Position numbers and translations under genes: made by a program | The notes under the pieces: model-generated | What the model was told of the DNA's origin: nothing | Seen by the model: the letters and a program-made list of their open reading frames with translations, nothing else | The model's database searches: none | NCBI GenBank assembly: GCA_016198755.1 | Contig: JACQIB010000001.1 | Coordinates: 32,001-96,000 of the forward strand | Direction of reading: 5' to 3' | Source: Candidatus Aenigmatarchaeota archaeon | Lineage (GTDB): Archaea > Aenigmatarchaeota > Aenigmatarchaeia > Aenigmatarchaeales > JACQIB01 | DNA length: 64,000 nt | Shown: in pieces, positions 1-64,000 of the stretch | Layout: the number at the start of each line of letters is the position of its first letter | Numbering within the stretch: position 1 is the first letter of the stretch

Positions 1-31
1 TGCAGGTGTTCACTGATTAAAGGGGGACGTT

Positions 32-122
32 AGAAAGTGCAGGATAATGCGTGGTGGGTAATTCTTCCTATTTTTGATTTGATTAGTTAGAATTATCTAC
101 CCAAATCTTGGCTTTCCGTGAA
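32..122 (+). other. rRNA intron 1 (about 91 nt hairpin, relaxed BHB), near E. coli 23S position 2576
   Basis: Splits GGACGT/AGCTGGG. Long stem GAAAG/CTTTC, CAGGAT/ATCTTG, GGTGGGTAATTCT/AGAATTATCTACC. Bulges TTA (30-32) and AAA (121-123) flank ACG/CGT. Boundaries +/-1 nt. Confidence 0.8.
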
Positions 123-143
123 AGCTGGGTTCAGTACGTCGTG

Positions 144-508
144 ATCTGACAAGTGGGTAACGCGGGAGGAAAAGGTCTTCTAGTGAAAAATGACTGGAAA
201 ATGTTATCCAAAGATTTCACAAATCTCATGCCTCAGATGAACTATATAGCTTAAGCTTTAGCGCTAGCAATGACTATAGTATACCTGGCATGGAAAATAA
301 TAGATCAAGCTTATAGGGAAAATGAAGTGAACAAAAAGAAGTCACATCTGATTCCCATAAGAAAATTCTCGGGCTATGAATGAACCGTCCCAAAGCACCC
401 GGCAAAATGTGCGTTCGGAGTAGCTAATGAGCCTTGCTATGAGAATTTTTACAAGCTTGGTTTTACTTTTAAGAAGACCATCCTGCATTCCCATTTAACG
501 AACGATAG
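144..508 (+). other. rRNA intron 2 (365 nt) in the helix 93 loop, E. coli position about 2593-2594
   Basis: Removal restores ACGTCGTGAGACAG. BHB core GTCG(138-141)/CGAT(503-506) with bulges TGA and AGA. No ORF of 60 aa or more lies within it. Confidence 0.85.
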
Positions 509-574
509 AGACAGTACGGTTTATATCTTCTGAGGGTGCATAAGTGCCTGACCCGAAGGAGCGGTGAGTACGAA

Positions 575-605
575 ATGCTTACACTTAGCTGTGCGAGCAC
601 GCAAA
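575..605 (+). other. rRNA intron 3 (31 nt) inside the sarcin-ricin loop tetraloop
   Basis: Removal gives AGTAC-GAAA-GGAAC. Stem TGCT/AGCA, core TACG/CGCA (3 of 4 pairs), AAA bulges at 573-575 and 604-606. Confidence 0.75.
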
Positions 606-646
606 AGGAACGCCGCTTCGCGGCCTCTGGTTGACCAGTTGTCGTA

Positions 647-694
647 ACAGCTTTAGCTATGGCGTTAACACGCAGAGAGCTATTGCTGCGATAA
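647..694 (+). other. rRNA intron 4 (48 nt, canonical BHB) in the helix 96 loop
   Basis: GTT-GTCG-TAA-CAGC...GCTG-CGAT-AAA-GGC; cutting after the second base of each bulge gives TGTC-GTAA-GGCA, a GNRA hairpin. Confidence 0.85.
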
Positions 695-1048
695 AGGCAA
701 AGCTGGGCAGCTACGCTGTAGTCTTTAAGGCCTGAAGGCATCTAAGGCCGAAATGATCGGGGAAAAGAGGCATTGGCCACAGGCTAGATAACCTGTTTGA
801 TAGGAGCCGGGTGTAAGCACGAAGCTTCGGCGACGTGTTCAGCCTGGGCTTACTAATAGGCCATTAATTTTGCATAAAGCAAGTTAGCTTGCCAATAGAA
901 ATATTGGCTTGCGAAGCAAGCTTTTGCGAATGGTGTCCAGACCCCCTTAAGTTTCCTCTGTTGGCAGATTTTTGTTCTTTAACAATTTAGCGTTAGCTAT
1001 AAAATCTAAAACAAGAAGGCTTAAAACCTTCTGCTCCAATTCTTTCAC

Positions 1049-1744
1049 ATGCAAAACCCAAGGCTCTCAATAATAATGCCAGCCCATAATGAAGAGAGTG
1101 TTATAGCTGGGGTTATAGAGAAGTTTTGCCCAGCCCTTTCTCAGGCAGAAATTATTGTTGTTTGCAATGGGTGCACAGATAATACTTTTGCTGTTTCATC
1201 CAAACTAAAAGAGAAATACAAAAACTTGGTTGTGCTGGACTTTGGAAGGATTTTCAAGGGAGGGGCAATACTTGAGGGGTTTAAAGTTGCGCGCGGAGAT
1301 ATTGTTGGTTTTGTGGATTCTGACGGAGCCTTTGAGCCTTCTGATGTAATAAAGATTGTTGGAGGTATAAGGGAAGCTGGTGGGGCTATAGCAAGCAAGT
1401 GGACCGGGAAAGGATTTGATAGTCCATTCTCGCAAGAAAGGAAGTTCTCTGCACGCGTATGGAATTTTTTTGTTAGATTATTTTTAGGATTAAAACATCC
1501 AGATACACAGGCAGGTTGCAAGTTCTTTAAGAAAGAAGCTGTAGAAGCAATAGATAAAAATTTTTCAGCGCGCGGTTTTGCCTTTGATATAGAGCTGCTT
1601 TACAAGATTGAAAAAGCAGGGTTCAGAGTGAATGAGGTTTTCTGTGTACCAAAAGAAACAAAAGCAGGAATTTTCAGCCTAAAAAGCACGCCTAAAATGT
1701 TTCTGGATCTTCTGAAAGTCTGGTACAACTCCAAGTTTCATTAG
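1049..1744 (+). CDS. GT2 glycosyltransferase, dolichyl-phosphate hexose synthase-like
   Basis: IIMPAHNEE, GCTDNT, FVDSDG, DTQAGCK, FDIELL. Confidence 0.85.
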   Translation: MQNPRLSIIMPAHNEESVIAGVIEKFCPALSQAEIIVVCNGCTDNTFAVSSKLKEKYKNLVVLDFGRIFKGGAILEGFKVARGDIVGFVDSDGAFEPSDVIKIVGGIREAGGAIASKWTGKGFDSPFSQERKFSARVWNFFVRLFLGLKHPDTQAGCKFFKKEAVEAIDKNFSARGFAFDIELLYKIEKAGFRVNEVFCVPKETKAGIFSLKSTPKMFLDLLKVWYNSKFH

Positions 1745-3940
1745 GCCATAAAACACCAAGAACAGAAGCCCTAAAATAGACAGGATGTTCCCGAGAGTAT
1801 CGTAAATTGTATCAGAATAATAAAGCTTTACATGGCTCTGGGTTGGATAAATTATCATAAATGATGGTGAAGCCAAATAGACTTTATCCGCTCCTTGCAC
1901 ATGCCAGTTTGGATAATAGCTTATCTTGATTAACACAGGCTTTCCAATACAATCTGTATCAAACTCCAGCTCTTCCATGCTAAACTTTTCATTCTTTGTT
2001 TCACAGGTTCCAACAGCCTTTTTAGGTACAGAAACAATTTCTCTGTAGGCTTCTGTTTCATTCTTTCCATTTTCCTGTATTATAGTCTCGAATTTCTTGT
2101 CAGGTCCGGAGAGAACAACAATCGGTCTGTCCATATTATCTAGGTCCTTAAACCATTCGTAGGTAACTTTCTTCCAGTTTTTCCCGATATATCCAACAGG
2201 TTCATAGAGCTGCGGTTCAGTGTATTTGCCAGTATTGTTCAGCCTGAAAACTTCAAATTCATCAAACTCCTTTAGTGGTACAGCATCTGTTTTTCTGAAT
2301 TCCGTCTTTGTTTTATTTGAAGTAGCTACGAAATAATCTATATTAAAGAACTTCAAATACCGCGTGGCATTCTCAGCACTGTAATAGGAACAGCGCCATT
2401 TTGGTATTGGGCATGTTGGCCCTTCAGAATATGAAGCCTGCATATAGAACATATAGGGGCTTGTAAGAGCACCTTCTATAAACAACCCCTCAAGCGTGGA
2501 TTTTCCAGTGAAAAGTGGCATATTTTCCAGCATCCTTGGCGTTCCAAATTTTTCATGCGTTGAAGAATATTCATGTGCTGTACGTCCATATGGCAGGCTC
2601 TTTACAAAAGAAGTCATATTGCTCAGTGTTGGCCAGTATGCTTTTCCCTCATAACCTGAATAGTTCCAGTTTATCCAGCTCTGTATGAATGTTACATTTC
2701 CAGCAGTCCAGAGCACAATAAGTATAACACATAAAATAGCTCCTCCTTCTTTTAGCCCAAAGTTCATTTTTTTGTTTAAAGCAATACCAGCGACAGCAAT
2801 AACTATCATTGCAGCTATAACAGAATTATAATACTGCACTTTTATGATTGTGTGCATTAGTAGTGCAGTTGCAACAGCGCATGCACTGAAAATTGCACCA
2901 GTTTTGAAATCAAACCCAGAAACAATCTTTCCTATGACTATTGAAGAGAAAACAACAGCAAGAAGCTGGAAAATTGGAACAAATCTTATATCCACCAAAC
3001 CAAGAGGATTTGCAGCCAAATACAGAAGCAGTGGTATTATAGAAGCAACCCCAAGATATACAACTCTTTTATCTTTTCTGTAAAGCAGGAACGAGAAAGC
3101 AGCAAGAATTATAAATGGTATTAGTATTTTTGGCAGGACTTCTCCAACAGTTACATTGAAAACATAATCCAACGGAGTTCTCCATCCTAATTTTGCCATT
3201 GCAGGCACAAACCAAAATCCTACTAAAGAACCTCCCAGAACAAATACTTTTGAAATATATTTTGCATTTTCCTTTATTTTTACAAAGTCAGCAAGGAAAA
3301 CCAATGTTATAATGCCCGCGAACAATAAAGTGTAAATATGAGTCAGTCCAATACCAGCCAAAATTATACCGTTCCTTACCCAAGCCTTCTTTTCTGTTAT
3401 TCCATTATACAGCGAGCCAATATAGAGCAAAACCAGACCTATACTGATACTATAGGTAAACTCCCCTGCCAGTGTGGAAGGTATATTTCCTCCCCACATT
3501 GAGTTTGCTTCCATGAAAAGGAATGCAAGTGTTGAAGCAGCTCCTATAGCTGGTACAGGAAATTCAAATTTCATGTACCTAAGAGAAAAATAAGCTGCGA
3601 AAGGCAGGAAAGCAGTTCCAAGAACAGTTACAAGCTTGAAACCAGCATTCAATCCAACAAACAACCCAAAAAAGCTCATTAAAGCAAATGGAGTAGGAAA
3701 ATAATACTGGAACATTGGCATTCCAGCATACCACCAGTCTGTCCAGCCAATCAGCTTTCCATGAGGCAATAAATAATCATGCATATACTGCGCTGGTGTA
3801 ACATGGGAACCAGTGTCTCCCCCATTTGTTAAATTTTGGGAAAGCAAGAGTTCTGGCTTGAAAAAGCTGAAAATAAAAATTAGACAAGCTATCAATACCA
3901 CAGCATCTACGATTAGTTCCTTTTTCATTTCATTACCCAC
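1679..3940 (-). CDS. Multi-pass membrane protein, GT-C-like glycosyltransferase (PTPS-related membrane domain/YfhO-like)
   Basis: GGDTGSH, WYAGMPMFQYY, many TM segments, C-terminal KISYYPNWHV; convergent with the GT2 gene. Confidence 0.7.
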   Translation of the reverse strand: MGNEMKKELIVDAVVLIACLIFIFSFFKPELLLSQNLTNGGDTGSHVTPAQYMHDYLLPHGKLIGWTDWWYAGMPMFQYYFPTPFALMSFFGLFVGLNAGFKLVTVLGTAFLPFAAYFSLRYMKFEFPVPAIGAASTLAFLFMEANSMWGGNIPSTLAGEFTYSISIGLVLLYIGSLYNGITEKKAWVRNGIILAGIGLTHIYTLLFAGIITLVFLADFVKIKENAKYISKVFVLGGSLVGFWFVPAMAKLGWRTPLDYVFNVTVGEVLPKILIPFIILAAFSFLLYRKDKRVVYLGVASIIPLLLYLAANPLGLVDIRFVPIFQLLAVVFSSIVIGKIVSGFDFKTGAIFSACAVATALLMHTIIKVQYYNSVIAAMIVIAVAGIALNKKMNFGLKEGGAILCVILIVLWTAGNVTFIQSWINWNYSGYEGKAYWPTLSNMTSFVKSLPYGRTAHEYSSTHEKFGTPRMLENMPLFTGKSTLEGLFIEGALTSPYMFYMQASYSEGPTCPIPKWRCSYYSAENATRYLKFFNIDYFVATSNKTKTEFRKTDAVPLKEFDEFEVFRLNNTGKYTEPQLYEPVGYIGKNWKKVTYEWFKDLDNMDRPIVVLSGPDKKFETIIQENGKNETEAYREIVSVPKKAVGTCETKNEKFSMEELEFDTDCIGKPVLIKISYYPNWHVQGADKVYLASPSFMIIYPTQSHVKLYYSDTIYDTLGNILSILGLLFLVFYGLMKLGVVPDFQKIQKHFRRAF

Positions 3941-4515
3941 TTCAGTATCTCAACTGCTTTCATTGTATCCATATCTCTCAATATCAAAAGAGTGTCCCTG
4001 TATGTAGATATAACATGCAGGAGGTTTATATTTTCAGCTCCAAGTGAATCGAGCAGATAAGCAACAACTCCCGGAACCTTTTCTATTTCTGCAGGACTTT
4101 TTATTGATATCAAATCAAGTCCATGTTCAGATCGTATAATATCCTTGCCCTTCAGGTTCTTAACAACTGAAGCTTCCATAACAGTAACATATCCGCTTGG
4201 TCCCCTTGACTGTACTAAACAATCAGCTTTAACAGGAGACCTGCTTATTGCTATAGATACCCCAAACTTTATCTCCATGCTGCTGTTCCTTAGTAAATAT
4301 AATATAGTCTTCTCCCTCTCTGATTTTTGTTTTTTCAGGCGGGATGCAATCCTTATCAATGCAATTTTCACAGCAACTTCAGAACCGCCAGTTTCCATTC
4401 TAATGAGCCTTGCAAGTGCAGAATAGTTTACAATACCCTTCTCAAGAGCCTCCTTTACGTGGGGCTTTCTTTTAACATAAATTCCAACCATTTCTGCAAT
4501 AGTCATATTTGTCAC
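3925..4515 (-). CDS. ACT-domain protein with N-terminal helical domain (archaeal family)
   Basis: GIVNYSALAR and C-terminal PGVVAYLLDSLGAENINL..ISTYRDT. Confidence 0.75.
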   Translation of the reverse strand: MTNMTIAEMVGIYVKRKPHVKEALEKGIVNYSALARLIRMETGGSEVAVKIALIRIASRLKKQKSEREKTILYLLRNSSMEIKFGVSIAISRSPVKADCLVQSRGPSGYVTVMEASVVKNLKGKDIIRSEHGLDLISIKSPAEIEKVPGVVAYLLDSLGAENINLLHVISTYRDTLLILRDMDTMKAVEILKWVMK

Positions 4516-4611
4516 ATATGTAACACATTTGTATTATTTGTATATAAATGTAGCTTAGTTTATTAATCCAAATCCCTGCTGAATAGCAGAAGGTGAAACA
4601 AATGGCAATGG

Positions 4612-5382
4612 GTGGATTACAAAGACTCTGTACAGAAAGCTATAGATAGTATAAAATCTGATATACATACTTCCAAGGCTGAGCCGGATGATTTGTCAGA
4701 ACTTCTTTCAGTTGAAAATGCAGCATGGCCGGCTACGGAAGATGATAATGGTGCTATAGTAGCATCAGAAGAAAAATTCAGGCATAGGATAAAAATAGGC
4801 AGTATATTAAAAGCAGAATATACAGGAGAACCTATAACATGGGACGGTATACAATTAACAGAAGGCACAATTCTTGGAATGATAAGTTTTCAGATGTTGC
4901 AGATGCCCATAGACTTTCAAGATGTAATTAAAAAATCTGAACGCGGAGTTGAATGGGGAGAATTAATTTCAATGGGATTCCCAAAAGATTGGTATGAATT
5001 AACAGACGATGGTTTTCTCTATAAAACACATATACCAAATGGTAATGTTGGTTGTTTGGTTGGCGTTGGAGTTCTTCCTTCCATGCGCGGATTCGGTGTA
5101 GTAAATAATTTAATAGGAGGTGTGGTTTCTGACATGAAAAAATCAGGCTTGGAATGGGCAATTGGATATGGACGTGTTCCAGAATATGGAAAACACCCAG
5201 AAGTTCCCCTGCAGCAGTATGTTAAACGCAAACGTTCAGATGGTAAACCAGTCGATTACGGGCTGCGTTTTCATTATAATAACGGAGCGCATATAGTGTG
5301 CGGTATACCTCAATCTATGAGGCCAAAGGATGACTGGGAAAGCCTTGGTAACGGTGCACTAGTTGTGTACCAGTTGAAGTGA
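4612..5382 (+). CDS. GNAT-like acyltransferase
   Basis: VGVLPSMRGFGV acetyl-CoA motif A; GYGRVPEY, LRFHYNNGA. Confidence 0.65.
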   Translation: MDYKDSVQKAIDSIKSDIHTSKAEPDDLSELLSVENAAWPATEDDNGAIVASEEKFRHRIKIGSILKAEYTGEPITWDGIQLTEGTILGMISFQMLQMPIDFQDVIKKSERGVEWGELISMGFPKDWYELTDDGFLYKTHIPNGNVGCLVGVGVLPSMRGFGVVNNLIGGVVSDMKKSGLEWAIGYGRVPEYGKHPEVPLQQYVKRKRSDGKPVDYGLRFHYNNGAHIVCGIPQSMRPKDDWESLGNGALVVYQLK

Positions 5383-5386
5383 TGTT

Positions 5387-6082
5387 ATGGAGAAGTTCAA
5401 AATAACAAAAGTAAAAAACAATATATTCAAGATAGAAGAAATGTTATACAAAGAACATGCAAATCTATACCTTTTTATTTCTGACAACTTCTATCTTTTA
5501 GTGGATTCAGGAACAGGATTTTGGAATCTAAAGGAAAAAATATATAAAACTTTTGGAAACAACACAATTTTACTTATCAACACACATGGACATTATGATC
5601 ACATAGGAGGAAATAAACAATTCAGCTTTTCTGCAATACATGAAAATGACCTGAAATCTTTAACAAACCCAACAAAAGAAAATACGGTTTCTTTCAAATT
5701 CTCTAAATCTGATATGTTAACAAACAATAACGAGAGTATTAAATCCTTAAAATCAGCACCAAATATGATTTTACACGGAGGAGAAAAAATTGCGGTTGGT
5801 AAATTTATTTTCAAAATACTACACACGCCAGGACATTCACCCGGAAGCATATCTCTATATGATGAAAAAAACAAGACTTTAGTTTCTGGTGACATGCTCT
5901 ATAACGGTAAACTATATTATAATCTGCCAAAGTCTGATAAATTTCAATATATAGAATCCCTGAAATCCACAAAGAAGATGAAAGTCCAGACTTTATTAGC
6001 TGGACACAACGAAATTATTCTTGGAGAGGAAAACATCCAAAAACTTATGAATAAAGCCATATTCGAGTTAGAGGAGCACTGA
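5387..6082 (+). CDS. Metallo-beta-lactamase-fold hydrolase
   Basis: THGHYDHIGG, HTPGHSPG, SGD, AGH. Confidence 0.9.
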   Translation: MEKFKITKVKNNIFKIEEMLYKEHANLYLFISDNFYLLVDSGTGFWNLKEKIYKTFGNNTILLINTHGHYDHIGGNKQFSFSAIHENDLKSLTNPTKENTVSFKFSKSDMLTNNNESIKSLKSAPNMILHGGEKIAVGKFIFKILHTPGHSPGSISLYDEKNKTLVSGDMLYNGKLYYNLPKSDKFQYIESLKSTKKMKVQTLLAGHNEIILGEENIQKLMNKAIFELEEH

Positions 6083-6099
6083 TTTTTATTCCATGAAAG

Positions 6100-7782
6100 G
6101 TGAATACAAGCATGAAAGAGCTGCTTTGGCACGGGTTAAAGGAGGCACTGGCACTTGAGATAGGGGTTCCTGTTGGTCTGATAGAAGAGCCAAATAGGGA
6201 GGGTCAGGGAGATTTTGCACTCCCCTGTTTTGAGTTGGCAAAGCAGCAAAAACGCGCTCCACAGGAAATAGCAAAGGAAATTGAAGAAAAACATAAAACT
6301 CCTGCATTCTTTTCTGAAGTGAAAGCACAGGGGCCATATGTTAATTTTTATGTTGATTGGATTGTTTTCGGACAGATACTTTTGGATAAAATAGACAGCA
6401 AGTTTGGAACAAAATTATGTAAAGGAAAAGTGCTTATAGAACATACAAGCATAAACCCGAATGCAAGCCCTCATGTAGGCAGGTCTAGGAATGCTATAAT
6501 CGGAGATACACTTACGAGAATACTCAGATACATGGGCTACAATGTTGAATCCCATTACTATGTGAATGATGTTGGAAAACAGATAGCTCTGATGGTTTAT
6601 TATTCACGCATGAAGAAAATAAAAAAGCTGGACTTTTCCAGTCTGTTAAAGTTGTACATAGAAGCAAATGAGTGGCAGGCTCAAAATCCAGGTGAGGAAG
6701 AAAAGGTCTTTAAACTTCTTTGGAACTATGAATCCGGAAATAAAAAGCTTCAGACTGAGTTTCATAGATTTGTGGATGTAGCATTGAAAGGACAGATAAA
6801 GGTTCTGGGAGAGTTAAACATAAGCTATGATAAGTTTGATTTTGAGAGTGATTATCTTAGGGGCAAAACAATACCAGCCATTCTAAAAAAGTTGGAAAGC
6901 ACAGGCAAACTTTTTGTAGATAGATATGGAAGGAAAGTGCTAGATCTTGCCGGCTTTAACATAGCAATGGAAAGCCCTGTTTTGGTTTTAACAAGAAGAG
7001 ACGGAACATCTCTCTACCAATTAAGAGATATTGCCTATACACTTGATAAAGTAAAGAAAGCAAAGGATTTGAATATACTTATTTTGGGTGAAGATCAGAA
7101 GCTTTATTTTCAGCAGCTTTCTTCTGCCCTGAAAATACTGGGATACGAATCTCCGGCTGTAGTTCACTATTCTTTCATTTTGCTCCCATCAGGCAAAATG
7201 AGCACCCGCACAGGGAATGTTGTTTTATTGGAAGATTTCATGGGCGAAGTCAAAGAAAAGGCAAAGGAGGAAGTCAAACAACGTTATCCGGAACTGAAAG
7301 AAAAAGAGCTAAATCGCAGAGCAAGTGCAATTTCAATTGCTGCTGTGCGTTATTCTATAATAAAGGTAGCTCCGGAAAAAAATGTTCTTTTTAAGCTGGA
7401 TGAAGCCCTAAAGTTCGAAGGAGATACAGGTCCATATATGCTATATACTTATGCGCGCGCAAACAGCGTACTTGAAAAAGCAAAGAAATGGAAGACTTAT
7501 TCTGCCGCAAAATTAGAAGATCCAAGGGAAAGATTTTTATTAAGGCTTCTGGCTCAGTATACATCAGTTCTGGAAAAAAGCAGGGAAGAATTGAGACCTC
7601 ATTATCTGGCTTCCTATACAAGGGAATTAGCAGATGGTTTCAATACTTTTTATCAGGTCCTGCCTGTTCTGAAAGCTGAGAAAGGTTTGAAAGAAGCCCG
7701 CCTACAGCTGGTTAAGGCAGTGAGAGATGTTTTAGGTTCAGCAATGATGCTGTTAGGGTTTACTCTTTTAGATGAAATGTAA
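6100..7782 (+). CDS. argS: Arginyl-tRNA synthetase
   Basis: EHTSINPNASPHVG (HIGH variant), KMSTRTG, GDTGPYMLYTYAR, C-terminal M. Confidence 0.95.
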   Translation: MNTSMKELLWHGLKEALALEIGVPVGLIEEPNREGQGDFALPCFELAKQQKRAPQEIAKEIEEKHKTPAFFSEVKAQGPYVNFYVDWIVFGQILLDKIDSKFGTKLCKGKVLIEHTSINPNASPHVGRSRNAIIGDTLTRILRYMGYNVESHYYVNDVGKQIALMVYYSRMKKIKKLDFSSLLKLYIEANEWQAQNPGEEEKVFKLLWNYESGNKKLQTEFHRFVDVALKGQIKVLGELNISYDKFDFESDYLRGKTIPAILKKLESTGKLFVDRYGRKVLDLAGFNIAMESPVLVLTRRDGTSLYQLRDIAYTLDKVKKAKDLNILILGEDQKLYFQQLSSALKILGYESPAVVHYSFILLPSGKMSTRTGNVVLLEDFMGEVKEKAKEEVKQRYPELKEKELNRRASAISIAAVRYSIIKVAPEKNVLFKLDEALKFEGDTGPYMLYTYARANSVLEKAKKWKTYSAAKLEDPRERFLLRLLAQYTSVLEKSREELRPHYLASYTRELADGFNTFYQVLPVLKAEKGLKEARLQLVKAVRDVLGSAMMLLGFTLLDEM

Positions 7783-8298
7783 TCATCCATATCTGAGAAG
7801 TGACTGCAGCTTTTCTATTGAGGAGTTTGTATTGTTGGGATTTATGCCGAGTATTGGTATCTGGAACCTTTTTTTCCTCATTTCCTCTTCTATTTCCTCT
7901 ATTAAAATTCCTTTACCAGGAACATTTCTGTTTCCCTCCTCTATCTGGTAAACTGCACATGTAGGTGAAAATTCCACTCCAAGAATTCCTACAACCTTGT
8001 AGTTTTTAGAAAGGTAAAGTTCTATTTGTTTAATAACATCCTGTGCCATTTTCTTGCACAAAGTCCTGTAGGATTTTGTATCATAGGAACTTTTAGATCT
8101 CGGCTTTCTATTAAGCCCAGAGCCAAATTCCATTTCAGGGCAACCCATTTGTATAAGTCCAATTCCTGCTTCCCCAAGAATATCCAGAATATCCTTAAAA
8201 ACCCCAGGTTGTTTTGCTTTTCCCATTGCAGCAGCGTTCTGATTTAGTATACAGTGAGAAACAAAAACTATCTTTTTACCTCTTTGCATAAAATTCAC
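7783..8298 (-). CDS. DUF523 / TudS-related (2-thiouracil desulfurase-like) Fe-S protein
   Basis: SHCILNQN, QMGCPE, SPTC. Confidence 0.7.
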   Translation of the reverse strand: MNFMQRGKKIVFVSHCILNQNAAAMGKAKQPGVFKDILDILGEAGIGLIQMGCPEMEFGSGLNRKPRSKSSYDTKSYRTLCKKMAQDVIKQIELYLSKNYKVVGILGVEFSPTCAVYQIEEGNRNVPGKGILIEEIEEEMRKKRFQIPILGINPNNTNSSIEKLQSLLRYG

Positions 8299-8538
8299 TT
8301 AGTATACTTTATAACAGTATATTATTTAAAGCACTATAGTTTTTACTTACATTGAGTGGTAAAGTTCAATTTGCGTACGTTTTTTGTCGTATAGTACTAT
8401 AGGTCAATTTAAAGCTCTTGCAGCTTCTAGTAACCATTGTATAGGAATTGCACAAAACAAAATTAACTCGCTCAGTAGAGTAAGTATTTAAACCTTTATA
8501 GCGAGGGTTTAAGTGCTTAATATTGATTCGGTGAATGT

Positions 8539-9669
8539 ATGCCAGCAAGAAGTATCTTAGAACAGGCACTAAATGCCAGAAAAGGCCAAATGCTTAGCCC
8601 AGAGGATAGATTGGCATTTCAAAGTATGTCTGTAACTGATGTTGCAGCTGCAGGTTATGAAATTTTGCGGGAAAAGGGGCGTTACACAAATGGCAGCCCA
8701 AATGGATACGCACCAAATACTTTGCATACCATTTATAGCGGTCTTAATGAAATGAATCCGGCTGCTTTGCCTTCGCTTGGTATAGATATTTCAACATTTA
8801 GTTTTGGACCTTTTAAAGATAGGGATTTAGGAGTATTCAGCCCAGGTACACAATACAAGACTTTGCCAAGAAAAGTGTTGGAAAGAAATGTTTTTACAAA
8901 AACAAGATTTGCACATCAACTATACGGGAGAGACAGAACAGACCCTCATGGAGTTACATTTTATGTTGGTCAGCTTGGAACAGATTTTGATATTTTAGGA
9001 TCAGCAGAAGTAATACGGCCAAGATATTTGAAAAGCTGCTACAGGGGAATAGGTGAGAGTTTCCTACAAACCATAAGGGCAGTTAGAGCTGCAGGAGGCG
9101 AGGCTACAATATGCATGAATGATGGGGATGATATTGCCCCCAATGCTATACAACTTCTAAAGGCTAGTGCAAGAGTGTTCTCTAGAGAGGGATTACAGGG
9201 GCTTGATGCACAGCAGCGCTTTATAGTTATCGACAGGATGGCAATTTCCCAGGACTGGCGGGAAACATTTGAACAGGCAGCAAGAGCACAACTGTCTCCA
9301 TATACGCCGCAGGAGCTTTCTAGAAAAGTTGGTATAGAAAAATTATCTGAAAGAAGGGCAGATGCTATGATGAAAGAAAAGAAGCCCAGCTATCTGGAAG
9401 GAGTGTCTATAGATGAAGCCCTTAAAACAACTATAGTGAAGAGGAGTCCAAGGGTAGCTTTCATACGGAGGAGAATTTTCACAGGTGACAGGATAATTAG
9501 CAGAGAGCCGCAGATGCACAGGGAAGCCAGATTTACTGTTATGACAGGCTATATAGCACTTGCTGATATGTACAAGGCCCAGCTGCGCTTGATTTCTAAT
9601 ACGCAGCCTGAAATGACTCTTGGAGAAAACGATAGTTTGGTTGTTGGTGGAGCTTTAATGGCTGCTTAA
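8539..9669 (+). CDS. Hypothetical protein, 376 aa
   Basis: Long ORF with GGTGA ribosome-binding site upstream; no motif recognised. Confidence 0.65.
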   Translation: MPARSILEQALNARKGQMLSPEDRLAFQSMSVTDVAAAGYEILREKGRYTNGSPNGYAPNTLHTIYSGLNEMNPAALPSLGIDISTFSFGPFKDRDLGVFSPGTQYKTLPRKVLERNVFTKTRFAHQLYGRDRTDPHGVTFYVGQLGTDFDILGSAEVIRPRYLKSCYRGIGESFLQTIRAVRAAGGEATICMNDGDDIAPNAIQLLKASARVFSREGLQGLDAQQRFIVIDRMAISQDWRETFEQAARAQLSPYTPQELSRKVGIEKLSERRADAMMKEKKPSYLEGVSIDEALKTTIVKRSPRVAFIRRRIFTGDRIISREPQMHREARFTVMTGYIALADMYKAQLRLISNTQPEMTLGENDSLVVGGALMAA

Positions 9670-10529
9670 GCTTCCCTTAATTTATTCCACCAGAATTCAA
9701 AATTTTCTTTCAAAACAGAAACTATTATGGAGTTGTCTAAGAACAGCAATTCGTATACAAACATTTCATCAGAGCCAGCTCCTCCGCTGTCAGGATCTGC
9801 ACCACTTAGTGGAGTTTTATAAATAATAGCTGCTTCTTTTCCATCTGCTATGTTACAGCGCAAATTACCTGTATAGCCTACCCTGACATCCATACCTAAG
9901 TTTTTGGCAATTTCTATATTTTTTTCTGTGGGGTTACCATGTTGATAAGATTTCACAACTGCTCTAATTTTTATACCTTTTTTGATAATCTTCCTAATTA
10001 TTTTTTGGCTTTCTTTAACCCAGGACAAATCTCCAGAAAATACAACAAGTTCATTTTTTGCCTTCTGTTCTATTTCTTCCAGCGTCTTAGTAACATGCCC
10101 CTTCCTTTCTATATACCAAATGTTCCATTTCTCTTCCCTATAAATTTCATTACTCCCAACATTTTGCAGTATGTTTGAAAGGCTTTTTGCAATTTGTTCT
10201 TCTGCTTCAAGTTTCTTTTCAAATTCAGCCTTTCTGGCTTTTATATAATTTACAAGAGAAACTTTTGGATTAACCAGTCTGAATGTTTTTGGTCTACCTT
10301 TGCTTATGAGAACAAGACCCTTTTTCTGCAAATCTTCCAGTGTATCATAGATTCTTGGTAAAGGTATGTTTCCAAGCTTTGATATCTTATCAGCTGAAAG
10401 TGATCCATACTTAACAAGAGCCATAAAAGCCTTCATCTCATATTCTTTTAATCCCAAATCCTTTGACAGGTTCTCTGCATCTCTCAATTCAGCCATATTT
10501 TTCACTCTTTTAACCGTGTAAAAGTTCAA
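9666..10529 (-). CDS. TrmB-family transcriptional regulator (true start probably the internal Met at about 10496)
   Basis: LGLKEYE..IPLPRIYDTLEDLQKKGLV..GRPK winged HTH plus C-terminal effector-binding domain. Confidence 0.9.
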   Translation of the reverse strand: MNFYTVKRVKNMAELRDAENLSKDLGLKEYEMKAFMALVKYGSLSADKISKLGNIPLPRIYDTLEDLQKKGLVLISKGRPKTFRLVNPKVSLVNYIKARKAEFEKKLEAEEQIAKSLSNILQNVGSNEIYREEKWNIWYIERKGHVTKTLEEIEQKAKNELVVFSGDLSWVKESQKIIRKIIKKGIKIRAVVKSYQHGNPTEKNIEIAKNLGMDVRVGYTGNLRCNIADGKEAAIIYKTPLSGADPDSGGAGSDEMFVYELLFLDNSIIVSVLKENFEFWWNKLREA

Positions 10530-10625
10530 AGTTCTTCTTGTGCAGAACTATTTAAACCTTCTGCACATACAGGTCGATTTTTGTTAACGCTTAAATAGTT
10601 CTTTCCCATATTCAGAGCAAAGGAG

Positions 10626-13600
10626 GTGAAAAAAATGGGATATGGATGGGGAAAGGATTTGAAAAAGCCCGAGTTTACAAAAGTCTCGGATGTTATTTGG
10701 GAGATTCCAACAAGCTTTAAGAAAGGAATGAACGTTCCAGCAAGAATATACGCAACAAAGCAGATTCTGGATCAGATGGACCTGATGGTTTTTGACCAGA
10801 TAACAAATGTAGCAACGCTTCCAGGAATTTTGAAATATGCTTACTGTATGCCGGATGGACACAGCGGCTACGGATTTCCAATAGGCGGAGTTGCAGCAAT
10901 GGATGCTGTTGAAGGTGTGATATCACCTGGAGGGATCGGATTTGATATCAACTGCCTCCACCCAGACTCAAAAATTTCTCTTTCCAATGGGACTTGGAAA
11001 AAGGTTTCTGATTTAGAGCATGAATGGGAAAATAAAAGAGTAAAGTTTTTTAATATAGAAAACAAAGCAGTTGAAAATGCCACACCCATTATGTTCATGA
11101 AACGTATGGAGGATAATAGTATTTTTGAAATAGTAACAGAAAGCGGAAGAAAAATAAATGTTACGGCAGAACACCCCATTCTAACTCAAAGAGGGTTTAT
11201 CAGAGCCGATAATCTGAAAGAAACAGATAATGTTTACACTCAGCCATTCAGCGGTGTAGAATACGAGAAGCCATCCGACGAGGTCATAGTTTCCTATGTT
11301 GACATAGAAAGAATTTTGGATGTCATAGGAATAACAAACTCTGGAAACGCAAGAGTTCAAATTTTAAATACACTTAAAAGAGTTGGTTTAAATGAAATAC
11401 GGTACAATTCCACGGCCCTGCCAGCTATTTTGAAAATAATGGGATTTGTTTTTGGAGATGGTTGCATATCTATATTGTCAAAAATAAAAAAAGGGATGAC
11501 AGCCTTTTATGGGAAAAAAGAAGATTTAGAAACTATAAAGGAAGACATAAAAAGTTTAGGGTTTAAAGCACAAAATATTTTTTCAAGGCAACGAAAACAT
11601 AAAATAGAAACTTATTATGGAACAAGCGAATTCGATTTTACAGAGCACTCTCTTTTAAAAAAATCCACAGGATTTGCAGCACTTCTCATAGCACTGGGTA
11701 CGCCACATGGAATTAAAACCTCTCAACCTTACAGGATTCCAAAATGGATAATGAAAGCACCTCTATGGCAGAAAAGACTATTTCTCGCAGCATTTTTTGG
11801 AGCAGAGCTTTCCTCTCCAAAAACTATTAATGCATATAATTTTTATATGCATCAGTTAAATATGAACAAACTAGAAATTCTAAAAGAAAATGGCGAAGAA
11901 TTTTTAAATGATATACGTCTACTGCTTTCTGAATTCTGTATAACATCTACATATCCCACTATAGTAGAAGGTAACCAGTATGTAGGCAAAAAAGGAAAAA
12001 CTATAGGTTTAAGAATTTGTATACATTCAAATCCGGACAATTTGGTCAAGCTCTATGAAAATGTGGGATACGAATATAATAAAGAAAAGTCAAATTTGGC
12101 CTGCCTTGCAGCAAATTACACACGCCTAAAGGAATCCATAAAATCACATAGGAGTGACATACGTACTTTGGCTCTTGAAATGTATAAATCAGGCGAAAGA
12201 CCGCGGGATATTAGAGCCGCTTTACTACAAGAAAACATATCAAAAAATTTTATAAACCATTCTATATGGCCTGATAGGAGCAATAATGTAAGGTTGCCTG
12301 CCGCATCAATTACTTTTGCTTTTGATGAATTCAAGAAAAATCTTATAGGAGATGGCATTGTTATCGACAAAATAAAAAAGATCGAACAACACCCCTATAA
12401 AGGATTTGTATATGATATTACAATTAACAATGAAAACCACAATTTTATAGCCAATAATATTATTTCTCACAATTGTGGAATGAGACTTGTTACTACAAAC
12501 CTTACTCTGAAGGATGTACAGCCTAAGCTGAAAGAACTTGTGGATAAGTTGTTCCAGAAGGTTCCAGCGGGAGTTGGTTCAGAAGGTTTTCTAAAGCTTA
12601 CAAAAGATGAGTTCAGGAAAGTTGTTGAGGAAGGGGCAGAGTGGTGCGTGAAAAAAGGATATGGATGGGAGGAAGATTTGCAGAGGACAGAGCTGTATGG
12701 GAGATGTAAGGATGCTGATGCAAAGAAAATCAGCCAGAAATCTGTGGATAGGGGGTATAGCCAGATAGGAACTTTAGGTTCTGGAAATCATTATTTGGAA
12801 ATACAGCATGTAAAACCAGAGAACATTATTGACAAGGCTACAGCAAAGGCATTCGGAATTTTCCCTGATCAGGTTGTAATAATGTTTCACTGCGGTTCCC
12901 GCGGGTTTGGCCATCAGGTTGCAACAGATTATCTTAACACTTTCCTTTCTGTAATGGAAAGCAAATATAAAATAAAGATTTTAGACAGGGAACTTGCATG
13001 TGCTCCGTTTAATTCTCCGGAAGGACAGGATTACTTTACTGCAATGAAATGCGGAATAAATATGAGCTTTGCAAATAGACAGGTTATTCTGCACAGGATT
13101 CGTGAAGTCTTTTCAGATGTTTTCAAACAGCCAGCAGATAAAATGGGTTTACAAATGGTTTATGATGTTGCCCACAACAGAGGTTCTTTGGAAAAGCATT
13201 TAGTGGATGGTAGCTGGAGGGAAGTTATTGTACACAGAAAGGGGGCTACTGCGTGCTTTGGTCCCAACAGAACTGAAGTGCCAAAAATCTGGCAATCCAC
13301 TGGTCAGCCCGTAATTATTGGTGGTTCAATGGAAACAGGTTCATACCTTTTAGTTGGTACAGATAAGGCAGCAGAAACATTTTTTTCAACTGCCCACGGA
13401 GCAGGCAGAACAATGAGCAGGACAAAAGCAAAGGGATTATGGAGAGGGGAACAACTTGTGAAAGATATGCAGAAGAAGGGAATTTACGTGCGCACAGTAT
13501 CTTTCCCAGGATTAGCTGAAGAGGCTGGTGGAGCTTACAAAGATATAGATTCTGTTATAAATGCTGCAGATTTGGCTGGTATTTCAAAGAAAGTTACAAA

Positions 13601-13631
13601 ACTTGTTCCAATAGGAAACGTAAAAGGTTAG
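10626..13631 (+). CDS. rtcB: RNA-splicing ligase RtcB with intein
   Basis: MPDGHSGYGFPIGG, GFDIN/CG, GTLGSGNHYLE, HCGSRG, HRKGAT, STAHGAGR, YKDID. Confidence 0.97.
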   Translation: MKKMGYGWGKDLKKPEFTKVSDVIWEIPTSFKKGMNVPARIYATKQILDQMDLMVFDQITNVATLPGILKYAYCMPDGHSGYGFPIGGVAAMDAVEGVISPGGIGFDINCLHPDSKISLSNGTWKKVSDLEHEWENKRVKFFNIENKAVENATPIMFMKRMEDNSIFEIVTESGRKINVTAEHPILTQRGFIRADNLKETDNVYTQPFSGVEYEKPSDEVIVSYVDIERILDVIGITNSGNARVQILNTLKRVGLNEIRYNSTALPAILKIMGFVFGDGCISILSKIKKGMTAFYGKKEDLETIKEDIKSLGFKAQNIFSRQRKHKIETYYGTSEFDFTEHSLLKKSTGFAALLIALGTPHGIKTSQPYRIPKWIMKAPLWQKRLFLAAFFGAELSSPKTINAYNFYMHQLNMNKLEILKENGEEFLNDIRLLLSEFCITSTYPTIVEGNQYVGKKGKTIGLRICIHSNPDNLVKLYENVGYEYNKEKSNLACLAANYTRLKESIKSHRSDIRTLALEMYKSGERPRDIRAALLQENISKNFINHSIWPDRSNNVRLPAASITFAFDEFKKNLIGDGIVIDKIKKIEQHPYKGFVYDITINNENHNFIANNIISHNCGMRLVTTNLTLKDVQPKLKELVDKLFQKVPAGVGSEGFLKLTKDEFRKVVEEGAEWCVKKGYGWEEDLQRTELYGRCKDADAKKISQKSVDRGYSQIGTLGSGNHYLEIQHVKPENIIDKATAKAFGIFPDQVVIMFHCGSRGFGHQVATDYLNTFLSVMESKYKIKILDRELACAPFNSPEGQDYFTAMKCGINMSFANRQVILHRIREVFSDVFKQPADKMGLQMVYDVAHNRGSLEKHLVDGSWREVIVHRKGATACFGPNRTEVPKIWQSTGQPVIIGGSMETGSYLLVGTDKAAETFFSTAHGAGRTMSRTKAKGLWRGEQLVKDMQKKGIYVRTVSFPGLAEEAGGAYKDIDSVINAADLAGISKKVTKLVPIGNVKG
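10953..12473 (+). mobile_element. Intein (507 aa) with LAGLIDADG homing endonuclease
   Basis: Starts CLHPD after GFDIN, ends SHN before C; block B TAEHP; MGFVFGDG and LAAFFGAE; more AT-rich than the exteins. Confidence 0.95.
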
Positions 13632-13685
13632 TCTCGCTATCTACTGCCTATTTAAAATAGCCAATCAATTATTTGCTGTGATAGT

Positions 13686-15191
13686 ATGTTCAATCTTAAA
13701 GGTTTTTTACAGCTAAGTAAGGAAGCTAAAATACCAGAGCTAAAGGGCTGGGTAAAGGAAGCAAACGAAACAATACTGAAGAAGGGAGCAGACCTTAAAG
13801 TCTCAAAGCCTTCCAAAATAACGGTAGCAGAAATAAAAAAAGACAGGCTTTATCTTACAATAGAGGGGGAATACCCGCGCCCGCACGATGCTTTGCAGAG
13901 GTTTAGGAAATTTTTTGCTGAGAAGGCTGGAAAAGAGCACAAAATTGGAGTTAGGGGACAGATAGCAGAAGAATACTCAGCTGTTTTTGAGCTGGAGCAG
14001 AAAGCTCTGAAAACTGTTTCAGTGCCGTTTGCTGAGGTTAAAATAGACGGAAAGAAGTGTTCTCTGAAATTCAAGGATTTGACAGAGGATTTCCTGCAGA
14101 AAAACTATATTGACAGGATAATGAATCTTGTAAAAGAAAAAATAAAATACCAGTTTTATGAGGGCAAAGACGAATTTTCACAAACTACATGGACAGGAAA
14201 AGAGAGGCCCACAAAATACAGGTCTGATCCTTCAGAGGATCTGGAAAATAAATTATGGATAAAGCGCACAGCAAGCAAAGGCCAGTGGGTTATAGGCAGA
14301 GAGTTCACTGTTTTTCTAAACTCCCTAAAAACCCTTATGAAAGAGAATGTTTTCAAAAAGCTCGGTTTTCAGGAGATGATTTTTCCTAAGTTTGAATACT
14401 GGGATTATCCAAAAGGATCAGGCCACGCAAATACCATATATCCTAATGCCTATTTTGTAATGGTTCCGAAAAATAGTTCTACAGAGTTCTGGGAACCTGT
14501 TTCAGACCACTATAAAATAACAAAAGAAATAGACAAAAAAGGAATATTGGAGAGGGTAGAGTCTGTTGGTATAATGAGCTATGCTCAGTGCCCGCCATTC
14601 TGGGCTTTACTCCAGCAATCAACAGTGGATGAGAGCTCTTTGCCATTGAAAGTTTTTGACTGGTCAGGTCCAACATACAGGAACGAGGCAGGCGGAACGC
14701 ATGGTTTGGACAGGCTTGAGGAATTCAGGAGGATTGAGATGATTTGGGTTGCCAAAAAAGAGGATGAGATAAAGATTTGGAAGGATATTGTTGAGTCTTT
14801 AAAGAACTTTTATGATAAGGTTCTTGATTTGGAAATAAGAACAGACAGGGTAACACCATGGTGGATGGCTCATGCAGGTATAAGGACTGATAAGGGAACA
14901 GATGAGATGGGAACAATAGATTTCAATGCTTATCTTCCATACAGAGGGGATAGGAAGCAGGAATGGCTGGAAATACAGAATGCAAGTTCTAATGGAATCA
15001 AGTATACTGACGGGTTTGGCGTGAAACTTCCTAAAGGAGAACTATGGTCTGGATGCGCTGGTGCAGGATTAGACAGGATTGCTGTAGCTTTGTTAGCGCA
15101 GAAAGGAGTTAATCCAAAAGACTGGCCTTCTGCCCTGACAGATTTGGTTCTTCCGGATTTGCAAAACATAAATCCGCTCAAGCTGCTGTAA
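13686..15191 (+). CDS. serS: Seryl-tRNA synthetase, methanogen type (SerRS2)
   Basis: PRPHDAL N-domain, YAQCPPF, YRNEAGGTHGLDRLEEFRRIE, WSGCAGAGLDR. Confidence 0.85.
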   Translation: MFNLKGFLQLSKEAKIPELKGWVKEANETILKKGADLKVSKPSKITVAEIKKDRLYLTIEGEYPRPHDALQRFRKFFAEKAGKEHKIGVRGQIAEEYSAVFELEQKALKTVSVPFAEVKIDGKKCSLKFKDLTEDFLQKNYIDRIMNLVKEKIKYQFYEGKDEFSQTTWTGKERPTKYRSDPSEDLENKLWIKRTASKGQWVIGREFTVFLNSLKTLMKENVFKKLGFQEMIFPKFEYWDYPKGSGHANTIYPNAYFVMVPKNSSTEFWEPVSDHYKITKEIDKKGILERVESVGIMSYAQCPPFWALLQQSTVDESSLPLKVFDWSGPTYRNEAGGTHGLDRLEEFRRIEMIWVAKKEDEIKIWKDIVESLKNFYDKVLDLEIRTDRVTPWWMAHAGIRTDKGTDEMGTIDFNAYLPYRGDRKQEWLEIQNASSNGIKYTDGFGVKLPKGELWSGCAGAGLDRIAVALLAQKGVNPKDWPSALTDLVLPDLQNINPLKLL

Positions 15192-15221
15192 GCTTTTAAG
15201 CTATATGTCCATAAACTGGAT

Positions 15222-16109
15222 ATGCAAAAAACTCCAGTTGTTTTAATAACAGGATATTTAGGTTCAGGAAAAACTACTTTACTGCGCAAAGTAATAGAAG
15301 AGATGAAAGGAAGGAAAATAGCAGTTTTAATGAACGAATTTGGTTCCATTGGGATAGACGGTAGGGTTTTGAAAGGGAAAGCCGTGGAAATGGTTGAGCT
15401 GAGCGGGGGTTGTGTTTGCTGCTCTTTAACAGGTGAGTTTGAGGCTGCAGTAAAGGAAATACTTGAGAAAATAAAGCCAGAGTATATTTTTGTTGAAACC
15501 ACTGGATTAGCAGAGCCCGATACAATAGTTGGTCTCTTGCAGGATACTATAGCTGATGTGCGCATAGACAGTATAATTTGCATAGCAGATGCAGATTCTC
15601 TCTTGCGTTTTCCAACCCTTGGACATACAGGACGGGTCCAGATTGAACTGGCTGATATTATTCTGCTGAACAAGATAGATTTAGTTCCTTCAGAAAAATT
15701 GCTGGAAATAGAGCATATGCTTAGGGAACTTAATCCAAAAGCAGAAATAACAAGAACGAACCACTGTTCAGTTTCCATTGTTTACCTATTGGGTTTGTAC
15801 ACCCCGAAAGAAATTGAAACCCATGAAAAAGAAGAGCATATACAAGAGGAGTTTTTTTCCTTCAAAAGCGCTGCAGTTTTCAATAGGGAAAAGTTTGAAA
15901 GCTTTTCTTCAGGCCTCCCAGAGAATATTTTCCGTGCAAAAGGGTTTATTGTTTTTCCAGAAGGTGGATTCCTGTTCAATTTTGTTGCAGGAAGGTTTGA
16001 ACTTGAGCCTTTCCCAACAAAGGCCACGGAGCTTGTTTTTATAGGCGGATGCGCCAATTCAGTTAAAGAAAGTCTGTTTGATAAACTGAAAGAATGTGAA
16101 GAAAAATGA
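15222..16109 (+). CDS. COG0523/CobW-family metallochaperone GTPase
   Basis: GYLGSGKTT, NEFG, GCVCC, ETTG, NKID, RAKG. Confidence 0.92.
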   Translation: MQKTPVVLITGYLGSGKTTLLRKVIEEMKGRKIAVLMNEFGSIGIDGRVLKGKAVEMVELSGGCVCCSLTGEFEAAVKEILEKIKPEYIFVETTGLAEPDTIVGLLQDTIADVRIDSIICIADADSLLRFPTLGHTGRVQIELADIILLNKIDLVPSEKLLEIEHMLRELNPKAEITRTNHCSVSIVYLLGLYTPKEIETHEKEEHIQEEFFSFKSAAVFNREKFESFSSGLPENIFRAKGFIVFPEGGFLFNFVAGRFELEPFPTKATELVFIGGCANSVKESLFDKLKECEEK

Positions 16110-16540
16110 GCTACAAATTTCTAGAAGATATTGCAATAGCTGATGTGGCCTTTGAGGCCGACGGAAAAACAATTGAAAATATGTTTGAACAGGCTGGGCT
16201 TGCTTTGGAAAATACAATGGTTAAGGAACTGGAAACCGTAAAAACAACTGATAAGAGGAAAATAACAGCAGAGGGAAAGGATACGGAAACATTACTGCAC
16301 AATTTCTTGGAGGAACTGGTTTACATAAAGGACGCTGAACTTTTGCTTTTTTCCAAGTTTTCAGGCACAAAAATAGCTGAAAAAAATGGAAAGTGGTTCA
16401 TGGAAACCACTGGATTGGGCGAGCCTTTAAACCAAAAGAAACATGAGCTTTTAGTGGATGTAAAAGCAGTGAGCTGGCATAAGTTTTCTGTATCAAAGGT
16501 TAGAGGGGGCTTCAAATCAACAGTAATTCTGGATATTTAA
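16106..16540 (+). CDS. Archease
   Basis: IADVAFEA, DVKAVSWH, C-terminal LDI. Confidence 0.92.
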   Translation: MSYKFLEDIAIADVAFEADGKTIENMFEQAGLALENTMVKELETVKTTDKRKITAEGKDTETLLHNFLEELVYIKDAELLLFSKFSGTKIAEKNGKWFMETTGLGEPLNQKKHELLVDVKAVSWHKFSVSKVRGGFKSTVILDI

Positions 16541-16899
16541 AAAAATGGCCTGTTCCATGGCTCTTTAGGGAAAATCTTTTGTTGTATATAGAAAATTGAA
16601 ATTCCAACCCCATTAGCTGCAACATCCCAAATATCCATTACCCTATATCCAGTAAACCCCTGTAAAATTTCTATTAAAACTCCATATGCAAAAGCCAAAG
16701 CAAGGCACTTTCCAATATCAAGCTTTTTTGAAAGGAAAAGAGCAAAAAAGAAGTACGCAGCAATATGTATAACTGTTCCCGAAAGGGTTATAGCAGCCAG
16801 CCCGCCGGCAGCTATAGGAGCCAATGAACCTGCAAAAAGGACAGCTGTATAGGTTATAATTAAAACCTTTAGGCTTATCTCACGCATACAAAGATTCAC
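16537..16899 (-). CDS. VanZ-like membrane protein
   Basis: HIAAY, YGVLIEILQ..R..DIWDVAANG. Confidence 0.8.
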   Translation of the reverse strand: MNLCMREISLKVLIITYTAVLFAGSLAPIAAGGLAAITLSGTVIHIAAYFFFALFLSKKLDIGKCLALAFAYGVLIEILQGFTGYRVMDIWDVAANGVGISIFYIQQKIFPKEPWNRPFF

Positions 16900-16940
16900 T
16901 GCTCAGAGCCTTTAAATACTTCTGCTTCTAAAGTTTCCGA

Positions 16941-17225
16941 ATGCCATCAGCTTCAGCCCCTTATACAAGGAAATATGCACATACCCAGAGCAGGGGACAT
17001 GAAGGTTTAGTAACATGCGGATATTGCGGAAGGCAGGTTCCCAGGTACAAAACATTCATCAAACACAGGGGGTTCCGCATAACAGATCCGATAATTTTAC
17101 AGGCTGTAGACAGGAGCCAGATGCACTTTTTCTCGCAAAAAATGTATGTATGCCCCTCTTGTGCCCGTTCCCACAATATAGTAGAGCGCGGCCGTTCTGT
17201 AAGGAAAAAACACCTGAACCGTTAA
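16941..17225 (+). CDS. rps26e: Ribosomal protein eS26-like
   Basis: RGH..V.CGYCGRQVPRYK and KMYVCPSCA zinc-finger pattern; basic. Confidence 0.75.
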   Translation: MPSASAPYTRKYAHTQSRGHEGLVTCGYCGRQVPRYKTFIKHRGFRITDPIILQAVDRSQMHFFSQKMYVCPSCARSHNIVERGRSVRKKHLNR

Positions 17226-17271
17226 AAATAAGCTTTAAAAGGGTTACTGGGCAATTGATTTAGGTGAGTAT

Positions 17272-17598
17272 ATGAAAGTCATTCAATCCAGAGCAATATC
17301 TGCTGCAGAGGCAAGGGATATAGTTGAGACAGCCCAGAAGGACAGGGAACTCGGCTATGAGCAGAATCTGGCAGCAGAGCATTTGAAGAAATTTGTAAAG
17401 CTAAAAACAGAAGATGCCAAAAAACTTGGTGAAGAGCTGGCTTCTGTTATAAGAATGAGCCCTGAAACTCAGGCACAGATAATAAACATTCTTCCCAAAA
17501 CACCGGATGAGCTCAGGCTTATATTTGCAAGGGAAAAATTCAGCCTAAAGGAAGATGAAACAGGAAAAATACTTGAAATAGTTAAAAAATATTCTTAA
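17272..17598 (+). CDS. rpoF: RNA polymerase subunit Rpo4/F
   Basis: ELGYEQ..HLKKF, IINILPKTPDELR; upstream of DUF655 and ksgA. Confidence 0.9.
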   Translation: MKVIQSRAISAAEARDIVETAQKDRELGYEQNLAAEHLKKFVKLKTEDAKKLGEELASVIRMSPETQAQIINILPKTPDELRLIFAREKFSLKEDETGKILEIVKKYS

Positions 17599-17602
17599 TC
17601 TG

Positions 17603-18169
17603 TTGATTGATATGAGGGACGAAAACTTTATTGTACTGGATTTTCTTCCAAAAGGAAGGAACGATGCTCGAAGGCCGGAGCCTGTTGCACAGGTTATTGG
17701 AGAGCGCTTTTTCTCTTTGCTTGAAGTTATAGCAAAAGAGGGGGCTACACTGAAACAGGGGGATAAAGTCTATATTGGAGAGGGTGAAAGAAAGGATATA
17801 GATCACATTAAAAGAAGGCTTTCTGTAAGGGAGTTAACAACATTTGCACGCTCAGAGCTGCCTTTTATGATTGAAAAAATTGTAAATAACAACGAGAGCC
17901 GTTATGTCAGTTTTTTCAACAATGCACAGCCAATTACAACCCGCTTGCACCAGCTTGAGCTTTTACCAGGAGTAGGAAACAAGCATATGTGGGACATTAT
18001 TTCAGAAAGGAAAAAAGGGCAGTTCAAGAGTTTTGAAGATCTTAGAAACAGAGTAAAGCTTTTGCCAGACCCAAAAGGCATGATAATAAAGAGGATAACG
18101 CAGGAGCTTGAAAACGATAATGAACGCTTCCGTTTATTTGTACTTGGTCCACCGCAGCGCCGGTTTTGA
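17603..18169 (+). CDS. DUF655 HhH nucleic-acid-binding protein
   Basis: VLDFLP, FSLLE, RLHQLELLPGVG. Confidence 0.9.
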   Translation: MIDMRDENFIVLDFLPKGRNDARRPEPVAQVIGERFFSLLEVIAKEGATLKQGDKVYIGEGERKDIDHIKRRLSVRELTTFARSELPFMIEKIVNNNESRYVSFFNNAQPITTRLHQLELLPGVGNKHMWDIISERKKGQFKSFEDLRNRVKLLPDPKGMIIKRITQELENDNERFRLFVLGPPQRRF

Positions 18170-18921
18170 ATATGAAGCTGTCACAGAACTTTCTGCTTAG
18201 CAAAACTGTTGCTAAAAGCTTATGCTCTGCAGCCCAGATTTCTAAAAATGATACTGTGCTGGAGATAGGGCCCGGAAAAAGGATAATAACTGAAGAACTT
18301 TCTTTGAGAGCAGGTAAAGTAATAGCAGTTGAAGCTGACAGGGATTTGTGCAAGTTGCTGGAAGGCAAGCTATCAAACAATGTACAGCTTATTAGTGGAG
18401 ATTTTCTTAACGTCATTTTACCAAAATTTAACAAAATAGTTTCCAATTTACCCTTTAAAATATCCTCTCCGGCTCTTTTTCGCTTATTTTCCCTTGACTG
18501 GGAGAAAGCAGTTTTGATCCTGCAGAAGGAGTTTGCCCTGCGGTTGGTAGCAAAGGCTGGAGATAGGAATTATAGCAGGCTTTCTGTTGCCTCCAGCTTT
18601 TATTGCAAAGCAAAAATCCTGCAAACCCTCCCACCTACATTTTTCCGTCCAAAACCTAAAGTTTCTGCTGCAGTTGTTTTGCTTGAAAAAGCAGAACCTC
18701 CCTTTGAGGCTTCAGAAGAATTCTGGGAATTTATAAATAAAATTTTCCAGCACAGAAAAAAGATTCTCCGTGCAGCCCTTAAGTCAGCTAAATTACCAAC
18801 AGAAACTAAATTCGGGAGCAGAAGAGTGTTTACTTTAAATCTTTCTGAGCTGAAACAGGTGTTTGAGGAAATATGTTCTGTTCAAACCATAAAAAATCAG
18901 GTTTCTATAAGGAAACAATAA
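18166..18921 (+). CDS. ksgA: 16S rRNA adenine dimethyltransferase
   Basis: SQNFL, VLEIGPG, VSNLPF, QKEFA, PKPKV. Confidence 0.92.
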   Translation: MNMKLSQNFLLSKTVAKSLCSAAQISKNDTVLEIGPGKRIITEELSLRAGKVIAVEADRDLCKLLEGKLSNNVQLISGDFLNVILPKFNKIVSNLPFKISSPALFRLFSLDWEKAVLILQKEFALRLVAKAGDRNYSRLSVASSFYCKAKILQTLPPTFFRPKPKVSAAVVLLEKAEPPFEASEEFWEFINKIFQHRKKILRAALKSAKLPTETKFGSRRVFTLNLSELKQVFEEICSVQTIKNQVSIRKQ

Positions 18922-19041
18922 AGCAGGCACTTTTAAATTCCCTGAAAGAAATCCCCCGCGGCAAAGTAACTTCTTCTAAAGAACGATAAAACAGACTTGG
19001 ACAGGTACTTATACGGCTTTTGACTATAAGGAACAACAAGC

Positions 19042-19062
19042 TTTATATACTACCTTGTAGTA
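19042..19062 (+). promoter_or_regulatory. TATA box followed directly by palindrome TACTAC-N3-GTAGTA
   Basis: TTTATA-TACTAC-CTT-GTAGTA; same arrangement at 48799-48819 and 52496-52516. Confidence 0.7.
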
Positions 19063-19101
19063 ACTATTATTACCTAATAGTGATATAATAATTGTGATAA
19101 A

Positions 19102-19356
19102 ATGGCACTAAAATCGGGTTCAAAGAGAGTTGGCGTAAGTTCAATCTGTCTGGGCAATGTTATAGCAGATGAAAGCATGATTTACAGCAGGCTGGAGCCA
19201 AAAAGACCAACCGTAGAAAGAACTGGAGATAAGGTTAAGAAATGCTTTTTTTACAAGGGAACAGGGCAGTGTTTAGGAGCAAGATGCTACTGGCCCATGG
19301 TGGGCACATGTTCTACATTTAACAGATTAAAATCAAGGGGGAAGTTCGCAAAGTAA
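19102..19356 (+). CDS. Small basic Cys-rich hypothetical protein
   Basis: GTGAT RBS and TATA upstream; four clustered C-terminal Cys. Confidence 0.6.
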   Translation: MALKSGSKRVGVSSICLGNVIADESMIYSRLEPKRPTVERTGDKVKKCFFYKGTGQCLGARCYWPMVGTCSTFNRLKSRGKFAK

Positions 19357-19410
19357 AGCAGATAGCTGCTTAGAAGAAGCTTCCAAAACTTCCAAGCAGC
19401 CTGCAATTCT

Positions 19411-19641
19411 GTGATGATTATGCAATTACCAGCACCAGAAGGCAAAAGAACACTCAGGACTGGTATACGTCTTATAGGACCAGTATTAGTTAGGGGATAT
19501 TTGCTTGGTGCTCGTGGAGAAATCCAAGTTACATCTAACTGGGACAGGATAGACCAAGCGCCAGGATATTTGATTGCTGACGGACGCATTGAGTTTGGAT
19601 CACTCCCACTTTATACTGCAGGCTTCACGGAAGCTGCATAA
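19411..19641 (+). CDS. Hypothetical protein, 76 aa
   Basis: ORF fills the gap, co-oriented with neighbours. Confidence 0.5.
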   Translation: MMIMQLPAPEGKRTLRTGIRLIGPVLVRGYLLGARGEIQVTSNWDRIDQAPGYLIADGRIEFGSLPLYTAGFTEAA

Positions 19642-19683
19642 ATCAAATCAAGTTTAAATCCTTTACTATCCCACATATTTGTT

Positions 19684-20454
19684 ATGGTAACGGCACTTCC
19701 AATGGAAACTCTAACTGTTCAGCCTGCTGTTTCAGGACGTTTAGACATACTCAAGGGATATAACTTAGAAATGGATCCACGCCTTACAATAACAGGCAAA
19801 AATCTTTACAAGTCTAGAGAACTTGTACCAAAAGACTTTAGAATATCCACAGCAGCTGAAGAGCTTGCTTTGCAGCTTGCTGAGGAGGCAGCTGGCAAAG
19901 ACCCAAGACAAGCTACAGTATTCGATGACCTTTTTGCAAGGAATGAAGGCCAAGTGTATGTATTTCAATGGACAGAAACAGGCCTGCGTGTGCCCAAGGG
20001 AACGCAACCAGAGTATTTCCAGACAGATTCGAATGGCAGCAAGTATTATCCAAGAATTGTTCTTATTGGAGATAAGGAAGTGGGAGAGGTTCTTGTTCCA
20101 GAAGGAGACGGAAGAGTTGTTACAAAATGGGATAAGGTGTTTGGACTGCCAGCAGAAACAGAGAGTATAAAGTTCCCTCACACACCTTACACTACACACT
20201 TTAGGTTTAATTCAAATCCACAAAAAGACCCTGTATCAGGACAACAGGATGTTGCCGTCGGTCGCAGGAGCAACTGGCCTCACTTTGAGAACGAGAGGTG
20301 CCTGAACGTGGATTCGGACTACGAACGCTGGGGTGCGGGTTCGGATGGTGGCTTCCGTCTAGTTCGGGGTTCAGTCCAGGTGATTGAGAGGCGCAGAATT
20401 AGCCTCGAGGCAGATGCTGTACAGAAAGCATTAGCTTCTGTAGGGTCAGGATAA
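19684..20454 (+). CDS. Hypothetical protein, 256 aa
   Basis: Long ORF with TTTAAA promoter; no confident family. Confidence 0.65.
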   Translation: MVTALPMETLTVQPAVSGRLDILKGYNLEMDPRLTITGKNLYKSRELVPKDFRISTAAEELALQLAEEAAGKDPRQATVFDDLFARNEGQVYVFQWTETGLRVPKGTQPEYFQTDSNGSKYYPRIVLIGDKEVGEVLVPEGDGRVVTKWDKVFGLPAETESIKFPHTPYTTHFRFNSNPQKDPVSGQQDVAVGRRSNWPHFENERCLNVDSDYERWGAGSDGGFRLVRGSVQVIERRRISLEADAVQKALASVGSG

Positions 20455-21552
20455 AGAGCGAAGATATATTTTCAGTTCTTTCAATCCCGCAGTTGTCTTT
20501 ATTCCTGTGGGGGAAAAGTGGGTTCTTTCTGCTGCAAAACCTTTCTTCCTTAAGGCTTCAATTATTGTTTCTATGGGTTTCAGTTCCTTCCCCTTGAAAA
20601 TAAAAGAGAGTTCATAATAGAATTGTGGAATTTCAGATTCCTTAATAAGTTTCTCAAGCAGAGCTGTTTCAAACCTTTTATTTTTATATGTGTTTTCGCG
20701 CAAAAAACTTAAAACTGAGGAACAGAAATCTCTATCCTGTATTTTTCCCGTGAAAAGAGGCCCAAATATAACAGTGTTATATTTACAGTTTCCACAAACG
20801 GATTGTTTTGTTGTAGATCGCCACCCGCATTTTTTACAGTAGCTCACAAACTTTATTTCCTTTAGCAGACCCTCTATTTTTCCTGAGTTCTCAATTTTCC
20901 CGAAAACCCTGTAATAGTGTGATTGTGCAAAGCTGAGCAGAGGAACAAATGCTTTGTCATACTTTGCACAAGCCAAAATTATTGCTGTTGCCAATGCTCT
21001 CACTCCAACTTCAGTATAAAAATCTGTTTTTTCCAGCTGCAGCCCATATTTTCTCAGTCCTGCGGGGGGATAAACCCCGTTCAGCGCTCCCGTATCAGTA
21101 GCAGTAACAGCCAACATCCCTTTATGGTAAATGCTGCGCGCAGCAGAGTCCAAAAATTGCATAGGAGATCCAAATGGGTCCAGATCTATAACATTAAACA
21201 CTTTCTTTCTCATCAGCAGATTGGCATCACCTTTGCTGGCTTTGCAGAATTTTCCAAGTCTGTTAAGTGCAATATTCTTTTTTATCAACCCAACAGCCTT
21301 CGGATTATCATCATTCAAAACAGATTTTACACCAATTTCCTTCCCATATCTCAATCCCCTAATACCAGTCCCAGATAAACCATCCAGAACAGTAATTTTC
21401 CCGTTAAAGCCGGAGCTAAAAACAGAAAGTGATGCAACAGAAATATCCCTGTTTATCTCAGCCTCAGGATTATAGAAAACAGCAGAATCCCATGGCCTGC
21501 CTTTAGGTACAATAAGTTTAATGTCCCCTTCACTCACATTTTTAACTTCCAT
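20446..21552 (-). CDS. trm1: tRNA (guanine-26 N2)-dimethyltransferase
   Basis: VFYNP, LSGTGIRGLR, IDLDPFGSP, VTATD, zinc ribbon, RTHFSPTGIKT. Confidence 0.95.
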   Translation of the reverse strand: MEVKNVSEGDIKLIVPKGRPWDSAVFYNPEAEINRDISVASLSVFSSGFNGKITVLDGLSGTGIRGLRYGKEIGVKSVLNDDNPKAVGLIKKNIALNRLGKFCKASKGDANLLMRKKVFNVIDLDPFGSPMQFLDSAARSIYHKGMLAVTATDTGALNGVYPPAGLRKYGLQLEKTDFYTEVGVRALATAIILACAKYDKAFVPLLSFAQSHYYRVFGKIENSGKIEGLLKEIKFVSYCKKCGWRSTTKQSVCGNCKYNTVIFGPLFTGKIQDRDFCSSVLSFLRENTYKNKRFETALLEKLIKESEIPQFYYELSFIFKGKELKPIETIIEALRKKGFAAERTHFSPTGIKTTAGLKELKIYLRSLS

Positions 21553-21603
21553 ATAAACTCTGCTAGAACAGATGTTTATATACTTTGTTTTTCAATCTCG
21601 GGG

Positions 21604-22641
21604 ATGGAGGAAATACAAAAAATACTGGCTGAAATAAAGCCATACATAGACAAGGAAGTTATATCACTTTTGGAAAAAACACAGCCGGAAATCCTGAAGA
21701 AAGCTGCATTTGAGTATTTTGCGCGCGGAGGGAAAAGATTTAGGCCAGCTTTAACGGCTTTATCATGCGAAGCTCTTGGAGGTATATGGCAGGATACAAT
21801 ACCAGCCGGAGCAGCAATAGAGATAATGCATGCTTTCGCCCTTATACATGACGATATAGAAGACTATTCAGAAATCCGCAGGGGAAAGCCAGCACTCCAT
21901 ATACAATATGGCCTTCCGCACGCGATAAACGCTGGAGATTATTTGCATATGAAAATTTTCGAGGCTCTTTTGCGCGGGCAAAAAGCATGGGGGAATGAAA
22001 AATTATTTTCAGTTCTGGAGCAGTTTGTAGAGCTTTTAATAATAACAGCGCAGGGGCAGGCAATGGAAATTGAAATGAGAGACAAGCCTTTAGAGGAGGC
22101 AACAATGGAATGGTATGAAAAGATGGCTGTTGCAAAAACAGGCTATTATTCCGGCGGGGGACCCTGTGCGATAGGTGCAACAATTGCTGGTGGAACAAGA
22201 GAGCAAATAGCAGCGCTGAAAAAGTTTGGGATTGCAATTGGAGTTGCTTTCCAGATACAGGATGATGTTCTTAACTTGACAATGAGCGAATCCGAAGAAA
22301 AATTGACTCCAGAAACAGGCGGGGGAGGTGTTGGAAAGGATTTTGCAGGTGATTTGGAGGAGGGAAAGAGGACTTTGATTTTGATTCACTGCTTACAAAA
22401 ATGTTCTGGGCATGAAAAGGAAAAATTCAGGGTTTTAATTGGCAAAAAAGGCCTGAAAACAGAACAAAAGAAAGAGTTAATTGCAATAATACAAAGCACA
22501 AAATCCATAGAGTTTGCAAAAGAATATGCAAGGGAAATGTTGCAGAATGCTTTACTCCAGCTTAAGGAAAAAATCCCTGAAACAGAAGGAAGAAAGAAAC
22601 TGGAAGCAACAGCGCAGTTTCTTATAGAGAGAAAATATTAG
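21604..22641 (+). CDS. Trans-prenyltransferase (GGPP synthase-like)
   Basis: GGKRFRP, FALIHDDIED, RRG, FQIQDD, DLEEGK. Confidence 0.92.
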   Translation: MEEIQKILAEIKPYIDKEVISLLEKTQPEILKKAAFEYFARGGKRFRPALTALSCEALGGIWQDTIPAGAAIEIMHAFALIHDDIEDYSEIRRGKPALHIQYGLPHAINAGDYLHMKIFEALLRGQKAWGNEKLFSVLEQFVELLIITAQGQAMEIEMRDKPLEEATMEWYEKMAVAKTGYYSGGGPCAIGATIAGGTREQIAALKKFGIAIGVAFQIQDDVLNLTMSESEEKLTPETGGGGVGKDFAGDLEEGKRTLILIHCLQKCSGHEKEKFRVLIGKKGLKTEQKKELIAIIQSTKSIEFAKEYAREMLQNALLQLKEKIPETEGRKKLEATAQFLIERKY

Positions 22642-22719
22642 CCAATTGTCGTAGTCGTCAATAAATCAAATCAACAGAAAAGCTTTTTATTCTTAGTTTA
22701 CCCCTTTAATTGAGATTTT

Positions 22720-24132
22720 ATGCCCAGCAAACCAGTTGGAATAGAAGCAATGTATGTTTACACTCCTCAATTTTGTGTAACTTCTGAAACATTAGCAAAC
22801 GCAAGGGGCGCAAAATTAACACATTTTACAGAAGGAATAGGTATAGGTTCCTTTTCATTCCCCCCACCAAATGAAGATCATGTAAGTATGGCAGCAACAG
22901 CAGCATTAAGGCTGATGAAAGAACAAGATATAGATCCAAGGGATATAGCAAGGATTGATTTGGCAACAGAAAGCAGCAGGGAGGGTTCAAGGGGAGCTCC
23001 TTCTGATGTTGTAGGAGCATTGGAACAGGCTTTTGGTACAAACAGCTTTCGCCACGTAGCTGGTGTAGAATATAAGTTTGCTTGCATTGGTGGCGTAGAA
23101 GCTCTTAGAAATTCATGTGCACTAGCTGCACCAGACTGGCTTCCAGAAGGGAGACATAATATTGTTATAGCAACAGATTTTGCAAGATATCATTTAAGGA
23201 GCGGTGAGGAGCCAACACAGGGAGCTGCAGCAGCAGCATTATTGATAGGCAGGAAACCAAGGCTTTTGGAGATTGTACCCCGTGCTTATGGTTCAGCAAT
23301 GAGATATGAACCCGGAGACTTCAGCAAGCCAGGCGGAAGATCCATAGCGAATGTAAATGGAGGGCTATCTGTAGGTTCCTATTTAAGTGAAATGAGAACA
23401 GCTTGGTCAGGTTTTATAGCTGCTGTTAAAGAAACAGGATTTATAGTACCTTCTTCAGGGATGTGCGTAAGCGACAGTATAGACAAAGGAATTTGGCATA
23501 ATCCTCACCTGAAACAAGTGCAATCTGCTCATGCTTCCCTACTAATGCATGAATGGATCGGCTTGCCTTCAAAGCAGGATATTTTCAGAAACTTAGGCAC
23601 CCCTCCAGAAAGAGGCGAAACTCCGGATCATGTATTTTATGCTAGTCAGCCCTATAAGGATTATAGAAAACGTTTCATGAAAGAGCCAGTGGTTGTAAGG
23701 GATTTCGATAAGAGGATAAAACCCTCTACTGTTGCTCCTTTCGATATAGGCAATTCTTATTCTGCATCAGTTTTTGTTGGTATTGACAGCCTTTTTGAAA
23801 CAGACCCAGAAGACTTGGCAGGCAAAACAGTTGTTTTGGCTGGTTATGGTAGCGGAAGCCATGCTCTGATACAGGCAACCAGAGTTCCAGAAGATTATAT
23901 GCCTGTAGCAAAAAGGCTTGATTTAATGAATAGGCTGAAAAGAAGAGAACACCTCAGCATAGGCGCATATGAAACATGGCATGATTTTCATGATGGCGTA
24001 CAAAGTGGTCTTGTGAAGCCAAGTGATATTAGCTTGCCAAGATCTTTCGCTAGTCCAACGTTCGTTCTCTCTTCAGTTGGTGCCATCAAAAGTCCGACAG
24101 AAGGACAGAGAACCTATGCTTTGGTAGCATAA
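22720..24132 (+). CDS. mvaS: HMG-CoA synthase (bacterial/haloarchaeal-like type)
   Basis: ATES, FACIGG, EPTQGAAA, HNP, GNSYSAS, GYGSGS. Confidence 0.88.
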   Translation: MPSKPVGIEAMYVYTPQFCVTSETLANARGAKLTHFTEGIGIGSFSFPPPNEDHVSMAATAALRLMKEQDIDPRDIARIDLATESSREGSRGAPSDVVGALEQAFGTNSFRHVAGVEYKFACIGGVEALRNSCALAAPDWLPEGRHNIVIATDFARYHLRSGEEPTQGAAAAALLIGRKPRLLEIVPRAYGSAMRYEPGDFSKPGGRSIANVNGGLSVGSYLSEMRTAWSGFIAAVKETGFIVPSSGMCVSDSIDKGIWHNPHLKQVQSAHASLLMHEWIGLPSKQDIFRNLGTPPERGETPDHVFYASQPYKDYRKRFMKEPVVVRDFDKRIKPSTVAPFDIGNSYSASVFVGIDSLFETDPEDLAGKTVVLAGYGSGSHALIQATRVPEDYMPVAKRLDLMNRLKRREHLSIGAYETWHDFHDGVQSGLVKPSDISLPRSFASPTFVLSSVGAIKSPTEGQRTYALVA

Positions 24133-24170
24133 TTTAGAAAGCATTTAAACAGCTGTGATAAATTAGATTC

Positions 24171-24584
24171 ATGTTCAATCCATTCAGGCAGAGGATAATG
24201 GTTACTGCGGTTTTGAAAAATGGAAAAAAATTCCTTTTGCTGCACAGGAAGAAGCTGGGAATACAGGGAGGCAAGTGGCAGTTGCCTGAAGGAGGTCTGC
24301 ATTTTGCTGAAACCCCTGAGCAGGCTTTGATAAGAGAGATGAGAGAAGAAACAGGCCTTTCCCTGCGGGAAGCAAGGCTTTTAGGAGTTCATACTTCCAC
24401 AATGAGTGAGCTTGGAAAACCTCTATACCATGTAATAAGGCTGTTTTACTCCTGCAAAGCCGCAGGAAAAATAAGGCTAAGCAGGGACCACCCAGAGTTT
24501 ATCTGGGTTACGAGAGAGGGTATAAGAAAGCTTAAATTGTTTGAAGGACTAAGGTGGGGGGAAATAAAAAAGTTTTTGCGTTGA
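24171..24584 (+). CDS. Nudix hydrolase
   Basis: GGLHFAETPEQALIREMREETGL. Confidence 0.9.
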   Translation: MFNPFRQRIMVTAVLKNGKKFLLLHRKKLGIQGGKWQLPEGGLHFAETPEQALIREMREETGLSLREARLLGVHTSTMSELGKPLYHVIRLFYSCKAAGKIRLSRDHPEFIWVTREGIRKLKLFEGLRWGEIKKFLR

Positions 24585-24589
24585 TTAAA

Positions 24590-25612
24590 ATGGTGTATAT
24601 TGGAACAGCAGAGGCAAGCCCTAACATGCCTTTTGTAAAATACTGGGGAAAAAGAAATGAAGCTCTAATTTTGCCAATGAACTCAAATATTTCAGCAACC
24701 TTCGACTCCAGTCTGGCAACACGCACAACTGTTTTCTTTTCTGAATCCTTGAAAGCCGATGAACTCTGGATAAACGGAAAGCAGTTTCCTCCTGAAAGTT
24801 TGGATAAAGCAATTCCCCAGCTAAACATAATCAGGGAGTTAGCTGGTATACAGATGTTTGCTAAAATATATTCTATAAGCAAAGTTCCTGTTGCAGCTGG
24901 TCTTTCAAGTTCTTCAGCAGGATTATGTGCTTTGGCTCTGGCGTCTGCTTCAGCGCTCGGGCTTAAACTGCCGGCAGAAGAGCTTTCAATTATCTGCAGG
25001 CGCGGCTCAGGCAGTTCCTGCCGCTCAATCTATGGGGGATTTGTAGAATGGGTAAGAGGGGACAAAACAGATGGTTCAGATTCTTATGGTGTACAGATAG
25101 CAGATGATAAACACTGGCCAGAACTCAGAATGCTTGCAGTTTCCATTGAGGAAACAGAAAAAAAGGTTAAAAGCAGGGCAGGAATGAAACAGACTGTTTT
25201 AACTTCCACACTGTATCAAAAACGATTACAGGATATTGGGAATACACTGGATTCTGTAAGGAATGCTATAAGGAACAAGAACTTCCAATCTTTAGCAGAA
25301 TTAACAATGAAAGAAAGCAATAACATGCACGCAGTTTGTATGGATACATGGCCTCCAATACTTTACCTGAATGACAATTCAAGGACTGTTATACAATCTA
25401 TACATGATTTCAACGAGGGCGGGCTGCGCGCAGCCTATACTTTTGATGCTGGCCCAAACCCCTATATTATAACAGAGGAAAAGAACCTAAAGTCTGTTCT
25501 GGAGCTCTTGAAAAAAATGAGTTTCATAAAACATATTTTTATCTCAAAGATAGGCGGAAACCCAAGAGTTCTGGAAGAACATTTGCTGAACGAAAAAGGG
25601 AAACCCGTATGA
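24590..25612 (+). CDS. mvaD: Diphosphomevalonate decarboxylase (start at MVYIG inferred)
   Basis: VKYWGKR, AAGLSSSSAG, RGSGSSCRS, SRAGM, SNNMHA, YTFDAGPN. Confidence 0.92.
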   Translation: MVYIGTAEASPNMPFVKYWGKRNEALILPMNSNISATFDSSLATRTTVFFSESLKADELWINGKQFPPESLDKAIPQLNIIRELAGIQMFAKIYSISKVPVAAGLSSSSAGLCALALASASALGLKLPAEELSIICRRGSGSSCRSIYGGFVEWVRGDKTDGSDSYGVQIADDKHWPELRMLAVSIEETEKKVKSRAGMKQTVLTSTLYQKRLQDIGNTLDSVRNAIRNKNFQSLAELTMKESNNMHAVCMDTWPPILYLNDNSRTVIQSIHDFNEGGLRAAYTFDAGPNPYIITEEKNLKSVLELLKKMSFIKHIFISKIGGNPRVLEEHLLNEKGKPV

Positions 25613-26061
25613 GCCTTGATAAATCAGTTCATTTGAGCGCGGGAGCTTTAGTTTTCTCAGGGAATAAAGTACTTGCAATAAAAAGGCTGAAAGAACCTTT
25701 CAAGGGAAACTGGTCTGTTGTTGGTGGGCATGTAGAAGAGAAAGAACTTCCTAATGAAGCTGCTGTCAGGGAAGTAAAAGAAGAAACAGGGCTTGATATA
25801 GAGCTTATAGACCCGTACATAGAGATTCCTGTAGAATTCTCAGAAGGCTTAAAGCGCCTGCCCCAGCCAATTCTTGTTTCTCTTCTCCCTGTAAAAGACC
25901 ATTACCACATCTCATTCACTTATGCTGCAAAAGCAAAAAGCACAGAGATAAAAATAAACAACATTGAAGGTCTTGTACAGTGGATAGATACGAACAATAA
26001 AGAAATTTCACCTCACCTGCGTTTAGCAATAGACACATACAAAAGAGTTTTGGGAGCATGA
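25609..26061 (+). CDS. Nudix hydrolase
   Basis: GGHVEEKELPNEAAVREVKEETGL. Confidence 0.9.
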   Translation: MSLDKSVHLSAGALVFSGNKVLAIKRLKEPFKGNWSVVGGHVEEKELPNEAAVREVKEETGLDIELIDPYIEIPVEFSEGLKRLPQPILVSLLPVKDHYHISFTYAAKAKSTEIKINNIEGLVQWIDTNNKEISPHLRLAIDTYKRVLGA

Positions 26062-26113
26062 AAATAAAAAATAAAGGTTTTTATTTGCTTGGAAAAACCA
26101 TGGAGGTTTTCCC

Positions 26114-26857
26114 ATGAAAGCAATAATTTTTGACCTTGAGGGGGTTTTATGCGATACGAGAGAGTGGATGAACCATTCTGTGCGCTCTGCTTTTTTTGAG
26201 CATGGTATAGAGCTCGAATTCTCTGATAAGGAGCTTTACAATATACGCGGCTGCGCAGGCTGCTTGAATTCCCCAGAATGGATACAGGTTCTTTTAGCAT
26301 TCAATGGAAAAAATTATATTAACAAAATATACGAACTGGACAAACCAGAGGAGTTTATAGTCTCTGTACTTGAAAAGGAAAAACCAGACAAGCTTTTAGC
26401 AGGTGAGATAAACAAAACCTACAGGGAAATTTACTATTCCCAGAAAAACCAGTTCCGCACTCCCCTCTCAGGAATTAAAGAAGTTCTTGAAAAGCTCAGG
26501 CCAAATTTTTCTTTTGGTATTTTCTCAAACACAAAGCACGATTCTATTCTAAAATTGTTGGATAACGCAGGCATAAGAGGATATTTTTCTATTGTTGTTG
26601 GGCAGGAGGATGTTTCAAAACAAAAACCAGATCCTGAAGGTTTGTTAAAGGCAATTGCAGAATTAAAATCCACACCGCAGGAAACTATCTATATTGGCGA
26701 TACAGCTTCAGATGTGCAGGCAGCGCGTGCAGCAGGCTGTGTTCCAATTGGTCTGCTGACTGGAATGGGAATTGAGCGCTGGCTGCGCGCAGCAGGTGCT
26801 GTCCATATTTTCCCAACATTGAAAGAATTTATCCAAAGTACGGCAATCGTACAATGA
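26114..26857 (+). CDS. HAD-superfamily hydrolase
   Basis: FDLEGVL, FSN, KPDPE, IGDTASD. Confidence 0.88.
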   Translation: MKAIIFDLEGVLCDTREWMNHSVRSAFFEHGIELEFSDKELYNIRGCAGCLNSPEWIQVLLAFNGKNYINKIYELDKPEEFIVSVLEKEKPDKLLAGEINKTYREIYYSQKNQFRTPLSGIKEVLEKLRPNFSFGIFSNTKHDSILKLLDNAGIRGYFSIVVGQEDVSKQKPDPEGLLKAIAELKSTPQETIYIGDTASDVQAARAAGCVPIGLLTGMGIERWLRAAGAVHIFPTLKEFIQSTAIVQ

Positions 26858-26963
26858 ACGTCAATCTACTCTTCCGGAAGCATAGCCTTTATATACCTTT
26901 TCCCCGAGTTCTGTTTTTTAACTCCTATAAATCCTTTTCAACAATAGGAGTAAAGGGGATTAT

Positions 26964-28025
26964 TTGAGGCTATTGGAAACAGATGCAAAAGAACTCTTAT
27001 CAAAAGCTGGAATTTCTGTCCCAACAGGGAAAAGAGTGAGTACAGCAGCTGAGGCTGAAGCAGTAGCCAGAGAGATAGGAGAAGTTGTATTAAAGGTTCT
27101 GGGGAAGAAGGGAAGGGGAAAGGCAGGAATGATAAAGTTTGCAAACTCTCCTGCAGAAGCATTTGAGGCAGCAAAGGAGCTTTTAGAAAAATCAGATGAG
27201 GGTCTTATAATTGAGAAAAAGCTGGATATTCTGGAGGAGCTCTATGTTGCCTTTGCAGTTGATTTTTCAATAAGCAAGCCTGTTTTGATTGTTAGCAAGA
27301 AGGGAGGTGTGGAAATAGAAAACCAGGCGGATGTTAAAAAAATACCTATAAACATTCTGCGCGGGCTTACAGCAGAGCAGGCAGGCGAGGCTGTTGCCTA
27401 TCTAGGACACGCAGAGCTTTCACCCTTCCTCCAATTACTGTACAAGCAATTTAGGAAAATAGATTCGGAGCTTTTGGAAATAAATCCTTTAGCTATTACA
27501 GCCAATGGAGCTTATGTTGCTGATGCTCTAATTGAAATAAATGATGACAGCCTTTCCCGCCAACCTTTCAGGCAAGAAACGCCAACTGGAGGCATTGAAG
27601 CGGAGATGGCAGGTGCTGGCTGGTCCTACCATGATTTGGGGGGAAGTGTGGGATTAATCTGCTCTGGTGCAGGCTTGTCAATGGCTACACTTGATTTAAT
27701 CCAGATTTTCGGTGGAAAGCCGGCTAATTTTTTGGACATGGCACAAGTGGATGGAGACGGGATATATAGAGGATTGGAAATACTCTCGAAAAAACAAGGA
27801 GTCCGCTCAATTATTATCAGCCTTTTTGCAGGGTTGAACAGGTGCGACAGCATGGCAGAGGGTATTACAAGGTTTGTAAGGGAGAAGGGGCAGAAAGTGC
27901 CAATAATTGTAAGGATGGTTGGGAACAGAGAGGAGGAGGGTTTTGCAATACTGCGTTCTATTGGCTTAGAGCCCTATAAGGAACTGGAAGCAGCCGTAAA
28001 AAAGGCAGTTGAGGTGGCTGTGTAA
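26964..28025 (+). CDS. Succinyl-CoA-synthetase-like acyl-CoA ligase, beta subunit (ATP-grasp), divergent
   Basis: GRGKAG, LEINPL, GAGL.MATLD, PANFLD, RCD; acid-binding motifs differ from SucC. Confidence 0.85.
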   Translation: MRLLETDAKELLSKAGISVPTGKRVSTAAEAEAVAREIGEVVLKVLGKKGRGKAGMIKFANSPAEAFEAAKELLEKSDEGLIIEKKLDILEELYVAFAVDFSISKPVLIVSKKGGVEIENQADVKKIPINILRGLTAEQAGEAVAYLGHAELSPFLQLLYKQFRKIDSELLEINPLAITANGAYVADALIEINDDSLSRQPFRQETPTGGIEAEMAGAGWSYHDLGGSVGLICSGAGLSMATLDLIQIFGGKPANFLDMAQVDGDGIYRGLEILSKKQGVRSIIISLFAGLNRCDSMAEGITRFVREKGQKVPIIVRMVGNREEEGFAILRSIGLEPYKELEAAVKKAVEVAV

Positions 28026-28900
28026 TGGCAATTCTTGTAAATAGTGAAACAAAGGTTTGCGTGCAAGGTATAACAGGGAAAGCAGGAACCCTGCACACTG
28101 GCACAATGCTGGAATATGGAACAAAAATAGTTTCAGGTGTTAGGCCAGGAGCTGAAGGGGAGGAGGTTTTGGGAATACCTGTTTTTAACAGGGTCTCCAC
28201 TGCTGTGGAGGAAACCGGAGCAAACAGTTCCATAATTTTTGTGCCTGCAGCAATGGCTAAAGGTGCTGCACTAGAGGCAATAAATGCCGGAATAAAGCTT
28301 ATTGTAATAATACCTGAGCATGTCCCTTTGCATGATGAGCTTGAGATAATGCAGGCAGCTGAGGACTCGGGAATTGTTGTGGTTGGTCCAAACACTCCAG
28401 GGTTAATAGCCCCCTCACTTAAATGTAAAATTGGCTTTGTACCAAACAAATATTATATACCAGGTTCTGTTGGAGTAATGGCACGCTCAGGAACTTTAAC
28501 TTATGAGATTGTCTCCCGCCTTACTTTGGCTGGAATTGGGCAGAGCACTGCAATTGGAGTAGGTGGTGACCCTGTTATTGGGAGCAGGTTCCCTGACCTG
28601 ATTAAAAAATTTGAGGCAGATCCTGAAACAAAGGTTATTTTGCTTATAGGAGAAGTTGGTGGAACCCAAGAAGAGGAGGCTGCAGCTCTTGTTGCTGATG
28701 GAAAAATAAAAAAGCCTGTTGTAGCCTATATTGCAGGCTTCTCAGCTCCCCCAGGGAAAAGGCTTGGGCATGCAGGTGCGATAATTTCAGGCTCACAGGG
28801 GACCATGGAGTCCAAACTTAAATCCTTTCAAAAAGCAGGAATAGCTGTTGCCAAAACCCCTTCAGAAGTTTTGGATCTTGTGAAACAAAAATTGAGATGA
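28025..28900 (+). CDS. Succinyl-CoA-synthetase-like acyl-CoA ligase, alpha subunit
   Basis: QGITG, GPNTPG, RSGTLTYE, GVGGDP, GEVGG, GHAGA phospho-His. Confidence 0.92.
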   Translation: MAILVNSETKVCVQGITGKAGTLHTGTMLEYGTKIVSGVRPGAEGEEVLGIPVFNRVSTAVEETGANSSIIFVPAAMAKGAALEAINAGIKLIVIIPEHVPLHDELEIMQAAEDSGIVVVGPNTPGLIAPSLKCKIGFVPNKYYIPGSVGVMARSGTLTYEIVSRLTLAGIGQSTAIGVGGDPVIGSRFPDLIKKFEADPETKVILLIGEVGGTQEEEAAALVADGKIKKPVVAYIAGFSAPPGKRLGHAGAIISGSQGTMESKLKSFQKAGIAVAKTPSEVLDLVKQKLR

Positions 28901-28904
28901 TAAA

Positions 28905-30371
28905 ATGGTAGCAGGTATTGAAGATAGAAGAATATTGGAAGACGCGAGAAATGATGTTAGTGGTATAGTAACTAGTATTGCATCCCAATTGCAACATGGT
29001 ATGCATCTTTACAAGGCACCAGAGACTGTTAGAACTTTATACGGGCTTCCACAGACAGATGAAGCCAGTGAGAAAAAGTGCAGAGCCTATGCTGCTGCAG
29101 CTATCAGGAGATTTTTTGCAGAAAAGTATGGAGTGGATACGGTAGCTTTGGCAAGCACTGCCATAGTCCCGCCTCTGGTTAAAAAATCTAAAAAACTTGA
29201 AAATGGAACAACCGTAGATTTATGGGAGTCAAAAATGCCAAATTATATGGGAGGAGGAGTTGGAGGAAGACCTGTATCTGTTGTCGGGCCTGCAACATTA
29301 GAAATAGAAGTTTACGATAATATAAATGGAAAAGGAGAACCAATAAAAGAGAATGTCGTTTACATTCCGCTTGCACCAACAAGATTTGGTGTTGCTGAAG
29401 GTGTTAGCGCAGGATTAAAATATATTGCAGATTCTGGAAAACCAATAAAATTGAAAGTTGAAAGTATAAGCAGGGTAACGAGGTCCCCTGTATTTAAGTT
29501 TCCTACAGAAGCAAGTGCGGAAAGTGCTGCAAACAGTATTGGTGCGGGTGTTAGAAGTCATTTGGAAACAGAAGATAACGGAAACCTATTTGGAGAAATA
29601 AAGGGACTGGCAGACAAACTAATGAAAGGACATAACGGTTCTCTCGAAGGTCTGCACGCTGTTACTCTGGGTCCATACTTATGGGCAAATTTTGTCTATG
29701 AAATGAGCGGGGATAATTATGGGCACGAAGCTGTAACAGCCGTTACCAGAGAAGTGGTAAGAGAGGTGCTTCTAAAAAAATTGCCTCATGCAGAATTAAA
29801 AATGCTTGCAGGAGGGTTGGATGGTGACTTAAGACCTGCAACCAATCGATATGGTCGTATGGGAAACATCAGGGGAAGATGGGTTACTGCTTCAGCAGAG
29901 ATTACACCAGAAACCCTTAAAAAGAGGTTTGGAAATATAAGTCCGGAAGGATTAGCAGAGTTAAATAACTTAAAGCAGAAGGGAAACGAGATTCTAGGTA
30001 CGCATACTTTAGCTGGCATGGGGCCAGAGATTGTTGAAGGAGTGTTTTATGCGCTTGAGCCCCCAACCTCCCCATTCCTCTCCTCTACAATTAGTATGGA
30101 AACAAATGTTAAAGGTGATAGTTTAATACTAAATGCTATATTCCATAATATGGAAGTGGGCACAGTGCGGGAGGGTCCACTTTCAGATATAGCAAGCGAA
30201 TGCAGGGCTATTACAGGGAACATAGATGGGGCAGGAAACCCGATAGGCAGGAATGCGGTAAGAATGGCTGCGCGCATTGCTGCAGCAACTTTAGCTGGGG
30301 AGCTAAACCAATATGCACAAATGGCAACAGGAAGATTAGGAATGGAAGCCTATAGGAATGGAAAGCCATAG
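28905..30371 (+). CDS. Divergent class I HMG-CoA reductase paralogue, catalytic residues replaced
   Basis: Collinear with the neighbouring HMGR: PVSVVGP, YIPLA, TRSPVF, RGRWVTA, EVGTV, AAATLAGELN. Confidence 0.75.
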   Translation: MVAGIEDRRILEDARNDVSGIVTSIASQLQHGMHLYKAPETVRTLYGLPQTDEASEKKCRAYAAAAIRRFFAEKYGVDTVALASTAIVPPLVKKSKKLENGTTVDLWESKMPNYMGGGVGGRPVSVVGPATLEIEVYDNINGKGEPIKENVVYIPLAPTRFGVAEGVSAGLKYIADSGKPIKLKVESISRVTRSPVFKFPTEASAESAANSIGAGVRSHLETEDNGNLFGEIKGLADKLMKGHNGSLEGLHAVTLGPYLWANFVYEMSGDNYGHEAVTAVTREVVREVLLKKLPHAELKMLAGGLDGDLRPATNRYGRMGNIRGRWVTASAEITPETLKKRFGNISPEGLAELNNLKQKGNEILGTHTLAGMGPEIVEGVFYALEPPTSPFLSSTISMETNVKGDSLILNAIFHNMEVGTVREGPLSDIASECRAITGNIDGAGNPIGRNAVRMAARIAAATLAGELNQYAQMATGRLGMEAYRNGKP

Positions 30372-30374
30372 AGA

Positions 30375-31637
30375 GTGAAAAGAATGGAACAAGAGCAGAT
30401 TAATGATTTGGTGGAGAAGCTGGAAAGCGGGGCCGTAAAGCTGCATGAGGTTGAAAACTTTACAGCAAATGATAGCAATGCAGCCACAATTGTACGCAGG
30501 GTTTATCTGGAAAAAAAACTTGGCTTCCCATTAAAGCACATTGGCTCAACTATAGTGGACTTTAATGATTCCATAAGCAGGAATATCGAGAATCCAATAG
30601 GAGCGGTGCAAATCCCGCTGGGGTATGCTGGAGATATGAAAATAAACGGAGACCATGTTTCTGGAACAGTCCCAATTTTAATGGCAACAACAGAAGGCAG
30701 GCTTGTTGCCGGTGTTGCAAGGGGAATAACTGTTGCCAATAGGGCTGGAGGTGTAAATGTTTCTGTTCTAAAAGATGGCATGACAAGGGATGTGCTTGTA
30801 AGGACAGGCGGTGCAAAAGAAAGCGCAACCCTTGCAAAATGGATAATGACAGAGGAAGGGTTTAACTTGCTGAAAGAGGGATTTTCAAAAACCACAAAGC
30901 ACGGTAAGCTGAAAGAAGTCAGGCCATATGTTATTGGAAGGGACACACATTTGAGGTTCAAGGCTGAAACGGGCGCTGCAATGGGCATGAATATGCTTAC
31001 AATAGCTGGGAAAGCCGCTGTGGATTATATTTTGCCTAAACTAAAGGAAAAAGGTATAAATGCTTTTGTTGTTTCAGAATCAGGCAATTTATGCTCAGAT
31101 AAAAAACCGGCTTTCATTAATGTTATTGAAGGGCGCGGAGTAACTCTAACAGCAGACATTGTTGTTCCACCTGAAGTTTTGAAGGAGAGGTTCAGGGTTT
31201 CAGCAGCTGCAATAGCAGATCTCTGCAAATCAAAAAACCTTATAGGATCAGCCCTTGCAGGTTCACATGGCTTTAACGCTCATTTTGCAAATATTTTGGC
31301 TTCCATGTTCATGGCGTTCGGGCAGGATGTTGCTCAGATTGTAGAAGGGTCACAGGGGGTAACTGATGCGGCTGTTCTTGAAGATGGCTCTCTCTATTTC
31401 TCTTGCTATCTGCCTGCGATAGAAGTTGGAACCTATGGAGGAGGAACTAAAAGGGAGACGCAAAAAGAGGCTTTGAAGATAATGGGACTCTATGGGGAGA
31501 ATGATCCTGAAGGTATAACAAGACTGAAACTGGCAGAAATTATTGGAGCAGCCTGCCTTATTGGAGATTTGAATCTGTTAGCAATTCAGGCTGCAGGAGA
31601 ACTTTCTAAAACCCATGGCTCAATCAAGAGGGGGTAA
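30375..31637 (+). CDS. hmgA: HMG-CoA reductase (NADPH), class I
   Basis: ENPIG, MATTEG, AMGMN, SGNLCSDKKP, GQD, VGTYGGGT, C-terminal His. Confidence 0.95.
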   Translation: MKRMEQEQINDLVEKLESGAVKLHEVENFTANDSNAATIVRRVYLEKKLGFPLKHIGSTIVDFNDSISRNIENPIGAVQIPLGYAGDMKINGDHVSGTVPILMATTEGRLVAGVARGITVANRAGGVNVSVLKDGMTRDVLVRTGGAKESATLAKWIMTEEGFNLLKEGFSKTTKHGKLKEVRPYVIGRDTHLRFKAETGAAMGMNMLTIAGKAAVDYILPKLKEKGINAFVVSESGNLCSDKKPAFINVIEGRGVTLTADIVVPPEVLKERFRVSAAAIADLCKSKNLIGSALAGSHGFNAHFANILASMFMAFGQDVAQIVEGSQGVTDAAVLEDGSLYFSCYLPAIEVGTYGGGTKRETQKEALKIMGLYGENDPEGITRLKLAEIIGAACLIGDLNLLAIQAAGELSKTHGSIKRG

Positions 31638-31761
31638 GTACCTTTTCATATTATCTACCTTAAAACAAAATGTTCTGGTTCTTTTAAAAACCATTTTCTA
31701 ACGTCACCTGCCTTTTTGCCATCAGAAAGCTATATAAGTTTAGCAATACCTCAAAAGGCTT

Positions 31762-32775
31762 ATGATAACAGCTTCAGCCCCAGGTAAAATACTGCTTTTT
31801 GGGGAGCATGCAGTTGTATATGATAAGCTTGGAATAGCTGCTGCAATAGACAAAAGAATAGGGGTTTCAGCCTACAAAGGAGGCACAGCTGTAGAACTCC
31901 AGCAGCCTTTTCATTTTCCAACACTTAGAAAAACACAGGATGAAATAGAGGAACTACACGCACAGTTCAGGCTTTTGTTTGAACAAAAGCAGTTTGATAA
32001 AATAAAAGAATTAGGTTTCCATAATGCAATATATGTTATGCTCGGGGAAATATTTTCCAAACATGGCTATTCAAACATTATAGCCCGCGCCCATTTATCA
32101 CATACGTTAAAGGGAATAGGCGCATCAGCAAGTTTGTTTTCTGCACTCTCAGCTGCAACATTAAAAGTCCTTGGTGTTGAAGCAACTCTAAAAGAGATAT
32201 CAGACTTTTCCTATATTGGGGATGTTGTAGCCCATGGAGGCACACCGTCCGGTATAGATAACAGCATTGCAACTTTTGGCGGGTTTTTATCCTTTAGGAA
32301 ATCAGAAGGTCCAAAACCCTTAAAACTTGACTTAAACGCAAAGATAATTGTAGTAGATACAGGTGAAAAGTCTTCTACAGCTGAGCTTGTTTCCAATGTG
32401 CGCAATTTGCGCGAAAAGGAACCTGAAAGAGTAAATAAAATAATGGACGAAATAGATTCTATTTCTAATGAGGCTTTGGTAAAAATAAAGAACAGGGATA
32501 TTGTAGCTCTCGGAAACCTAATGGACAGAAATCACACATTGTTAAAATCCTTAGGTTGCGGCCTTTCCACCGAAAGAATAGAAAAAATAGTGTCTATTGC
32601 AAAGGAAAACGGAGCTTATGGCGCAAAACTGTCTGGAGCAGGTGGTGGAGGGATATGCATTGCTTTGACAGACAATCCAAAAAAGATATTAGACTCACTG
32701 AAAAATGCAGGTTTTTACTGTTTTGAAACAAATCTTGGAGCCCATGGGGTTTCAATAGATGAAACAGGTTTTTGA
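31762..32775 (+). CDS. mvk: Mevalonate kinase
   Basis: APGKILLFGEHAVVY, HGGTPSGID, KLSGAGGGG. Confidence 0.85.
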   Translation: MITASAPGKILLFGEHAVVYDKLGIAAAIDKRIGVSAYKGGTAVELQQPFHFPTLRKTQDEIEELHAQFRLLFEQKQFDKIKELGFHNAIYVMLGEIFSKHGYSNIIARAHLSHTLKGIGASASLFSALSAATLKVLGVEATLKEISDFSYIGDVVAHGGTPSGIDNSIATFGGFLSFRKSEGPKPLKLDLNAKIIVVDTGEKSSTAELVSNVRNLREKEPERVNKIMDEIDSISNEALVKIKNRDIVALGNLMDRNHTLLKSLGCGLSTERIEKIVSIAKENGAYGAKLSGAGGGGICIALTDNPKKILDSLKNAGFYCFETNLGAHGVSIDETGF

Positions 32776-32861
32776 CACATTTTTCAATAAACCATACTTC
32801 GCTTTTTGCCGTATTATTAAAAACTCTTTATAAATTAGCCACATGCTGAATTTACTACGTT

Positions 32862-33821
32862 ATGGTCAAGGTATCAGCCCCAGGAAAGCTCTTGCTCTGC
32901 GGGGATCATGCAGTTGTACATGGAAATCCATGTATTGTAACAGCAGTGGATCACAGAGCTTTTGTTACTGCTAAAAGCACTGGCGGGAACGCTGTTGTTG
33001 TAAAAGCCCCTGATGTTGGCATAACAGAATTCTCATATCCACTACCTTTCAATGGTCTTTCAGTTCCAAAAGGTGCAGCTTTTGTAATACAGGCAGTGAA
33101 AAACTTCTATGGCAAATATGGACTTAGCGATGGACTTGTTATAGAGACAGCTTCTGAGTTTCCATCTTCATTTGGGCTTGGAAGTTCTTCTGCTGTAACA
33201 GTAGCTACCGTAAAAGCACTATCAGATATTTTCTCAATAAAAATGGAACCACGCGAGATTTTTGATCTTTCATATAAAACTGTTTTGGATGTGCAGGGTG
33301 TGGGATCTGGATTTGATGTTGCATCAGCAGCCTATGGAGGAACACTGTTTTATTTTACAGGAGGAAAAATAATCGAACCTCTCACTGTTAAAAAAATTCC
33401 CTTGATTGTAGGCTATACAGGACAGAAAGCTGATACAGCTACAATAGTAAGGAAGGTGGATGAGAAATTAAAAGCCTATCCTGATCATGTTCTTTCAAAT
33501 TTCAATCTTATAGGAAAAATAGTGCTGGATGCAAAAGATACAATAGAGAGAAAAGACTGGAAGAAACTGGGGGATATTTTCAATTTCGACCACGGTCTGC
33601 TTTCAGGTTTAGGAGTTTCCTGCGCAGAGCTTGAAAAGCTTGTATTTGCTGCGCGCAACGCAGGTGCTTACGGTGCAAAACTATCGGGAGCAGGCGGGGG
33701 GGATTGTATGATAGCTGTTTCAGAAGACACAGAGAGCATTGTAACAGCAATAGACAGCGCAGGCGGGAAAGTTATTCCAGTCAGGACAGGCGTTGAAGGA
33801 GTAAGGATAGAGACTGAATAA
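32862..33821 (+). CDS. GHMP kinase, (phospho)mevalonate kinase-like
   Basis: APGKLLLCGDHAVV, FGLGSSSA, QGVGSGFDVA, KLSGAGGGDC. Confidence 0.8.
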   Translation: MVKVSAPGKLLLCGDHAVVHGNPCIVTAVDHRAFVTAKSTGGNAVVVKAPDVGITEFSYPLPFNGLSVPKGAAFVIQAVKNFYGKYGLSDGLVIETASEFPSSFGLGSSSAVTVATVKALSDIFSIKMEPREIFDLSYKTVLDVQGVGSGFDVASAAYGGTLFYFTGGKIIEPLTVKKIPLIVGYTGQKADTATIVRKVDEKLKAYPDHVLSNFNLIGKIVLDAKDTIERKDWKKLGDIFNFDHGLLSGLGVSCAELEKLVFAARNAGAYGAKLSGAGGGDCMIAVSEDTESIVTAIDSAGGKVIPVRTGVEGVRIETE

Positions 33822-33971
33822 AAAGGAGCGCTTAAATTCACTAAAAGCAAACAACCTTTCTATGAAAACAATAGGGTAGATAAGCATGGAAAAATCCTTT
33901 CTTCTGCACTGTTGGAGATGAAATATAGGCAGGAACATGGGTTTAAATAGATTTTTCTTCCTTTAGCTGTT

Positions 33972-35198
33972 ATGAAAGAAACCGTTGTCTCGGCTCCCGG
34001 AAAATTCTTATTGACAGGAGAATATCTAGTAGCATTAGAGTCAGATAGGCCCGCATATTCTGCTGCCATTAACAGAAGAGTATTTTCTTGGATAGGGGAG
34101 CTGGAAGGGAGATCTGTAACAATAAACATGCCCCAGTTTGGAATTGTAGGGAAAATGGATATAGGCGATGGTGGTAAAACAGAAGTATATCCAACAAGCA
34201 AACGGAGGCAGTTCAGATATATTGAGAATGCGGTGGAATTTACGCTCAGATATTTGAAAGAGGCAGGCGTTTCATTAGAGGGAATGCATATAATTACCTT
34301 AAATGAAAGGGATTTTTTCAGAGATTGGGGAATTTCTAAATCAAGGTTTGGAAGCTCTGCTGCAGCTACTGTGGCTACAGTTGGTGCAATATTTTCCTAT
34401 TATCATAGGGATATTTCAAACCCAGAGGAGAGGGAGCGTATATTTAACCTGTCGCAGATGGCTCACCATCATTCACAGGGCGGGTTTGGCAGCGGGTTTG
34501 ATGTGTCAACGTCTCTCAATGGATCTCAAGTTTACACAAGATTCCCAGAAGATAATATACCACCCAAAGCCACTTTAACTAACAAAGTTATTCTTAATCG
34601 TACTGATTCTAAATGGACATATTCGATGCGTTCGCTCGGGCTTCCCGAAGGCGTAGAAACAGCCATAGCAGTGACCAGAGGTTTAGACAATCCCATTGAA
34701 ATGCTGTCTAGAGTGAGGCATATGAAAAGTTCCAGACAAGACATTTACGGTGATGTAATGAACAAACTCGATGTGGCAAACAGGGATTTTGTGAGTCTTC
34801 TTGAAAGAGGCGTCAGAGGAGAAGAAATAGGGCAGGCTCTAACAAGAACCAGATTGCTTACCAGAGAGCTTGGAGAAAAGTCTGGTGTTGTTATAGAGCC
34901 TCCCCACATCAGGGCAGCATTAGACAATGTTGTTTCCATGGGAGGTGCATGGGGGGCAAAACTCCAAGGAGCTGGTGGAGGATACTCTGCAATTGCACTA
35001 TGTTCAATGGAACATTTTTATCACAGTTGTGGAATAATGTCTACGGCAGGCTTTACTCCTCTCTCTGACATGAGAGTAGATAATTCAACTGAAAAACCTA
35101 TTGGAATGAGATTAGAAGACCCCCAGACATTTCATGATCTGGCAAACAGTCTGGGGTTAGCACTTTTTGAACCCGATCATGGATATCATGAAAATTGA
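33972..35198 (+). CDS. Phosphomevalonate kinase-like (ERG8 type), divergent
   Basis: SAPGKFLLTGEYLV, KSRFGSSAA, AHHHSQGGFGSGFDV, YTRF, GAGGG. Confidence 0.75.
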   Translation: MKETVVSAPGKFLLTGEYLVALESDRPAYSAAINRRVFSWIGELEGRSVTINMPQFGIVGKMDIGDGGKTEVYPTSKRRQFRYIENAVEFTLRYLKEAGVSLEGMHIITLNERDFFRDWGISKSRFGSSAAATVATVGAIFSYYHRDISNPEERERIFNLSQMAHHHSQGGFGSGFDVSTSLNGSQVYTRFPEDNIPPKATLTNKVILNRTDSKWTYSMRSLGLPEGVETAIAVTRGLDNPIEMLSRVRHMKSSRQDIYGDVMNKLDVANRDFVSLLERGVRGEEIGQALTRTRLLTRELGEKSGVVIEPPHIRAALDNVVSMGGAWGAKLQGAGGGYSAIALCSMEHFYHSCGIMSTAGFTPLSDMRVDNSTEKPIGMRLEDPQTFHDLANSLGLALFEPDHGYHEN

Positions 35199-35267
35199 TT
35201 TTCAACTGTCGTACAATATACGACAGCTCTAACAACGCTTAAATAGACTTTTCCTTAAACAAAGCCC

Positions 35268-36323
35268 ATGCCAGAGTCTTCCAGAGACTTTACACCCAGC
35301 AGAAAATCAGAGCACATAAGAATAACAACTCAGGAGAATGTGGAAACTGGGAGCACGGGATTTGAGGACGTTTCTTTATTACATAAAGCTGTTCCGGAGC
35401 TGAATTTTGAGAAAGTTTCAACTGAAACAGAGTTTTTCGGAAAGAAATTCTCTCTCCCTCTAATGATAGCAGGAATGACTGGAGGGGCAGTAGAAACAAA
35501 GGAAATTAATTTAGGTTTGGCAAAGGCAGCTGAAGAGGCTGGGATAGGGATGGGGGTTGGTTCACAGAAAGCAATGATTGAACATGAAGAATTAACAGAA
35601 ACCTATTCTGTGCGTTCTATTGCACCTACAATTTTTCTGTGCGGAAATATCGGTTTACCAAAATTAAAAATATACTCTGTGCAGCAGATTGAAAAAATGC
35701 TGCTCTCTATTAAGGCAGATGCTCTCTGTGTCCATTTAAACCCTGCACAAGAACTGTTTCAAAAAGACTCTGAGATAGAGCCAGACTGGACAGGCTGCTT
35801 CTCTGCCTTAAAAACTATTTGCTCTGAGCTAAACTATCCTGTTATAGCAAAGGAAGTTGGAAATGGTATCTCGAAAGAAACAGCTGTCCAGCTAAAAGAA
35901 GCGGGGGTTAAAGCAATCGATGTTGGCGGAGCTGGTGGAACAAGCTGGGTTGTTATAGATGGTATGAGATCTGGAAAGGATACAACAGATTTTAAAAATT
36001 GGGGAATTCCAACTGCAATCTCAATTCTCGAGGCAAGGAAAGCTGGATTACCAATAATTGCAACAGGCGGGCTTCGCTCTGGGCTGGATATTGCAAAAGC
36101 CCTTGTTCTTGGAGCTGATTTGGCTGGAATAGCCCTGCCTTTCCTAAAAGAGTTCAAACGTGGCGGTGTTCCAGCTGTTGAAGCCTATATAGAAAAGCTG
36201 GAAAGAGAGCTGCGCACAGCAATGTTTCTCTCTGGCTGTAAATCAATCTCCGAGCTGAAAAAACTCAAACCAATTATAACAGGCAAAACAAAAGAATGGG
36301 CAGAACAGCGCGGCTTATTTTAG
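35268..36323 (+). CDS. fni: Type 2 isopentenyl-diphosphate isomerase (FMN)
   Basis: RKSEHI, GMTGG, GVGSQ, HLNPAQE, KEVGNG, GAGGTSW, WGIPT. Confidence 0.95.
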   Translation: MPESSRDFTPSRKSEHIRITTQENVETGSTGFEDVSLLHKAVPELNFEKVSTETEFFGKKFSLPLMIAGMTGGAVETKEINLGLAKAAEEAGIGMGVGSQKAMIEHEELTETYSVRSIAPTIFLCGNIGLPKLKIYSVQQIEKMLLSIKADALCVHLNPAQELFQKDSEIEPDWTGCFSALKTICSELNYPVIAKEVGNGISKETAVQLKEAGVKAIDVGGAGGTSWVVIDGMRSGKDTTDFKNWGIPTAISILEARKAGLPIIATGGLRSGLDIAKALVLGADLAGIALPFLKEFKRGGVPAVEAYIEKLERELRTAMFLSGCKSISELKKLKPIITGKTKEWAEQRGLF

Positions 36324-36368
36324 GCAGGTTCATATCACTTTTTAAGTGTAGATTTGTTAACAAAACAT

Positions 36369-37298
36369 ATGGCAAAAATAACGATATTGGGCGCAGGTGC
36401 TATGTCATCTGCCATTTCCATTCCGCTTATAAAAAACAGGAATAAAGTTAATATCTGGGGAACAGAATTCGATAAAGCAATTATAGACAAGCTAAAGTCA
36501 GATCAGCCACACCCCACGTTAAATATGATAATAGATGCAAATTTCTTTTATTCTGATCAGCTCGCGGAAGCCATAGAAGACTCGGAAATTGTGATATTTG
36601 GTGTGGTTTCCTCCGGCGTTAGAAAGATTGCACAAATGGCAAAGAAGTTTTTGAAAAAGCAAATAATAGTAAATGTCGCAAAAGGGTTTGATAACGGCCA
36701 AACAATGGTAGAGGTTTTGGAGCAGGAACTTCCCGATTTACCAAAGGTTGTGGTTGCAGGTCCATCTAACGCAAAAGACGTTTCCCAATCCCAGAATACA
36801 ACAGTTGTTTTTGCATCTTCTGATGTACATGCGGCAGATATATGCAAAAAGGCGTTCCAAACAGAAAACTACAGCATAGAAATTTCCGACGATTCAAACG
36901 GTGCTGAGATATGTTCCTCCCTCAAAAACGTATACGGTATACTTATCCACTCCGCAAAGACAGATAACGAGCGGTCAGTGCTTTTTGTAAAATCCCTTGA
37001 GGAGATTGGCATATTTGCAGAAGCATGCGGAGGCAAGTTAAAAACAGTTTATGGCTTGGCAGGAGCCGGAGACCTTTACCTAACACAATGGGGAAGGAAT
37101 GGCATGCTTGGCAAAATGATAGCAGATGGAAAGAAACCCTCTGCAGCATTGGAAGAACTAAAGGCAAAAAACATTACTGTAGAAGGATATGCTGCAACAA
37201 AGGCTGCAGTTGAGCTTGCAAAATCAAAAAACCTAAACCTGCCTTTGTTGGAATCTGCATATAATCTTCTCTACAGGGACCAGCCCTTCAAAATATAA
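36369..37298 (+). CDS. gpsA: NAD(P)H-dependent glycerol-3-phosphate dehydrogenase (GpsA type)
   Basis: ILGAGAM, AKG, GPSNA, LKNVY, GLAGAGDL.LT..GRN, VEG. Confidence 0.88.
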   Translation: MAKITILGAGAMSSAISIPLIKNRNKVNIWGTEFDKAIIDKLKSDQPHPTLNMIIDANFFYSDQLAEAIEDSEIVIFGVVSSGVRKIAQMAKKFLKKQIIVNVAKGFDNGQTMVEVLEQELPDLPKVVVAGPSNAKDVSQSQNTTVVFASSDVHAADICKKAFQTENYSIEISDDSNGAEICSSLKNVYGILIHSAKTDNERSVLFVKSLEEIGIFAEACGGKLKTVYGLAGAGDLYLTQWGRNGMLGKMIADGKKPSAALEELKAKNITVEGYAATKAAVELAKSKNLNLPLLESAYNLLYRDQPFKI

Positions 37299-37305
37299 AT
37301 ACTGT

Positions 37306-38037
37306 TCAAATCAACATTGATTGAGGGGAAATTCCAGCTCCACCTGCAGCAGAATATGCCATAGCAACAAAAACAATTATTATTCCTGCCAATATCAACA
37401 GTACTATAAGTGGTAAGAGCAGAGCAATTGCAGCAGTGCTTGTCTTAACTTTGTGTGCAATTTTCATAGCTCGAATCTGATATACAATAGATAATAATGC
37501 AAGAATAGCAACACCTAATCCACCCACTGCAAACAAAATCAATCCGATTGTTGCGCTTGTTTTTATCAGAATAGATCCCAGCAATAAAGGCAACATAAAC
37601 AAATACAGTCCAATCCTTATTGGAGCCTGAACTAAAGCAAGCAGGAAGGTCTGTTTTCCATATGTTCCTGTGCCACCCATGTTCTTTGCAAGCAAATAAA
37701 CAATACCAGAGGAAAGCAGTAATGAAACAGCCTCAGTAACTGTGAAGTAAAAGAGTAGATACCCTGTATACACTAAAAGCACCATAAAAACTGCAGCACC
37801 TACAATTCCTGACATTGAAGGCAGGCCCATAGAAGAGGCAAAACTTTCTGAGATTGTCGGTGATAATAAAAATAACATTATAAGTATAATTCCAAACAGG
37901 ATTGAAGATATACCAGACGACAGTACAGTGTGTATAACCCCATCTTCCAAAGTTCCTTTTTTCAGTGTTTTAGCAAAAGTTTCTTTTGGATTTTGCAAAA
38001 CATCTTTCCAAAGCCCTATCCTTTCTTTAAAACTCAA
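37306..38037 (-). CDS. Yip1-family membrane protein
   Basis: VLQNPKETF, LAKNMGGTG, about 5 TM helices. Confidence 0.75.
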   Translation of the reverse strand: MSFKERIGLWKDVLQNPKETFAKTLKKGTLEDGVIHTVLSSGISSILFGIILIMLFLLSPTISESFASSMGLPSMSGIVGAAVFMVLLVYTGYLLFYFTVTEAVSLLLSSGIVYLLAKNMGGTGTYGKQTFLLALVQAPIRIGLYLFMLPLLLGSILIKTSATIGLILFAVGGLGVAILALLSIVYQIRAMKIAHKVKTSTAAIALLLPLIVLLILAGIIIVFVAMAYSAAGGAGISPQSMLI

Positions 38038-38211
38038 TTAAATCCCCAGCAGGAACCTGCCTCCCATAAGGAGGGAAAACTCTAATGCTATAATAACAAC
38101 AGCAAGCTCAACCACATGAATTGGCTTTAGTTTTATCAGAGCATGCTCAGACTCGTAGTATCTAACAAGCCCAGCCATTCCACTTGGAGCCTGCGACTGC
38201 TGCTTTTCCAT
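38038..38211 (-). CDS. secG: Preprotein translocase subunit Sec61beta (57 aa, below the ORF-track cutoff)
   Basis: Manual translation MEKQQSQAPSGMAGLVRYYESEHALIKLKPIHVV... has the AGLVRYY and K..P..V motif plus a TM helix. Confidence 0.88.
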   Translation of the reverse strand: MEKQQSQAPSGMAGLVRYYESEHALIKLKPIHVVELAVVIIALEFSLLMGGRFLLGI

Positions 38212-38273
38212 GCCTCAAAATTGTATAACTACCTATTTAAACCTGTTGAAACCTAAAGAAAAAATAAGAAAAT

Positions 38274-38684
38274 TTAAGCTATTGAAGCCCCGCTCTCAGT
38301 CTTCGCATCCTCTTCCATTCCCAATGGAGGGCGCTGGTCTGTAAGGTTCATCATGTAGGGACCTCTCCTGCTAAAGTAGTTTCCAACCTTTGTAAAATAT
38401 TTGAACGAAACCTCTAAGGTTTTAACTCCCCAGTTAAAGTGCGCTTCCAGTCTATTGGCCAATAGCACGCTTGTGATACCGTTTATTGCACCCAGTATCA
38501 TGCCTACAAACATGTATACCATTACTATTATATAATAAATAAAACTGTATACAGAACCAACAATCATAATCAAAATAATCCAGATTGGCCTTATAATCAA
38601 AGCTTCTAATCTGCTTGCTTTTGAATCATAGTTAAGCTTAGCATTCCTTATCTTGTACTCAACCGGTACATCTGCCATGCGCAA
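38274..38684 (-). CDS. Membrane protein, DUF4389-like
   Basis: SRLEALIIRPI, hydrophobic core, YMMNLTDQRPP. Confidence 0.6.
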   Translation of the reverse strand: MRMADVPVEYKIRNAKLNYDSKASRLEALIIRPIWIILIMIVGSVYSFIYYIIVMVYMFVGMILGAINGITSVLLANRLEAHFNWGVKTLEVSFKYFTKVGNYFSRRGPYMMNLTDQRPPLGMEEDAKTESGASIA

Positions 38685-38762
38685 TTCTATACACTAACTA
38701 GTATATAAATCTATCTCCAACGGCAAACGCCTTACTTTCTATTCTAGAAGAGAAAAAAAGTT

Positions 38763-39070
38763 GTGTGTTGGGGTTAGCCCGCCTTTTGTTCGCCTGCCCG
38801 GTTTCCCGGGCGCGCGGCGCGGCAGCATTTGTCTAAGCAGCCTACCCGCTGCTCTTTATTCATTGCAGCCTACTTGGCCTTGCACCTTGCTGGTTTTGCG
38901 TTCCAGAGACATACTTCACATTTGTTCATCAGGTCCCTTTTTGCGCTTCCTGTCAGTCTCCCAACAGCCTTTTACAAGGCAGCATTTTTCTGGTGGGCGG
39001 AGCTTCCTCCCCGCTAGCCTCCCCCCGAAAGGATCAGCTGAGCAGGGGCAACTGCCTCCCCAACTCACAC
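38763..39070 (-). ncRNA. rnpB: Archaeal RNase P RNA
   Basis: Minus strand GAGGAAGCTCCGCCCAC and GAACAAAAGGCGGGCTA; complementary termini GTGTGAGTTGGG/CCCAACACAC; GC-rich. Confidence 0.92.
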
Positions 39071-39115
39071 TATAAATTTTATCCAGAACACACTTAAAGC
39101 TTTCTGATGCGGCAA

Positions 39116-39547
39116 TCATTTGGCAGGATGCGCAAAAGATTTCAACAATTCAGCAAAGCTTAGGCAATTTATATCTTTCAGTTTCTTAAAGTCCATACCG
39201 TTGCTTACTATTGCATAAACCCCATGATTTATTGAAACAGCTGCATGAATTGCATCTCTAGGTTCCATACCCTTTCTCATAAAATCAAAAGAAAATGCTA
39301 TGTCCTCTCCAGAAACAGGAACTATGTTCAAATTAAATATTTTGAATATAGACTCTCCATAATTTATTGCGGATGCATAGTCCAAATGTCTCTTAAGTAC
39401 AAATATAACCTCGTCCAGAGTGAGAGAAGATGTTATTGCGCTAATTTTGTTTTCTTCAAGCAACTTAAAAATTTCTCTTGCCCGCTCCCCAATATTTCCC
39501 TTATCCAACCTGGCATAAATAAACAAATTAGAATCCAGATAATACAT
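39116..39547 (-). CDS. vapC: VapC PIN-domain toxin
   Basis: YLDSN, LTLDEV, RDAIHAA. Confidence 0.88.
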   Translation of the reverse strand: MYYLDSNLFIYARLDKGNIGERAREIFKLLEENKISAITSSLTLDEVIFVLKRHLDYASAINYGESIFKIFNLNIVPVSGEDIAFSFDFMRKGMEPRDAIHAAVSINHGVYAIVSNGMDFKKLKDINCLSFAELLKSFAHPAK

Positions 39548-39551
39548 TCTA

Positions 39552-39809
39552 TCACTTTGCTTTTTTGAACCTGTTTAAAGCCTCTTCCTCGTGAAGCTTA
39601 TCTAAATCAAGCTTTTCCAAAAATATTCCATCTCTTTTTACCTGTTGTTCCAAGGTTTCGTACAGTTTAACCTTTTCAGGAGTAATAAATATTTTTCCAT
39701 CTTCCAAAGACACAAAAACATGAGACTTCGGCATTATGCCAGTTATTTTTCTAATTTCCTCAGGTATGACTATCTGGCCTTTGGGTCCAACTTTTCGCTC
39801 AATATTCAT
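39552..39809 (-). CDS. vapB: AbrB/MazE-type antitoxin
   Basis: KVGPKGQIVIPEEIR, upstream of the PIN gene; TAGTATAA direct repeats in the promoter (about 39821-39839). Confidence 0.88.
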   Translation of the reverse strand: MNIERKVGPKGQIVIPEEIRKITGIMPKSHVFVSLEDGKIFITPEKVKLYETLEQQVKRDGIFLEKLDLDKLHEEEALNRFKKAK

Positions 39810-39866
39810 TTATACCACATAGTATAACTTAGTATAATCACTATTTAAAACCGTATCCTTAGAATT

Positions 39867-40124
39867 CTATCCTGCAATGTTTATTGGCTTTGCAAGGGCA
39901 TTTGGAGGCAAAGGCATTGAGAATTTTACCCTCAAAGTTCCGGAAGTTCCATGTAATCCTGTAACAAGTCCATTATACTTTCTTCCCTTTGGATCAGTCC
40001 AGATAGCTTTCTTTCCAACCAGTTTCCCAGCATCTTTTTTATTGTTTACAGCAGGTACCCTAACCAAAACCTCCTTTGTGTATGCTATATGGTAATTTAC
40101 TATTACCCCTGTTGGATCTGTCAT
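39867..40124 (-). CDS. rpl35ae: Ribosomal protein eL33 (L35Ae); start at MTDPTG after a GGTGA RBS
   Basis: LVGKKAIW, G.VTGLHGTSG.LRVKF..PLPP. Confidence 0.88.
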   Translation of the reverse strand: MTDPTGVIVNYHIAYTKEVLVRVPAVNNKKDAGKLVGKKAIWTDPKGRKYNGLVTGLHGTSGTLRVKFSMPLPPNALAKPINIAG

Positions 40125-40213
40125 TGTATCACCTATATTATATGCCATAGCTTTCTTACCCGCACCCCAATACTGTACATAACAGACATATATTGCTATC
40201 GGTTCCAGAAAAA

Positions 40214-41569
40214 TCAAGGAGTAACAGTGCTTGTTGAGGTAGCTTGGTTGTTGTTTTCATTACTCTCGCTTATACTGTTAGAAGGGTCCACGATTACTGT
40301 AACATCATAAGTTCCGGGATCTGTCTGAGCACCGGAAACAGCACAGCTCCTAGTTGGCGAGCTTTGGCCTGCATTAAGGGGGGTAAAGCTCACGGAGCAG
40401 CTAGATACAGGATTGCCTCCTTGGGAGAACATAACCTGTATATTCCCGTTTGAGGAATCACCAGTCCCGCTGTTTGTAACAATCATGTTTGTTTGTCTTC
40501 CTTTGTTCTGGAAACCTGTTATGGAAATTGTAAGGTCTGGCTTTACTTGGGTTGTGGTTGTTGTGCTGGTTGTGGTTGTTGGGACCGTTGTAGTGGTTGT
40601 CGTGGTTGTAGTAGTGGTTGTCGTGGTAGTTGTTGGTGGAGATGAACAGAATCCGCCATTCAGGGCATACCATGAACAGCCAGCTGCTGAACATGCAGCT
40701 GATGATGAACAGACGCCGCAGTTGCTAATAGCACATGTTGGAGATGTGGTTGTAGTAGTAGAGGAAGTTGTAGTGGTAGTAGTTGTAGTTCCGCCCACTG
40801 CTGTAGTCGTGGTTCCGCCAGCCGCAGTAGTTGTTGTACCACCTGCAGCCGTTGTAGTTGTGCTGGAACTGGTTGTAGTTGTTGGGGGAGCAGAACAGGA
40901 AGAAATAGTAGAGTTCCAGTTACAGGATGCACCTGTGCACGCAGATTGGATGGAACAGGCACCGCAATTGCTAATAGCGCATGTTGGAGAAGTAGTGGTT
41001 GTTGTGGAACGTGTTGTGCTCGTAGAAGCACCAACAGAACAAATTCTATTTAGGCAATATCCGCTATTGCAGTCATCATGTGAATTACATGCCTCACCGT
41101 CAGCTTTCTTTCCCACATCCACAGCAGTAGTTGTAGTTCCGCCAGCAGTGGTAGTGGTTTGCCCAGCAATTGTTGTGGTAGATCGTTTAGTTGTGCTTGT
41201 TTCAGCTGGTTTTTCAACAGAAACCTGTCCTGAAGCAGATTTTTTAATAGCGCAGATAACCTGCGAATTATCTGCATCTATCCAGACAGTTACTTCTGTT
41301 TCCACTTCCTTTGAACTTAACACAACTTTCTTGTAGTTTTCAGCAGTAAACTTTGCCCCGCAGATTTGCTCTAGTTCAGCTTTCTGCGCTTCTATTTCAG
41401 TGCTTGTAACATTGAAAACCTGTGTACTGGCATCAGGCACAGTTGAAAGGTAGCTGCTTGCTATGCTTGTTTGCTTTGCAAGTTCTATAGGATCTGTAAT
41501 AGCCTGTCCAGTACAGCCCGCAATAAGCACAACTAACCCCAAAACAAGCAGATACCGCATCCAATACAT
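40214..41569 (-). CDS. Secreted/lipid-anchored Thr-rich surface protein with Cys-rich modules and C-terminal CARDB domain
   Basis: Lipobox LIAGC, poly-Thr linkers, two CAISNCG repeats, KPDL..VDPSNSISESNENNN. Confidence 0.85.
   Translation of the reverse strand: MYWMRYLLVLGLVVLIAGCTGQAITDPIELAKQTSIASSYLSTVPDASTQVFNVTSTEIEAQKAELEQICGAKFTAENYKKVVLSSKEVETEVTVWIDADNSQVICAIKKSASGQVSVEKPAETSTTKRSTTTIAGQTTTTAGGTTTTAVDVGKKADGEACNSHDDCNSGYCLNRICSVGASTSTTRSTTTTTSPTCAISNCGACSIQSACTGASCNWNSTISSCSAPPTTTTSSSTTTTAAGGTTTTAAGGTTTTAVGGTTTTTTTTSSTTTTTSPTCAISNCGVCSSSAACSAAGCSWYALNGGFCSSPPTTTTTTTTTTTTTTTTVPTTTTSTTTTTQVKPDLTISITGFQNKGRQTNMIVTNSGTGDSSNGNIQVMFSQGGNPVSSCSVSFTPLNAGQSSPTRSCAVSGAQTDPGTYDVTVIVDPSNSISESNENNNQATSTSTVTP
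40550..41160 (-). repeat. Low-complexity ACN (Thr) codon repeats and AAGGTTTT peptide repeats within the surface protein
   Basis: GTT/GTA/GTG triplet runs on the + strand; duplicated TGCTAATAGC.CATGTTGGAGA segment. Confidence 0.8.
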
Positions 41570-41584
41570 TCCAAAAGCCAGAAT

Positions 41585-42910
41585 TTAAGCCTTTTCCTTT
41601 GCAATCTTCTTTTCTACCTTTTTCAAAGCTTCTGGATTTGCAGGTTCCTGCGGTTCATTAACTTTTGCTTCCGGCAAAGGAGAAGTTTCTTTTGCGGTTT
41701 CAATCAGTGATTTTGCCTCTTCCATTTTCTTTTCAGCCTTTACTCCCACAGTTGTTGCAGTTGGCAGTATTTCATTCAAAAGCTCTGGTTTGTTTTTCTC
41801 TATTATCTTTTTAACATCCAGCACAAACCTGCGCACATACTCCTTACCCATATACACATCCCTGTCAGGTATCTCCAGCAGCTTCTTTTCCTCAAGCAGT
41901 TTCCTCATATCTATAATTCGTTTCAAAATTTCCTCATACTGCGGGCTTACAAGAGAAGGATCAATAAGGTATTTTTTGAAAGCTTCAGGCAGTTTATCTG
42001 GCTCAGGTGGAAGTTTATCAAGGCTTTTCAGAGCCGCTACGCTGGCTTTAATCATAACCTCATAACTCTTCTTAATATCAGCAGCTTTCCTGCTGTTTTC
42101 CAGTTCTGTTAACAGTTTATCAGCCCTGTTTATGAATTTTTCTGCACGTTCAATCCATTTATCCAAATCAGGCCCTGTTATATCTCCAATTTCCTTATGT
42201 TCCACTTTCTTCCTGAAATCCATTACTTCCTCCAAAGTTTTTGCATGTTCCTCCTCTAACAATCCTGTATCCACCAAGTGCCTTCTCACTTCTCTGGCCA
42301 GTGTTTTCGGTGGAGGTGGCCCAACTCCCACAAACATTAGCAAAGCCTGCGCAGCATCCATAAGAGCATACCACAAATCCTCTGCAACCATGTACAGCTT
42401 CACAGATTTTACTCTCGTTATTCTTTTTGGAACAGACTCAAACCTGAGCTCAGCTGCTTCCACTGTAGCAGGGAACTTTCCCCACTCCAGAAGTTTTCTC
42501 ATTGGTATAAAGAAACCAGTGTCATACAGTGCATATCCCTCACGTATAATGTTGTAGAAAAGCGGATGGCAGGCTCTTATCCCATCCCAGAACTCAGTCA
42601 AAGCCAAGGTAGGCTGCGGGTGTAACCTTGGATCTATGCCTGCAGCAAGTTTGAAAACATCCTTATCCACTTTATCTCTAATCTCATCAAACTTTTTCAA
42701 AGGCATTTTTGTATCATCAAAAATTATATACAAATCCACATCGCTTTTCCCTGTATAATCCCCGCGTGTAACCGATCCCCAAACAACAACAGCCTTAATG
42801 TAGTCCTTAAACATTCTAAGAACAGCATTCTTGAATTCGTTAGCAGATTTCAGCCTTGTTTCAAGTGAAAACTGCCTTAATTTTTTCCCCAGCGGCTTTT
42901 CTTCTGCCAT
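41585..42910 (-). CDS. Minimal nucleotidyltransferase fused to HEPN domain(s)
   Basis: WGSVTRGD...SDVD; HEPN Rx4H motif RKKVEH; second HEPN-like helical repeat. Confidence 0.8.
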   Translation of the reverse strand: MAEEKPLGKKLRQFSLETRLKSANEFKNAVLRMFKDYIKAVVVWGSVTRGDYTGKSDVDLYIIFDDTKMPLKKFDEIRDKVDKDVFKLAAGIDPRLHPQPTLALTEFWDGIRACHPLFYNIIREGYALYDTGFFIPMRKLLEWGKFPATVEAAELRFESVPKRITRVKSVKLYMVAEDLWYALMDAAQALLMFVGVGPPPPKTLAREVRRHLVDTGLLEEEHAKTLEEVMDFRKKVEHKEIGDITGPDLDKWIERAEKFINRADKLLTELENSRKAADIKKSYEVMIKASVAALKSLDKLPPEPDKLPEAFKKYLIDPSLVSPQYEEILKRIIDMRKLLEEKKLLEIPDRDVYMGKEYVRRFVLDVKKIIEKNKPELLNEILPTATTVGVKAEKKMEEAKSLIETAKETSPLPEAKVNEPQEPANPEALKKVEKKIAKEKA

Positions 42911-42979
42911 GTTCTCTCCCCTTTCTATTGTTTTCAGCTGTTTATAATCCTTTTCCTATACAGAAGTACAATAAAGTTA

Positions 42980-44632
42980 TTACCTATACTTCTCCTTTCT
43001 CCATTCTTCCTGCTTTCCTTTCTGTATTGCAGCAGTGCTTAGAAATCCATATTCTTCCTCAGGTATTGCTAAAAGCCCCTTCAAAGGCTCTAAATAATGT
43101 TCTTTAATTAGATTTTGCTGTATAGCAACAAGCGGTTGTCCAGGTTCAAATCCAAAGAAGTCTTCTGGCAAAAGATCTGGAGCTACATCCATTTCCAAAT
43201 ATTTCTTGATTTTTCTCATGCTAAGTACAGTTTGTTTAACCATCCCCTCTTCCCCACCCCTTTCAAAAATCATCCATCCATCCTTGAATCCTTTTTTCCT
43301 GATGTCCCAGAGTCTTTCATAAATATAGAATTGCGGTTCTGATCCAAGCGGAACAGGCATGTGCGAAGGATTTAATGGGGAGGGAGTTGTAATGTGCACT
43401 ATTTTCAGGTACTTTCCGGCATCTTGGGGAAGACTATCTATCTCTTCTTTCGGGTTTAAATTATTCCCAAGCATATGTTCCATGTCCATTGTTATTGACA
43501 TCCATTCACTTCTTACATTTTTAATCATATGATAGATGTAAAACAATCTTGACATCCTTGCATGCAGTTCATAACCCGTCATAGCCATTGGAGTTTCAAA
43601 GGAATAGTATAGCTTGTACTTGTCCAGAAGTGGTTTTGGATCCTGAAAAGGTCCTTTTCCCCCAGGGCATGCATCCTGCATAAAATGTCCCCACGCATAG
43701 AACGCAGCCACTGCAGGCACCCACTTTGTTGTAAACTCATCCTTAGGCAGGTCCTCATCATCTATATCTCCCCCAACAATACCCTTCCATATCGGGTGTT
43801 TTGTTTGCATCATATACTTGGCAACAATAAAGTAAGCCACTTTCTCACACCCGTATGAAAGGTCATCCGTTGAGGCAAAGCTTATTATAAATTTCTTTAA
43901 AGAATCATCCAGCTTCCTTTTTGCTTCTTTCTTTTCTTTATCTCCAAATTTTGATTTTATCTCTTCCATTGTAAGTTCTGGAAAACTCATGCCTTGTGCT
44001 ATATGGGCAGCATTTGCCATTTTCCTGAAATTTCTCTCCTCTTCATATATTCTCTGTAGTTCCTCCCTTTCCTGTTCTTCAAGAAGCTTTTTGTAATCAT
44101 GCGTCCTCAAATAACGATGAGCTCCAATTTCAAGCACATACTTCATTGTTATTGCCCAATCTAGCACCCATGGGAATTTTTCCAGGAACTCCTCAAATGG
44201 CCTTCCCCATGGATCAACCAGTCTGGAAGGTTGCAGTTCCCTTCCTAAAACAATGAACGGGTGTGACTCAGAGCTGTGAACAGTCAGGAACTTTGCCTTA
44301 AGCTTTCCTGCATTTTCTATATGCTTTAGCAGCCTCTCATGAGCTCTCCCATAATCTGTATGGAGGGCAGAAGAAAGCGGCATTGTATCCACTCCCTGCA
44401 TTGCATAAGCTTCCCCATGTATTCCAAAATCCATGCCCAGTTCCCGAATCCTTTTTATTTTATATTCTAAATCAGGCTCCTGAAACTCTGTTATAGATTC
44501 CAAGTCAATCTGTGTAAAAGTAACACCAGCAGTAGCAGCCCAGCTTGCTTTCCTGTGCAGTCCCAGCAGTTCTTCAGCTCTTTTAATTGCCCACATTCCA
44601 GAGGAAACTCCAATAACATAGCCGTTGACCAT
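42980..44632 (-). CDS. Xylose-isomerase/AP-endonuclease-2-like metal TIM barrel with large helical insert
   Basis: GIHG, TVHS, FETP, DMEH, IVHI, HMPV, IFERG. Confidence 0.7.
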   Translation of the reverse strand: MVNGYVIGVSSGMWAIKRAEELLGLHRKASWAATAGVTFTQIDLESITEFQEPDLEYKIKRIRELGMDFGIHGEAYAMQGVDTMPLSSALHTDYGRAHERLLKHIENAGKLKAKFLTVHSSESHPFIVLGRELQPSRLVDPWGRPFEEFLEKFPWVLDWAITMKYVLEIGAHRYLRTHDYKKLLEEQEREELQRIYEEERNFRKMANAAHIAQGMSFPELTMEEIKSKFGDKEKKEAKRKLDDSLKKFIISFASTDDLSYGCEKVAYFIVAKYMMQTKHPIWKGIVGGDIDDEDLPKDEFTTKWVPAVAAFYAWGHFMQDACPGGKGPFQDPKPLLDKYKLYYSFETPMAMTGYELHARMSRLFYIYHMIKNVRSEWMSITMDMEHMLGNNLNPKEEIDSLPQDAGKYLKIVHITTPSPLNPSHMPVPLGSEPQFYIYERLWDIRKKGFKDGWMIFERGGEEGMVKQTVLSMRKIKKYLEMDVAPDLLPEDFFGFEPGQPLVAIQQNLIKEHYLEPLKGLLAIPEEEYGFLSTAAIQKGKQEEWRKEKYR

Positions 44633-44670
44633 GTAAAATATTGGTGTTTGCCCAGCTTAAAAGTTTGCCC

Positions 44671-46452
44671 TTAGAAAATCCCAAACTTGCCCTTAAGGAA
44701 TCTGGTTATTTCCCCATATTTTTCCCCAGCCGGAACAAAATATTGTTTTATCTGCCTTTCTTTCAAAATAGTTTCATACGGACCTGTTTTTACCAGCGTA
44801 AATGTTTTCCCTGCGTGCGTTAAAAACTTCAGCGGATATTTTAGATATCCCCCAATTTTCCCCATTGTATCTCCCCAGTCCTTTGCAAAAGCCTGCAGCT
44901 CTGTTGGTGCTGCAGGTATCTTTTTCCCGAAAATCATTGGAAACTCCTCCTTAACAATTTCCGAAACTCCCTTCCCCTCACCAGTCCTTAAACCAACCAT
45001 AGAGTCCACATACCTATCCAGCTCCCTTTCCCTGCAGATTAACTCAAGTATTTTAAGCAAAATAATGTTCTGGCTTACAACCCAGTTCTTTGGTTCAAAA
45101 ATAATATTTTCCAGTTCCCCGCTCTGTGTTCTTACTCCAAGTCTTGTAACCTCAGTTTCAACAAAAAGATAGTAAAGTTCGTTTCTATCTAAGCTCATTT
45201 CATTTTTATTCCATAGCGGCAATATTTCAGTTTCCACTATCTGGTCTGCAACAGTTTTATTTATTACAGAAGCTGCAGATTTGCACTCTTCACATACCTG
45301 CGTTTCAGATGGTTGGTATTTTTTACAATTCTTGCAAAATGGAACAGGATTCCTCAGCCACGGATAATAATCCTTGTTTGCAAGCCCATACTTTTCATTC
45401 AAAATAAGATCCTTTATAAAATTATCATAAGGATGTATAATGAATCCCTTTTCCCCTTCCGAAACTGGTTTGTGAGCTTCCGGAATTTTGAACTTTACCC
45501 AAGACCAAAGGTATATTTTGTTAGAAAATGTAGCCTGTCCAGTTACTTCAGCAAAACTTTTCAGTAAAGCCTTTCTTATATTTGGTCTATCAGCCCCAAC
45601 TTTCATCATCCTAAATCTTGCAATATGCGGCTTTATCCACTCCCTGTATTCATCAATGCTTCTTTTCCTTGCTATAGCCAGTGTGTTCATGTTTTCATAT
45701 CTCTCTTTCACAGCTTCTCCAAACATCCTTTTCCATTCCAGATAGAGGTTATTTTTTGTTTTCAATATAACGGCTTCCGCTCTTGTAATCCCCATACTGT
45801 TCTGTATTTTCGGTACAGTATCATACTCTTCCTTAAGTCCCATAAAATCTGCAATAAGCGTTGGCCAGCGCGGTGCTATAGAACGCATGGAAATTCCTTC
45901 ACCCGTAAACGCATCCACATTATCCACAAACATTGCTTTCAGGCTGTGCTCGGCCTTTTTCATCCCATCTTCTCTCGCGTTCTTGTCTGTAAGCGCTTTT
46001 GCTTTCTCATACTCCTCAAAGTATTTTAAAATCTCTTTATATTTCCTTATATCATGCCTTACAAGCTCATAATCAGCAATAGCTGCAGCAGCGCTTGCCA
46101 ACCCTGTTTTTATTGTTCCTGCCAAAGCCTCTTTATTAGCCAAAGACCTCTCAAAATACTCTCTATGAGTTGCTGAAACTTCAATCCATTCATCCACTTT
46201 TACAACAGTATACCCTCTTTTTCTCAAGAAAAAGGTATATGAAAAATAAACATTTGAGGCATCCCCTGGACCTGTTGTTAAATCCAGCACAGCAAACTGG
46301 TTTGATAGCTCTTCCACGCCAGGTGGATCCACAGCGCCGGCAGCAGTGAACAACCCATTGTACCAGACATCTGAAGCTGTGGCAGGTATGCCAGGTTTTT
46401 CAAATGCACTTCCATGCGCTATAAAAGGAAATAATGGTTTTTCTGCTACCAT
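44671..46452 (-). CDS. Hypothetical 593-aa protein with coiled-coil and zinc ribbon
   Basis: Long ORF, CKNC-x9-CEEC, charged helical stretches. Confidence 0.75.
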   Translation of the reverse strand: MVAEKPLFPFIAHGSAFEKPGIPATASDVWYNGLFTAAGAVDPPGVEELSNQFAVLDLTTGPGDASNVYFSYTFFLRKRGYTVVKVDEWIEVSATHREYFERSLANKEALAGTIKTGLASAAAAIADYELVRHDIRKYKEILKYFEEYEKAKALTDKNAREDGMKKAEHSLKAMFVDNVDAFTGEGISMRSIAPRWPTLIADFMGLKEEYDTVPKIQNSMGITRAEAVILKTKNNLYLEWKRMFGEAVKERYENMNTLAIARKRSIDEYREWIKPHIARFRMMKVGADRPNIRKALLKSFAEVTGQATFSNKIYLWSWVKFKIPEAHKPVSEGEKGFIIHPYDNFIKDLILNEKYGLANKDYYPWLRNPVPFCKNCKKYQPSETQVCEECKSAASVINKTVADQIVETEILPLWNKNEMSLDRNELYYLFVETEVTRLGVRTQSGELENIIFEPKNWVVSQNIILLKILELICRERELDRYVDSMVGLRTGEGKGVSEIVKEEFPMIFGKKIPAAPTELQAFAKDWGDTMGKIGGYLKYPLKFLTHAGKTFTLVKTGPYETILKERQIKQYFVPAGEKYGEITRFLKGKFGIF

Positions 46453-46458
46453 CCATAA

Positions 46459-46719
46459 TCACCCAAAAAGTACTATTGCAGCTCCTATAAGCAACATTAT
46501 TATTCCAATCATTATGCCTGCCTTTGCCATTGAAGGGAGCTGGTGGGTTGTGGCTGCAGGGAAATAAATCATTATAGCAACTCCAATAACCCCCAAAATC
46601 CCTCCCACTATTTTCGGGCTAATACCCCATAAAAAATACATAATAATTGTGAATATTCCAAACCCTAGAAGAACAGCCCCAGCCTCCCCCAATACTTCAA
46701 GCCTTTCTTCAAATCCCAT
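46459..46719 (-). CDS. Small 3-TM membrane protein
   Basis: Three hydrophobic segments; first gene of the minus-strand run. Confidence 0.7.
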   Translation of the reverse strand: MGFEERLEVLGEAGAVLLGFGIFTIIMYFLWGISPKIVGGILGVIGVAIMIYFPAATTHQLPSMAKAGIMIGIIMLLIGAAIVLFG

Positions 46720-46810
46720 ACACTCTTATTCACTTTCAGGGTATAAAAATATTTTTTCAGGCAGTAGAAAGGCTTTTATTACCTGCAAAGACAATTATTC
46801 TGGGATAAGT

Positions 46811-47305
46811 ATGGTTTGGGCGAGAAGCAAAATTACAATACAGGACGACCTATTTCGTCCAAGGCCTAGGGTTACTTTGCACTATACTGGGCCGAATCCT
46901 GAAAAATTTTACTATGATTTTCCCAATATTATAGCAACAATATTCAGAATAAGCCATGAAAACATACAGGAAAGGAACTTTAAGTGGGAAAAGGGAGATC
47001 CCCTGAAATTCAGCGTAAAATGGGAAATGTTTTCTGATATAGACAAATATTCGCATTTCTATGTTTTGGTTTCTTTGGACGGAACCTCAAGCAAAGGCTT
47101 TGGAACAGCCACAGCAACTCTTGAAGCATATTTAAGGACAGAATACCCTCAGGATACTGTCTGGCATCGCAGTATAGTTTACGAGTTTGTCAGGATGTTT
47201 TGGCACTCTAGTTTTTATGCAGCCCGCCGCGAGCATTTGCTTATAGAAGGAAGGAGGCTGGCTGGACTAATGCTGGAAGAAGTAAAAAGGCTAATGCATA
47301 TGTGA
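46811..47305 (+). CDS. Hypothetical protein, paralogue A (start at MVWARS)
   Basis: Aligns by eye with the downstream gene. Confidence 0.75.
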   Translation: MVWARSKITIQDDLFRPRPRVTLHYTGPNPEKFYYDFPNIIATIFRISHENIQERNFKWEKGDPLKFSVKWEMFSDIDKYSHFYVLVSLDGTSSKGFGTATATLEAYLRTEYPQDTVWHRSIVYEFVRMFWHSSFYAARREHLLIEGRRLAGLMLEEVKRLMHM

Positions 47306-47310
47306 TTTTT

Positions 47311-47811
47311 ATGGCAGAATTAAAGGTGGAAATAAAATCAGATTTACTTCCAATAGACGAAGCAAAACTTATAGAATACAAGGGCGATCATCCGTCCAAA
47401 ATGCTTGGACAGATACCAGACTGGATAAGGGAAACACTGAGAGTTACAAGCTCAGACTTTTTTGAGGATGTTATAAAATGGGACCGCGCAGGCCCGACAC
47501 TGGAATTTTATGGTGAATGGAGAGGAAGATTCCCAAAAGATAGATACAGTACTTACTGGCTGTGGATAAGGCTGCATGGCTATCAGTCTGCCAAAGACCT
47601 TACAGGCACAGCGCATATAACAATAAAAGGCTGGCTAATGACAAAAATGACTTTCAATTCAGAACTTGAAAAAATGCTGCGCTGGCCTTTTCTAAAGTAT
47701 TTTTACATGGATCAGAGGAAGGTGTATGAAAGAGAGGGAAAAGAGAGGTTATTAGAATTGGAGAGCAGGTTCCGTTCTTTCCTCGGGCTTCCGGCAACCG
47801 CAGAGTTTTAG
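47311..47811 (+). CDS. Hypothetical protein, paralogue B (start at MAELK)
   Basis: KWD, DRYS, GTA.IT..G.L.T, FY...R....EG shared with paralogue A. Confidence 0.75.
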   Translation: MAELKVEIKSDLLPIDEAKLIEYKGDHPSKMLGQIPDWIRETLRVTSSDFFEDVIKWDRAGPTLEFYGEWRGRFPKDRYSTYWLWIRLHGYQSAKDLTGTAHITIKGWLMTKMTFNSELEKMLRWPFLKYFYMDQRKVYEREGKERLLELESRFRSFLGLPATAEF

Positions 47812-48177
47812 GTGGAACAAATGAGTATAATAGATGCAATAAGGAAAAAAGTAGGTCAGCCTTTGCCTGAACAAACAGAAGAATCAGAAGATAAATCCCT
47901 TCCAGATGATTTAGAACCCTTTAAGCTCCCTCCACCACCAGCTCCAAAACCAGCCGAACCTCTATCAATTCCCGAAGCTCTACCCCCCACTCTCCCGCCT
48001 CCAATCCGCCGCTCTGGAGCAGGAAAAAGCTATATTCCGCCAGAGTACGAATCTCTGGTTTCCGGCCCTTCTAATCAAGAGCCTGCACTAGCAGGAGATA
48101 AAGTAGAATTAATTCTCCAAAAATTGGAAACAATTGACGCACGCTTAAGGTTTATAGAAGAAAGGCTGCGGCGCTAA
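47812..48177 (+). CDS. Pro-rich disordered protein with C-terminal coiled coil
   Basis: PPPPAPKP; VELILQKLETIDARLRFIEERL. Confidence 0.7.
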   Translation: MEQMSIIDAIRKKVGQPLPEQTEESEDKSLPDDLEPFKLPPPPAPKPAEPLSIPEALPPTLPPPIRRSGAGKSYIPPEYESLVSGPSNQEPALAGDKVELILQKLETIDARLRFIEERLRR

Positions 48178-48788
48178 AGAGTAACAGGTTCTAACTGCGG
48201 TGCTGTAACCAACATTTCAGCTTCATGCGCTTGGAAAGCCCCAGGGTTCAATACAACACACATAACTTTGCCACTTACAGTTGCTCGGTCTGCCAATTCA
48301 CCCAAAACCCTTGTTGTAGTGTTCATTCCAATACCAGAATACATAAGCTCAACCACCCCAGGTCCAATAAGCGTATGACGAGGTGATGATGCATTTAGCT
48401 CCTGAACCATATGTGTAGGATTCAGGGCAGAAAGGGCTGCTACTTTTCTCGGCTTAAATGCACTGCCCTTTATAGAATTTCTATCAAATTTTGAATCAAC
48501 AGATCCGCTAATATGGTAGAGATTTGTAATACCTTCAAAAGCTGCTGAATGCTCAGCATGATTATCATCTCTGGGTACAACATTATCCAATAGTTCTATA
48601 GCCACGGAAGGGTTCCTTGTAAGATAAGAAAAATTTAGTTCTTTATGCGGAGTTTGTCTATTATAGAGTAGATTATCTACCCAGCTCAGAAATTTCAACT
48701 GTGCATATCTTGCACCGTCTGGGGTATTGGTCTTTGCAACATACGATCTTGAGGGCTTCAAATCAGGTCCATCAGTAGTGTTAGACAT
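48174..48788 (-). CDS. DUF835-like (inactive RecA/KaiC-fold) protein
   Basis: YLTRNP, GVVELM, VVLNPGAF..HEAEML. Confidence 0.5.
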   Translation of the reverse strand: MSNTTDGPDLKPSRSYVAKTNTPDGARYAQLKFLSWVDNLLYNRQTPHKELNFSYLTRNPSVAIELLDNVVPRDDNHAEHSAAFEGITNLYHISGSVDSKFDRNSIKGSAFKPRKVAALSALNPTHMVQELNASSPRHTLIGPGVVELMYSGIGMNTTTRVLGELADRATVSGKVMCVVLNPGAFQAHEAEMLVTAPQLEPVTL

Positions 48789-48798
48789 ACATAATTAT

Positions 48799-48819
48799 TA
48801 CTACTAAGTAGTATATAAA
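48799..48819 (-). promoter_or_regulatory. TATA box plus TACTAC-N3-GTAGTA palindrome
   Basis: Minus strand TTTATA-TACTAC-TTA-GTAGTA, 10 nt before the ATG. Confidence 0.7.
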
Positions 48820-48820
48820 A

Positions 48821-49474
48821 CTATGCCCTTGCTGCAATGGCAGGAAGCAAAAGCCTCTGGCTTGGATGTTGTTGCCACAATTCTTCTAAATGCCCAACTC
48901 CAACAAACTCTATTTCTGCAGCGCGCGCAGCTAATCTATCCCCATCCCTGTCACCCACGGCAACAATTCTTGCCATCGGAAAATCAGCTACAACCCTTCC
49001 AAACAAATATGCTTTGTACGCTGGTATCTGTTCAGGTAATACATCATCCCTTCCAACCCCTGCAGGCAATGCATCATCCAGAACACTATAAACCTTTTCA
49101 AACTTCCCTTCCAGCTTCGCAGCTTTTAAGTATTCTCCAATAAGGCTGCGCCTAGAAGTTGAAACAAGAACGCTATTTCCTCTTCCAACCCTCCTCAGAG
49201 CAGTTTCTATCCCAGGCATAGCCCTTACATACTTCGGAATTTCTTTCCTCTGAAGCGTTTCCAGAGTTTCCAAAGCCCCTGCTGTTGGAGTAAAATCAGG
49301 CATAAGAACACGCATTCTTGCTATCCAGCCATATCCAGCTTTTTCAATCTGCTCCGGAGTAACTCTTTCAGAATACCCAGCCCCCTCCAGATATCTATTG
49401 AAAGCTGCGGCTCTTGCCACATCAGAGCCTGTAATCAGAGTCCCTTTCAAATCCCATGCAACAACTGTGTCCAT
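48821..49474 (-). CDS. HAD-fold protein with degenerate motif I
   Basis: WDLKGTL, VST, VGDRDGD. Confidence 0.75.
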   Translation of the reverse strand: MDTVVAWDLKGTLITGSDVARAAAFNRYLEGAGYSERVTPEQIEKAGYGWIARMRVLMPDFTPTAGALETLETLQRKEIPKYVRAMPGIETALRRVGRGNSVLVSTSRRSLIGEYLKAAKLEGKFEKVYSVLDDALPAGVGRDDVLPEQIPAYKAYLFGRVVADFPMARIVAVGDRDGDRLAARAAEIEFVGVGHLEELWQQHPSQRLLLPAIAARA

Positions 49475-49533
49475 TTTAATCTTAAGCAGAAAGACTGTTT
49501 ATAAACCTTTAGAACTGCAAATCTGAATCCTGC

Positions 49534-50463
49534 TTAATAATCTTCCCTGACTTTTTTCTCTATTTCTTCCCCTATTCCCAGAGTTTCAACAAGTTCCTTG
49601 AACCTGTTCCTTATTGTAACTTCTGTAACTCCAATAGCATCTGCAATTTCCCTCTGAGTCCTTTTCTCTCCCTCAAGAACAGCAGCAATATACAAAGCTG
49701 CAGCAGCAACTCCTGTAGGCCCCTTACCTGAAGTAACCTCATTTTTTTTAGCCTCTTTCAAAAACTGTATTGCTTTGGCCTGAACTTTATCTGAAAGCCC
49801 AAGCATGCTTGCAAACCTTGGAACATAATGCTGAGGCGGTGCAGGCAAAATCCTTATTTTCAACTCCCTTGATATGTACCTGTATGTCCTTCCTATTTCC
49901 CTCCTTTCTACCCCAGAAGCTTCTGCTATCTCTTCCAGAGTTCTTGGAGATCCAAGTTCCCTACAAACAGCATACAAAAGAGCAGCAATAACAGATTCCA
50001 TTGATCTCCCTCTAACCAACCCTCTGTCAACAGCCTGTTCATACTTTTTAGCAACCTCTTCGTGTATAGACCTCGGCAGTCCAAGGAAAGAAACAAGCCT
50101 CTGTAATTCTGAAAGAGCGAAGGAAAGATTCCTGTCTTTGCTTTCTACAAGCCTTTTCTGCCAGATTTTCAGCCTGTGATACTGGGCTCTTTTGCTTGGA
50201 GCCACACGGAACAATTCTCCCTTACCCCTTCCTATTTCCGTTGCCATTCCCTTGTCATGTTTAGTGTGAGTTAACGGAGCCCCAGCTCTTGTCCTCTTCC
50301 CCCTTTGATCATCATCAAAAGCTCTCCATTCAGGACTTGAATCTATCATTCCCTGCTCCAGAACCATTCCGCACTTCCCGCAAACCCTCTCTCCTCTAGA
50401 ACTGTCATCATAAAAAACTGTGCATTTGCACTCAGGACAAACCTCTGCTTTTTTACCAGCCAT
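49534..50463 (-). CDS. tfb: Transcription initiation factor IIB
   Basis: CPEC..CGKCG zinc ribbon, PEWRAF, RGRS, GVTEVTIRNR. Confidence 0.97.
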   Translation of the reverse strand: MAGKKAEVCPECKCTVFYDDSSRGERVCGKCGMVLEQGMIDSSPEWRAFDDDQRGKRTRAGAPLTHTKHDKGMATEIGRGKGELFRVAPSKRAQYHRLKIWQKRLVESKDRNLSFALSELQRLVSFLGLPRSIHEEVAKKYEQAVDRGLVRGRSMESVIAALLYAVCRELGSPRTLEEIAEASGVERREIGRTYRYISRELKIRILPAPPQHYVPRFASMLGLSDKVQAKAIQFLKEAKKNEVTSGKGPTGVAAAALYIAAVLEGEKRTQREIADAIGVTEVTIRNRFKELVETLGIGEEIEKKVREDY

Positions 50464-50519
50464 TATATCACTTTAAATACTTATCACTTTAATGTAGCAA
50501 TACCAACTCCTACACAAAC

Positions 50520-50786
50520 CTATAAATAGTTTTCTACCCTTTTAAAGGCATCCTTTTTCTCATGCTTCAAAATACCCTTAATTTCCCTTAAAAGCCCTGA
50601 AAGAAACCTTTCATGGAATTTTTCAGGCACCCACCATCTTCCACGATAACAGTTCCCGCAGACTGTCCTGAAAACAATATGATTATGTTCGAAAGTTTTA
50701 AGGGTTCTTATCTCAGAAGTAAAAATAAGTTTCTCACACATATCGCATTTGTGGCTGCGAACATTAAAAACATCCCCTTTTTTCAT
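50520..50786 (-). CDS. Small zinc-finger hypothetical protein
   Basis: CDMC...CGNC. Confidence 0.6.
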   Translation of the reverse strand: MKKGDVFNVRSHKCDMCEKLIFTSEIRTLKTFEHNHIVFRTVCGNCYRGRWWVPEKFHERFLSGLLREIKGILKHEKKDAFKRVENYL

Positions 50787-50873
50787 AAAAATCTCAAAGT
50801 TCTATGCAGAGCTTAAATTTAAGCTTTCTGGCCCAGCTTTAAGTCCTTCCAGAGGAGAAAATCTACGAGCAGA

Positions 50874-51551
50874 ATGATAGATTTTGACAAACTTATAGAC
50901 AACCACCTTTTCAGGGAGCACAGGCCCAAGAAAATAGGCAGTTACTACCCCTCAGAAATAGGCGGATGTTTAAGAAAGCTCTATTATTCTTACAAATATC
51001 CAATACCAATACAGCCTGAGCTTGTAAAGATTTTTGAGGTTGGAAATATTGTGCATAACTTTATAGCAGAAGTGATGAGGTCTGAAAAAAACAATCATGT
51101 TCAGCTGCTGGATTCTGAGCTTCCGTTCAAGATTGAACTGAACGGGTTTGTGATTTCAGGCAGGATAGATGATTTGCTCCTGATAAAAGAATCCGGAAAA
51201 AAATTACTTGTAGAGGTAAAATCCACTTCCAGAGTCGATTCTACAGACGAAGCCCAGCCCCATCATGTAATGCAGCTCCAGCTCTATATGCATGCTATCG
51301 GTGTAAAAGACGGGGCTGTTTTATATGTTGAGAAAAACACACTGAAAACAAGAGCCTTTCCCATAGAGTACCACGAAGGCATAGCAGCTGAGGCTCTGAA
51401 CAGGTTTAATATGCTTCACAATTCATTGAAAGATGAAAAAACCCCCTCTCCTGAAGCAAGAAAAGACCATGAAAAATTATGGATGTGCTCCCACTGCGAT
51501 TACAAAGATCGCTGTTTCAGGGAAACTCCAGACTCTGAGCTGGGTAAGTAG
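50874..51551 (+). CDS. Solo Cas4-like PD-(D/E)XK nuclease with Fe-S cysteines
   Basis: PSEIGGC.RK, GRIDD, EVKS, QLQLY, CSHCDYKDRC. Confidence 0.85.
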   Translation: MIDFDKLIDNHLFREHRPKKIGSYYPSEIGGCLRKLYYSYKYPIPIQPELVKIFEVGNIVHNFIAEVMRSEKNNHVQLLDSELPFKIELNGFVISGRIDDLLLIKESGKKLLVEVKSTSRVDSTDEAQPHHVMQLQLYMHAIGVKDGAVLYVEKNTLKTRAFPIEYHEGIAAEALNRFNMLHNSLKDEKTPSPEARKDHEKLWMCSHCDYKDRCFRETPDSELGK

Positions 51552-51581
51552 CTTTTTATTCAAAGCCAGCAAAGAATTGCT

Positions 51582-51791
51582 ATGGCTATACCTTTGGCAG
51601 CAATAGAGCGCGTTTCAAAGAAAGCTGGTGTACACAGAATTTCTTACCCAGCTTTAAAAGAACTGCAAAGGCTTTTGGATGAACTTGGGCTTGAACTGGC
51701 TTTAGAAGCAGCGCAGGTTGCAAGGCACGCTCACAGGAAAACAATAATGAAGAATGACATAAAACTGGTATCCAGAAAGCCGCAATCTTAG
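51582..51791 (+). CDS. Archaeal histone
   Basis: IPLAAIER..KKAG..RIS, ARHAHRKTI...DI. Confidence 0.92.
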   Translation: MAIPLAAIERVSKKAGVHRISYPALKELQRLLDELGLELALEAAQVARHAHRKTIMKNDIKLVSRKPQS

Positions 51792-52486
51792 AACTCCATT
51801 TCCAATGTAGCTACACCACTGTCAGGAACCCTTTCTTTATACCCTTTCATATAGTGTTCTGCAAATTCCCTGTCAAATGCCAAACCTAGCAAGTCTGTTA
51901 TACCTGCAGGGTTTCCAAGTGCTGGCACAACCTCCCCTGCCAGTTCTCTTGGAAAGAACATAGAAGCTCCAAAAAATGCATTCCTACCTACATCATCTTT
52001 TCCATGAGTTCCAAATACATTTGCATAGCAGGCTGGCTGTTCCAGTCTGGAATCCCTGCTGGGTTTTGCAAAACTTCCCAACTTTCTCTCTGTAGTGCCA
52101 TAAACAGCAAGAATAGGTGCGTTTGGTCTGGGATGTATAAACTCTCCTTCAGGCGTTCTAATTATTGGATAACCCCCTCTGCTTGAAACTATTGCATCAG
52201 AGGTCCCAGCCTGAGTTCTATATGCAGCTTTCTTTTCCCCAGTAATCATCAGTCCAGGAGCATACTTTCCAACTTCAAATATTGAGTGTTCTTCTCTCGC
52301 AACTTCAATCCCAGGTCCAGCTCGTGTAAGTCCTTCCTTACGCGCACAATCATCATTAGAAACAACATATCTGGGAGAAAATGTCAAAGCTTCCTGTATA
52401 GGAGGCATATTAAGCCCAACTGAGTTGTTACTCGGAACAATCCCAACACCTTCAGATTTATTCCTTCGAGACCAAGGGAAGAACAT
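51788..52486 (-). CDS. Hypothetical protein, 232 aa
   Basis: Long ORF with TATA plus palindrome promoter. Confidence 0.65.
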   Translation of the reverse strand: MFFPWSRRNKSEGVGIVPSNNSVGLNMPPIQEALTFSPRYVVSNDDCARKEGLTRAGPGIEVAREEHSIFEVGKYAPGLMITGEKKAAYRTQAGTSDAIVSSRGGYPIIRTPEGEFIHPRPNAPILAVYGTTERKLGSFAKPSRDSRLEQPACYANVFGTHGKDDVGRNAFFGASMFFPRELAGEVVPALGNPAGITDLLGLAFDREFAEHYMKGYKERVPDSGVATLEMEF

Positions 52487-52495
52487 ATATATTAC

Positions 52496-52516
52496 TACTA
52501 CTAAGTAGTATATAAA
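52496..52516 (-). promoter_or_regulatory. TATA box plus TACTAC-N3-GTAGTA palindrome
   Basis: 21-mer identical to 48799-48819. Confidence 0.7.
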
Positions 52517-52556
52517 TCTACCTGCCTATATAAACCAGCCTAGGAAAATTGTTTGT

Positions 52557-53918
52557 ATGCCCCAGAAACTGAAAAAAGAACTCACACTTTTCACAGCCAC
52601 TCTCTACGGAGTAGGCATTATTTTAGGCGCGGGAATTTACGTGCTAATAGGGCAGGGCGCTGCAATTGCAGGAAATGCTGTATGGTTATCATTTATTTTC
52701 TCTGCTATACTTGCCATTTTTACTGGCCTGAGTTATGCAGAACTTTCAGGCATGTTCCAGAAAGATGCAGCAGAGTATGTGTATACAAACAAAGCTTTCA
52801 AAAAACCTCCAATAGCCTTTGCTGTCCAGTGGATAATGCTTTTTGCAATAATAGTCAGTGCAACAGCTGTTGCAGTCGGCTTTGGAAGCTATTTTTCAGC
52901 GTTATTCAACTTCCAATCTGTTAGTATTTTAGGCGCAGAAATACCTGCCAGCATACCTGTTGCAGCAGCCCTGCTTCTTGCAATGTCTATCCTGAACTAT
53001 ATTGGAATAAGGGAATCAACCAAATACAATATAGTTTCAACTCTAATAGAGAGCAGCGGGCTAATAATTATAATAGCTATAGGCGCGCTTTTCTTTGGTA
53101 AAACTAGTATAGATTATTTTTCTTCCCCAGCAGGAATCCCATCAATTCTTTCAGCAGCAGCTTTGATTTTCTTTGCCTATATTGGCTTTGAGGATCTTGT
53201 AAATTTCTCAGAGGAAACAAAGAACGCGAGAAAAACAATACCGCGCGCCCTTGTACTTTCTATAATAATATCCACAATTCTCTATATTCTGGTTTCTATA
53301 GCTTCTATTACTGTAATTGGTTCAGATGCACTTGCCAGTTCAAAAGCCCCGCTCTCTTCTGTAATGGATGCCGCTTTCCCAAACACTGGTTTTATACTCT
53401 CGATAATAGCTCTTTTCGCAACTTCTAACACTGTTTTGGCGCTGTTAATAGTAGCCTCAAGAATGCTGTATGGTCTTGGCTGTAACAAAATATTGCCTAG
53501 TGTATGTGCAAAAGTTGGAAAGAACGGGACACCCTATATTTCTATAATAGTTGTTATGTTCCTTTCCCTTGCAGCCCTTTTACTCGGAGGTATAAAATCA
53601 ATTGCCTCCTTAACAGACATAGGTATTTTCACAGTGTATATTTTCGTGAATTCGGCCCTGATTTTCCTGCGCTACAGGCTTCCAAATGCACCCCGCACTT
53701 TCCGTTCCCCTATAAACATAGGCAAGTTTCCAGTTCTCGCTCTTTTAGGAATATTAAGCTCAATTCTAATGCTATTCCATTTTGAGTTCAGTATAATGGT
53801 TTACGAGATTGTAATAATAGCTGTTGGAATAATATTCTATCTAAGCATGAAAAAGGCCGGAAAAATCAGCAGCTCATTGCACTGGGGTAGAAAGAAAGCA
53901 TTAAAACACATACCCTAA
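52557..53918 (+). CDS. APC-family amino acid permease
   Basis: GIILGAGIY, SYAEL, FAYIGFE, EETKN, about 12 TM. Confidence 0.92.
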   Translation: MPQKLKKELTLFTATLYGVGIILGAGIYVLIGQGAAIAGNAVWLSFIFSAILAIFTGLSYAELSGMFQKDAAEYVYTNKAFKKPPIAFAVQWIMLFAIIVSATAVAVGFGSYFSALFNFQSVSILGAEIPASIPVAAALLLAMSILNYIGIRESTKYNIVSTLIESSGLIIIIAIGALFFGKTSIDYFSSPAGIPSILSAAALIFFAYIGFEDLVNFSEETKNARKTIPRALVLSIIISTILYILVSIASITVIGSDALASSKAPLSSVMDAAFPNTGFILSIIALFATSNTVLALLIVASRMLYGLGCNKILPSVCAKVGKNGTPYISIIVVMFLSLAALLLGGIKSIASLTDIGIFTVYIFVNSALIFLRYRLPNAPRTFRSPINIGKFPVLALLGILSSILMLFHFEFSIMVYEIVIIAVGIIFYLSMKKAGKISSSLHWGRKKALKHIP

Positions 53919-54262
53919 CCGCTGAAATTTGAGCATTCTGTGCATGGAGCCTTTAAACAATTTTCTGCAGCAAATCTGTGTTTTACACCCCATTTCTTAA
54001 ATTCCATAACAATACCCTGCAGTTCTTTGCCCTTTTCTGTCAGAGAATAAACATCGGTTTCTCTGGCTTTTGATAATTTCCTGATAAGTCCGGATTTCTC
54101 AAGTTCCCTAAGCCTCATGGAAAGAATTCTTGGCGTCATATCTTTCGATCTTCCTAAGAACCTGTTAAAACCATCGAATTTACCATATGCAATCTCTTCG
54201 AACACTGGAAGCGACCATTTCTTCCCGAAAATATGTGTAAGTCCTGAAATCATACAACCCAT
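53915..54262 (-). CDS. HxlR-family transcriptional regulator
   Basis: GKKWSL, TPRILSMRLRELE, YSLTEKG; N- and C-terminal Cys. Confidence 0.88.
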   Translation of the reverse strand: MGCMISGLTHIFGKKWSLPVFEEIAYGKFDGFNRFLGRSKDMTPRILSMRLRELEKSGLIRKLSKARETDVYSLTEKGKELQGIVMEFKKWGVKHRFAAENCLKAPCTECSNFSG

Positions 54263-54301
54263 GCAATAACCCTATATAAATGTATACCAACCTCAATTTA
54301 A

Positions 54302-54706
54302 ATGTATTATGGAAGTGTTATAATTATGGCTTTTTACAAGTGGGTTCTGTTAGCAGGAGTTATTGTTATTGCTGTGGCTTCTATAGCCCTTGTTTTCGGC
54401 GGCGTAACACCCACAGCTAACGCATCCCTATATGATGATTTTGCAAAATGTTTGAATGAAAAAGGAGTTAAAATGTACGGGGCATTCTGGTGTTCCCACT
54501 GTAACAACCAAAAAGCACTTTTCGGAAGCAGCTGGAGTTACATGAACTATATAGAATGCTCAAATGCAGACAGCAGCCAGAATAAAGTCTGCTCTGAAGC
54601 AGGCATAACAGGCTATCCAACATGGGAACTTCCAAACGGGCAGAGAATGCAGGGCGAGCTCACACTCGATCAATTGAGCAAGCTTTCCAACTGTACTTTA
54701 AGGTAA
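54302..54706 (+). CDS. Membrane-anchored thioredoxin-fold protein
   Basis: MYGAFWCSHC..QK.LFG, GYPTW. Confidence 0.85.
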   Translation: MYYGSVIIMAFYKWVLLAGVIVIAVASIALVFGGVTPTANASLYDDFAKCLNEKGVKMYGAFWCSHCNNQKALFGSSWSYMNYIECSNADSSQNKVCSEAGITGYPTWELPNGQRMQGELTLDQLSKLSNCTLR

Positions 54707-54710
54707 TGAT

Positions 54711-55316
54711 ATGGAAACCACGAAAATAATTTTTTTATCCATTATTTTTGGCGCTTTAGCTGGCGCTGCTGTAGCTTTCTCTATTTTAAGTTTTCCATCC
54801 CAACCCAGCCAGAATGAGCTGATAAAGGATTTCTATTTAACAGAGAATGCGGCCCATTTTTCCCCCCACTCTCTCAGGAAAATGATGGATAAAGGGGATA
54901 CAGGCTTTATTTTAGTGGATTTGCGCAGCCAAGAGGAGTATGAAAAAGAACACATTATTGGGGCAGTAAGCATACCAGCCTATAAAGATAAGGACACTTC
55001 AGACTATGGTGCAGTGGACAGGATTGTGGGGAATTTTTCATCCCTCCCAAAAAACAAGGATATAATTGTTTATTGTTATAGCATCCCCTGCATGACAGGG
55101 AGGAAGGTTGGAAAAATTCTTGCTGAACATGATATATTTGTAAAGCAGCTGGGAATCGGCTGGAACGAATGGAGGTATGACTGGACTGGCTGGAACCATG
55201 AACACGAATGGAACATAACAAATGTTTCAAATTATGTTTTCTCCGGCCCAGAGCCAGGAATTCCAAAGAAATCCAATAGCACAGCCTGTCCAATAGAAGG
55301 CCAGTTAGGCTGCTAA
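54711..55316 (+). CDS. Exported rhodanese-domain protein
   Basis: VDLRS.EEY..EHIIGA, VYCYS..C, signal anchor. Confidence 0.85.
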   Translation: METTKIIFLSIIFGALAGAAVAFSILSFPSQPSQNELIKDFYLTENAAHFSPHSLRKMMDKGDTGFILVDLRSQEEYEKEHIIGAVSIPAYKDKDTSDYGAVDRIVGNFSSLPKNKDIIVYCYSIPCMTGRKVGKILAEHDIFVKQLGIGWNEWRYDWTGWNHEHEWNITNVSNYVFSGPEPGIPKKSNSTACPIEGQLGC

Positions 55317-55343
55317 AAACCTTTATATCTTCGCTCAGCGTTA

Positions 55344-55742
55344 ATGGTGCGCATGGAAACACGCACTGCAATTAAAACCCTGAAAGAGGGAAAGTATTGT
55401 GTTCTTGACGGGGAGCCCTGCAAAGTTTTAGATGTTACAATTTCTGCTTCAGGTAAGCATGGTGCAGCAAAAGTAAGGCTGGAAGTTATCGGTATTTTTG
55501 ATAATAGAAGGAGATCCATAGTAAAACCTGCTGACACTGAAGTTGAGGTTCCTATAATAGAAAAGAAGACTGGGCAGGTTGTAGCCATAACTCCAGACTC
55601 AGCCCAGATAATGGATCTTGAGAACTATGAAACTTTTGAAAGCCCAATACCCGAAGAATTAAAGGGAAAACTGCAGCAGGGTGGAGAAGTGCAGTATTGG
55701 ATACTTACAGGAAAGAAAATGCTTGTTTCAGCGCGCAATTAA
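55344..55742 (+). CDS. eif5a: Translation factor aIF5A
   Basis: SGKHGAAK hypusine loop, QIMDLENYET. Confidence 0.95.
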   Translation: MVRMETRTAIKTLKEGKYCVLDGEPCKVLDVTISASGKHGAAKVRLEVIGIFDNRRRSIVKPADTEVEVPIIEKKTGQVVAITPDSAQIMDLENYETFESPIPEELKGKLQQGGEVQYWILTGKKMLVSARN

Positions 55743-55983
55743 TTTCTATATTTTTAGAAAAATCCAATTAACATTATAGCTCAACAAAAGCCCACGACAA
55801 ATGCCGTAAGCAGAAAAATTTACTTCTCCCGTATAACCTTGAGCTTCTCAGAGCCGGACTTTATCTCTGAAAATGCCCTATCGTAATCATCTACCATATT
55901 TACTCACTCAGTAGAGTAAATATTACGTCCTATACCTTTATAAAGCTTTCCGCGTTGACAAACCCTATATTATAGTGTCAACT

Positions 55984-56385
55984 CTATTTTAGAATAGAAA
56001 GCCCAGTCCAGAGCTTGTTTGCATCCATGTTCTCTGCTCCGGGAAAGGGCAAAAGGTTCACGAAAATAAGTATAGCAAAAATAACTGAAAATAGTGCAAC
56101 CTCCTCATGTCTTTCTATCCATGGACCAGCAGCAATAAAAAGAAGGAAAATAGTTGGAAGTATTGTTGCCCCAATGATAACAAGCATATCCTGCCCAACA
56201 ATGCCGCCCAAATGCTTAACACCTATGCTCATACCTAAAATGCCGGAGGTTGAAGACTGGCTGCCTATAACAAAACTCGGGCCCAAGTTAAGTGCATATG
56301 CAACAGCATAATGTCCAAATTCATGAAGGAGAACATAACTTGCTGCTGCAAGAAGAATTACAGCAATTTTAATAGCAAACCCCAT
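55984..56385 (-). CDS. Small M50-like membrane metalloprotease
   Basis: LHEFGH and NLLP....MD. Confidence 0.7.
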   Translation of the reverse strand: MGFAIKIAVILLAAASYVLLHEFGHYAVAYALNLGPSFVIGSQSSTSGILGMSIGVKHLGGIVGQDMLVIIGATILPTIFLLFIAAGPWIERHEEVALFSVIFAILIFVNLLPFPGAENMDANKLWTGLSILK

Positions 56386-56459
56386 AGGAAAATTTTGGGG
56401 TCTGAAAGCTTAAATACCCATCCAGAAGGGATTTAAACCCGCAAATCAAAAGTAATGGA

Positions 56460-57053
56460 ATGGACTATAAAATAGAAGAGGAAAAACTTGTCTTTTTCGC
56501 GTTCACTCTTGCTATTATTTTACTGTTTTTCTTCTCTCTAACTCCCCAACCCTTTTCAGCAGCTTCCCCAACCCTGTTTTCAGCCTTATTTTTCCAGTTT
56601 TTCCATTTTTCAGCAACCCACCTACTGGAAAATATTGTCGGGCTTTCAATGGTTGTTATACTCTCAATAGAGATGAAGCTGAAATTTAAAGAGTTTGCTC
56701 TTTTTTATCTGGCAGGAGTTTACATAGCTCTTCCACTTTCCTTTTTCTTTCCGGCAGCAGCAATAGCAGGCTCTTCCACAGGCATTTATGCTGTGCTGGC
56801 CGCAACCTTGGTAAAGGGAAAGAAATACCTCTCATGGAAGATACTTATTCCCTCATTCGCGGTTTTTGCATTCTCGGGAACAATAATCTCTTTTTTTTCC
56901 GGTTCCTTTTCTTTAGCCCTTCCGGATTTGTTCCATTTGGCAGGTTTCCTTGCCGGTGCAGTTTTATTTGAGTTTATTCACCAACGCCTGCCTGAGGCTT
57001 TGCGGCAAGCAGAAAAGCAACTTTTTCAATCAGCTTATGCTCATAAGTTATAA
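56460..57053 (+). CDS. Rhomboid-family intramembrane protease
   Basis: H....HLLEN, GSSTG, HLAGFLAG. Confidence 0.8.
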   Translation: MDYKIEEEKLVFFAFTLAIILLFFFSLTPQPFSAASPTLFSALFFQFFHFSATHLLENIVGLSMVVILSIEMKLKFKEFALFYLAGVYIALPLSFFFPAAAIAGSSTGIYAVLAATLVKGKKYLSWKILIPSFAVFAFSGTIISFFSGSFSLALPDLFHLAGFLAGAVLFEFIHQRLPEALRQAEKQLFQSAYAHKL

Positions 57054-57405
57054 GGTCAGAAGCAGTAACAATTCCAACCAATTCACCCTCCTTTATAACA
57101 GGAAGCTTTTTTATCCTGTATTTTGCCATAACTTCTGCAGCTTCCTCCAAACTTATTCCAGGTTCAATAGCAACTATATCCGTGCTCATTATATCCTTTA
57201 CAAAAACCTCCTCAGCCAGCAAATTTTTCTCTGCAACTCCCTTCAGAACGTCCCTTTCTGTCATAATCCCTGCAACCCTCCCGCTGGGCTCTACAACAAT
57301 CAAACAACCTATACCAAACTTATTCATTATTTTAACAGCTTCCAGAACAGTAGAATCAGGCCTGCAGGTCTTTACATTTTTCTTCATTATATCTTCAATA
57401 ATCAT
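56974..57405 (-). CDS. Tandem CBS-domain protein
   Basis: GIMTERD, KLPV..GELVGIVTASD. Confidence 0.9.
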   Translation of the reverse strand: MIIEDIMKKNVKTCRPDSTVLEAVKIMNKFGIGCLIVVEPSGRVAGIMTERDVLKGVAEKNLLAEEVFVKDIMSTDIVAIEPGISLEEAAEVMAKYRIKKLPVIKEGELVGIVTASDLITYEHKLIEKVAFLLAAKPQAGVGE

Positions 57406-57442
57406 AGAGAAGTCTTATATCAGCCAGAATTTATGCCTTTGC

Positions 57443-58096
57443 TCAGCGCTTTCCCCTAAACTTCTTTGTATAGTCCTTTGCAAGCTCCCCGAAAGAATCC
57501 TTCAATCCAAGCCCGATTGCTATTGCCAATCCCAAGCCTATTGAACCTATTATAACAAGCAAAATGTTGTTCACAAGCTCTGCATTTACACCCAACAGCG
57601 GGAGAGCCAAGGCAATTGAAATGTAAAGGGTTAAAAAGAAAATAACCTTCCCAACCATGTCTGAATAGACTGTCCTTGAGCTTACAATCCTGTCCTTTAT
57701 GTAAGTTGCAACAATATACCCTGCGATTATGAACAATCCAGCTCCTATTGCACTATATACAAATTCTATTACTTTCGTTACAAACACTGTTATGCCTGCG
57801 TTGCCCAAAACAGCAGCAGCTAAAGTTATGAAAAATAAATATACAAGCCAGCGTGCAATAACATCCCCTACAACAGAAAGCTTAATGTTTAGCTTCTCTT
57901 CCTCAGCCAGCCACTTATCCAGCTTTATTCTTCCTATAACATTATAAACAACCCATCCGGCAACCCTTCCAAGAACAAATCCAATACCAAGTGTTATTAT
58001 AGCCCCTATAACAAGTGGGATGGAAGTTGCAGCAGCCTGTAAAATAGCAGAAGGTATCTGAACCAATGAATCAGCAACTATGGTTTCAAGAGCCAC
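57443..58096 (-). CDS. MscS-associated TM-helix repeat (CmpX-like) protein
   Basis: Repeated TM helices, LAIAIGLGLKD. Confidence 0.7.
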   Translation of the reverse strand: MALETIVADSLVQIPSAILQAAATSIPLVIGAIITLGIGFVLGRVAGWVVYNVIGRIKLDKWLAEEEKLNIKLSVVGDVIARWLVYLFFITLAAAVLGNAGITVFVTKVIEFVYSAIGAGLFIIAGYIVATYIKDRIVSSRTVYSDMVGKVIFFLTLYISIALALPLLGVNAELVNNILLVIIGSIGLGLAIAIGLGLKDSFGELAKDYTKKFRGKR

Positions 58097-58141
58097 ATTA
58101 TCACGTGCACTTTATTTATACAGGTCCACTATATAAACCTT

Positions 58142-59521
58142 ATGGCAGTCACCGGAAAAGTCATTAAAGCAGCCCTAAAAAAGGTCGAACCCTCCGAAGT
58201 AGAAAAAAAGGCAATGGAAGCTTTCAAAGCCCGCGCTCTTTCTGCTGCACATAAGTTATCAGGCTTTAAACCGCAGCTTTGCGGTTCTGCTGAGAAAGGG
58301 ACATGGCTTCCAGGGAAGCTTGAAATTGATCTTTTCCTTCTTTTCCCAACCTCACTTGAAAGGAAAGGGCTTGAAAAGCAGGGTCTGGAGGCTGCCAAAA
58401 AGATAATAAAGGCTTTGAAAGGAAAACCCATTGTAGCTTACGCAGAGCACCCATATGCGCGCTCAAGCTTAAACTTTTCAGGCAGAAAGTTTGAGATAGA
58501 TGTTGTTCCAGCTTATGAAATTTCAGATCCTTCAGCAATCCAGTCTGCTGTTGACAGAACACCTCATCATGTAGTTTTTGTAAAGAAAAACCTCTCAAAA
58601 GAACAGGAAGCTGAAGTCAGGCTTTTGAAGCAATTCTGCAAAACAGCAGGCTGCTATGGAGCTGACCTGAAAACACAGGGATTCTCCGGCTATTTGTGCG
58701 AGCTGCTTATAGTAAAATTTGGATCTTTCAGTTCTGTAATAAAGGCTGCTGCCGGCTGGAGTGCTGGCGCAAAAGTTTCCTTATCCAACTCCCAAAAACA
58801 GTTCCATACACCACTTACAATAATAGACCCCGTAGATTCAAACAGGAACGTTGCAGCAGCTGTATCTCCCCAAAGCCTTTATACTTTTTCCAAAGCCTGC
58901 TCAGCCTTCCTTAAAATCCCCTCAATAAAATACTTTTCATCTGATCCTGCAAAACCCTATTCTGTAAAGGAAGTAAAGCGTGCAATTTCTTCCCGCGGAA
59001 CACGCCCCTATCTCTTCCTTTTTCCAAAGCCTAAAAATATTCTGGATGATGTGCTCTATACACAGGGAAGGAAAACACTCAGAAATCTTGAAAAGCTGCT
59101 TTCAGCTGCAGGGTTTTCTTTCCATTCAGGTGACATTTTTGTTTCCCCCACTGATATATCATTTTTCCTTGAAATTTCTGTCTGGTCTGTCCCGCGTATA
59201 ATAAAACATAAAGGTCCAAGCATTTACTCAAAACAGTCTAAAGATTTCCTAAATCACTATTCAAAAAACAGGCTCTGGATAGAGGGGGATGACTGGTTTG
59301 TAGAAACTGAAAGAGCTCATACAGCACCGCTTCCATTTTTCAAATATTTATTTTCTCTTTCACAGGAAAAGCTATCACAAAAGGGAATACCAAGCAACTT
59401 TTCCAAAACCCCAAAAATATTTTCAGGTATAAATATATTAAAACCTCTTGAAAAGAGGGAAGACCTGCGCCTTTTCCTGCGCAATTACTTTGAAACAAAC
59501 TTTAACCCTTATGGTGGTTGA
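58142..59521 (+). CDS. cca: Class I CCA-adding enzyme
   Basis: GSAEKGTWL..EIDLF, YAEHPY, SAVDRTP.H, GFSGYLCEL, DPVD..RNVAAA. Confidence 0.95.
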   Translation: MAVTGKVIKAALKKVEPSEVEKKAMEAFKARALSAAHKLSGFKPQLCGSAEKGTWLPGKLEIDLFLLFPTSLERKGLEKQGLEAAKKIIKALKGKPIVAYAEHPYARSSLNFSGRKFEIDVVPAYEISDPSAIQSAVDRTPHHVVFVKKNLSKEQEAEVRLLKQFCKTAGCYGADLKTQGFSGYLCELLIVKFGSFSSVIKAAAGWSAGAKVSLSNSQKQFHTPLTIIDPVDSNRNVAAAVSPQSLYTFSKACSAFLKIPSIKYFSSDPAKPYSVKEVKRAISSRGTRPYLFLFPKPKNILDDVLYTQGRKTLRNLEKLLSAAGFSFHSGDIFVSPTDISFFLEISVWSVPRIIKHKGPSIYSKQSKDFLNHYSKNRLWIEGDDWFVETERAHTAPLPFFKYLFSLSQEKLSQKGIPSNFSKTPKIFSGINILKPLEKREDLRLFLRNYFETNFNPYGG

Positions 59522-60415
59522 TTGACTCAGATAGATGTTGTTATACTTGGTTCAGGTTCAGCAATTCCCACACCTGAGCGCGGCCACCCGTCAACCCTTC
59601 TTAACCGCTCAGGTGAGCTTTACCTTTTCGACTGCGGTGAAGGAACACAGACAAGAGTAAGGAAAGCAGGTTACAATCCCCAGAAAATAAAATCCATATT
59701 CATTTCCCACTGGCATGCAGATCATTTTTCAGGTCTACTCCCTCTGTTTGAAACATTGAATCTTTTAAACAGAAAAGAACCACTCACAATTTTCGGACCG
59801 CAGGCAGAGAGGTTTGTTTCAGATCTTTTTGATTTAAGCTATTACTCCGTAGGTTTTCCACTCCGCGCAATAAACTGCTCTCTCGAGTCTCCACAAAAAT
59901 TAGTAAGCACATTAGAGTACGATATTTTCTCAGTTCCTGTAAAACATTCTGTCCCAGCAGTTGGCTATTTTTTCAAGGAAAAGGAAAGATGGAACCTTTC
60001 TTCCAAAAAGCTAAAAACTTTTGGCCTGAAACCCTCTCCCCTGCTGCAGGAGCTAAAAGAGAAAGGAAAAATTGTTTTCAATAGCAAAAAAATCCTGCTG
60101 AAACAGGTTGCAGAAAAAACAGAGGGTAGGAGCTTTGCCTATTCAGGCGATACCCAGCCATTCAAGCCATTTTTCAAGTTTATTTCAGGCTGTGATTTGT
60201 TAATCCACGATTCAACTTTCCTGGAACCTGTTCCAACCAAGTCCCACAGCTCAGCAGCTGAAGCAGCCAAGCTTTCAAAGCAATATAAAATAAAAAGGCT
60301 TGTCTTATCCCACTTTAGCCAGCGCTACAAATCAGAAAAGGAATTGCTGCGCGCAGCAAAGAAAGTTTTCCCCAGAACAATAGCAGCCTTTGACGGATTA
60401 AAACTTTTCATATAG
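59522..60415 (+). CDS. rnz: Ribonuclease Z
   Basis: DCGEGTQ, SHWHADH, YSGDT, HDSTF, HFSQRY. Confidence 0.95.
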   Translation: MTQIDVVILGSGSAIPTPERGHPSTLLNRSGELYLFDCGEGTQTRVRKAGYNPQKIKSIFISHWHADHFSGLLPLFETLNLLNRKEPLTIFGPQAERFVSDLFDLSYYSVGFPLRAINCSLESPQKLVSTLEYDIFSVPVKHSVPAVGYFFKEKERWNLSSKKLKTFGLKPSPLLQELKEKGKIVFNSKKILLKQVAEKTEGRSFAYSGDTQPFKPFFKFISGCDLLIHDSTFLEPVPTKSHSSAAEAAKLSKQYKIKRLVLSHFSQRYKSEKELLRAAKKVFPRTIAAFDGLKLFI

Positions 60416-60493
60416 GTTTGCTCCTGCAGTGACAAAAATTCATCCATATTATGGAGGTTTATAAGAGAAAATATTGTCACATCCAGCGTATGG

Positions 60494-60874
60494 TTACTTC
60501 TTGATCAAAACCGCGTTCACAATACCATGCTGGGTTGGTCTGCTTGTTACTTTAGCTAATCCGGCTTCAGTTTCTATAACAGCCCCCATTGTTATAATGT
60601 TCATTCTTACAAAGTGCGGGTTCGCAGGATTTTCTTTTACAGTTATTATTTTGGCTTTCTGTGCTTTTTTTGTCTCCGGATTCAGTACATTTGCAATCTC
60701 AACCTGGTGCAAAGAAAACTTGCTCCCTCCCCCATAGGTTTTCTTTTCAGCTCTCTTCTCCTTCCCTATCTTAACAGGGACAAAATCACTGCCTATATTC
60801 ATCTTCTTCTTTTTGCTCAGTTTTCTGTAAAGCCCTCCTGTAGGCTTCCTGTTAGCCTTCCCATGATACAACAT
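60494..60874 (-). CDS. rps8e: Ribosomal protein eS8
   Basis: RKPTGG, NPANPHFVR.NIIT.GA, VTSRP.QHG. Confidence 0.95.
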   Translation of the reverse strand: MLYHGKANRKPTGGLYRKLSKKKKMNIGSDFVPVKIGKEKRAEKKTYGGGSKFSLHQVEIANVLNPETKKAQKAKIITVKENPANPHFVRMNIITMGAVIETEAGLAKVTSRPTQHGIVNAVLIKK

Positions 60875-60978
60875 ACTCTTTTTCCCTTGTTCAACGTATT
60901 TAAACCTTTCCAGACCCAGCAGGCTTTATATAGAAGTAGGCCAATTCTTAATTAAGGTTTTTTAATTTGGGTGTTTGA

Positions 60979-61215
60979 GTGACAACAGCAAATAACAGCA
61001 GGCCATTGGATGTTCTTGACAAAGCTAAAGGAAACAAAGTTATAATAAAGTTGAAAGGTGGAACAGAAGTTACAGGTCTTCTTCAAGCTTTCGATTTGCA
61101 TTTAAACATCTGGCTGGAAGGAGCAGAAGAAAGAACAGCAGATAAAACAATAAAGCTTGGCTCCACTCTGGTTCGCGGAGATACTATAATTCTGATTTCT
61201 CCTGCCTCTGAGTAA
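60979..61215 (+). CDS. Sm-like (Lsm) protein
   Basis: RPLDVL, FDLHLN, VRGD; upstream of eL37 as usual in archaea. Confidence 0.93.
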   Translation: MTTANNSRPLDVLDKAKGNKVIIKLKGGTEVTGLLQAFDLHLNIWLEGAEERTADKTIKLGSTLVRGDTIILISPASE

Positions 61216-61262
61216 ACCTTTTAATACCTTCTCTCCCTCTATTTAGCCAATAGGTTTTGGTT

Positions 61263-61448
61263 ATGGCAAAGGGAACACCCTCAATGGGAAAAAGGAACAA
61301 GATAACCCATATACGCTGTCGCAGATGCGGACTTCATGGTTATCACATTAGAAAGAAACAGTGCTCCCACTGCGGTTTTCCTTCAGCCCGCTTAAGGAAA
61401 TTTGGTTGGCAATGGAAACAGGTTCTTGGGAGAGCCCGCACCCGTTAA
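61263..61448 (+). CDS. rpl37e: Ribosomal protein eL37
   Basis: KGTPSMGK, HIRCRRCG, CSHCGF. Confidence 0.95.
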   Translation: MAKGTPSMGKRNKITHIRCRRCGLHGYHIRKKQCSHCGFPSARLRKFGWQWKQVLGRARTR

Positions 61449-61459
61449 GGCGTGGTTAA

Positions 61460-62359
61460 ATGGGAATTGATGTTATAGGAATAGGTTCTTTAGCCCTAGA
61501 CTCTGTTAAAACCCCCTTCGGCCAGTTCTCAGAAGGTTTGGGTGGCACAACATCTTATTTTTCCCTAGCTTCCAGTTTCTTTTCAAAAACAGGAATAGTT
61601 TCAACTGTTGGAAAAGACTTCCCTTCTATACATAAAGAATTCCTTCTTTCCAGAGGAGTAGATATTGAAGGAATTTCAGAAGAAACCGGCAAAACCCTGC
61701 GCTGGCATGCTAGCTATGACTATGAGATGAACGAAGCTCACACAGATCTTATTGAGCTGAATGTTTTTGGAAACATGAAAACAACGATTCCAGAATCCTA
61801 CAGGAGTGCAAAGTTTGTTTATTTTGGTCCAATAGATCCTTCCCTTCCAACAAAATTTTTGTCCAACTTTCCTTCAAAACCTTTTACAGTAATGGACACA
61901 AAAAACATATGGCTTAAGAGAAGGGAAGAACTGATGGAGCTTTGCAAAGCAGCTGATATTTTTCTTTTAAACGAGTGGGAAGCCCGCGAACTTTTTCAAA
62001 CTTCCAACCTTGTTATAGCAGCAAAAAAAGCCCTTTCTGCTGGAGCAAAGAATATTATAATTAAAAAAGGGGAGCACGGGGCTTTGCTCTTTTCAAACAG
62101 CAGCTTTTTCTTTGTTCCAGGCTACCCGTTGGAAAATGTTGTAGATCCAACAGGAGCAGGAGACTGCTTTGCAGGTGGCTTGCTTGGATTTTTAGCCAAA
62201 ACAGGAATTACAAAAGAAAATCTGCGCAAAGCAATGGTTTACGGTTCTGTTATTGCCTCTTTCTGCGCTGAAGGATTGGGAATAGAAAGGCTGAAAATTC
62301 TTACAATGGAACAAATAGAAAACCGCTATAAGGAGTTTCAGAGGCTTGTTAAGTTCTAG
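61460..62359 (+). CDS. PfkB-family sugar/nucleoside kinase
   Basis: LGG, NEWEA, KKGEHGA, DPTGAGDCFAGG. Confidence 0.92.
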   Translation: MGIDVIGIGSLALDSVKTPFGQFSEGLGGTTSYFSLASSFFSKTGIVSTVGKDFPSIHKEFLLSRGVDIEGISEETGKTLRWHASYDYEMNEAHTDLIELNVFGNMKTTIPESYRSAKFVYFGPIDPSLPTKFLSNFPSKPFTVMDTKNIWLKRREELMELCKAADIFLLNEWEARELFQTSNLVIAAKKALSAGAKNIIIKKGEHGALLFSNSSFFFVPGYPLENVVDPTGAGDCFAGGLLGFLAKTGITKENLRKAMVYGSVIASFCAEGLGIERLKILTMEQIENRYKEFQRLVKF

Positions 62360-62397
62360 GGAAAGGCTTTTATTGTTGCTGGAGTCAATAAAGGACT

Positions 62398-62567
62398 GGG
62401 CCCGTAGCTCAGTCTGGTAGAGCATTCGGCTCTTAATTCATAAGAGCCATCCTAGCGCTTGCAATGATGGAGAAACCGAAGGGCCGAGGGTTCGAAGCTC
62501 AGGGGGAAGTTTCCCCCTACAGCCCTACCCCCTCAGGTAGGGAGAGAAAATCCCTCCGGGCCCACCA
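62398..62567 (+). tRNA. tRNA-Lys(CUU) with two introns (62436-62474 at 37/38; about 62497-62550 in the T-loop); CCA encoded
   Basis: Acceptor GGGCCCG/CGGGCCC-A-CCA, D arm GCTC/GAGC, anticodon arm TTCGG-CT-CTT-A/A-CCGAA, T arm GAGGG-TTCGA..T-CCCTC. Confidence 0.9.
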
Positions 62568-62568
62568 A

Positions 62569-63270
62569 TCACTTTTTTATCAAAGGGGCTATTATTTCTT
62601 CTGCCTGTTTCAGCCTGTAAGCAACAAACTCAGGCTTGCCCTCTTCCTTGTCAAGAAACTTCATTTTTATCTTAACCTCAGCAACCTTCCACCCATCCTT
62701 AACAATCTTTATTAGTGGTTTATACATTATATCCCAGCCAATACACTTGGAATTTGTAAAATATTTTGCAAGCTCTTTTCTGAACACTCTCGGTCCATAA
62801 GAGAGGTCTGTGCCCTGCGGTATCTTTCTGAGGGCTGTAAGATAGAGAGAATTTATTATTTTTTGCTCTGTGAACTGCTGTATTTTTGGATAGCTCTTTA
62901 TAGAGGGCCCAGTCCTGCCAACAATAACAAGGTCTGCTTTTCCCTGTTCTATAGGTTTCAATATTTTCCTAAAGTTTTTGCTAAATCCATATTTCCCTGA
63001 TTTATCCCCCTCAGAAACAATAATAATATCCCCGTGTTTTGCAGCCTCCCTTATAGAATCTTTAATCCCATCCCCAATTGAGGAATGTTTTTTTCCCAGA
63101 ACCACAGCCCCCAAACCCTTTATAGTTTTTATAAGTTTCTTGGAGGAGCCCCCGTCAGAAACATAAACTTCTAATTCCAATAATCTCCACTCTTTAACTG
63201 TTTCTAGCAGCCGTTTCCACTCTGCTCTTTTCCCCTTATCGTATACAGAGAGAGCGACAACAGCCTTCAT
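62569..63270 (-). CDS. GT2-like glycosyltransferase
   Basis: VSDGGS, SEGD, ADLVIVGR, DLSYGPR. Confidence 0.7.
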   Translation of the reverse strand: MKAVVALSVYDKGKRAEWKRLLETVKEWRLLELEVYVSDGGSSKKLIKTIKGLGAVVLGKKHSSIGDGIKDSIREAAKHGDIIIVSEGDKSGKYGFSKNFRKILKPIEQGKADLVIVGRTGPSIKSYPKIQQFTEQKIINSLYLTALRKIPQGTDLSYGPRVFRKELAKYFTNSKCIGWDIMYKPLIKIVKDGWKVAEVKIKMKFLDKEEGKPEFVAYRLKQAEEIIAPLIKK

Positions 63271-64000
63271 TTTGTTCCCTCTATGTTAGAAACTCTCTCC
63301 AAAATTTTCCTGTGCATTTGTTGCGGCGCAGCAACAAGAGTTTTAGTGTTAACATCAATACTTTTTCCTTTAAAGTCTGTTATTTTAGTTCCAGCTTCCT
63401 CTGCTATCAAAATTCCAGCAGCAATATCCCATGGCTTAGCATAGAAAGAAACAAATCCATCCAGCCTGCCAGCAGCAACATAGCAAAGCTCTAATGCAGC
63501 AGAGCCCATTTTTCTCAGATCCTTTATGTCCATAAAAACTGTGTGCAGTTTAGCAGCCTCCGGATTGTAGATTTTGGTGCAGAAACCCAGAATAGCCATT
63601 CCAAAATCCTCTTTCTTTGTTGCAAAAATCCTTTTCCCGTTCAGAAAAGCTCCCTTCCCTTTTACTGCTGTAAACAGCTCATCTATAATAGGATTATAAA
63701 CAACTCCCATAACAGGCTTCCCCCCCTTTACCAGCCCAATTGAAACATTAAAAAATGGGTTACAAATTGAAAAGTTTGTTGTCCCATCCAGCGGGTCTAC
63801 AATCCATTCCAGTTCAGTTTTTTTATCCTGCAACCCAGTTTCCTCCCCAAGAAAGCTATAATCAAATTTAGAAAGCAGTTTCTTTATAACAATCTCAGAC
63901 TTTTTGTCCACTTCAGTTGCTATCTCTTTCTTTTCTTTCATTTCAATAGCATGCTTCTTTCCAAATCCAATACGTATTATTTTGCCTGCAGCACGCGCAG
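63267..64000 (-). CDS. suhB: Inositol monophosphatase family protein, 5'-truncated by the window edge
   Basis: GEE, WIVDPLDGTTNF, GSAALE, WDIAAG; frame stays open to the window end (AARAAGKII). Confidence 0.9.
   Translation of the reverse strand, partial: ARAAGKIIRIGFGKKHAIEMKEKKEIATEVDKKSEIVIKKLLSKFDYSFLGEETGLQDKKTELEWIVDPLDGTTNFSICNPFFNVSIGLVKGGKPVMGVVYNPIIDELFTAVKGKGAFLNGKRIFATKKEDFGMAILGFCTKIYNPEAAKLHTVFMDIKDLRKMGSAALELCYVAAGRLDGFVSFYAKPWDIAAGILIAEEAGTKITDFKGKSIDVNTKTLVAAPQQMHRKILERVSNIEGTK

Follow-up and report, generated by a model that had tools for sequence, protein, structure and literature searches.

Probable BHB introns crowd the 3′ part of the single 23S rRNA gene found in an Aenigmatarchaeota genome

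The DNA analysed here, a stretch of 64,000 nt referred to as the window, opens inside a 23S rRNA gene. This is the sole large subunit (LSU) gene found in the 0.89 Mb genome and, as the only one, it must be functional. The gene starts upstream of the window (G000:C5:27827), and when this upstream remainder was inspected the four insertions in the window were found to belong to a set of eight. Together the eight occupy 2007 of the 5050 nt of the gene, leaving a mature 23S rRNA of 3043 nt once all are removed. Coordinates of the four were set by alignment to relatives combined with the register of the bulge-helix-bulge (BHB) motif, and they are listed below as introns, the reading that we consider very probable.

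Positions 1–31, + strand: 23S exon, the tail of a 93-nt exon that starts upstream of the window; agrees with the relatives' ..GGUGUUCACUGAUUAAAGGGGGACGUU
Positions 32–122, + strand: intron 1, 91 nt, in the peptidyl-transferase ring
Positions 123–143, + strand: 23S exon of 21 nt (..AGCUGGGUUCAGUACGUCGUG), peptidyl-transferase centre strand and 5′ half of helix 93
Positions 144–508, + strand: intron 2, 365 nt, in the helix 93 tetraloop
Positions 225–297, + strand: module 1 within intron 2, a conserved structured domain
Positions 371–434, + strand: module 2 within intron 2, from a 13-sequence alignment
Positions 509–574, + strand: 23S exon of 66 nt, from the 3′ half of helix 93 to the 5′ half of the sarcin-ricin loop; the Rfam alignment starts at 541
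Positions 575–605, + strand: intron 3, 31 nt, inside the sarcin-ricin loop
Positions 606–646, + strand: 23S exon of 41 nt, between introns 3 and 4
Positions 647–694, + strand: intron 4, 48 nt, in the terminal loop of helix 97
Positions 695–876, + strand: 23S 3′-terminal exon; the Rfam LSU_rRNA_archaea alignment reaches 862, model position 2973 of 2987
Positions 10626–13631, + strand: RtcB RNA ligase gene with an intein (Pfam RtcB, Intein_splicing)
Positions 16106–16540, + strand: archease gene (Pfam Archease)

We take the site of intron 1 to correspond roughly to E. coli 2576/2577, and that of intron 2 presumably lies near 2597/2598. The Rfam archaeal LSU model aligns to positions 541–862 of the window only, and there intron 3 appears as an insert of 36 versus 5 positions and intron 4 as one of 52 versus 6. 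An initial annotation of this DNA had proposed the four insertion lengths and the three short exons listed above, and alignment to relatives together with the BHB register bore out both.

The BHB motif consists of two 3-nt bulges on opposite strands with a 4-bp helix between them, with splice sites after the second bulge base. Cutting at this base was said in the initial annotation to restore the expected exon length; it in fact gives the exact exon sequence of the relatives at all four insertions, the removal of each giving back the sequence of intron-less relatives. The joined products (slashes mark the joints) are ..GACGUU/AGCUGGG for intron 1, ..CGUCGUG/AGACAG for intron 2 and AGUACGAA/AGGAAC for intron 3, while removal of intron 4 leaves the 4-nt hairpin loop seen in relatives. 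The proposed 4-bp core with 3-nt bulges is fully paired in introns 2 and 4 and reaches three of four pairs in introns 1 and 3. At intron 1 the core pairs 26–29 with 117–120 (one G.G mismatch), with bulges at 30–32 and 121–123 and an inner helix of 33–38 with 111–116. Introns 2 and 4 share the same GUCG/CGAU core, formed by 138–141 with 503–506 and by 641–644 with 689–692, respectively; the bulges are UGA (142–144) and AGA (507–509) at intron 2, which has a long but imperfect inner helix (145–157 with 490–502), and UAA and AAA at intron 4. The core of intron 3, UACG (569–572) with CGCA (600–603), has one A.C mismatch, AAA in both bulges and an inner helix of 576–580 with 595–599. Intron 4 alone has the canonical hBHBh′ form, with inner (648–651 with 685–688) and outer (638–640 with 696–698) helices. 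The outer exon–exon helix h measures 0–1 bp in six of the seven junctions tested and 3 bp in intron 4, the intron–intron helix h′ being present with 1–15 contiguous bp, hence the junctions other than that of intron 4 are relaxed BHB motifs, not canonical hBHBh′. Broad-specificity endonucleases have been reported to accept relaxed BHB forms (PMC5829648).

The motif alone proves nothing, because an unconstrained all-pairs scan of the gene returned 1988 BHB-like matches, the 60 best of which included no real junction. The weight lies in the coincidence of the motif with junctions defined by alignment. Taking as a null all same-length registers in the gene, those scoring at least the observed core plus inner helix numbered 2 of 4889 for intron 1, 36 of 4615 for intron 2, 7 of 4949 for intron 3 and 4 of 4932 for intron 4, and 1 of 4124, 5 of 4688 and 4 of 4918 for the upstream introns A, C and D. 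Two competing registers were rejected. Register 27/118 for intron 1 has a 4/4 core (all G.U or G-C) but alters three conserved exon bases, and an RNA contig contains window positions 28–31. A canonical hBHBh′ for intron A at L001 2756/3590 disagrees with the joint seen in RNA, 2744 to 3601 (shiftable by 1), which fits register 2745/3601 with its 15-bp inner helix. Minimum free energy (MFE) folds gave modest z-scores (−1.6 to −2.8); the fold of intron 1 reproduces the core, 5′ bulge and inner helix, that of intron 4 is compatible with the BHB with a shortened core, and the core of intron 3 is absent from its fold.

Transcript evidence came from assembled contigs of public metatranscriptomes, not from reads, and DNA may be present in RNA libraries. 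In RNA run X10, one 188-nt contig (depth 112) is made up of L001 5194–5222, 5515–5550, 5613–5705 and 5797–5818, followed by GACAGTAC, and thereby joins exons across introns C (292 nt), D (62 nt) and 1 (91 nt). The 21-nt exon appears within it as a 22-nt piece. RNA run X16, from another study, shows the same joints, including that across intron 1 (L001 5705 to 5797), and in both studies the contigs pass from L001 5818 into the exon after intron 2 by the same 8-nt loose end only. Run X10 also joins across intron A (856 nt), and all of the RNA joints agree with the BHB registers. Contigs of X10 and X16 gave no cover over the interiors of introns A, B and 2, nor over L001 6233–6401 (introns 3 and 4 with their exons), where absence of cover is not evidence; to judge from their sequence, introns 3 and 4 would also be removed by splicing. 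In DNA run X5, the joined form of intron 1 occurs in two contigs and a D-less form at a loose end, hence intron-less relatives exist, and the RNA contigs joining across C, D and 1 could derive from such a relative, despite a 93-nt piece of the X10 contig that has 0 mismatches to this genome where sampled relatives are 88–95% identical.

Continuity of the RNA bears on whether the inserts are intervening sequences, excised without religation so that 23S fragments are held together by base pairing. Fragmented rRNAs of this origin are known in bacteria and provide a precedent, and no joined RNA was seen for introns 3 and 4, in the region without RNA cover. The contigs from RNA libraries nevertheless run unbroken over the joints of A, C, D and 1 and on into the exon that follows intron 2, RtcB and archease are encoded, and we know of no precedent for free 21- and 41-nt fragments in the catalytic core. 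We consider this explanation very improbable.

A misassembled gene, whether a strain chimera or misjoined contigs, is less probable still, even though the genome is a metagenome bin of six contigs and, in the run that is its likely source, the Logan contigs are interrupted at several points within the gene. Four DNA runs hold 97–99% of the sampled words of the gene, and overlapping contigs of DNA run X1, possibly the source sample, tile the whole intron-bearing gene with 0 mismatches and show none of the RNA joints. Genomes of relatives, assembled independently, also have homologous introns at the same sites.

Comparison across these relatives showed that 0–7 or more insertions are carried at recurrent sites, a count that is an underestimate. 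The unusual density emphasised in the initial annotation holds for the gene, with its eight introns, but it is a trait of the whole order and is not peculiar to this genome. Intron 1 is absent from 17 of 18 relatives, in which the exon is contiguous, and the remaining one (L015) has another intron at or beside the site. By contrast, the helix 93 (H93) site of intron 2 is occupied in all 18 relatives in which both anchors were found, by inserts of 151–396 nt. The H93 family comprises 26 unique introns of 51–660 nt, all with a 4/4 core and bulges of 3 nt; on its intron strand, the core reads CGAC in 21 introns, CGAU in four and CGGC in one. The inner helix covaries across the family: pairs 1–4 are canonical in 25–26 of the 26 introns, with 1, 3, 5 and 6 canonical pair types, respectively, and the helix in this genome is the weakest among them. 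At the sarcin-ricin loop (SRL), removal of intron 3 gives AGUACGAAAGGAAC, a loop present in 17 compared rows (including two duplicates, L011 and L030). L015, L048 and L062 have introns at this site in which all four core pairs form (UACG/CGUA) and the inner helices covary, and L069 has a long one, so that core and bulges are constant in the family and inner helices differ. Intron 4 has a homologue with similar ends in L016 (45 nt) and is found in only these two of the compared genomes, the other relatives having the 4-nt loop. In these alignments, same-site introns elsewhere retain the BHB through compensatory changes.

Retention of some inserts in the mature rRNA as expansion segments would apply above all to intron 4 and possibly to intron 2, both of which occupy terminal hairpin loops (helices 97 and 93) where extra helices are tolerable. 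The universal presence of intron 2 in the order, with conserved structure, is as expected of an expansion segment, and intron 4 lacks RNA cover. A retained helix hardly explains, however, why 3-nt bulges and a 4-bp core are invariant in 26 of 26 H93 inserts of such different lengths, and RNA contigs from two studies run from GUGA directly into GACAGUAC; lacking intron 1 and reading past intron 2, they are contrary to retention. The restricted occurrence of intron 4, its full hBHBh′ and the 4-nt loop left by its removal also argue against retention, which we judge improbable, if somewhat less so than excision without religation.

Most of these introns are sporadic among relatives and look like mobile or once-mobile elements, and the sporadic ones look like short derivatives of longer introns with LAGLIDADG-like frames. 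Such frames occur in some introns of the lineage. One of 263 codons lies within intron A, where LAGLIDADG-like motifs were seen by eye; its sole Pfam match, to LAGLIDADG_3, is sub-threshold (E 0.0033; 18.1 bits, the cut-off being 22.5), and a search against the PDB gave no match.

Frames of this kind would also suit self-splicing group I or group II introns, or their degenerate remains. Group I introns are expected to end in G, whereas H93 introns end in A, U or G, and a ribozyme core would not fit into inserts of 31–91 nt, nor into the shortest H93 introns (51 nt). With the Intron_gpI and group II covariance models, which are general and not subgroup-specific, the eight introns gave no match, either at the gathering threshold or with E relaxed to 10. 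In Woese-, Pace- and Micrarchaeota, IA3 group I introns have been described at LSU/2593, which lies within a few bases of the intron 2 site (Nawrocki et al. 2018, PMC6125680), yet we hold a ribozyme origin to be extremely unlikely, on a par with misassembly.

The four insertions are thus very probably archaeal BHB introns of the 23S rRNA, four of eight in the gene. The exact junctions, the BHB at the same sites in relatives, the joined RNA contigs and the lack of group I or II matches support the protein-spliced BHB type assigned in the initial annotation.

Enzymes for such splicing are encoded in the genome. RtcB (Pfam RtcB, 540 bits in two stretches, with Intein_splicing at residues 117–616) and archease (Pfam Archease, 122.8 bits) both lie in the window, as had been claimed. 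Two adjacent EndA genes, on another contig, each encode N- and C-terminal domains. Of their products, one has the Nanoarchaeum catalytic chain 3iey_A as its closest match; the other is nearest to the EndA-like half of 5x89, with a further match to the structural chain 3iey_B. We infer the acting enzymes, the circularisation and the order of splicing as follows. Before splicing, each intron would be preceded by four exon bases that pair with four bases near its 3′ end, giving a short helix flanked by two 3-nt bulges, with the intron-internal helix stacking on this core. An endonuclease composed of both EndA products, a catalytic subunit and a structural paralogue (heterotetramer type), would cut after the second bulge base. 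RtcB, aided by archease, would then join the exons and probably circularise the introns. Ligation would restore the peptidyl-transferase ring, helix 93, the sarcin-ricin loop and the loop of helix 97.

What is new is the H93 intron, which is fixed across the order and carries a conserved, covarying structured RNA domain. Module 1 comprises a lower stem, internal loop, upper stem, K-turn-like asymmetric loop and apical hairpin. Across 16 sequences, 93% of cells are paired versus 18–41% when the alignment is slid, and compensatory changes occur in 10 of 16 pairs, values reached by 0 of 500 shuffles. A covariance model of module 1 (R1) found a match in 12 of the 26 genomes from the order, a single one in each and always in the H93 intron, and none in 125 genomes elsewhere in the class. 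Module 2 has a closing stem, in which all four pairs show compensatory changes (13 sequences), K-turn-like RAUGA/AUGA strands and two conserved unpaired tracts (ACCGYCCC and GGAGUAGCU); its interior is conserved in sequence with no pairing predicted. Rfam gave no match to intron 2, and at E up to 10 over window positions 1–1000 only noise fell within introns.

Archaeal H/ACA guide RNAs are hairpins that combine an internal-loop pocket, a K-turn in the upper stem, an ACA box placed 14–16 nt beyond the pocket and bipartite complementarity to an rRNA uridine. In module 1, covariation backs the hairpin, internal loop and K-turn-like loop, an ACA was found by eye at about the right distance in approximately 5 of 16 sequences, and Cbf5-like, Nop10 and L7Ae genes are present in the genome. 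When module 1 was examined as an H/ACA guide by scanning the LSU loci of 12 genomes for bipartite targets, no site emerged consistently; the sole recurrent partial match was the exon just after the intron, in two genomes. The archaeal pre-tRNA-Trp BHB intron contains a C/D box guide RNA and, as a BHB intron with a K-turn-containing structured RNA, may offer an analogy for the H93 modules. Unlike that intron, the modules yielded no C or D boxes, and no target complementarity in the LSU of 12 genomes. Fixation in an order-level clade and one or two conserved covarying K-turn-like domains unique within genomes are the basis for a speculative reading, which we think has a small but appreciable chance of being right: the H93 intron may be a domesticated element instead of a selfish insert. 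Once excised by EndA and circularised by RtcB, it could persist as an L7Ae-bound RNP. This RNP might help to assemble or modify the peptidyl-transferase centre, serving either as a guide-like RNA or, in cis, as a chaperone that controls when helix 93 folds.

Crenarchaeal BHB introns in 23S and 16S rRNA genes are also known from Desulfurococcus, Pyrobaculum, Thermoproteus and Aeropyrum. The introns found here resemble crenarchaeal ones, for which we draw in part on a study of Thermoproteales 16S introns (Jay & Inskeep 2015, PMC4496867), in their highly conserved sites, BHB core at the junction and sporadic distribution, in that some have LAGLIDADG frames and others are ORF-less derivatives, and in that removal is attributed to the tRNA splicing endonuclease. 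They differ in that the host is a mesophilic groundwater DPANN archaeon as opposed to a thermophile, in the eight introns per gene with exons of 21–41 nt and sites in the sarcin-ricin and helix 93 loops, and in the one intron that is order-wide and holds a conserved structured RNA. Introns in the same gene of the same kind of organism, DPANN and other uncultured archaea, are described by Nawrocki, Jones & Eddy (2018, PMC6125680), who note, for their Figure 1, that BHB introns co-occur with group I introns, and whose table has one Aenigmarchaeota entry. In the parts of that study drawn on here, group I introns are characterised and BHB introns figure only as co-occurring, whereas the eight introns here have no group I match. 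Beyond this passing mention, no literature on BHB rRNA introns in Aenigmatarchaeota or DPANN was found, subscription journals lying outside the coverage of the search. Insertions in the rRNA genes of CPR bacteria, many with LAGLIDADG genes and removed from transcripts (Tsurumaki et al. 2024, PMC11270868), likewise crowd the rRNA genes of ultrasmall groundwater organisms with reduced genomes, but they are bacterial and, as described there, often group I- or II-like or of unknown mechanism, in contrast to the archaeal protein-dependent BHB pathway here. The introns are therefore of a known kind, in a new and little-studied lineage, at new sites and at high density.

With these results, rRNA genes rich in introns are no longer confined to thermophilic Crenarchaeota but reach Aenigmatarchaeota that are mesophilic and live in groundwater, and relaxed BHB motifs of natural origin become available as substrates. 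Where mini-introns interrupt universally conserved tracts, among them the 530 loop of the 16S rRNA to which primers are directed, amplicon surveys can miss these organisms and rRNA annotation can fail; here, Rfam recovered just part of the 3′ end of the gene. The order-wide structured intron in helix 93 is a concrete case for asking whether archaeal rRNA introns gain function. To make one functional 23S rRNA, an organism with this tiny DPANN genome would need at least eight protein-catalysed cut-and-join events, and the 16S would call for more. Several of the events would fall within the peptidyl-transferase centre and the sarcin-ricin loop, with exons down to 21 nt, and RtcB must itself first undergo protein splicing. 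Eight such events would make EndA, RtcB and archease indispensable for ribosome biogenesis in this lineage.

The 23S rRNA gene is the single LSU rRNA gene found in this 0.89 Mb DPANN genome of 6 contigs (window, G000:C5:32001-96000), and the runs holding it are groundwater metagenomes. It starts at C5:27827 and its 3′ end occupies window 1-876; since Rfam alignment places window 541-862 at positions 2724-2973 of the archaeal LSU model, the gene spans about 5050 nt vs the 2987 positions of the model. To place the insertions, the gene was aligned by blastn with the shortest LSU genes from relatives, and anchors were matched across 20 loci (window position equals position in L001, the 23S locus, minus 5674). 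In the tRNA-derived bulge-helix-bulge (BHB) topology, a 4-bp helix forms between the exon bases just 5′ of one 3-nt bulge and the intron bases just 5′ of another, with cleavage following the second base of each bulge.

Probable introns of the 23S gene, with BHB features where scored
Intron A, L001 2746-3601, 856 nt, upstream of the window, BHB register present
Intron B, L001 about 4576-4837, 262 nt, upstream of the window, BHB register present
Intron C, L001 5225-5516, 292 nt, upstream of the window, BHB register present; site presumably 2449/2450, peptidyl-transferase centre
Intron D, L001 5551-5612, 62 nt, upstream of the window, BHB register present
Intron #1, window 32-122, 91 nt, from comparison with relatives; core 3/4, inner helix 6 bp, outer helix 0; site taken to be near E. 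coli 2576/2577, peptidyl-transferase ring
Intron #2, window 144-508, 365 nt, from comparison with relatives; core 4/4, inner helix long and imperfect, outer helix 1 bp; site taken to be near E. coli 2597/2598, helix 93 (H93) tetraloop
Intron #3, window 575-605, 31 nt, from comparison with relatives; core 3/4, inner helix 5 bp, outer helix 0; site taken to be near E. coli 2661/2662, sarcin-ricin loop (SRL)
Intron #4, window 647-694, 48 nt, from comparison with relatives; core 4/4, inner helix 4 bp, outer helix 3 bp; site in the helix 97 loop

The initial annotation had read the four window inserts as BHB-type introns of 91, 365, 31 and 48 nt separated by exons of 21, 66 and 41 nt, and blastn and anchor alignment reproduced these lengths exactly. 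Its claim that excision restores the expected exon length also held, and all four junctions give the sequence of intron-less relatives: removing #1 yields GACGUU/AGCUGGG (17 of 18 relatives are contiguous at this site), #2 yields CGUCGUG/AGACAG, #3 yields AGUACGAA/AGGAAC, the SRL of every relative compared, and #4 leaves a 4-nt hairpin loop. Inspection of the upstream remainder of the gene added insertions A-D. Together, the eight introns make up 2007 of 5050 nt, leaving a computed mature RNA of 3043 nt with exons of 1245, 974, 387, 34, 93, 21, 66, 41 and 182 nt. The observation of four inserts is confirmed and their interpretation as introns is supported.

The 4-bp core drawn for each of the four is fully paired in #2 and #4 but only three-quarters paired in #1 and #3, and the motifs are relaxed BHB forms. 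An unconstrained scan of the 23S gene returned 1988 BHB-like pairs, so a BHB match by itself carries little weight. At the junctions fixed by alignment, however, same-length registers that were equal or better numbered 2 of 4889 (#1), 36 of 4615 (#2), 7 of 4949 (#3) and 4 of 4932 (#4). For #1, MFE folding returned the core together with the 5′ bulge and the inner helix; for #3 it returned the inner helix, and for #4 most of the motif.

Evidence for splicing came from contigs, not reads, assembled from two RNA runs and two DNA runs and aligned to the 23S gene; these cover A, C, D, #1 and the #2 site on the RNA side, with no contig over #3 or #4. A 188-nt contig of RNA run X10 (depth 112) consists of L001 5194-5222, 5515-5550, 5613-5705 (0 mismatches) and 5797-5818, its coordinates summing exactly with no additional letters between pieces, and ends with the loose letters GACAGTAC, the start of the exon 3′ of #2. 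In this one contig, exons are therefore joined across three introns (C, D, #1), and the #2 site is passed without its intron. Intron A was also joined across in X10, at the register with a 15-bp inner helix. The joints at C, D and #1 and the loose end recur in RNA run X16, from another study, at 4 mismatches, hence this contig derives from a relative. Contigs of DNA run X1, probably the source run, cover the intron-bearing gene end to end without a mismatch, and the RNA joints are absent from them. RNA libraries may contain DNA, and in DNA run X5 the exons flanking #1 are also joined and a loose end lacks D, which relatives without those introns would be expected to give. The #2 site is the strongest point of the RNA evidence, since intron #2 is present in the DNA of every genome of the order.

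The #2 site carried an insert of 151-396 nt in 18 of 18 relatives that yielded both anchors. Of 371 genomes of the phylum, 28 showed the 3′ junction pattern of the H93 intron, 19 of them in the order of this genome, which itself escapes the pattern through AGA in its second bulge. Intron-less helix 93 sequence was present in 50 of 371 genomes, with only one in the order, on the second LSU-bearing contig (G039:C25) of a 2 Mb bin (loci L010 and L027). This bin carries two different LSU types, one with canonical archaeal exon motifs and the intron-less helix 93, and the second LSU is probably foreign, through bin contamination. On these counts the H93 intron is fixed throughout the order but scattered in the rest of the class.

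A set of 26 unique H93 introns, 51-660 nt long, was compared; it draws on this order, on other Aenigmatarchaeota and on two bins labelled Micrarchaeota. In all 26 the core was 4/4, the bulges were UGA or CGA and, second, AAA, AUA or AGA, and inner-helix pairs 1 to 4 were canonical in 25-26 of 26; pair 1 was invariant, with 3, 5 and 6 canonical pair types at pairs 2, 3 and 4. Two conserved modules lie within intron #2:

Window 225-297, module 1, a 71-position domain with three helices
Window 371-434, module 2, a covarying closing stem with invariant unpaired tracts

Module 1 pairing holds in 93% of cells vs 18-41% with partners slid (16 sequences), with compensatory changes in 10 of 16 pairs, and none of 500 shuffles reached the observed values. 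Its covariance model matched 12 of 26 genomes of the order and 0 of 125 from other orders of the class, exactly once per genome and always within the H93 intron. Both modules contain K-turn-like strand pairs (a 3-nt bulge and GA facing GA, judged by eye against the K-turn consensus), and L7Ae, Nop10 and a Cbf5-like gene are encoded in the genome. A search for H/ACA-style targets over the LSU loci of 12 genomes found no consistent target.

By a rough chain count, which runs low, relatives have between 0 and 7 or more insertions, and the sites recur; insertion density is a lineage trait, and this genome ranks towards the upper end. The SRL is interrupted in 4 of 26 archaeal loci of a wider sample. 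Homologues of #3 with the same ends occur in L015, L048, L062 and L069, including a ~220-nt intron with a LAGLIDADG-like remnant (L015) and mini-introns with 4/4 cores whose inner helices differ yet are complementary (L048, L062). A homologue of #4 in L016 has 45 nt and similar ends, and L015 carries another intron, 212 nt long, with a LAGLIDADG-like remnant at or one base beside the #1 site. Other recurrent sites lie near spliced positions 652, 950, 1261, 1920, 2072, 2230 and 2430, with further mini-introns (L008, L009, L013, L048) downstream of helix 97, within the conserved CUGAAGGCAUCUAAG tract near the 23S 3′ end. Mini-introns D (L001 5584-5593) and #4 (window 654-663) have the 10-mer TAGCTATGSC in common, which is found twice in L001 vs 0.04 expected and five times genome-wide, and the longer AGCUUUAGCUAUGGC of #4 matches the module 1 apical hairpin in H93 introns of relatives. 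These matches hint at a shared origin or binding site of the mini-introns. Intron A contains a 309-codon open frame (L001 2813-3742) with two LAGLIDADG-like motifs, extending ~140 nt beyond the 3′ splice site into the exon; no confident family match was found for it and database support is weak.

The spliced SRL (window 567-574 plus 606-611) reads AGUACGAAAGGAAC in this genome and all Aenigmatarchaeota relatives compared, with a GAAA tetraloop vs the near-universal GAGA, which the Micrarchaeota-labelled L082 retains. In the exon 5′ of #1, ACGUUAGC stands in place of the ACGUGAGC of most archaea. Two further RNA genes carry inserts:

L084 (G000:C2) 1501-3126, minus strand, 16S rRNA gene, unlinked on another contig
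Window 38763-39068, minus strand, archaeal RNase P RNA, full length, 112 bits

The 16S gene has 1626 nt vs a 1478-position model, and the part up to model position 720 contains three inserts, of about 29, 61 and 31 nt. The 31-nt insert (L084 2576-2606; BHB core 4/4, outer helix 3 bp) lies inside the universally conserved 530-loop tract, between GUGCCA and GCCGCCGCGGUAA, and would disrupt common 515F-type primer sites. RNase P RNA has two inserts, one of 27 nt within an early hairpin and one of 43 nt close to the 3′ end.

Both EndA domains are present in each of two neighbouring genes on contig C1. The first product (178 aa) is closest to the Nanoarchaeum catalytic chain 3iey_A, with the aligned EH.KW stretch kept, and the second (173 aa) to the EndA-like half of 5x89, a Methanopyrus fusion construct, also matching the structural chain 3iey_B. 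Judged by these matches, the pair fits the heterotetrameric type, with putative catalytic and structural subunits; this type is reported to accept non-canonical motifs (PMC5829648). The ligation factors expected in the window, RtcB and archease, were both located:

Window 10626-13631, RtcB gene, with an intein (Intein_splicing) of about 500 residues at residues 117-616
Window 16106-16540, archease gene

Owing to the intein, the RNA-splicing ligase itself needs protein splicing.

BHB introns in crenarchaeal rRNA genes have long been known. Among Archaea, rRNA introns are stated to be most numerous in the Thermoproteales (Jay & Inskeep 2015, PMC4496867), and BHB introns are noted alongside group I introns in the LSU genes of uncultured archaea, DPANN among them (Nawrocki et al. 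2018, PMC6125680). Our literature search, with subscription journals mostly outside it, found no description, for Aenigmatarchaeota, of this intron load, of BHB introns in the SRL or helix 93, or of the conserved intron domain.

Follow-up and report, generated by a model that had tools for sequence, protein, structure and literature searches.

A probable BHB-type mini-intron in the sarcin-ricin loop of an Aenigmatarchaeota 23S rRNA gene, apparently left over from a mobile intron

Introduction

The tetraloop of the sarcin-ricin loop (SRL) in large-subunit (LSU) rRNA serves as a contact of the translational GTPases, and cleavage of its alpha-sarcin bond inactivates ribosomes. The genome of a Candidatus Aenigmatarchaeota archaeon carries 31 additional nucleotides at this point, which raises the questions of what kind of element can be accommodated there, how it would be removed from the rRNA, and where it came from. 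The original prediction had taken the insert for an intron with relaxed BHB junctions and had supposed that the need to splice it might serve as a maturation checkpoint. We analysed the same stretch of 64,000 nucleotides, here called the window, together with the rest of its genome, the genomes of relatives, a collection of species genomes, and metagenome contigs.

In BHB-type introns of archaeal tRNAs, a stretch of four nucleotides in the exon base-pairs with four that lie close to the intron's 3' end, and cleavage takes place after the second nucleotide in each 3-nt bulge. The endonuclease EndA cuts such introns and RtcB joins the exons, and the intron is released, often in circular form. 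In the tRNA-intron literature the strict motif is named hBHBh' and the relaxed one HBh'. Our results indicate that window positions 575-605 are very likely a BHB intron in its relaxed HBh' form, which interrupts the SRL within its GNRA tetraloop and was most likely left behind by a mobile intron.

Results and Discussion

The insertion lies in the only LSU rRNA gene of the assembly

The genome, a metagenome-type assembly of 0.89 Mb in 6 contigs that is 89% complete, contains one LSU rRNA match, which spans positions 1-2987 of the Rfam archaeal LSU model with 1902 bits. The worry that this rRNA copy might be a pseudogene is thereby removed, since it is the sole match in the assembly and is of full length, and no spare copy is left to consider. 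The 5' end of the gene lies upstream of the window, at position 27827 of contig C5 of the window's own genome (G000:C5:27827), and its 3' end lies at window position 876; an end at window 1-81, given by the whole-gene Rfam scan, was rejected after scans of sub-ranges. Positions 2724-2973 of the model aligned to window 541-862 (153 bits, E 2.5e-44), and at the SRL, in the loop following 'AGUACGA.A', the alignment holds 36 nt vs 5 in the consensus. Window 575-605 thus forms a 31-nt insertion in the SRL tetraloop of this single gene, in agreement between the Rfam alignment, the intronless relatives, and the original prediction. We take window 567-574 to be E. coli positions 2654-2661, and A574 and A606 to be E. 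coli 2661 and 2662, the two sides of the alpha-sarcin bond. The parts of the locus are as follows.

1..876, + strand: 3' part of the LSU rRNA gene (Rfam alignment; 3' end at window 876)
561..566, + strand: 5' strand of the SRL stem (exon), GCGGTG, pairing with 611-616 (RNAalifold)
567..574, + strand: end of exon 1, the 5' half of the SRL, AGTACGAA; 569-572 are the exon side of the central helix (sequence)
575..605, + strand: predicted ORF-less BHB mini-intron of 31 nt (Rfam alignment, BHB geometry, covariation, shuffles)
576..580, + strand: 5' strand UGCUU of the intron helix h', pairing with 595-599 (GAGCA); 9 of 9 pairs covary
582-584 with 591-593, + strand: inner extension of h', 3 bp (folding, RNAalifold)
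600..603, + strand: intron strand CGCA of the central helix, pairing with exon 569-572 (UACG)
604..606, + strand: predicted 3' splice-site nucleotides AA/A (the slash marks the cut), in an internal loop with unequal sides instead of a strict 3-nt bulge
606..616, + strand: start of exon 2, AGGAAC (606-611), and 3' strand of the SRL stem, CGCCGC (611-616) (sequence, RNAalifold)

The whole gene is about 2 kb longer than the 2987-position model, and the excess is spread over many insertions. About 880 extra nucleotides fall in its 5' two-thirds, and upstream of the window (locus L001, 4300-5560) model positions of about 2030, 2136 and 2560 are followed by roughly 42, 270 and 375 inserted nt, respectively.

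The insert fits a relaxed BHB motif supported by covariation

In the window, exon UACG (569-572) faces intron CGCA (600-603) in a central helix of three pairs and one A570/C602 mismatch, and a 5' bulge of A573, A574 and A575, with the cut predicted after A574, separates this helix from h'. Such a fit, counted when at least three of four pairs with exon UACG and at least five contiguous adjacent pairs could form, was matched by 122 of 200,000 mononucleotide-shuffled versions of the insert. Folding of the single sequence was undistinguished: the window stretch gave a z of -0.99, 31 of 200 shuffles folded equally well, and the predicted fold contained the exon stem and the intron hairpin, with the central helix absent. 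The support for reading the insert as a BHB intron comes from its comparison with other genomes.

All 16 complete introns found at this site in genomes combine exon UACG with a bulge AA/A or AG/A and an adjacent h' of 3-18 contiguous bp, the sequence of which varies from genome to genome; AG/A is the bulge of the Atabeyarchaeia-type introns and AA/A that of the others. The intron strand of the central helix reads CGUA in 15 of them and CGCA in one, that of the window. It is CGUA again in all nine introns from metagenome contigs, and hence in 24 of 25 SRL introns, with the window having the sole mismatched central helix. When 10 mini-introns were given to RNAalifold without guidance, the program arrived at a structure made up of exon stem, 4-bp helix, 3-nt bulge and h'. 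Compensatory changes were present in 14 of 21 pairs of this structure, including 5 of 8 in the exon stem, and all nine h' pairs covary with both sides changing; the set includes related genomes, and the counts of changes are not numbers of independent events. Paired cells amounted to 94.8% vs 68.2% in shuffles, none of 500 reaching the observed value, and slid controls gave 29-55%. Beyond what the BHB motif needs, the bodies of the mini-introns are unconserved.

At the 3' splice site, RNAalifold places an internal loop whose two strands have 3 and 8 unpaired nucleotides, and the exon stem begins 3 nt and 8 nt away. A second 3-nt bulge flanked by an outer exon helix, as in strict hBHBh', is absent; the arrangement is that of the relaxed HBh' form. 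The motif thus departs from the strict form, so splicing would depend on an endonuclease with relaxed specificity. The relaxed junctions named by the original prediction recur, with covariation, as the same architecture in 25 introns at the SRL site, and the boundaries given by the BHB geometry are those it had drawn, 575-605.

Introns at the SRL site occur in three archaeal phyla

A survey of archaeal LSU genes for insertions at this point had been suggested together with the original prediction. Ours yielded 25 complete introns at the SRL site, 16 of them in species genomes and 9 on metagenome contigs, distributed over Aenigmatarchaeota, a Woesearchaeote and Asgard Atabeyarchaeia. Scanning for the 3' junction across 185,579 species (one genome each, with the window's own genome left out) returned 48 loci. 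Sixteen were SRL introns, namely 12 of Aenigmatarchaeota type, one of which ends at a contig edge, one from the Woesearchaeote, with 564 nt, and three from Atabeyarchaeia; the other 32 loci, all bacterial, lacked SRL context and were dismissed as chance matches. A search of metagenome contigs with the mini-intron pattern gave 10 loci, nine of them real and 29-48 nt long, and the tenth (L102) was discarded, as it showed neither the h' helix nor SRL flanks. Three metagenome contigs carry an identical copy of one Atabeyarchaeia-type SRL intron. The Asgard mini-introns on Atabeyarchaeia chromosomes and a contig (L048, L056, L072) measure 34 nt and stand in a GAGA exon context, and the Atabeyarchaeia mini-intron has the central helix as in the window with a different body.

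Closer to the window, the homologous region was sought in 60 relatives and matched in 39 (40 of 61 counting the window's own genome). The SRL was contained in 27 of 29 relatives' loci, where 23 read AGTACGAAAGGAAC free of any insert, one has the GAGA form, and three have larger inserts at the same point (242 nt in G002, 628 nt in G005 and 221 nt in G037). Across the class, a pattern search of 371 genomes found the SRL 3' pattern in 179, of which at least 13, from six families, carry an intron-type 3' junction among the matches listed. In both searches the carriers are scattered beside intronless relatives.

The exact sequence expected after joining of the exons is read in the 23 insert-free relatives' loci and in most of the listed class rows. 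When the SRL intron and the two LSU inserts upstream of it (32-122 and 144-508, described below) were taken out in silico, the gene was colinear with an intron-free relative: over 202 alignment columns with 76% identity, no gap reached 8 nt. A pairwise alignment with low gap costs to another relative gave nothing useful upstream, because that relative has introns of its own.

GAAA is the usual tetraloop of the clade

The original prediction had observed that splicing would give a GAAA rather than a GAGA tetraloop. Splicing would indeed yield GAAA, but it is not the cause of this sequence, because intronless relatives across the class read GAAA as well. Among the class rows listed, almost all read GAAAGGAAC and four read GAGAGGAAC. 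By these comparisons, GAAA is the normal tetraloop of the clade and not a by-product of splicing. The position that we take to be E. coli 2661 (window 574) is G in the Rfam archaeal consensus and A in nearly all listed class members. In a sample of the Woesearchaeote's class, the SRL pattern was found in 68 of 121 genomes, with 36 GAAA, 30 GAGA, one intron and one GCGA; in the GCGA genome (L104) the adenine targeted by ricin is altered.

The substitution of A for G might have been driven by the selfish SRL intron itself, or by escape from its endonuclease, and in a second reading of the same data the mini-introns would confer immunity against re-invasion. The idea is suggested by the splice site abutting E. 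coli 2661 and by homing copying the exon flanks of the donor, and also by the state of the base, which is fixed as A in the class richest in these introns but varies within that of the Woesearchaeote; we consider it unlikely.

The introns at the SRL site form a series from endonuclease-bearing to minimal forms

By length, the SRL introns fall into three groups. Those of 29-49 nt, to which nine of the genome introns and the nine from metagenomes all belong, are ORF-less; those of 221-242 nt hold gene remnants; and those of 564-640 nt, from 4 genomes, hold an intact LAGLIDADG gene. The proteins of the last group, 179-193 aa long, match LAGLIDADG_3 in 4 of 4 cases (Pfam, E 2e-21 to 2e-15), and those of the Aenigmatarchaeota and the Woesearchaeote share 37% identity (E 3e-36). 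A PDB search with the intron endonuclease returned only a weak match to I-MsoI (E 0.0019). Neither of the 221- and 242-nt introns has a Pfam match, and the ORF of the 221-nt intron resembles the full-length proteins in its N- and C-terminal parts, with the middle missing. In the 31-nt insert, the search for a LAGLIDADG ORF found no ORF at all. A group I intron was also considered for the SRL insert and rejected, as Rfam gave none at the gathering threshold and 31 nt are far too short.

Several mini-introns have their first and last ten or so nucleotides in common with the large introns. In the window's family four states of the site are found side by side: absent (G001, G004), full (G005), remnant (G002) and mini (G000, the window's own genome). 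We infer that the window intron is most likely what deletions have left of a mobile intron that once encoded a homing endonuclease of the LAGLIDADG type; this ancestry is based on the short end motifs and the shared site, the body not being alignable. A selfish element in decay is indicated by the patchy distribution and by the existence of forms with a homing-endonuclease gene. The gain-decay-loss cycle of homing introns matches the SRL series, and such a cycle has been noted for rRNA insertions in CPR bacteria (PMC11270868) and for 16S introns in Thermoproteales (PMC4496867).

The genome encodes the enzymes that splicing would need

Two adjacent EndA genes, coding for proteins of 178 and 173 aa, were found in the genome, each with N-terminal and catalytic Pfam domains, which suggests a two-subunit splicing endonuclease. 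A gene for the RNA ligase RtcB lies within the window.

Contig C1 of the same genome (G000:C1), about 37.7-38.6 kb (L090 1462-2521), outside the window, minus strand: pair of EndA paralogues (Pfam)
10626..13631, + strand: gene of the RNA ligase RtcB, split by an intein (Pfam, ORF of 1001 aa)

In the RtcB ORF, the Intein_splicing domain occupies residues 117-616 of 1001 aa. The ligase expected for both split rRNA exons and tRNA exons is therefore itself interrupted by a mobile element.

Proposed splicing of the SRL

In the precursor, exon UACG (569-572) would pair with intron CGCA (600-603), and the ends of the intron would close a hairpin by pairing of 576-580 with 595-599. The 5' splice site would then lie within the 3-nt bulge AA/A that separates the central helix and h', and the 3' splice site two nucleotides beyond the central helix, in the loop. 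The two-subunit endonuclease would cut at 574/575 and 605/606, and RtcB would join A574 to A606. The predicted junction is AGUACGAA joined to AGGAAC, which in RNA would appear as an exon-exon read running from ...GGTGAGTACGAA to AGGAACGCC..., and the spliced product would be AGUACGAAAGGAAC, identical to the SRL of the intronless relatives. The exact position of the cuts within the run of A's, which we infer from the BHB geometry, is immaterial to the product, because any choice within the run gives the same sequence.

Such an intron would be shrinkable, yet removable only by exact excision. Imprecise deletion would destroy the SRL, a constraint peculiar to this location, which may be why the intron stays near the minimal spliceable size.

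Alternative explanations

A splicing intron that decayed from a mobile element has to be weighed against four other accounts of the same 31 nt. According to one, the intron was selected as a gate, so that GTPase activation waits for EndA and RtcB; this is the checkpoint of the original prediction. The presence of the intron would make SRL function hinge on splicing, mini-introns are maintained in several families, and a similar idea of late quality control has been published for the excision of helix 98 (PMC7758197). Against a gate, the carriers amount to 13 of 179 class genomes among the matches listed, spread over six families beside intronless relatives, and the intron body is conserved no further than BHB requires; the endonuclease-bearing forms suit selfish spread followed by decay. 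We regard an adaptive gate as quite improbable and find the checkpoint claim unsupported, with patchy distribution and homing-endonuclease forms pointing to selfish decay and to an element that probably has no adaptive role. The intron might also be excised and the two halves left unjoined, which would leave the LSU rRNA fragmented in the SRL in the manner of Pyrococcus helix 98 or of bacterial intervening sequences. A break between the positions taken to be 2661 and 2662 would be the very lesion that alpha-sarcin makes and that inactivates ribosomes; moreover, RtcB is encoded in the genome, and the SRL is continuous in the intronless relatives. Excision without religation near the SRL domain is nevertheless documented, in Pyrococcus furiosus H98 (PMC7758197), and we consider a fragmented SRL very improbable.

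The 31 nt could otherwise be kept in the mature rRNA as an expansion at the tip of the SRL, in line with the richness of DPANN rRNAs in insertions. A retained insert would give no reason for a complement of UACG in 24 of 25 inserts that range from 29 to 640 nt and are in other respects unlike, some inserts at the same site bear endonuclease genes, and the tetraloop is contacted by translational GTPases, so that retention is barely conceivable. The chance that the insert is an assembly artefact or belongs to a dead gene copy is negligible: the assembly is of metagenome type and in 6 contigs, but its one LSU gene is matched over the full length, independent assemblies show inserts at the same site, and the shuffles make the BHB fit improbable by chance.

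Relation to known introns and processing events

A close parallel to the SRL intron is found in the 16S genes of Thermoproteales, for which Jay & Inskeep (2015) described hairpin BHB introns of <50 nt (PMC4496867). These are likewise ORF-less, shorter than 50 nt and have kept the BHB motif, and at the same sites, as at the SRL, other genomes hold LAGLIDADG-coding or remnant introns; the coding, remnant and hairpin categories of that study correspond to the three length groups reported here. The Thermoproteales introns are in 16S rRNA, whereas the SRL intron lies in a 23S tetraloop, in DPANN and Asgard hosts, and has a relaxed 3' loop (PMC4496867).

Tsurumaki et al. (2024) reported for CPR bacteria a site 23IS14 at 'position 2657' with group I introns that encode LAGLIDADG_1, in a catalogue that took in only inserts of at least 100 bp (PMC11270868). 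Both families are LAGLIDADG mobile introns in the SRL region of 23S rRNA with ultrasmall, intron-rich hosts. Those of the CPR bacteria belong to group I and splice themselves, with a stated position a few nucleotides upstream and LAGLIDADG_1 proteins (PMC11270868), whereas the SRL intron of the window would be spliced by proteins through its BHB motif, measures 31 nt, lacks a group I signal, and has relatives with ORFs of the LAGLIDADG_3 type.

For DPANN, Nawrocki, Jones & Eddy (2018) noted BHB introns alongside group I introns in LSU genes, and the window's gene resembles theirs in having several BHB-type introns (PMC6125680). The group I sites tabulated there are LSU/1923, 1931, 2500 and 2593, and no SRL site is named in its text. 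A further processing event, the excision of helix 98 and circular permutation of the Pyrococcus furiosus 23S rRNA (PMC7758197), resembles the SRL case as LSU processing of the tRNA-splicing type near the SRL domain; the H98 excision lies outside the SRL and leaves a discontinuity, whereas the SRL exons need rejoining.

In the literature searched we found no archaeal intron at the SRL, although the figure and supplement of PMC6125680 may list further sites. The remark of the original prediction that no intron had been described here therefore stands for archaeal BHB introns in the literature searched, but not for introns in general, given the CPR group I site at about 2657 (PMC11270868). The SRL is thus a new, recurrent, cross-phylum site for a known kind of intron. 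A highly conserved ribosomal element tolerates an intron in archaea, and if the splicing proposed here is true, the alpha-sarcin bond is broken and rejoined in every large subunit. The intact endonuclease gene, the remnant and the hairpin of about 30 nt form a natural series in which the decay of protein-spliced introns can be studied, with an endpoint that would be a minimal form, spliceable yet not losable. Annotation of DPANN and Asgard LSU genes, phylogenetics, and primer design should expect short inserts even within 'universal' motifs.

Neighbouring inserts and other features of the window

Besides the SRL intron, the final 900 nt of this gene contain three inserts that follow the BHB scheme.

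32-122, + strand: BHB-scheme insert of 91 nt in the peptidyl-transferase region, also present in one relative (G004)
144-508, + strand: BHB-scheme insert of 365 nt in an H93-like loop of the peptidyl-transferase region; an insert at this place is common in the order
647-694, + strand: BHB-type mini-intron of 48 nt in the GNRA loop of the neighbouring hairpin on the 3' side of the SRL

The mini-intron at 647-694 would pair exon GUCG with intron CGAU and splits its loop where the SRL loop is split, after the third of four nucleotides. This loop has inserts also in G012, G024 and G222, and none in 20 other sequence variants. The inserts at 32-122 and 144-508, which the Rfam alignment had fused into a single gap of 458 nt, contain no ORF and give no group I signal; for the large one, a group I intron was rejected after a search of L001 5640-6220 gave no Rfam group I match at E<=1.

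ARAGORN found no tRNA gene in the 64-kb window. An archaeal RNase P RNA is encoded at 38763-39068 on the minus strand (112 bits, full-length model), with an insert of 27 nt in an early hairpin.

Follow-up and report, generated by a model that had tools for sequence, protein, structure and literature searches.

A succinyl-CoA-synthetase-like ligase with an altered acid site, encoded beside HMG-CoA reductase in an archaeal mevalonate cluster: a candidate hydroxymethylglutarate-CoA ligase

The 0.89-Mb genome of a DPANN-type archaeon contains a 16-kb cluster of mevalonate-pathway genes, and embedded within this cluster is a four-gene unit encoding beta and alpha subunits that resemble SucC and SucD, respectively, together with a divergent paralogue of HMG-CoA reductase (HMGR) and a class I HMGR (positions 26964-31637, + strand, of the 64,000-nucleotide stretch of DNA analysed here, referred to as the window). 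The beta gene (26964-28025, +; TTG start; 353 aa, P0001) encodes the Pfam domains ATP-grasp_2 and Ligase_CoA, and the alpha gene (28025-28900, +; 291 aa, P0002) encodes CoA_binding and Ligase_CoA. These are followed by the HMGR-fold paralogue (28905-30371, +; 488 aa, P0003), which has a weak Pfam match to HMG-CoA_red (PF00368, 44.1 bits), and by the class I HMGR (30375-31637, +; GTG start; 420 aa, P0004), which matches the same family at 340.4 bits. The ORF coordinates bear out the tight spacing described in the original prediction, a 1-nt overlap and then intervals of 4 and 3 nt, and the unit is flanked by gaps of 106 nt upstream and 124 nt downstream. The upstream gap contains, 5' of the beta gene, a TATA-box-like element read directly from the DNA, TTTATATA (26889-26896, +), which may serve the four genes as an archaeal promoter. 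A scan for bacterial-type promoters, a method unsuited to an archaeon, yielded 36 sites, no better than the 32.8 expected from shuffles.

The remainder of the cluster lies on the same strand. Upstream of the unit are genes encoding a polyprenyl synthase (21604-22641, +), HMG-CoA synthase (22720-24132, +), a NUDIX protein (24171-24584, +), diphosphomevalonate decarboxylase (24554-25612, +), a second NUDIX protein (25609-26061, +), and a HAD hydrolase (26114-26857, +). Downstream are two mevalonate-kinase-like GHMP kinases (31762-32775 and 32862-33821, both +), a phosphomevalonate-kinase-like protein (33972-35198, +), type 2 IPP isomerase (35268-36323, +), and an NAD-dependent glycerol-3-phosphate dehydrogenase-like protein (36354-37298, +). 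The catalytic E/C/H motifs of the HMG-CoA synthase align with those of PDB 5hwp, and the enzyme is apparently intact. Thiolase had been predicted to be missing, and none was found in the source genome (89.5% complete); the HMG-CoA synthase in the cluster is a correction to that account. As also predicted, no TCA gene is nearby: there is none between 19.7 and 38 kb in the window. The remaining 44 window ORFs of at least 120 aa match 33 Pfam families, and the 25 of these that were listed include no TCA enzyme either.

By their domains and the succinyl-CoA synthetase (SCS) beta fold, the two ligase subunits belong to the NDP-forming acyl-CoA synthetase superfamily. An AF2 model of the beta subunit (pLDDT 89.5) has as its best PDB fold match the SCS beta subunit of Thermus aquaticus (3ufx, TM 0.85), and identity to the best solved structure is 34%. 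The alpha subunit passes the SucD cut-off (NF004230, 379.5 bits vs 336) and retains the phosphohistidine loop GHAGA, as had been reported. The beta subunit misses both SucC models, scoring 244.7 bits against NF001913 (cut-off 370) and 239.3 bits against TIGR01016 (cut-off 375.55).

The divergence of the beta subunit includes its presumed acid site. The motifs that we take to bind succinate in SucC read NGAG, FLDxGG(G/S), and IFGGI(T/L)RCD in the aligned canonical sequences; in the window's protein they read SGAG, FLDMAQVDG, and SLFAGLNRCD. These substitutions, first pointed out in the original prediction, proved to be clade-wide, for the canonical motifs are absent from all 65 clade sequences when compared with 13 canonical ones. 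Eight positions (K49, W220, S234, A260, Q261, L291, N292, and N321) separate the two sets completely, so that the motif changes are not noise, and six of the eight fall in the acid/CoA domain. Several of the replacements introduce a larger side chain (Gly to Ala, Gly to Gln), and their fit with a larger substrate is not obvious.

A maximum-likelihood tree built from 67 rows divides 57 rows of the clade from 9 canonical SucC rows with support of 100/99, and the split is recovered in 100% of 200 bootstrap trees. The original prediction named placement within ordinary SucCD clades as evidence against it; the window's beta subunit falls outside the canonical SucC clade. The ligase clade is represented here by 56 loci in genomes and 6 in metagenomes, spread over DPANN archaea and more than 10 bacterial phyla, and relatives are named 'succinate--CoA ligase subunit beta' in public records. 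Canonical SucC, with NGAG/GGG/GGI motifs, coexists with the clade beta subunit in four of the five bacterial carrier genomes tested; no other SucC was found in the fifth (G001). The only other SucCD-like pair of the source genome (contig C3) was considered as a housekeeping SCS and rejected, as it contains Citrate_bind (PF16114) and is of the citrate-binding ACL/citryl-CoA type.

The two reductase-like proteins differ in their catalytic residues. P0004 matches PF00368 over its full length, and its TTEG, DKKP, GQD, and K-T-H motifs are intact in an alignment with PDB 6hr7 (348.6 bits). TTEG, DKKP, GQD, and the C-terminal His are presumably the catalytic residues of class I HMGR, and on the basis of domain and motifs P0004 is assigned to this class, with a TIGR00533 score of 403.1 bits, slightly below the cut-off of 441.8. 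Loss of the catalytic His in ligase-linked HMGRs was considered and rejected, since the conserved His is the second in the motif and is present in 38/38 aligned HMGRs. P0003 scores 59.8 bits against the same cut-off of 441.8, and in an alignment with its relatives it is without all four canonical catalytic residues: Glu is replaced by Arg (the invariant R160), Lys by Leu (Met in loci L024 and L052), Asp by Pro (Ser or Gly in other relatives), and His by Ala (Lys in the four relatives). This paralogue occurs in only part of the archaeal ligase loci. A word-based protein search retrieved 3 relatives only, a metagenome scan with the paralogue alignment gave 406 pattern matches and no confirmed relatives, and a search of the ESM Atlas returned only HMGR-family leads, all below 0.9. 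Prediction of a complex between alpha, the beta C-terminal domain (216-353), and the paralogue gave a score of 0.00, which says nothing on binding. P0003 may be an accessory subunit or a rewired enzyme.

The linkage of the ligase to mevalonate and HMG-CoA genes, on which the original prediction depended, is conserved in other genomes. Of the 11 archaeal genome loci, 8 encode class I HMGR and a ninth contains the HMGR paralogue only; class I HMGR is also encoded in 4 of 6 archaeal metagenome loci, the remaining two being too short to tell. No conserved transporter lies beside the archaeal loci in the 10 ORFs scanned. Among 21 deltaproteobacterial loci, a group delimited from the tree and from record titles and with neighbours counted by tblastn, 13 encode homologues of HMG-CoA lyase and 8 do not. 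Ten of these homologues were scanned; seven exceed the NCBIfam HMG-CoA lyase cut-off (358-424 bits vs 246) and three fall below it. An IclR regulator is present in 15 of the 21 loci, as is a binding-protein-dependent organic-acid or ABC importer (15/21); thiolase genes are found in two and an AcnX-family (de)hydratase in four. Ligase locus L055 contains a class II, degradative HMGR (491.8 bits vs a cut-off of 259.95). Class I HMGR, HMG-CoA lyase, and class II HMGR have HMG-CoA as their sole shared metabolite. The loci do not consistently encode a hydratase, mutase, or transferase that could turn another acyl-CoA into HMG-CoA, and no CoA-transferase occurs among the conserved neighbours of the clade. 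In the third subclade, made up of 22 loci from FCB and other phyla, neighbours are not conserved, no Pfam family accounting for more than 2 of 86 ORFs. A set of 401 genomes from a Micrarchaeota-type phylum was also sampled, and its canonical-type SucCD pairs (L119-L127) have no HMGR within 1.5 kb.

Carriage of the ligase was also compared with that of the enzymes leading to HMG-CoA, the absences in carriers resting on metagenome-assembled genomes of a completeness that is about 90% or not known. HMG-CoA synthase was not detected in 6/12 archaeal carriers, and neither synthase nor thiolase in 5/12, one of which (L004) has a near-complete mevalonate cluster; carrier G012 has a weak PF01154 match (29.6 bits). 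Within the 401-genome sample, which contains 9 carriers, HMGR is found in all 9 as compared with 279 of 392 non-carriers; co-occurrence with HMGR was one of the tests put forward with the original prediction. Synthase is missing from 5/9 HMGR-positive carriers vs 38/279 HMGR-positive non-carriers (Fisher p = 0.005, a value that overstates the enrichment given the relatedness of the carriers). Thiolase absence, the other correlate put forward there, did not hold strictly and was rejected, since thiolase is found in 6/11 other archaeal carriers (the source genome excluded). Three carriers (G013, G014, and G016) have clear synthase and thiolase genes, and in G010 the two enzymes are matched more weakly; thus, the ligase is not a simple replacement for these enzymes.

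The separate clade, the clade-wide changes in the acid site, the conserved linkage, and the enrichment of synthase absence together favour that part of the original prediction in which a ligase for 3-hydroxy-3-methylglutarate (HMG) feeds HMGR. We propose that the alpha and beta subunits form an ADP-forming hydroxymethylglutarate-CoA ligase, with a probability of about 0.5, the substrate being deduced from gene context and co-occurrence. The enzyme is NDP-forming, with ADP most likely the nucleotide product. The acid pocket would have been re-tuned from succinate to HMG on the SCS scaffold. By analogy with the family, ATP would phosphorylate the His of the alpha-subunit GHAGA loop, and the phosphoryl group would be transferred to one of the carboxylates of HMG, itself bound in the C-terminal domain of the beta subunit; displacement of phosphate by CoA would then give (S)-HMG-CoA, in the presumed direction and stereochemistry. 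In the archaeon, the adjoining class I HMGR would reduce HMG-CoA to mevalonate, which would enter the kinase, decarboxylase, isomerase, and prenyl synthase steps encoded in the same cluster. Such a salvage entrance would require neither thiolase nor HMG-CoA synthase. In deltaproteobacteria, the ligase, together with the regulator, organic-acid importer, and HMG-CoA lyase, would initiate HMG catabolism to acetyl-CoA and acetoacetate; of the acids that might be imported, only HMG would be given a complete two-step route by the combination of importer, ligase, and lyase. A broader and more tentative picture, in which we place somewhat less confidence, is that free HMG is exchanged: host-dependent DPANN archaea from which thiolase and synthase have been lost would make isoprenoid lipids from scavenged HMG by means of the ligase and HMGR, with the addition in some lineages of a rewired, non-reducing HMGR paralogue, and sediment deltaproteobacteria would grow on HMG by means of ligase and lyase.

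Three other readings were weighed. The ligase could act on a different acid loosely tied to HMG-CoA metabolism, such as 3-methylglutaconate, 3-methylglutarate, glutarate, citramalate, or a mevalonate-related acid, or it could run in reverse as an ATP-conserving acyl-CoA cleavage. The SCS scaffold has yielded malate-, citrate-, and sulfoacetate-specific enzymes, a related free acid might be the substrate of the AcnX-family protein of four deltaproteobacterial loci, the neighbourhoods of the FCB subclade give no context, and 3 of the 10 scanned lyase homologues, from 13 found, are below the HMG-CoA lyase cut-off. This reading nevertheless seems unlikely, as it has to contend with a sole metabolite shared by the three linked enzymes and with the lack of a consistent accessory enzyme leading from another acyl-CoA to HMG-CoA. 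Reverse operation to conserve ATP in the archaeon, as suggested in the original prediction, is unsupported, the cluster being otherwise anabolic (kinases, decarboxylase, isomerase, and prenyl synthase).

A still less likely reading, also offered in the original prediction, where it replaced the missing thiolase, is an ADP-forming acetoacetate-CoA ligase, which would provide acetoacetyl-CoA for the synthase in thiolase-less archaea and re-activate the acetoacetate released by the lyase in deltaproteobacteria. The source genome, with an intact-looking HMG-CoA synthase and no thiolase found, fits this reading as well; acetoacetate is a product of HMG-CoA lyase and is near succinate in size, and thiolase genes accompany the ligase in two of the 21 deltaproteobacterial loci. 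However, half of the 12 archaeal carriers have no detected synthase to use acetoacetyl-CoA, the 401-genome comparison shows synthase missing more often from HMGR-positive carriers, and thiolase is present in the majority of the other archaeal carriers. Moreover, the immediate archaeal neighbour is HMGR rather than the synthase, and an acetoacetate ligase would leave unexplained the source of HMG-CoA in loci that combine importer, ligase, and lyase. Improbable too is an ordinary SCS subject to lineage-specific drift, placed beside HMGR by chance or acting as succinyl-CoA donor for an unlinked HMG or acetoacetate CoA-transferase: the alpha subunit's SucD score, the SCS identity of all of the nearest solved structures, the public names, the lack of a second SucC in G001, and the existence of a succinate:HMG CoA-transferase (EC 2.8.3.13), listed in one report (PMC8085960), are outweighed by the sub-threshold beta subunit and its separate clade, the changes within the presumed succinate-binding motifs, the canonical SucC kept in most bacterial carriers tested, linkage to HMG-CoA enzymes in three separate contexts without a conserved CoA-transferase neighbour, and a source genome in which, with no aconitase, POR/OGOR, or SdhA found genome-wide at 89.5% completeness, neither a producer nor a consumer of succinyl-CoA is evident.

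Textbook accounts give the mevalonate pathway one entrance, from acetyl-CoA through acetoacetyl-CoA to HMG-CoA. An ATP-dependent HMG-CoA ligase, if the proposal is true, would represent a salvage entrance and a new EC activity, and would explain isoprenoid lipid synthesis in reduced symbiotic archaea that possess HMGR without a detectable HMG-CoA synthase. It would also correct the automatic naming of a widespread clade as 'succinate--CoA ligase', a misnaming that would inflate TCA-cycle reconstructions in metagenome-assembled genomes, and would open an engineered route from HMG to mevalonate that needs neither thiolase nor synthase. A literature search found no published description of a module combining the ligase with HMGR.

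Among known systems, the ligase resembles SucCD (EC 6.2.1.5 / 6.2.1.4) in its two subunits, domain order, GHAGA loop, and fold, and differs in a beta subunit of 353 aa rather than about 375-390 aa that lies below the equivalog cut-offs in a clade of its own, in the C-terminal domain substitutions N to S, GG to AQ, I(T/L) to LN, and T to N, and in having HMG-CoA enzymes instead of TCA genes as neighbours. Malate-CoA ligase (MtkAB) and citryl-CoA synthetase/ATP-citrate lyase belong to the same superfamily and have altered acid specificity, but the window's beta subunit scores 186 bits against the MtkA model NF010647 (cut-off 604), lacks Citrate_bind (PF16114), and matches citryl-CoA synthetase 6hxq at 100 bits only. 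The mvaAB-type mevalonate catabolism of Pseudomonas mevalonii consists of class II HMGR and HMG-CoA lyase. The bacterial ligase loci similarly pair the lyase (and in L055 class II HMGR) with uptake and regulatory genes, but their entry enzyme is a predicted ATP-dependent ligase, and the imported substrate implied is therefore free HMG rather than mevalonate. The known route from free HMG to HMG-CoA is the succinate-hydroxymethylglutarate CoA-transferase EC 2.8.3.13 (PMC8085960), a member of an unrelated family that uses a CoA donor instead of ATP and has no counterpart gene in the ligase clusters. A parallel in logic is SauCD of Bilophila wadsworthia, described as a SucCD homologue that acts as an ADP-forming, sulfoacetate-specific sulfoacetate-CoA ligase and is encoded with an importer and a reductase of the acyl-CoA product (PMC10413351); a SucCD homologue for a non-TCA acid is thus coupled to a reductase just as the window's ligase is to HMGR, although the acid differs and the reductase is an aldehyde dehydrogenase. 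Finally, one study reports a host that secretes free HMG and a symbiont that consumes it, the first enzymatic steps being unannotated (PMC11343714), and the ligase described here would, if our reading is true, be a candidate enzyme for the first step of such bacterial or symbiont HMG use.

Within the window, ORF and profile searches delineate a single long mevalonate-pathway cluster (21604-37298, +), and the genes for the succinyl-CoA-synthetase (SCS)-like ligase, beta (26964-28025) and alpha (28025-28900), lie in its interior together with a paralogue of HMG-CoA reductase (HMGR; 28905-30371) and a class I HMGR (30375-31637). These four genes are preceded by genes encoding polyprenyl synthase, a 470-residue HMG-CoA synthase of the bacterial/eukaryotic type, a NUDIX hydrolase, diphosphomevalonate decarboxylase, a second NUDIX hydrolase and a HAD hydrolase, and are followed by genes for two mevalonate-kinase-like GHMP kinases, a phosphomevalonate-kinase-like kinase, type 2 IPP isomerase and a GpsA-like glycerol-3-phosphate dehydrogenase. 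The tight packing described in the original prediction is confirmed, with beta and alpha overlapping by 1 nt and spacers of 4 and 3 nt after alpha and the paralogue, and the unit is flanked by gaps of 106 nt upstream, within which lies TTTATATA, and 124 nt downstream. Among other genomes, the nearest relative with this gene order is a MAG titled Aenigmatarchaeota (L004), which points to a DPANN-type archaeon as the source of the window. The three GHMP kinases (31762-35198, +) and the decarboxylase (24554-25612, +; 305.5 bits, cut-off 171.35) constitute a lower mevalonate route of the eukaryote/Sulfolobales type, which PMC6107057 assigns to few DPANN species only.

Several further features of the cluster deserve mention. 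The two NUDIX hydrolases and the HAD phosphatase (24171-26857, +) are interspersed with the decarboxylase directly 5' of the ligase, and might hydrolyze phosphorylated or CoA-bearing pathway intermediates. The NAD-dependent, bacterial-type GpsA-like gene at the cluster end (36354-37298, +), which matches both Pfam domains, is an odd member of an archaeal isoprenoid cluster; archaeal lipids are built on glycerol-1-phosphate. The remaining ORFs of the window are archaeal housekeeping genes (TFIIB, RtcB, S8e, CCA-adding enzyme, ArgRS), and an Intein_splicing match is also found among them.

The alpha subunit scores above the SucD cut-offs and retains GHAGA. The beta subunit falls below both SucC cut-offs (244.7 bits versus 370, and 239.3 versus 375.55) and below that of the malate-CoA ligase model (186 versus 604 bits), and a Pfam search found no citrate-binding domain in it; its AF2 model (pLDDT 89.5) adopts the fold of SCS beta (TM-score 0.85 to 3ufx). 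The three changes in the SucC motifs on which the original prediction was founded are real in the sequence and are common to a whole clade of SucC-like beta subunits, for which a pattern scan restricted to one genome per species yielded 56 loci. Eleven of these are archaeal (by record title, 10 Micrarchaeota or Micrarchaeia and 1 Aenigmatarchaeota) and 45 are bacterial, from Thermodesulfobacteriota/deltaproteobacteria, Myxococcota, Gemmatimonadota, KSB1, Cloacimonadota, Latescibacterota, Fibrobacterota, Aminicenantes, Planctomycetota and others. Placement relative to ordinary SucCD had been proposed as a check, and in a maximum-likelihood tree of 67 rows, from which 10 truncated or duplicate rows were omitted and which was rooted on the genome's own ATP-citrate-lyase (ACL)-type beta, a long branch, the 57 clade rows stand apart from 9 canonical SucC rows (support 100/99; 200/200 bootstrap trees). 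Eight positions fully separate 65 clade sequences from 13 canonical ones (K49, W220, S234, A260, Q261, L291, N292 and N321), six of them in the C-terminal acid/CoA domain. Succinate is reportedly contacted by the Asn of NGAG and by the GG loop (Huang and Fraser 2016). On sequence grounds, the ligase stands outside ordinary SucCD.

A class I HMGR is encoded beside or near the ligase in 8 of the 11 archaeal genome loci (L003, L004, L005, L006, L010, L011, L024 and L052). As for the other three, L012 has the HMGR paralogue only, the sequence of L001 stops about 400 bp past alpha, and the ORFs downstream of the ligase in L028 are unrelated. A metagenome scan added six loci, four with the order beta-alpha-(paralogue)-HMGR, three of these being near-identical to one another, and two too short to tell. 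Clade members occur in 9 of 401 sampled genomes of the Micrarchaeota-type phylum and the module in 2 of 371 genomes of the window's own phylum; its distribution is therefore rare and patchy. Nine further SucC-type matches in the 401-genome sample, five with canonical motifs and the rest too divergent to call, have no HMGR within 1.5 kb (0/9). All nine carriers of this sample encode an HMGR.

The class I HMGR of the window has all four catalytic motifs intact and scores 348.6 bits against PDB 6hr7. Its GAAMGMN sequence is shared with the HMGRs of L004, L011, L024, L052 and L104-L109, and GD(A/S)MGMN is present in 27 other aligned HMGRs and 6hr7; the variant is not confined to ligase-linked copies. 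The paralogue matches PF00368 weakly (44.1 bits). In an alignment that includes four genuine HMGRs and four relatives of the paralogue type, it has Arg in place of the Glu of TTEG, Leu (or, in L024 and L052, Met) in place of the first Lys of DKKP, Pro in place of the Asp of GQD (Ser or Gly in others) and Ala in place of the C-terminal His (Lys in the four relatives), residues that we take to be the catalytic ones (E559, K691, D767 and H866 in human numbering). The five paralogues share invariant polar residues of their own, for example R160, H274, D306, D308, E375, E417 and E423, and the paralogue may therefore have a changed activity. It is rare, with three relatives in a large protein search, and lies directly 3' of alpha in all six loci that have it (the window, L004, L012, L024, L052 and L128), including L012, where there is no adjacent HMGR. 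The ESM Atlas gave no more than two leads: a 451-residue Thermodesulfobacteriota protein cluster similar in structure to the paralogue, and bacterial proteins in which an HMGR domain is fused with AMP-binding and PP-binding domains, an arrangement that would couple a ligase to a reductase.

The deltaproteobacterial/Thermodesulfobacteriota subclade comprises 21 loci, 18 assigned by the tree and three truncated ones by titles and motifs, whose neighbors were identified by tblastn. Fifteen of them have an IclR/PcaR-type regulator and 15 a binding-protein importer of the TRAP, TAXI-TRAP or Liv type; HMG-CoA-lyase homologues occur in 13, AcnX in four and thiolase in two, typical orders being beta-alpha-IclR-lyase-(AcnX)-DctPQM and beta-alpha-IclR-TAXI-permease-lyase. 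Ten of the 13 lyase homologues were scanned; seven score above the cut-off of the NCBIfam model for HMG-CoA lyase (358-424 bits versus 246) and three fall below it (153-202 bits). One locus, L055, encodes a class II "degradative" HMGR (491.8 bits, cut-off 259.95), and its ligase genes look truncated (beta ORF 147 residues, alpha ORF 161). The same locus (L055:9857-19589) also carries a divergent HMG-CoA-lyase-like gene, IclR and a Liv-type ABC importer. In the four loci that have it (L053:13816-15027, L039, L038 and L025), the AcnX-family protein is encoded between the lyase and TRAP importer genes; it scores 454.6 bits on Pfam but lies far under the hydroxyproline dehydratase cut-off, and one may speculate that it hydrates an unsaturated free acid, for instance 3-methylglutaconate, to 3-hydroxy-3-methylglutarate (HMG). 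No conserved neighbors were found for the third subclade (22 loci).

HMG-CoA is the one metabolite that class I HMGR, HMG-CoA lyase and class II HMGR share, and importer, ligase and lyase add up to a full pathway only if HMG is the acid taken up. For these reasons we read the beta-alpha pair as an NDP-forming HMG-CoA ligase, with a probability of about 0.5. By analogy with its family, such an enzyme would proceed from a phosphohistidine through an acyl phosphate to the thioester. In the archaeon it would open a salvage or bypass route into the mevalonate pathway, and in the deltaproteobacteria it would initiate HMG catabolism.

The original prediction had offered HMG, acetoacetate as a replacement for thiolase, or an ATP-conserving reverse reaction; HMG is now favored, the case for thiolase replacement is weak, and the reverse reaction is unsupported. 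That the pair activates another acid or operates in reverse is unlikely. More doubtful is an acetoacetate ligase, which fits the window's own genome, where the synthase is present and thiolase was not found, but does not fit carriers that lack HMG-CoA synthase. Among 12 archaeal carriers (G000, the window's genome, and G006-G016), thiolase is found in six and an HMG-CoA synthase match of any kind in six; neither was found in five, all MAGs (G006, G008, G009, G011 and G015). G008, the Aenigmatarchaeota MAG whose ligase adjoins a nearly complete mevalonate cluster, is 92% complete if identical to G040, as their same alignment statistics imply. In the 401-genome sample, HMGR occurs in 288 genomes and HMG-CoA synthase in 253, and among HMGR-positive genomes, MAGs without stated completeness, the synthase is missing from 5 of 9 carriers versus 38 of 279 non-carriers, an odds ratio of 7.9 (Fisher p = 0.005, overstated given that the carriers are related); one archaeal carrier, G012, has a weak synthase-like match.

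A plain SCS, for which the SucD-like alpha might speak, is the least likely reading. A canonical SucC with NGAG/GGG/GGI motifs and a higher score is also encoded in four of five bacterial carrier genomes tested, the fifth (G001) having the clade copy only, and the window's genome (890,842 bp in 6 contigs, 89.5% complete) has no aconitase, POR/OGOR or SdhA and no evident producer or consumer of succinyl-CoA. The clade ligase is a paralogue, probably with a role of its own. The only other SucCD-like pair of this genome, on another contig (C3:103662-106477, equivalent to L063:5662-8477, -), belongs to a split ACL-like set of a 389-residue beta with ATP-grasp and Citrate_bind domains, a 299-residue alpha with CoA_binding and Ligase_CoA domains, and a 249-residue citryl-CoA-lyase-like protein with the citrate-synthase C-terminal domain. 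Since the genome lacks aconitase, POR/OGOR and SdhA, this set may supply the cell with acetyl-CoA made from citrate that it scavenges. The same contig carries an intein with a LAGLIDADG domain inside a GlmS-like (GATase and SIS) gene (L063:12743-16000, -).

As an HMG-CoA ligase, the pair would represent a new acid specificity and a new physiological role on the known SCS scaffold. The open-access literature searched yielded no report of an ADP-forming HMG-CoA ligase or of a SucCD-HMGR linkage. The text consulted of PMC6107057 describes variable mevalonate gene sets in DPANN archaea and mentions no ligase; PMC8975820 addresses the TCA cycle of Micrarchaeota, and PMC8085960 lists EC 2.8.3.13. 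Free HMG, according to PMC11343714, is secreted by honey bees and consumed by Snodgrassella alvi through a path whose first two steps are not annotated; no Snodgrassella-titled records are among the 56 clade loci. A known homologue of SucCD with another acid is SauCD, which is specific for sulfoacetate and whose genes lie with those for an importer and for a reductase (PMC10413351).
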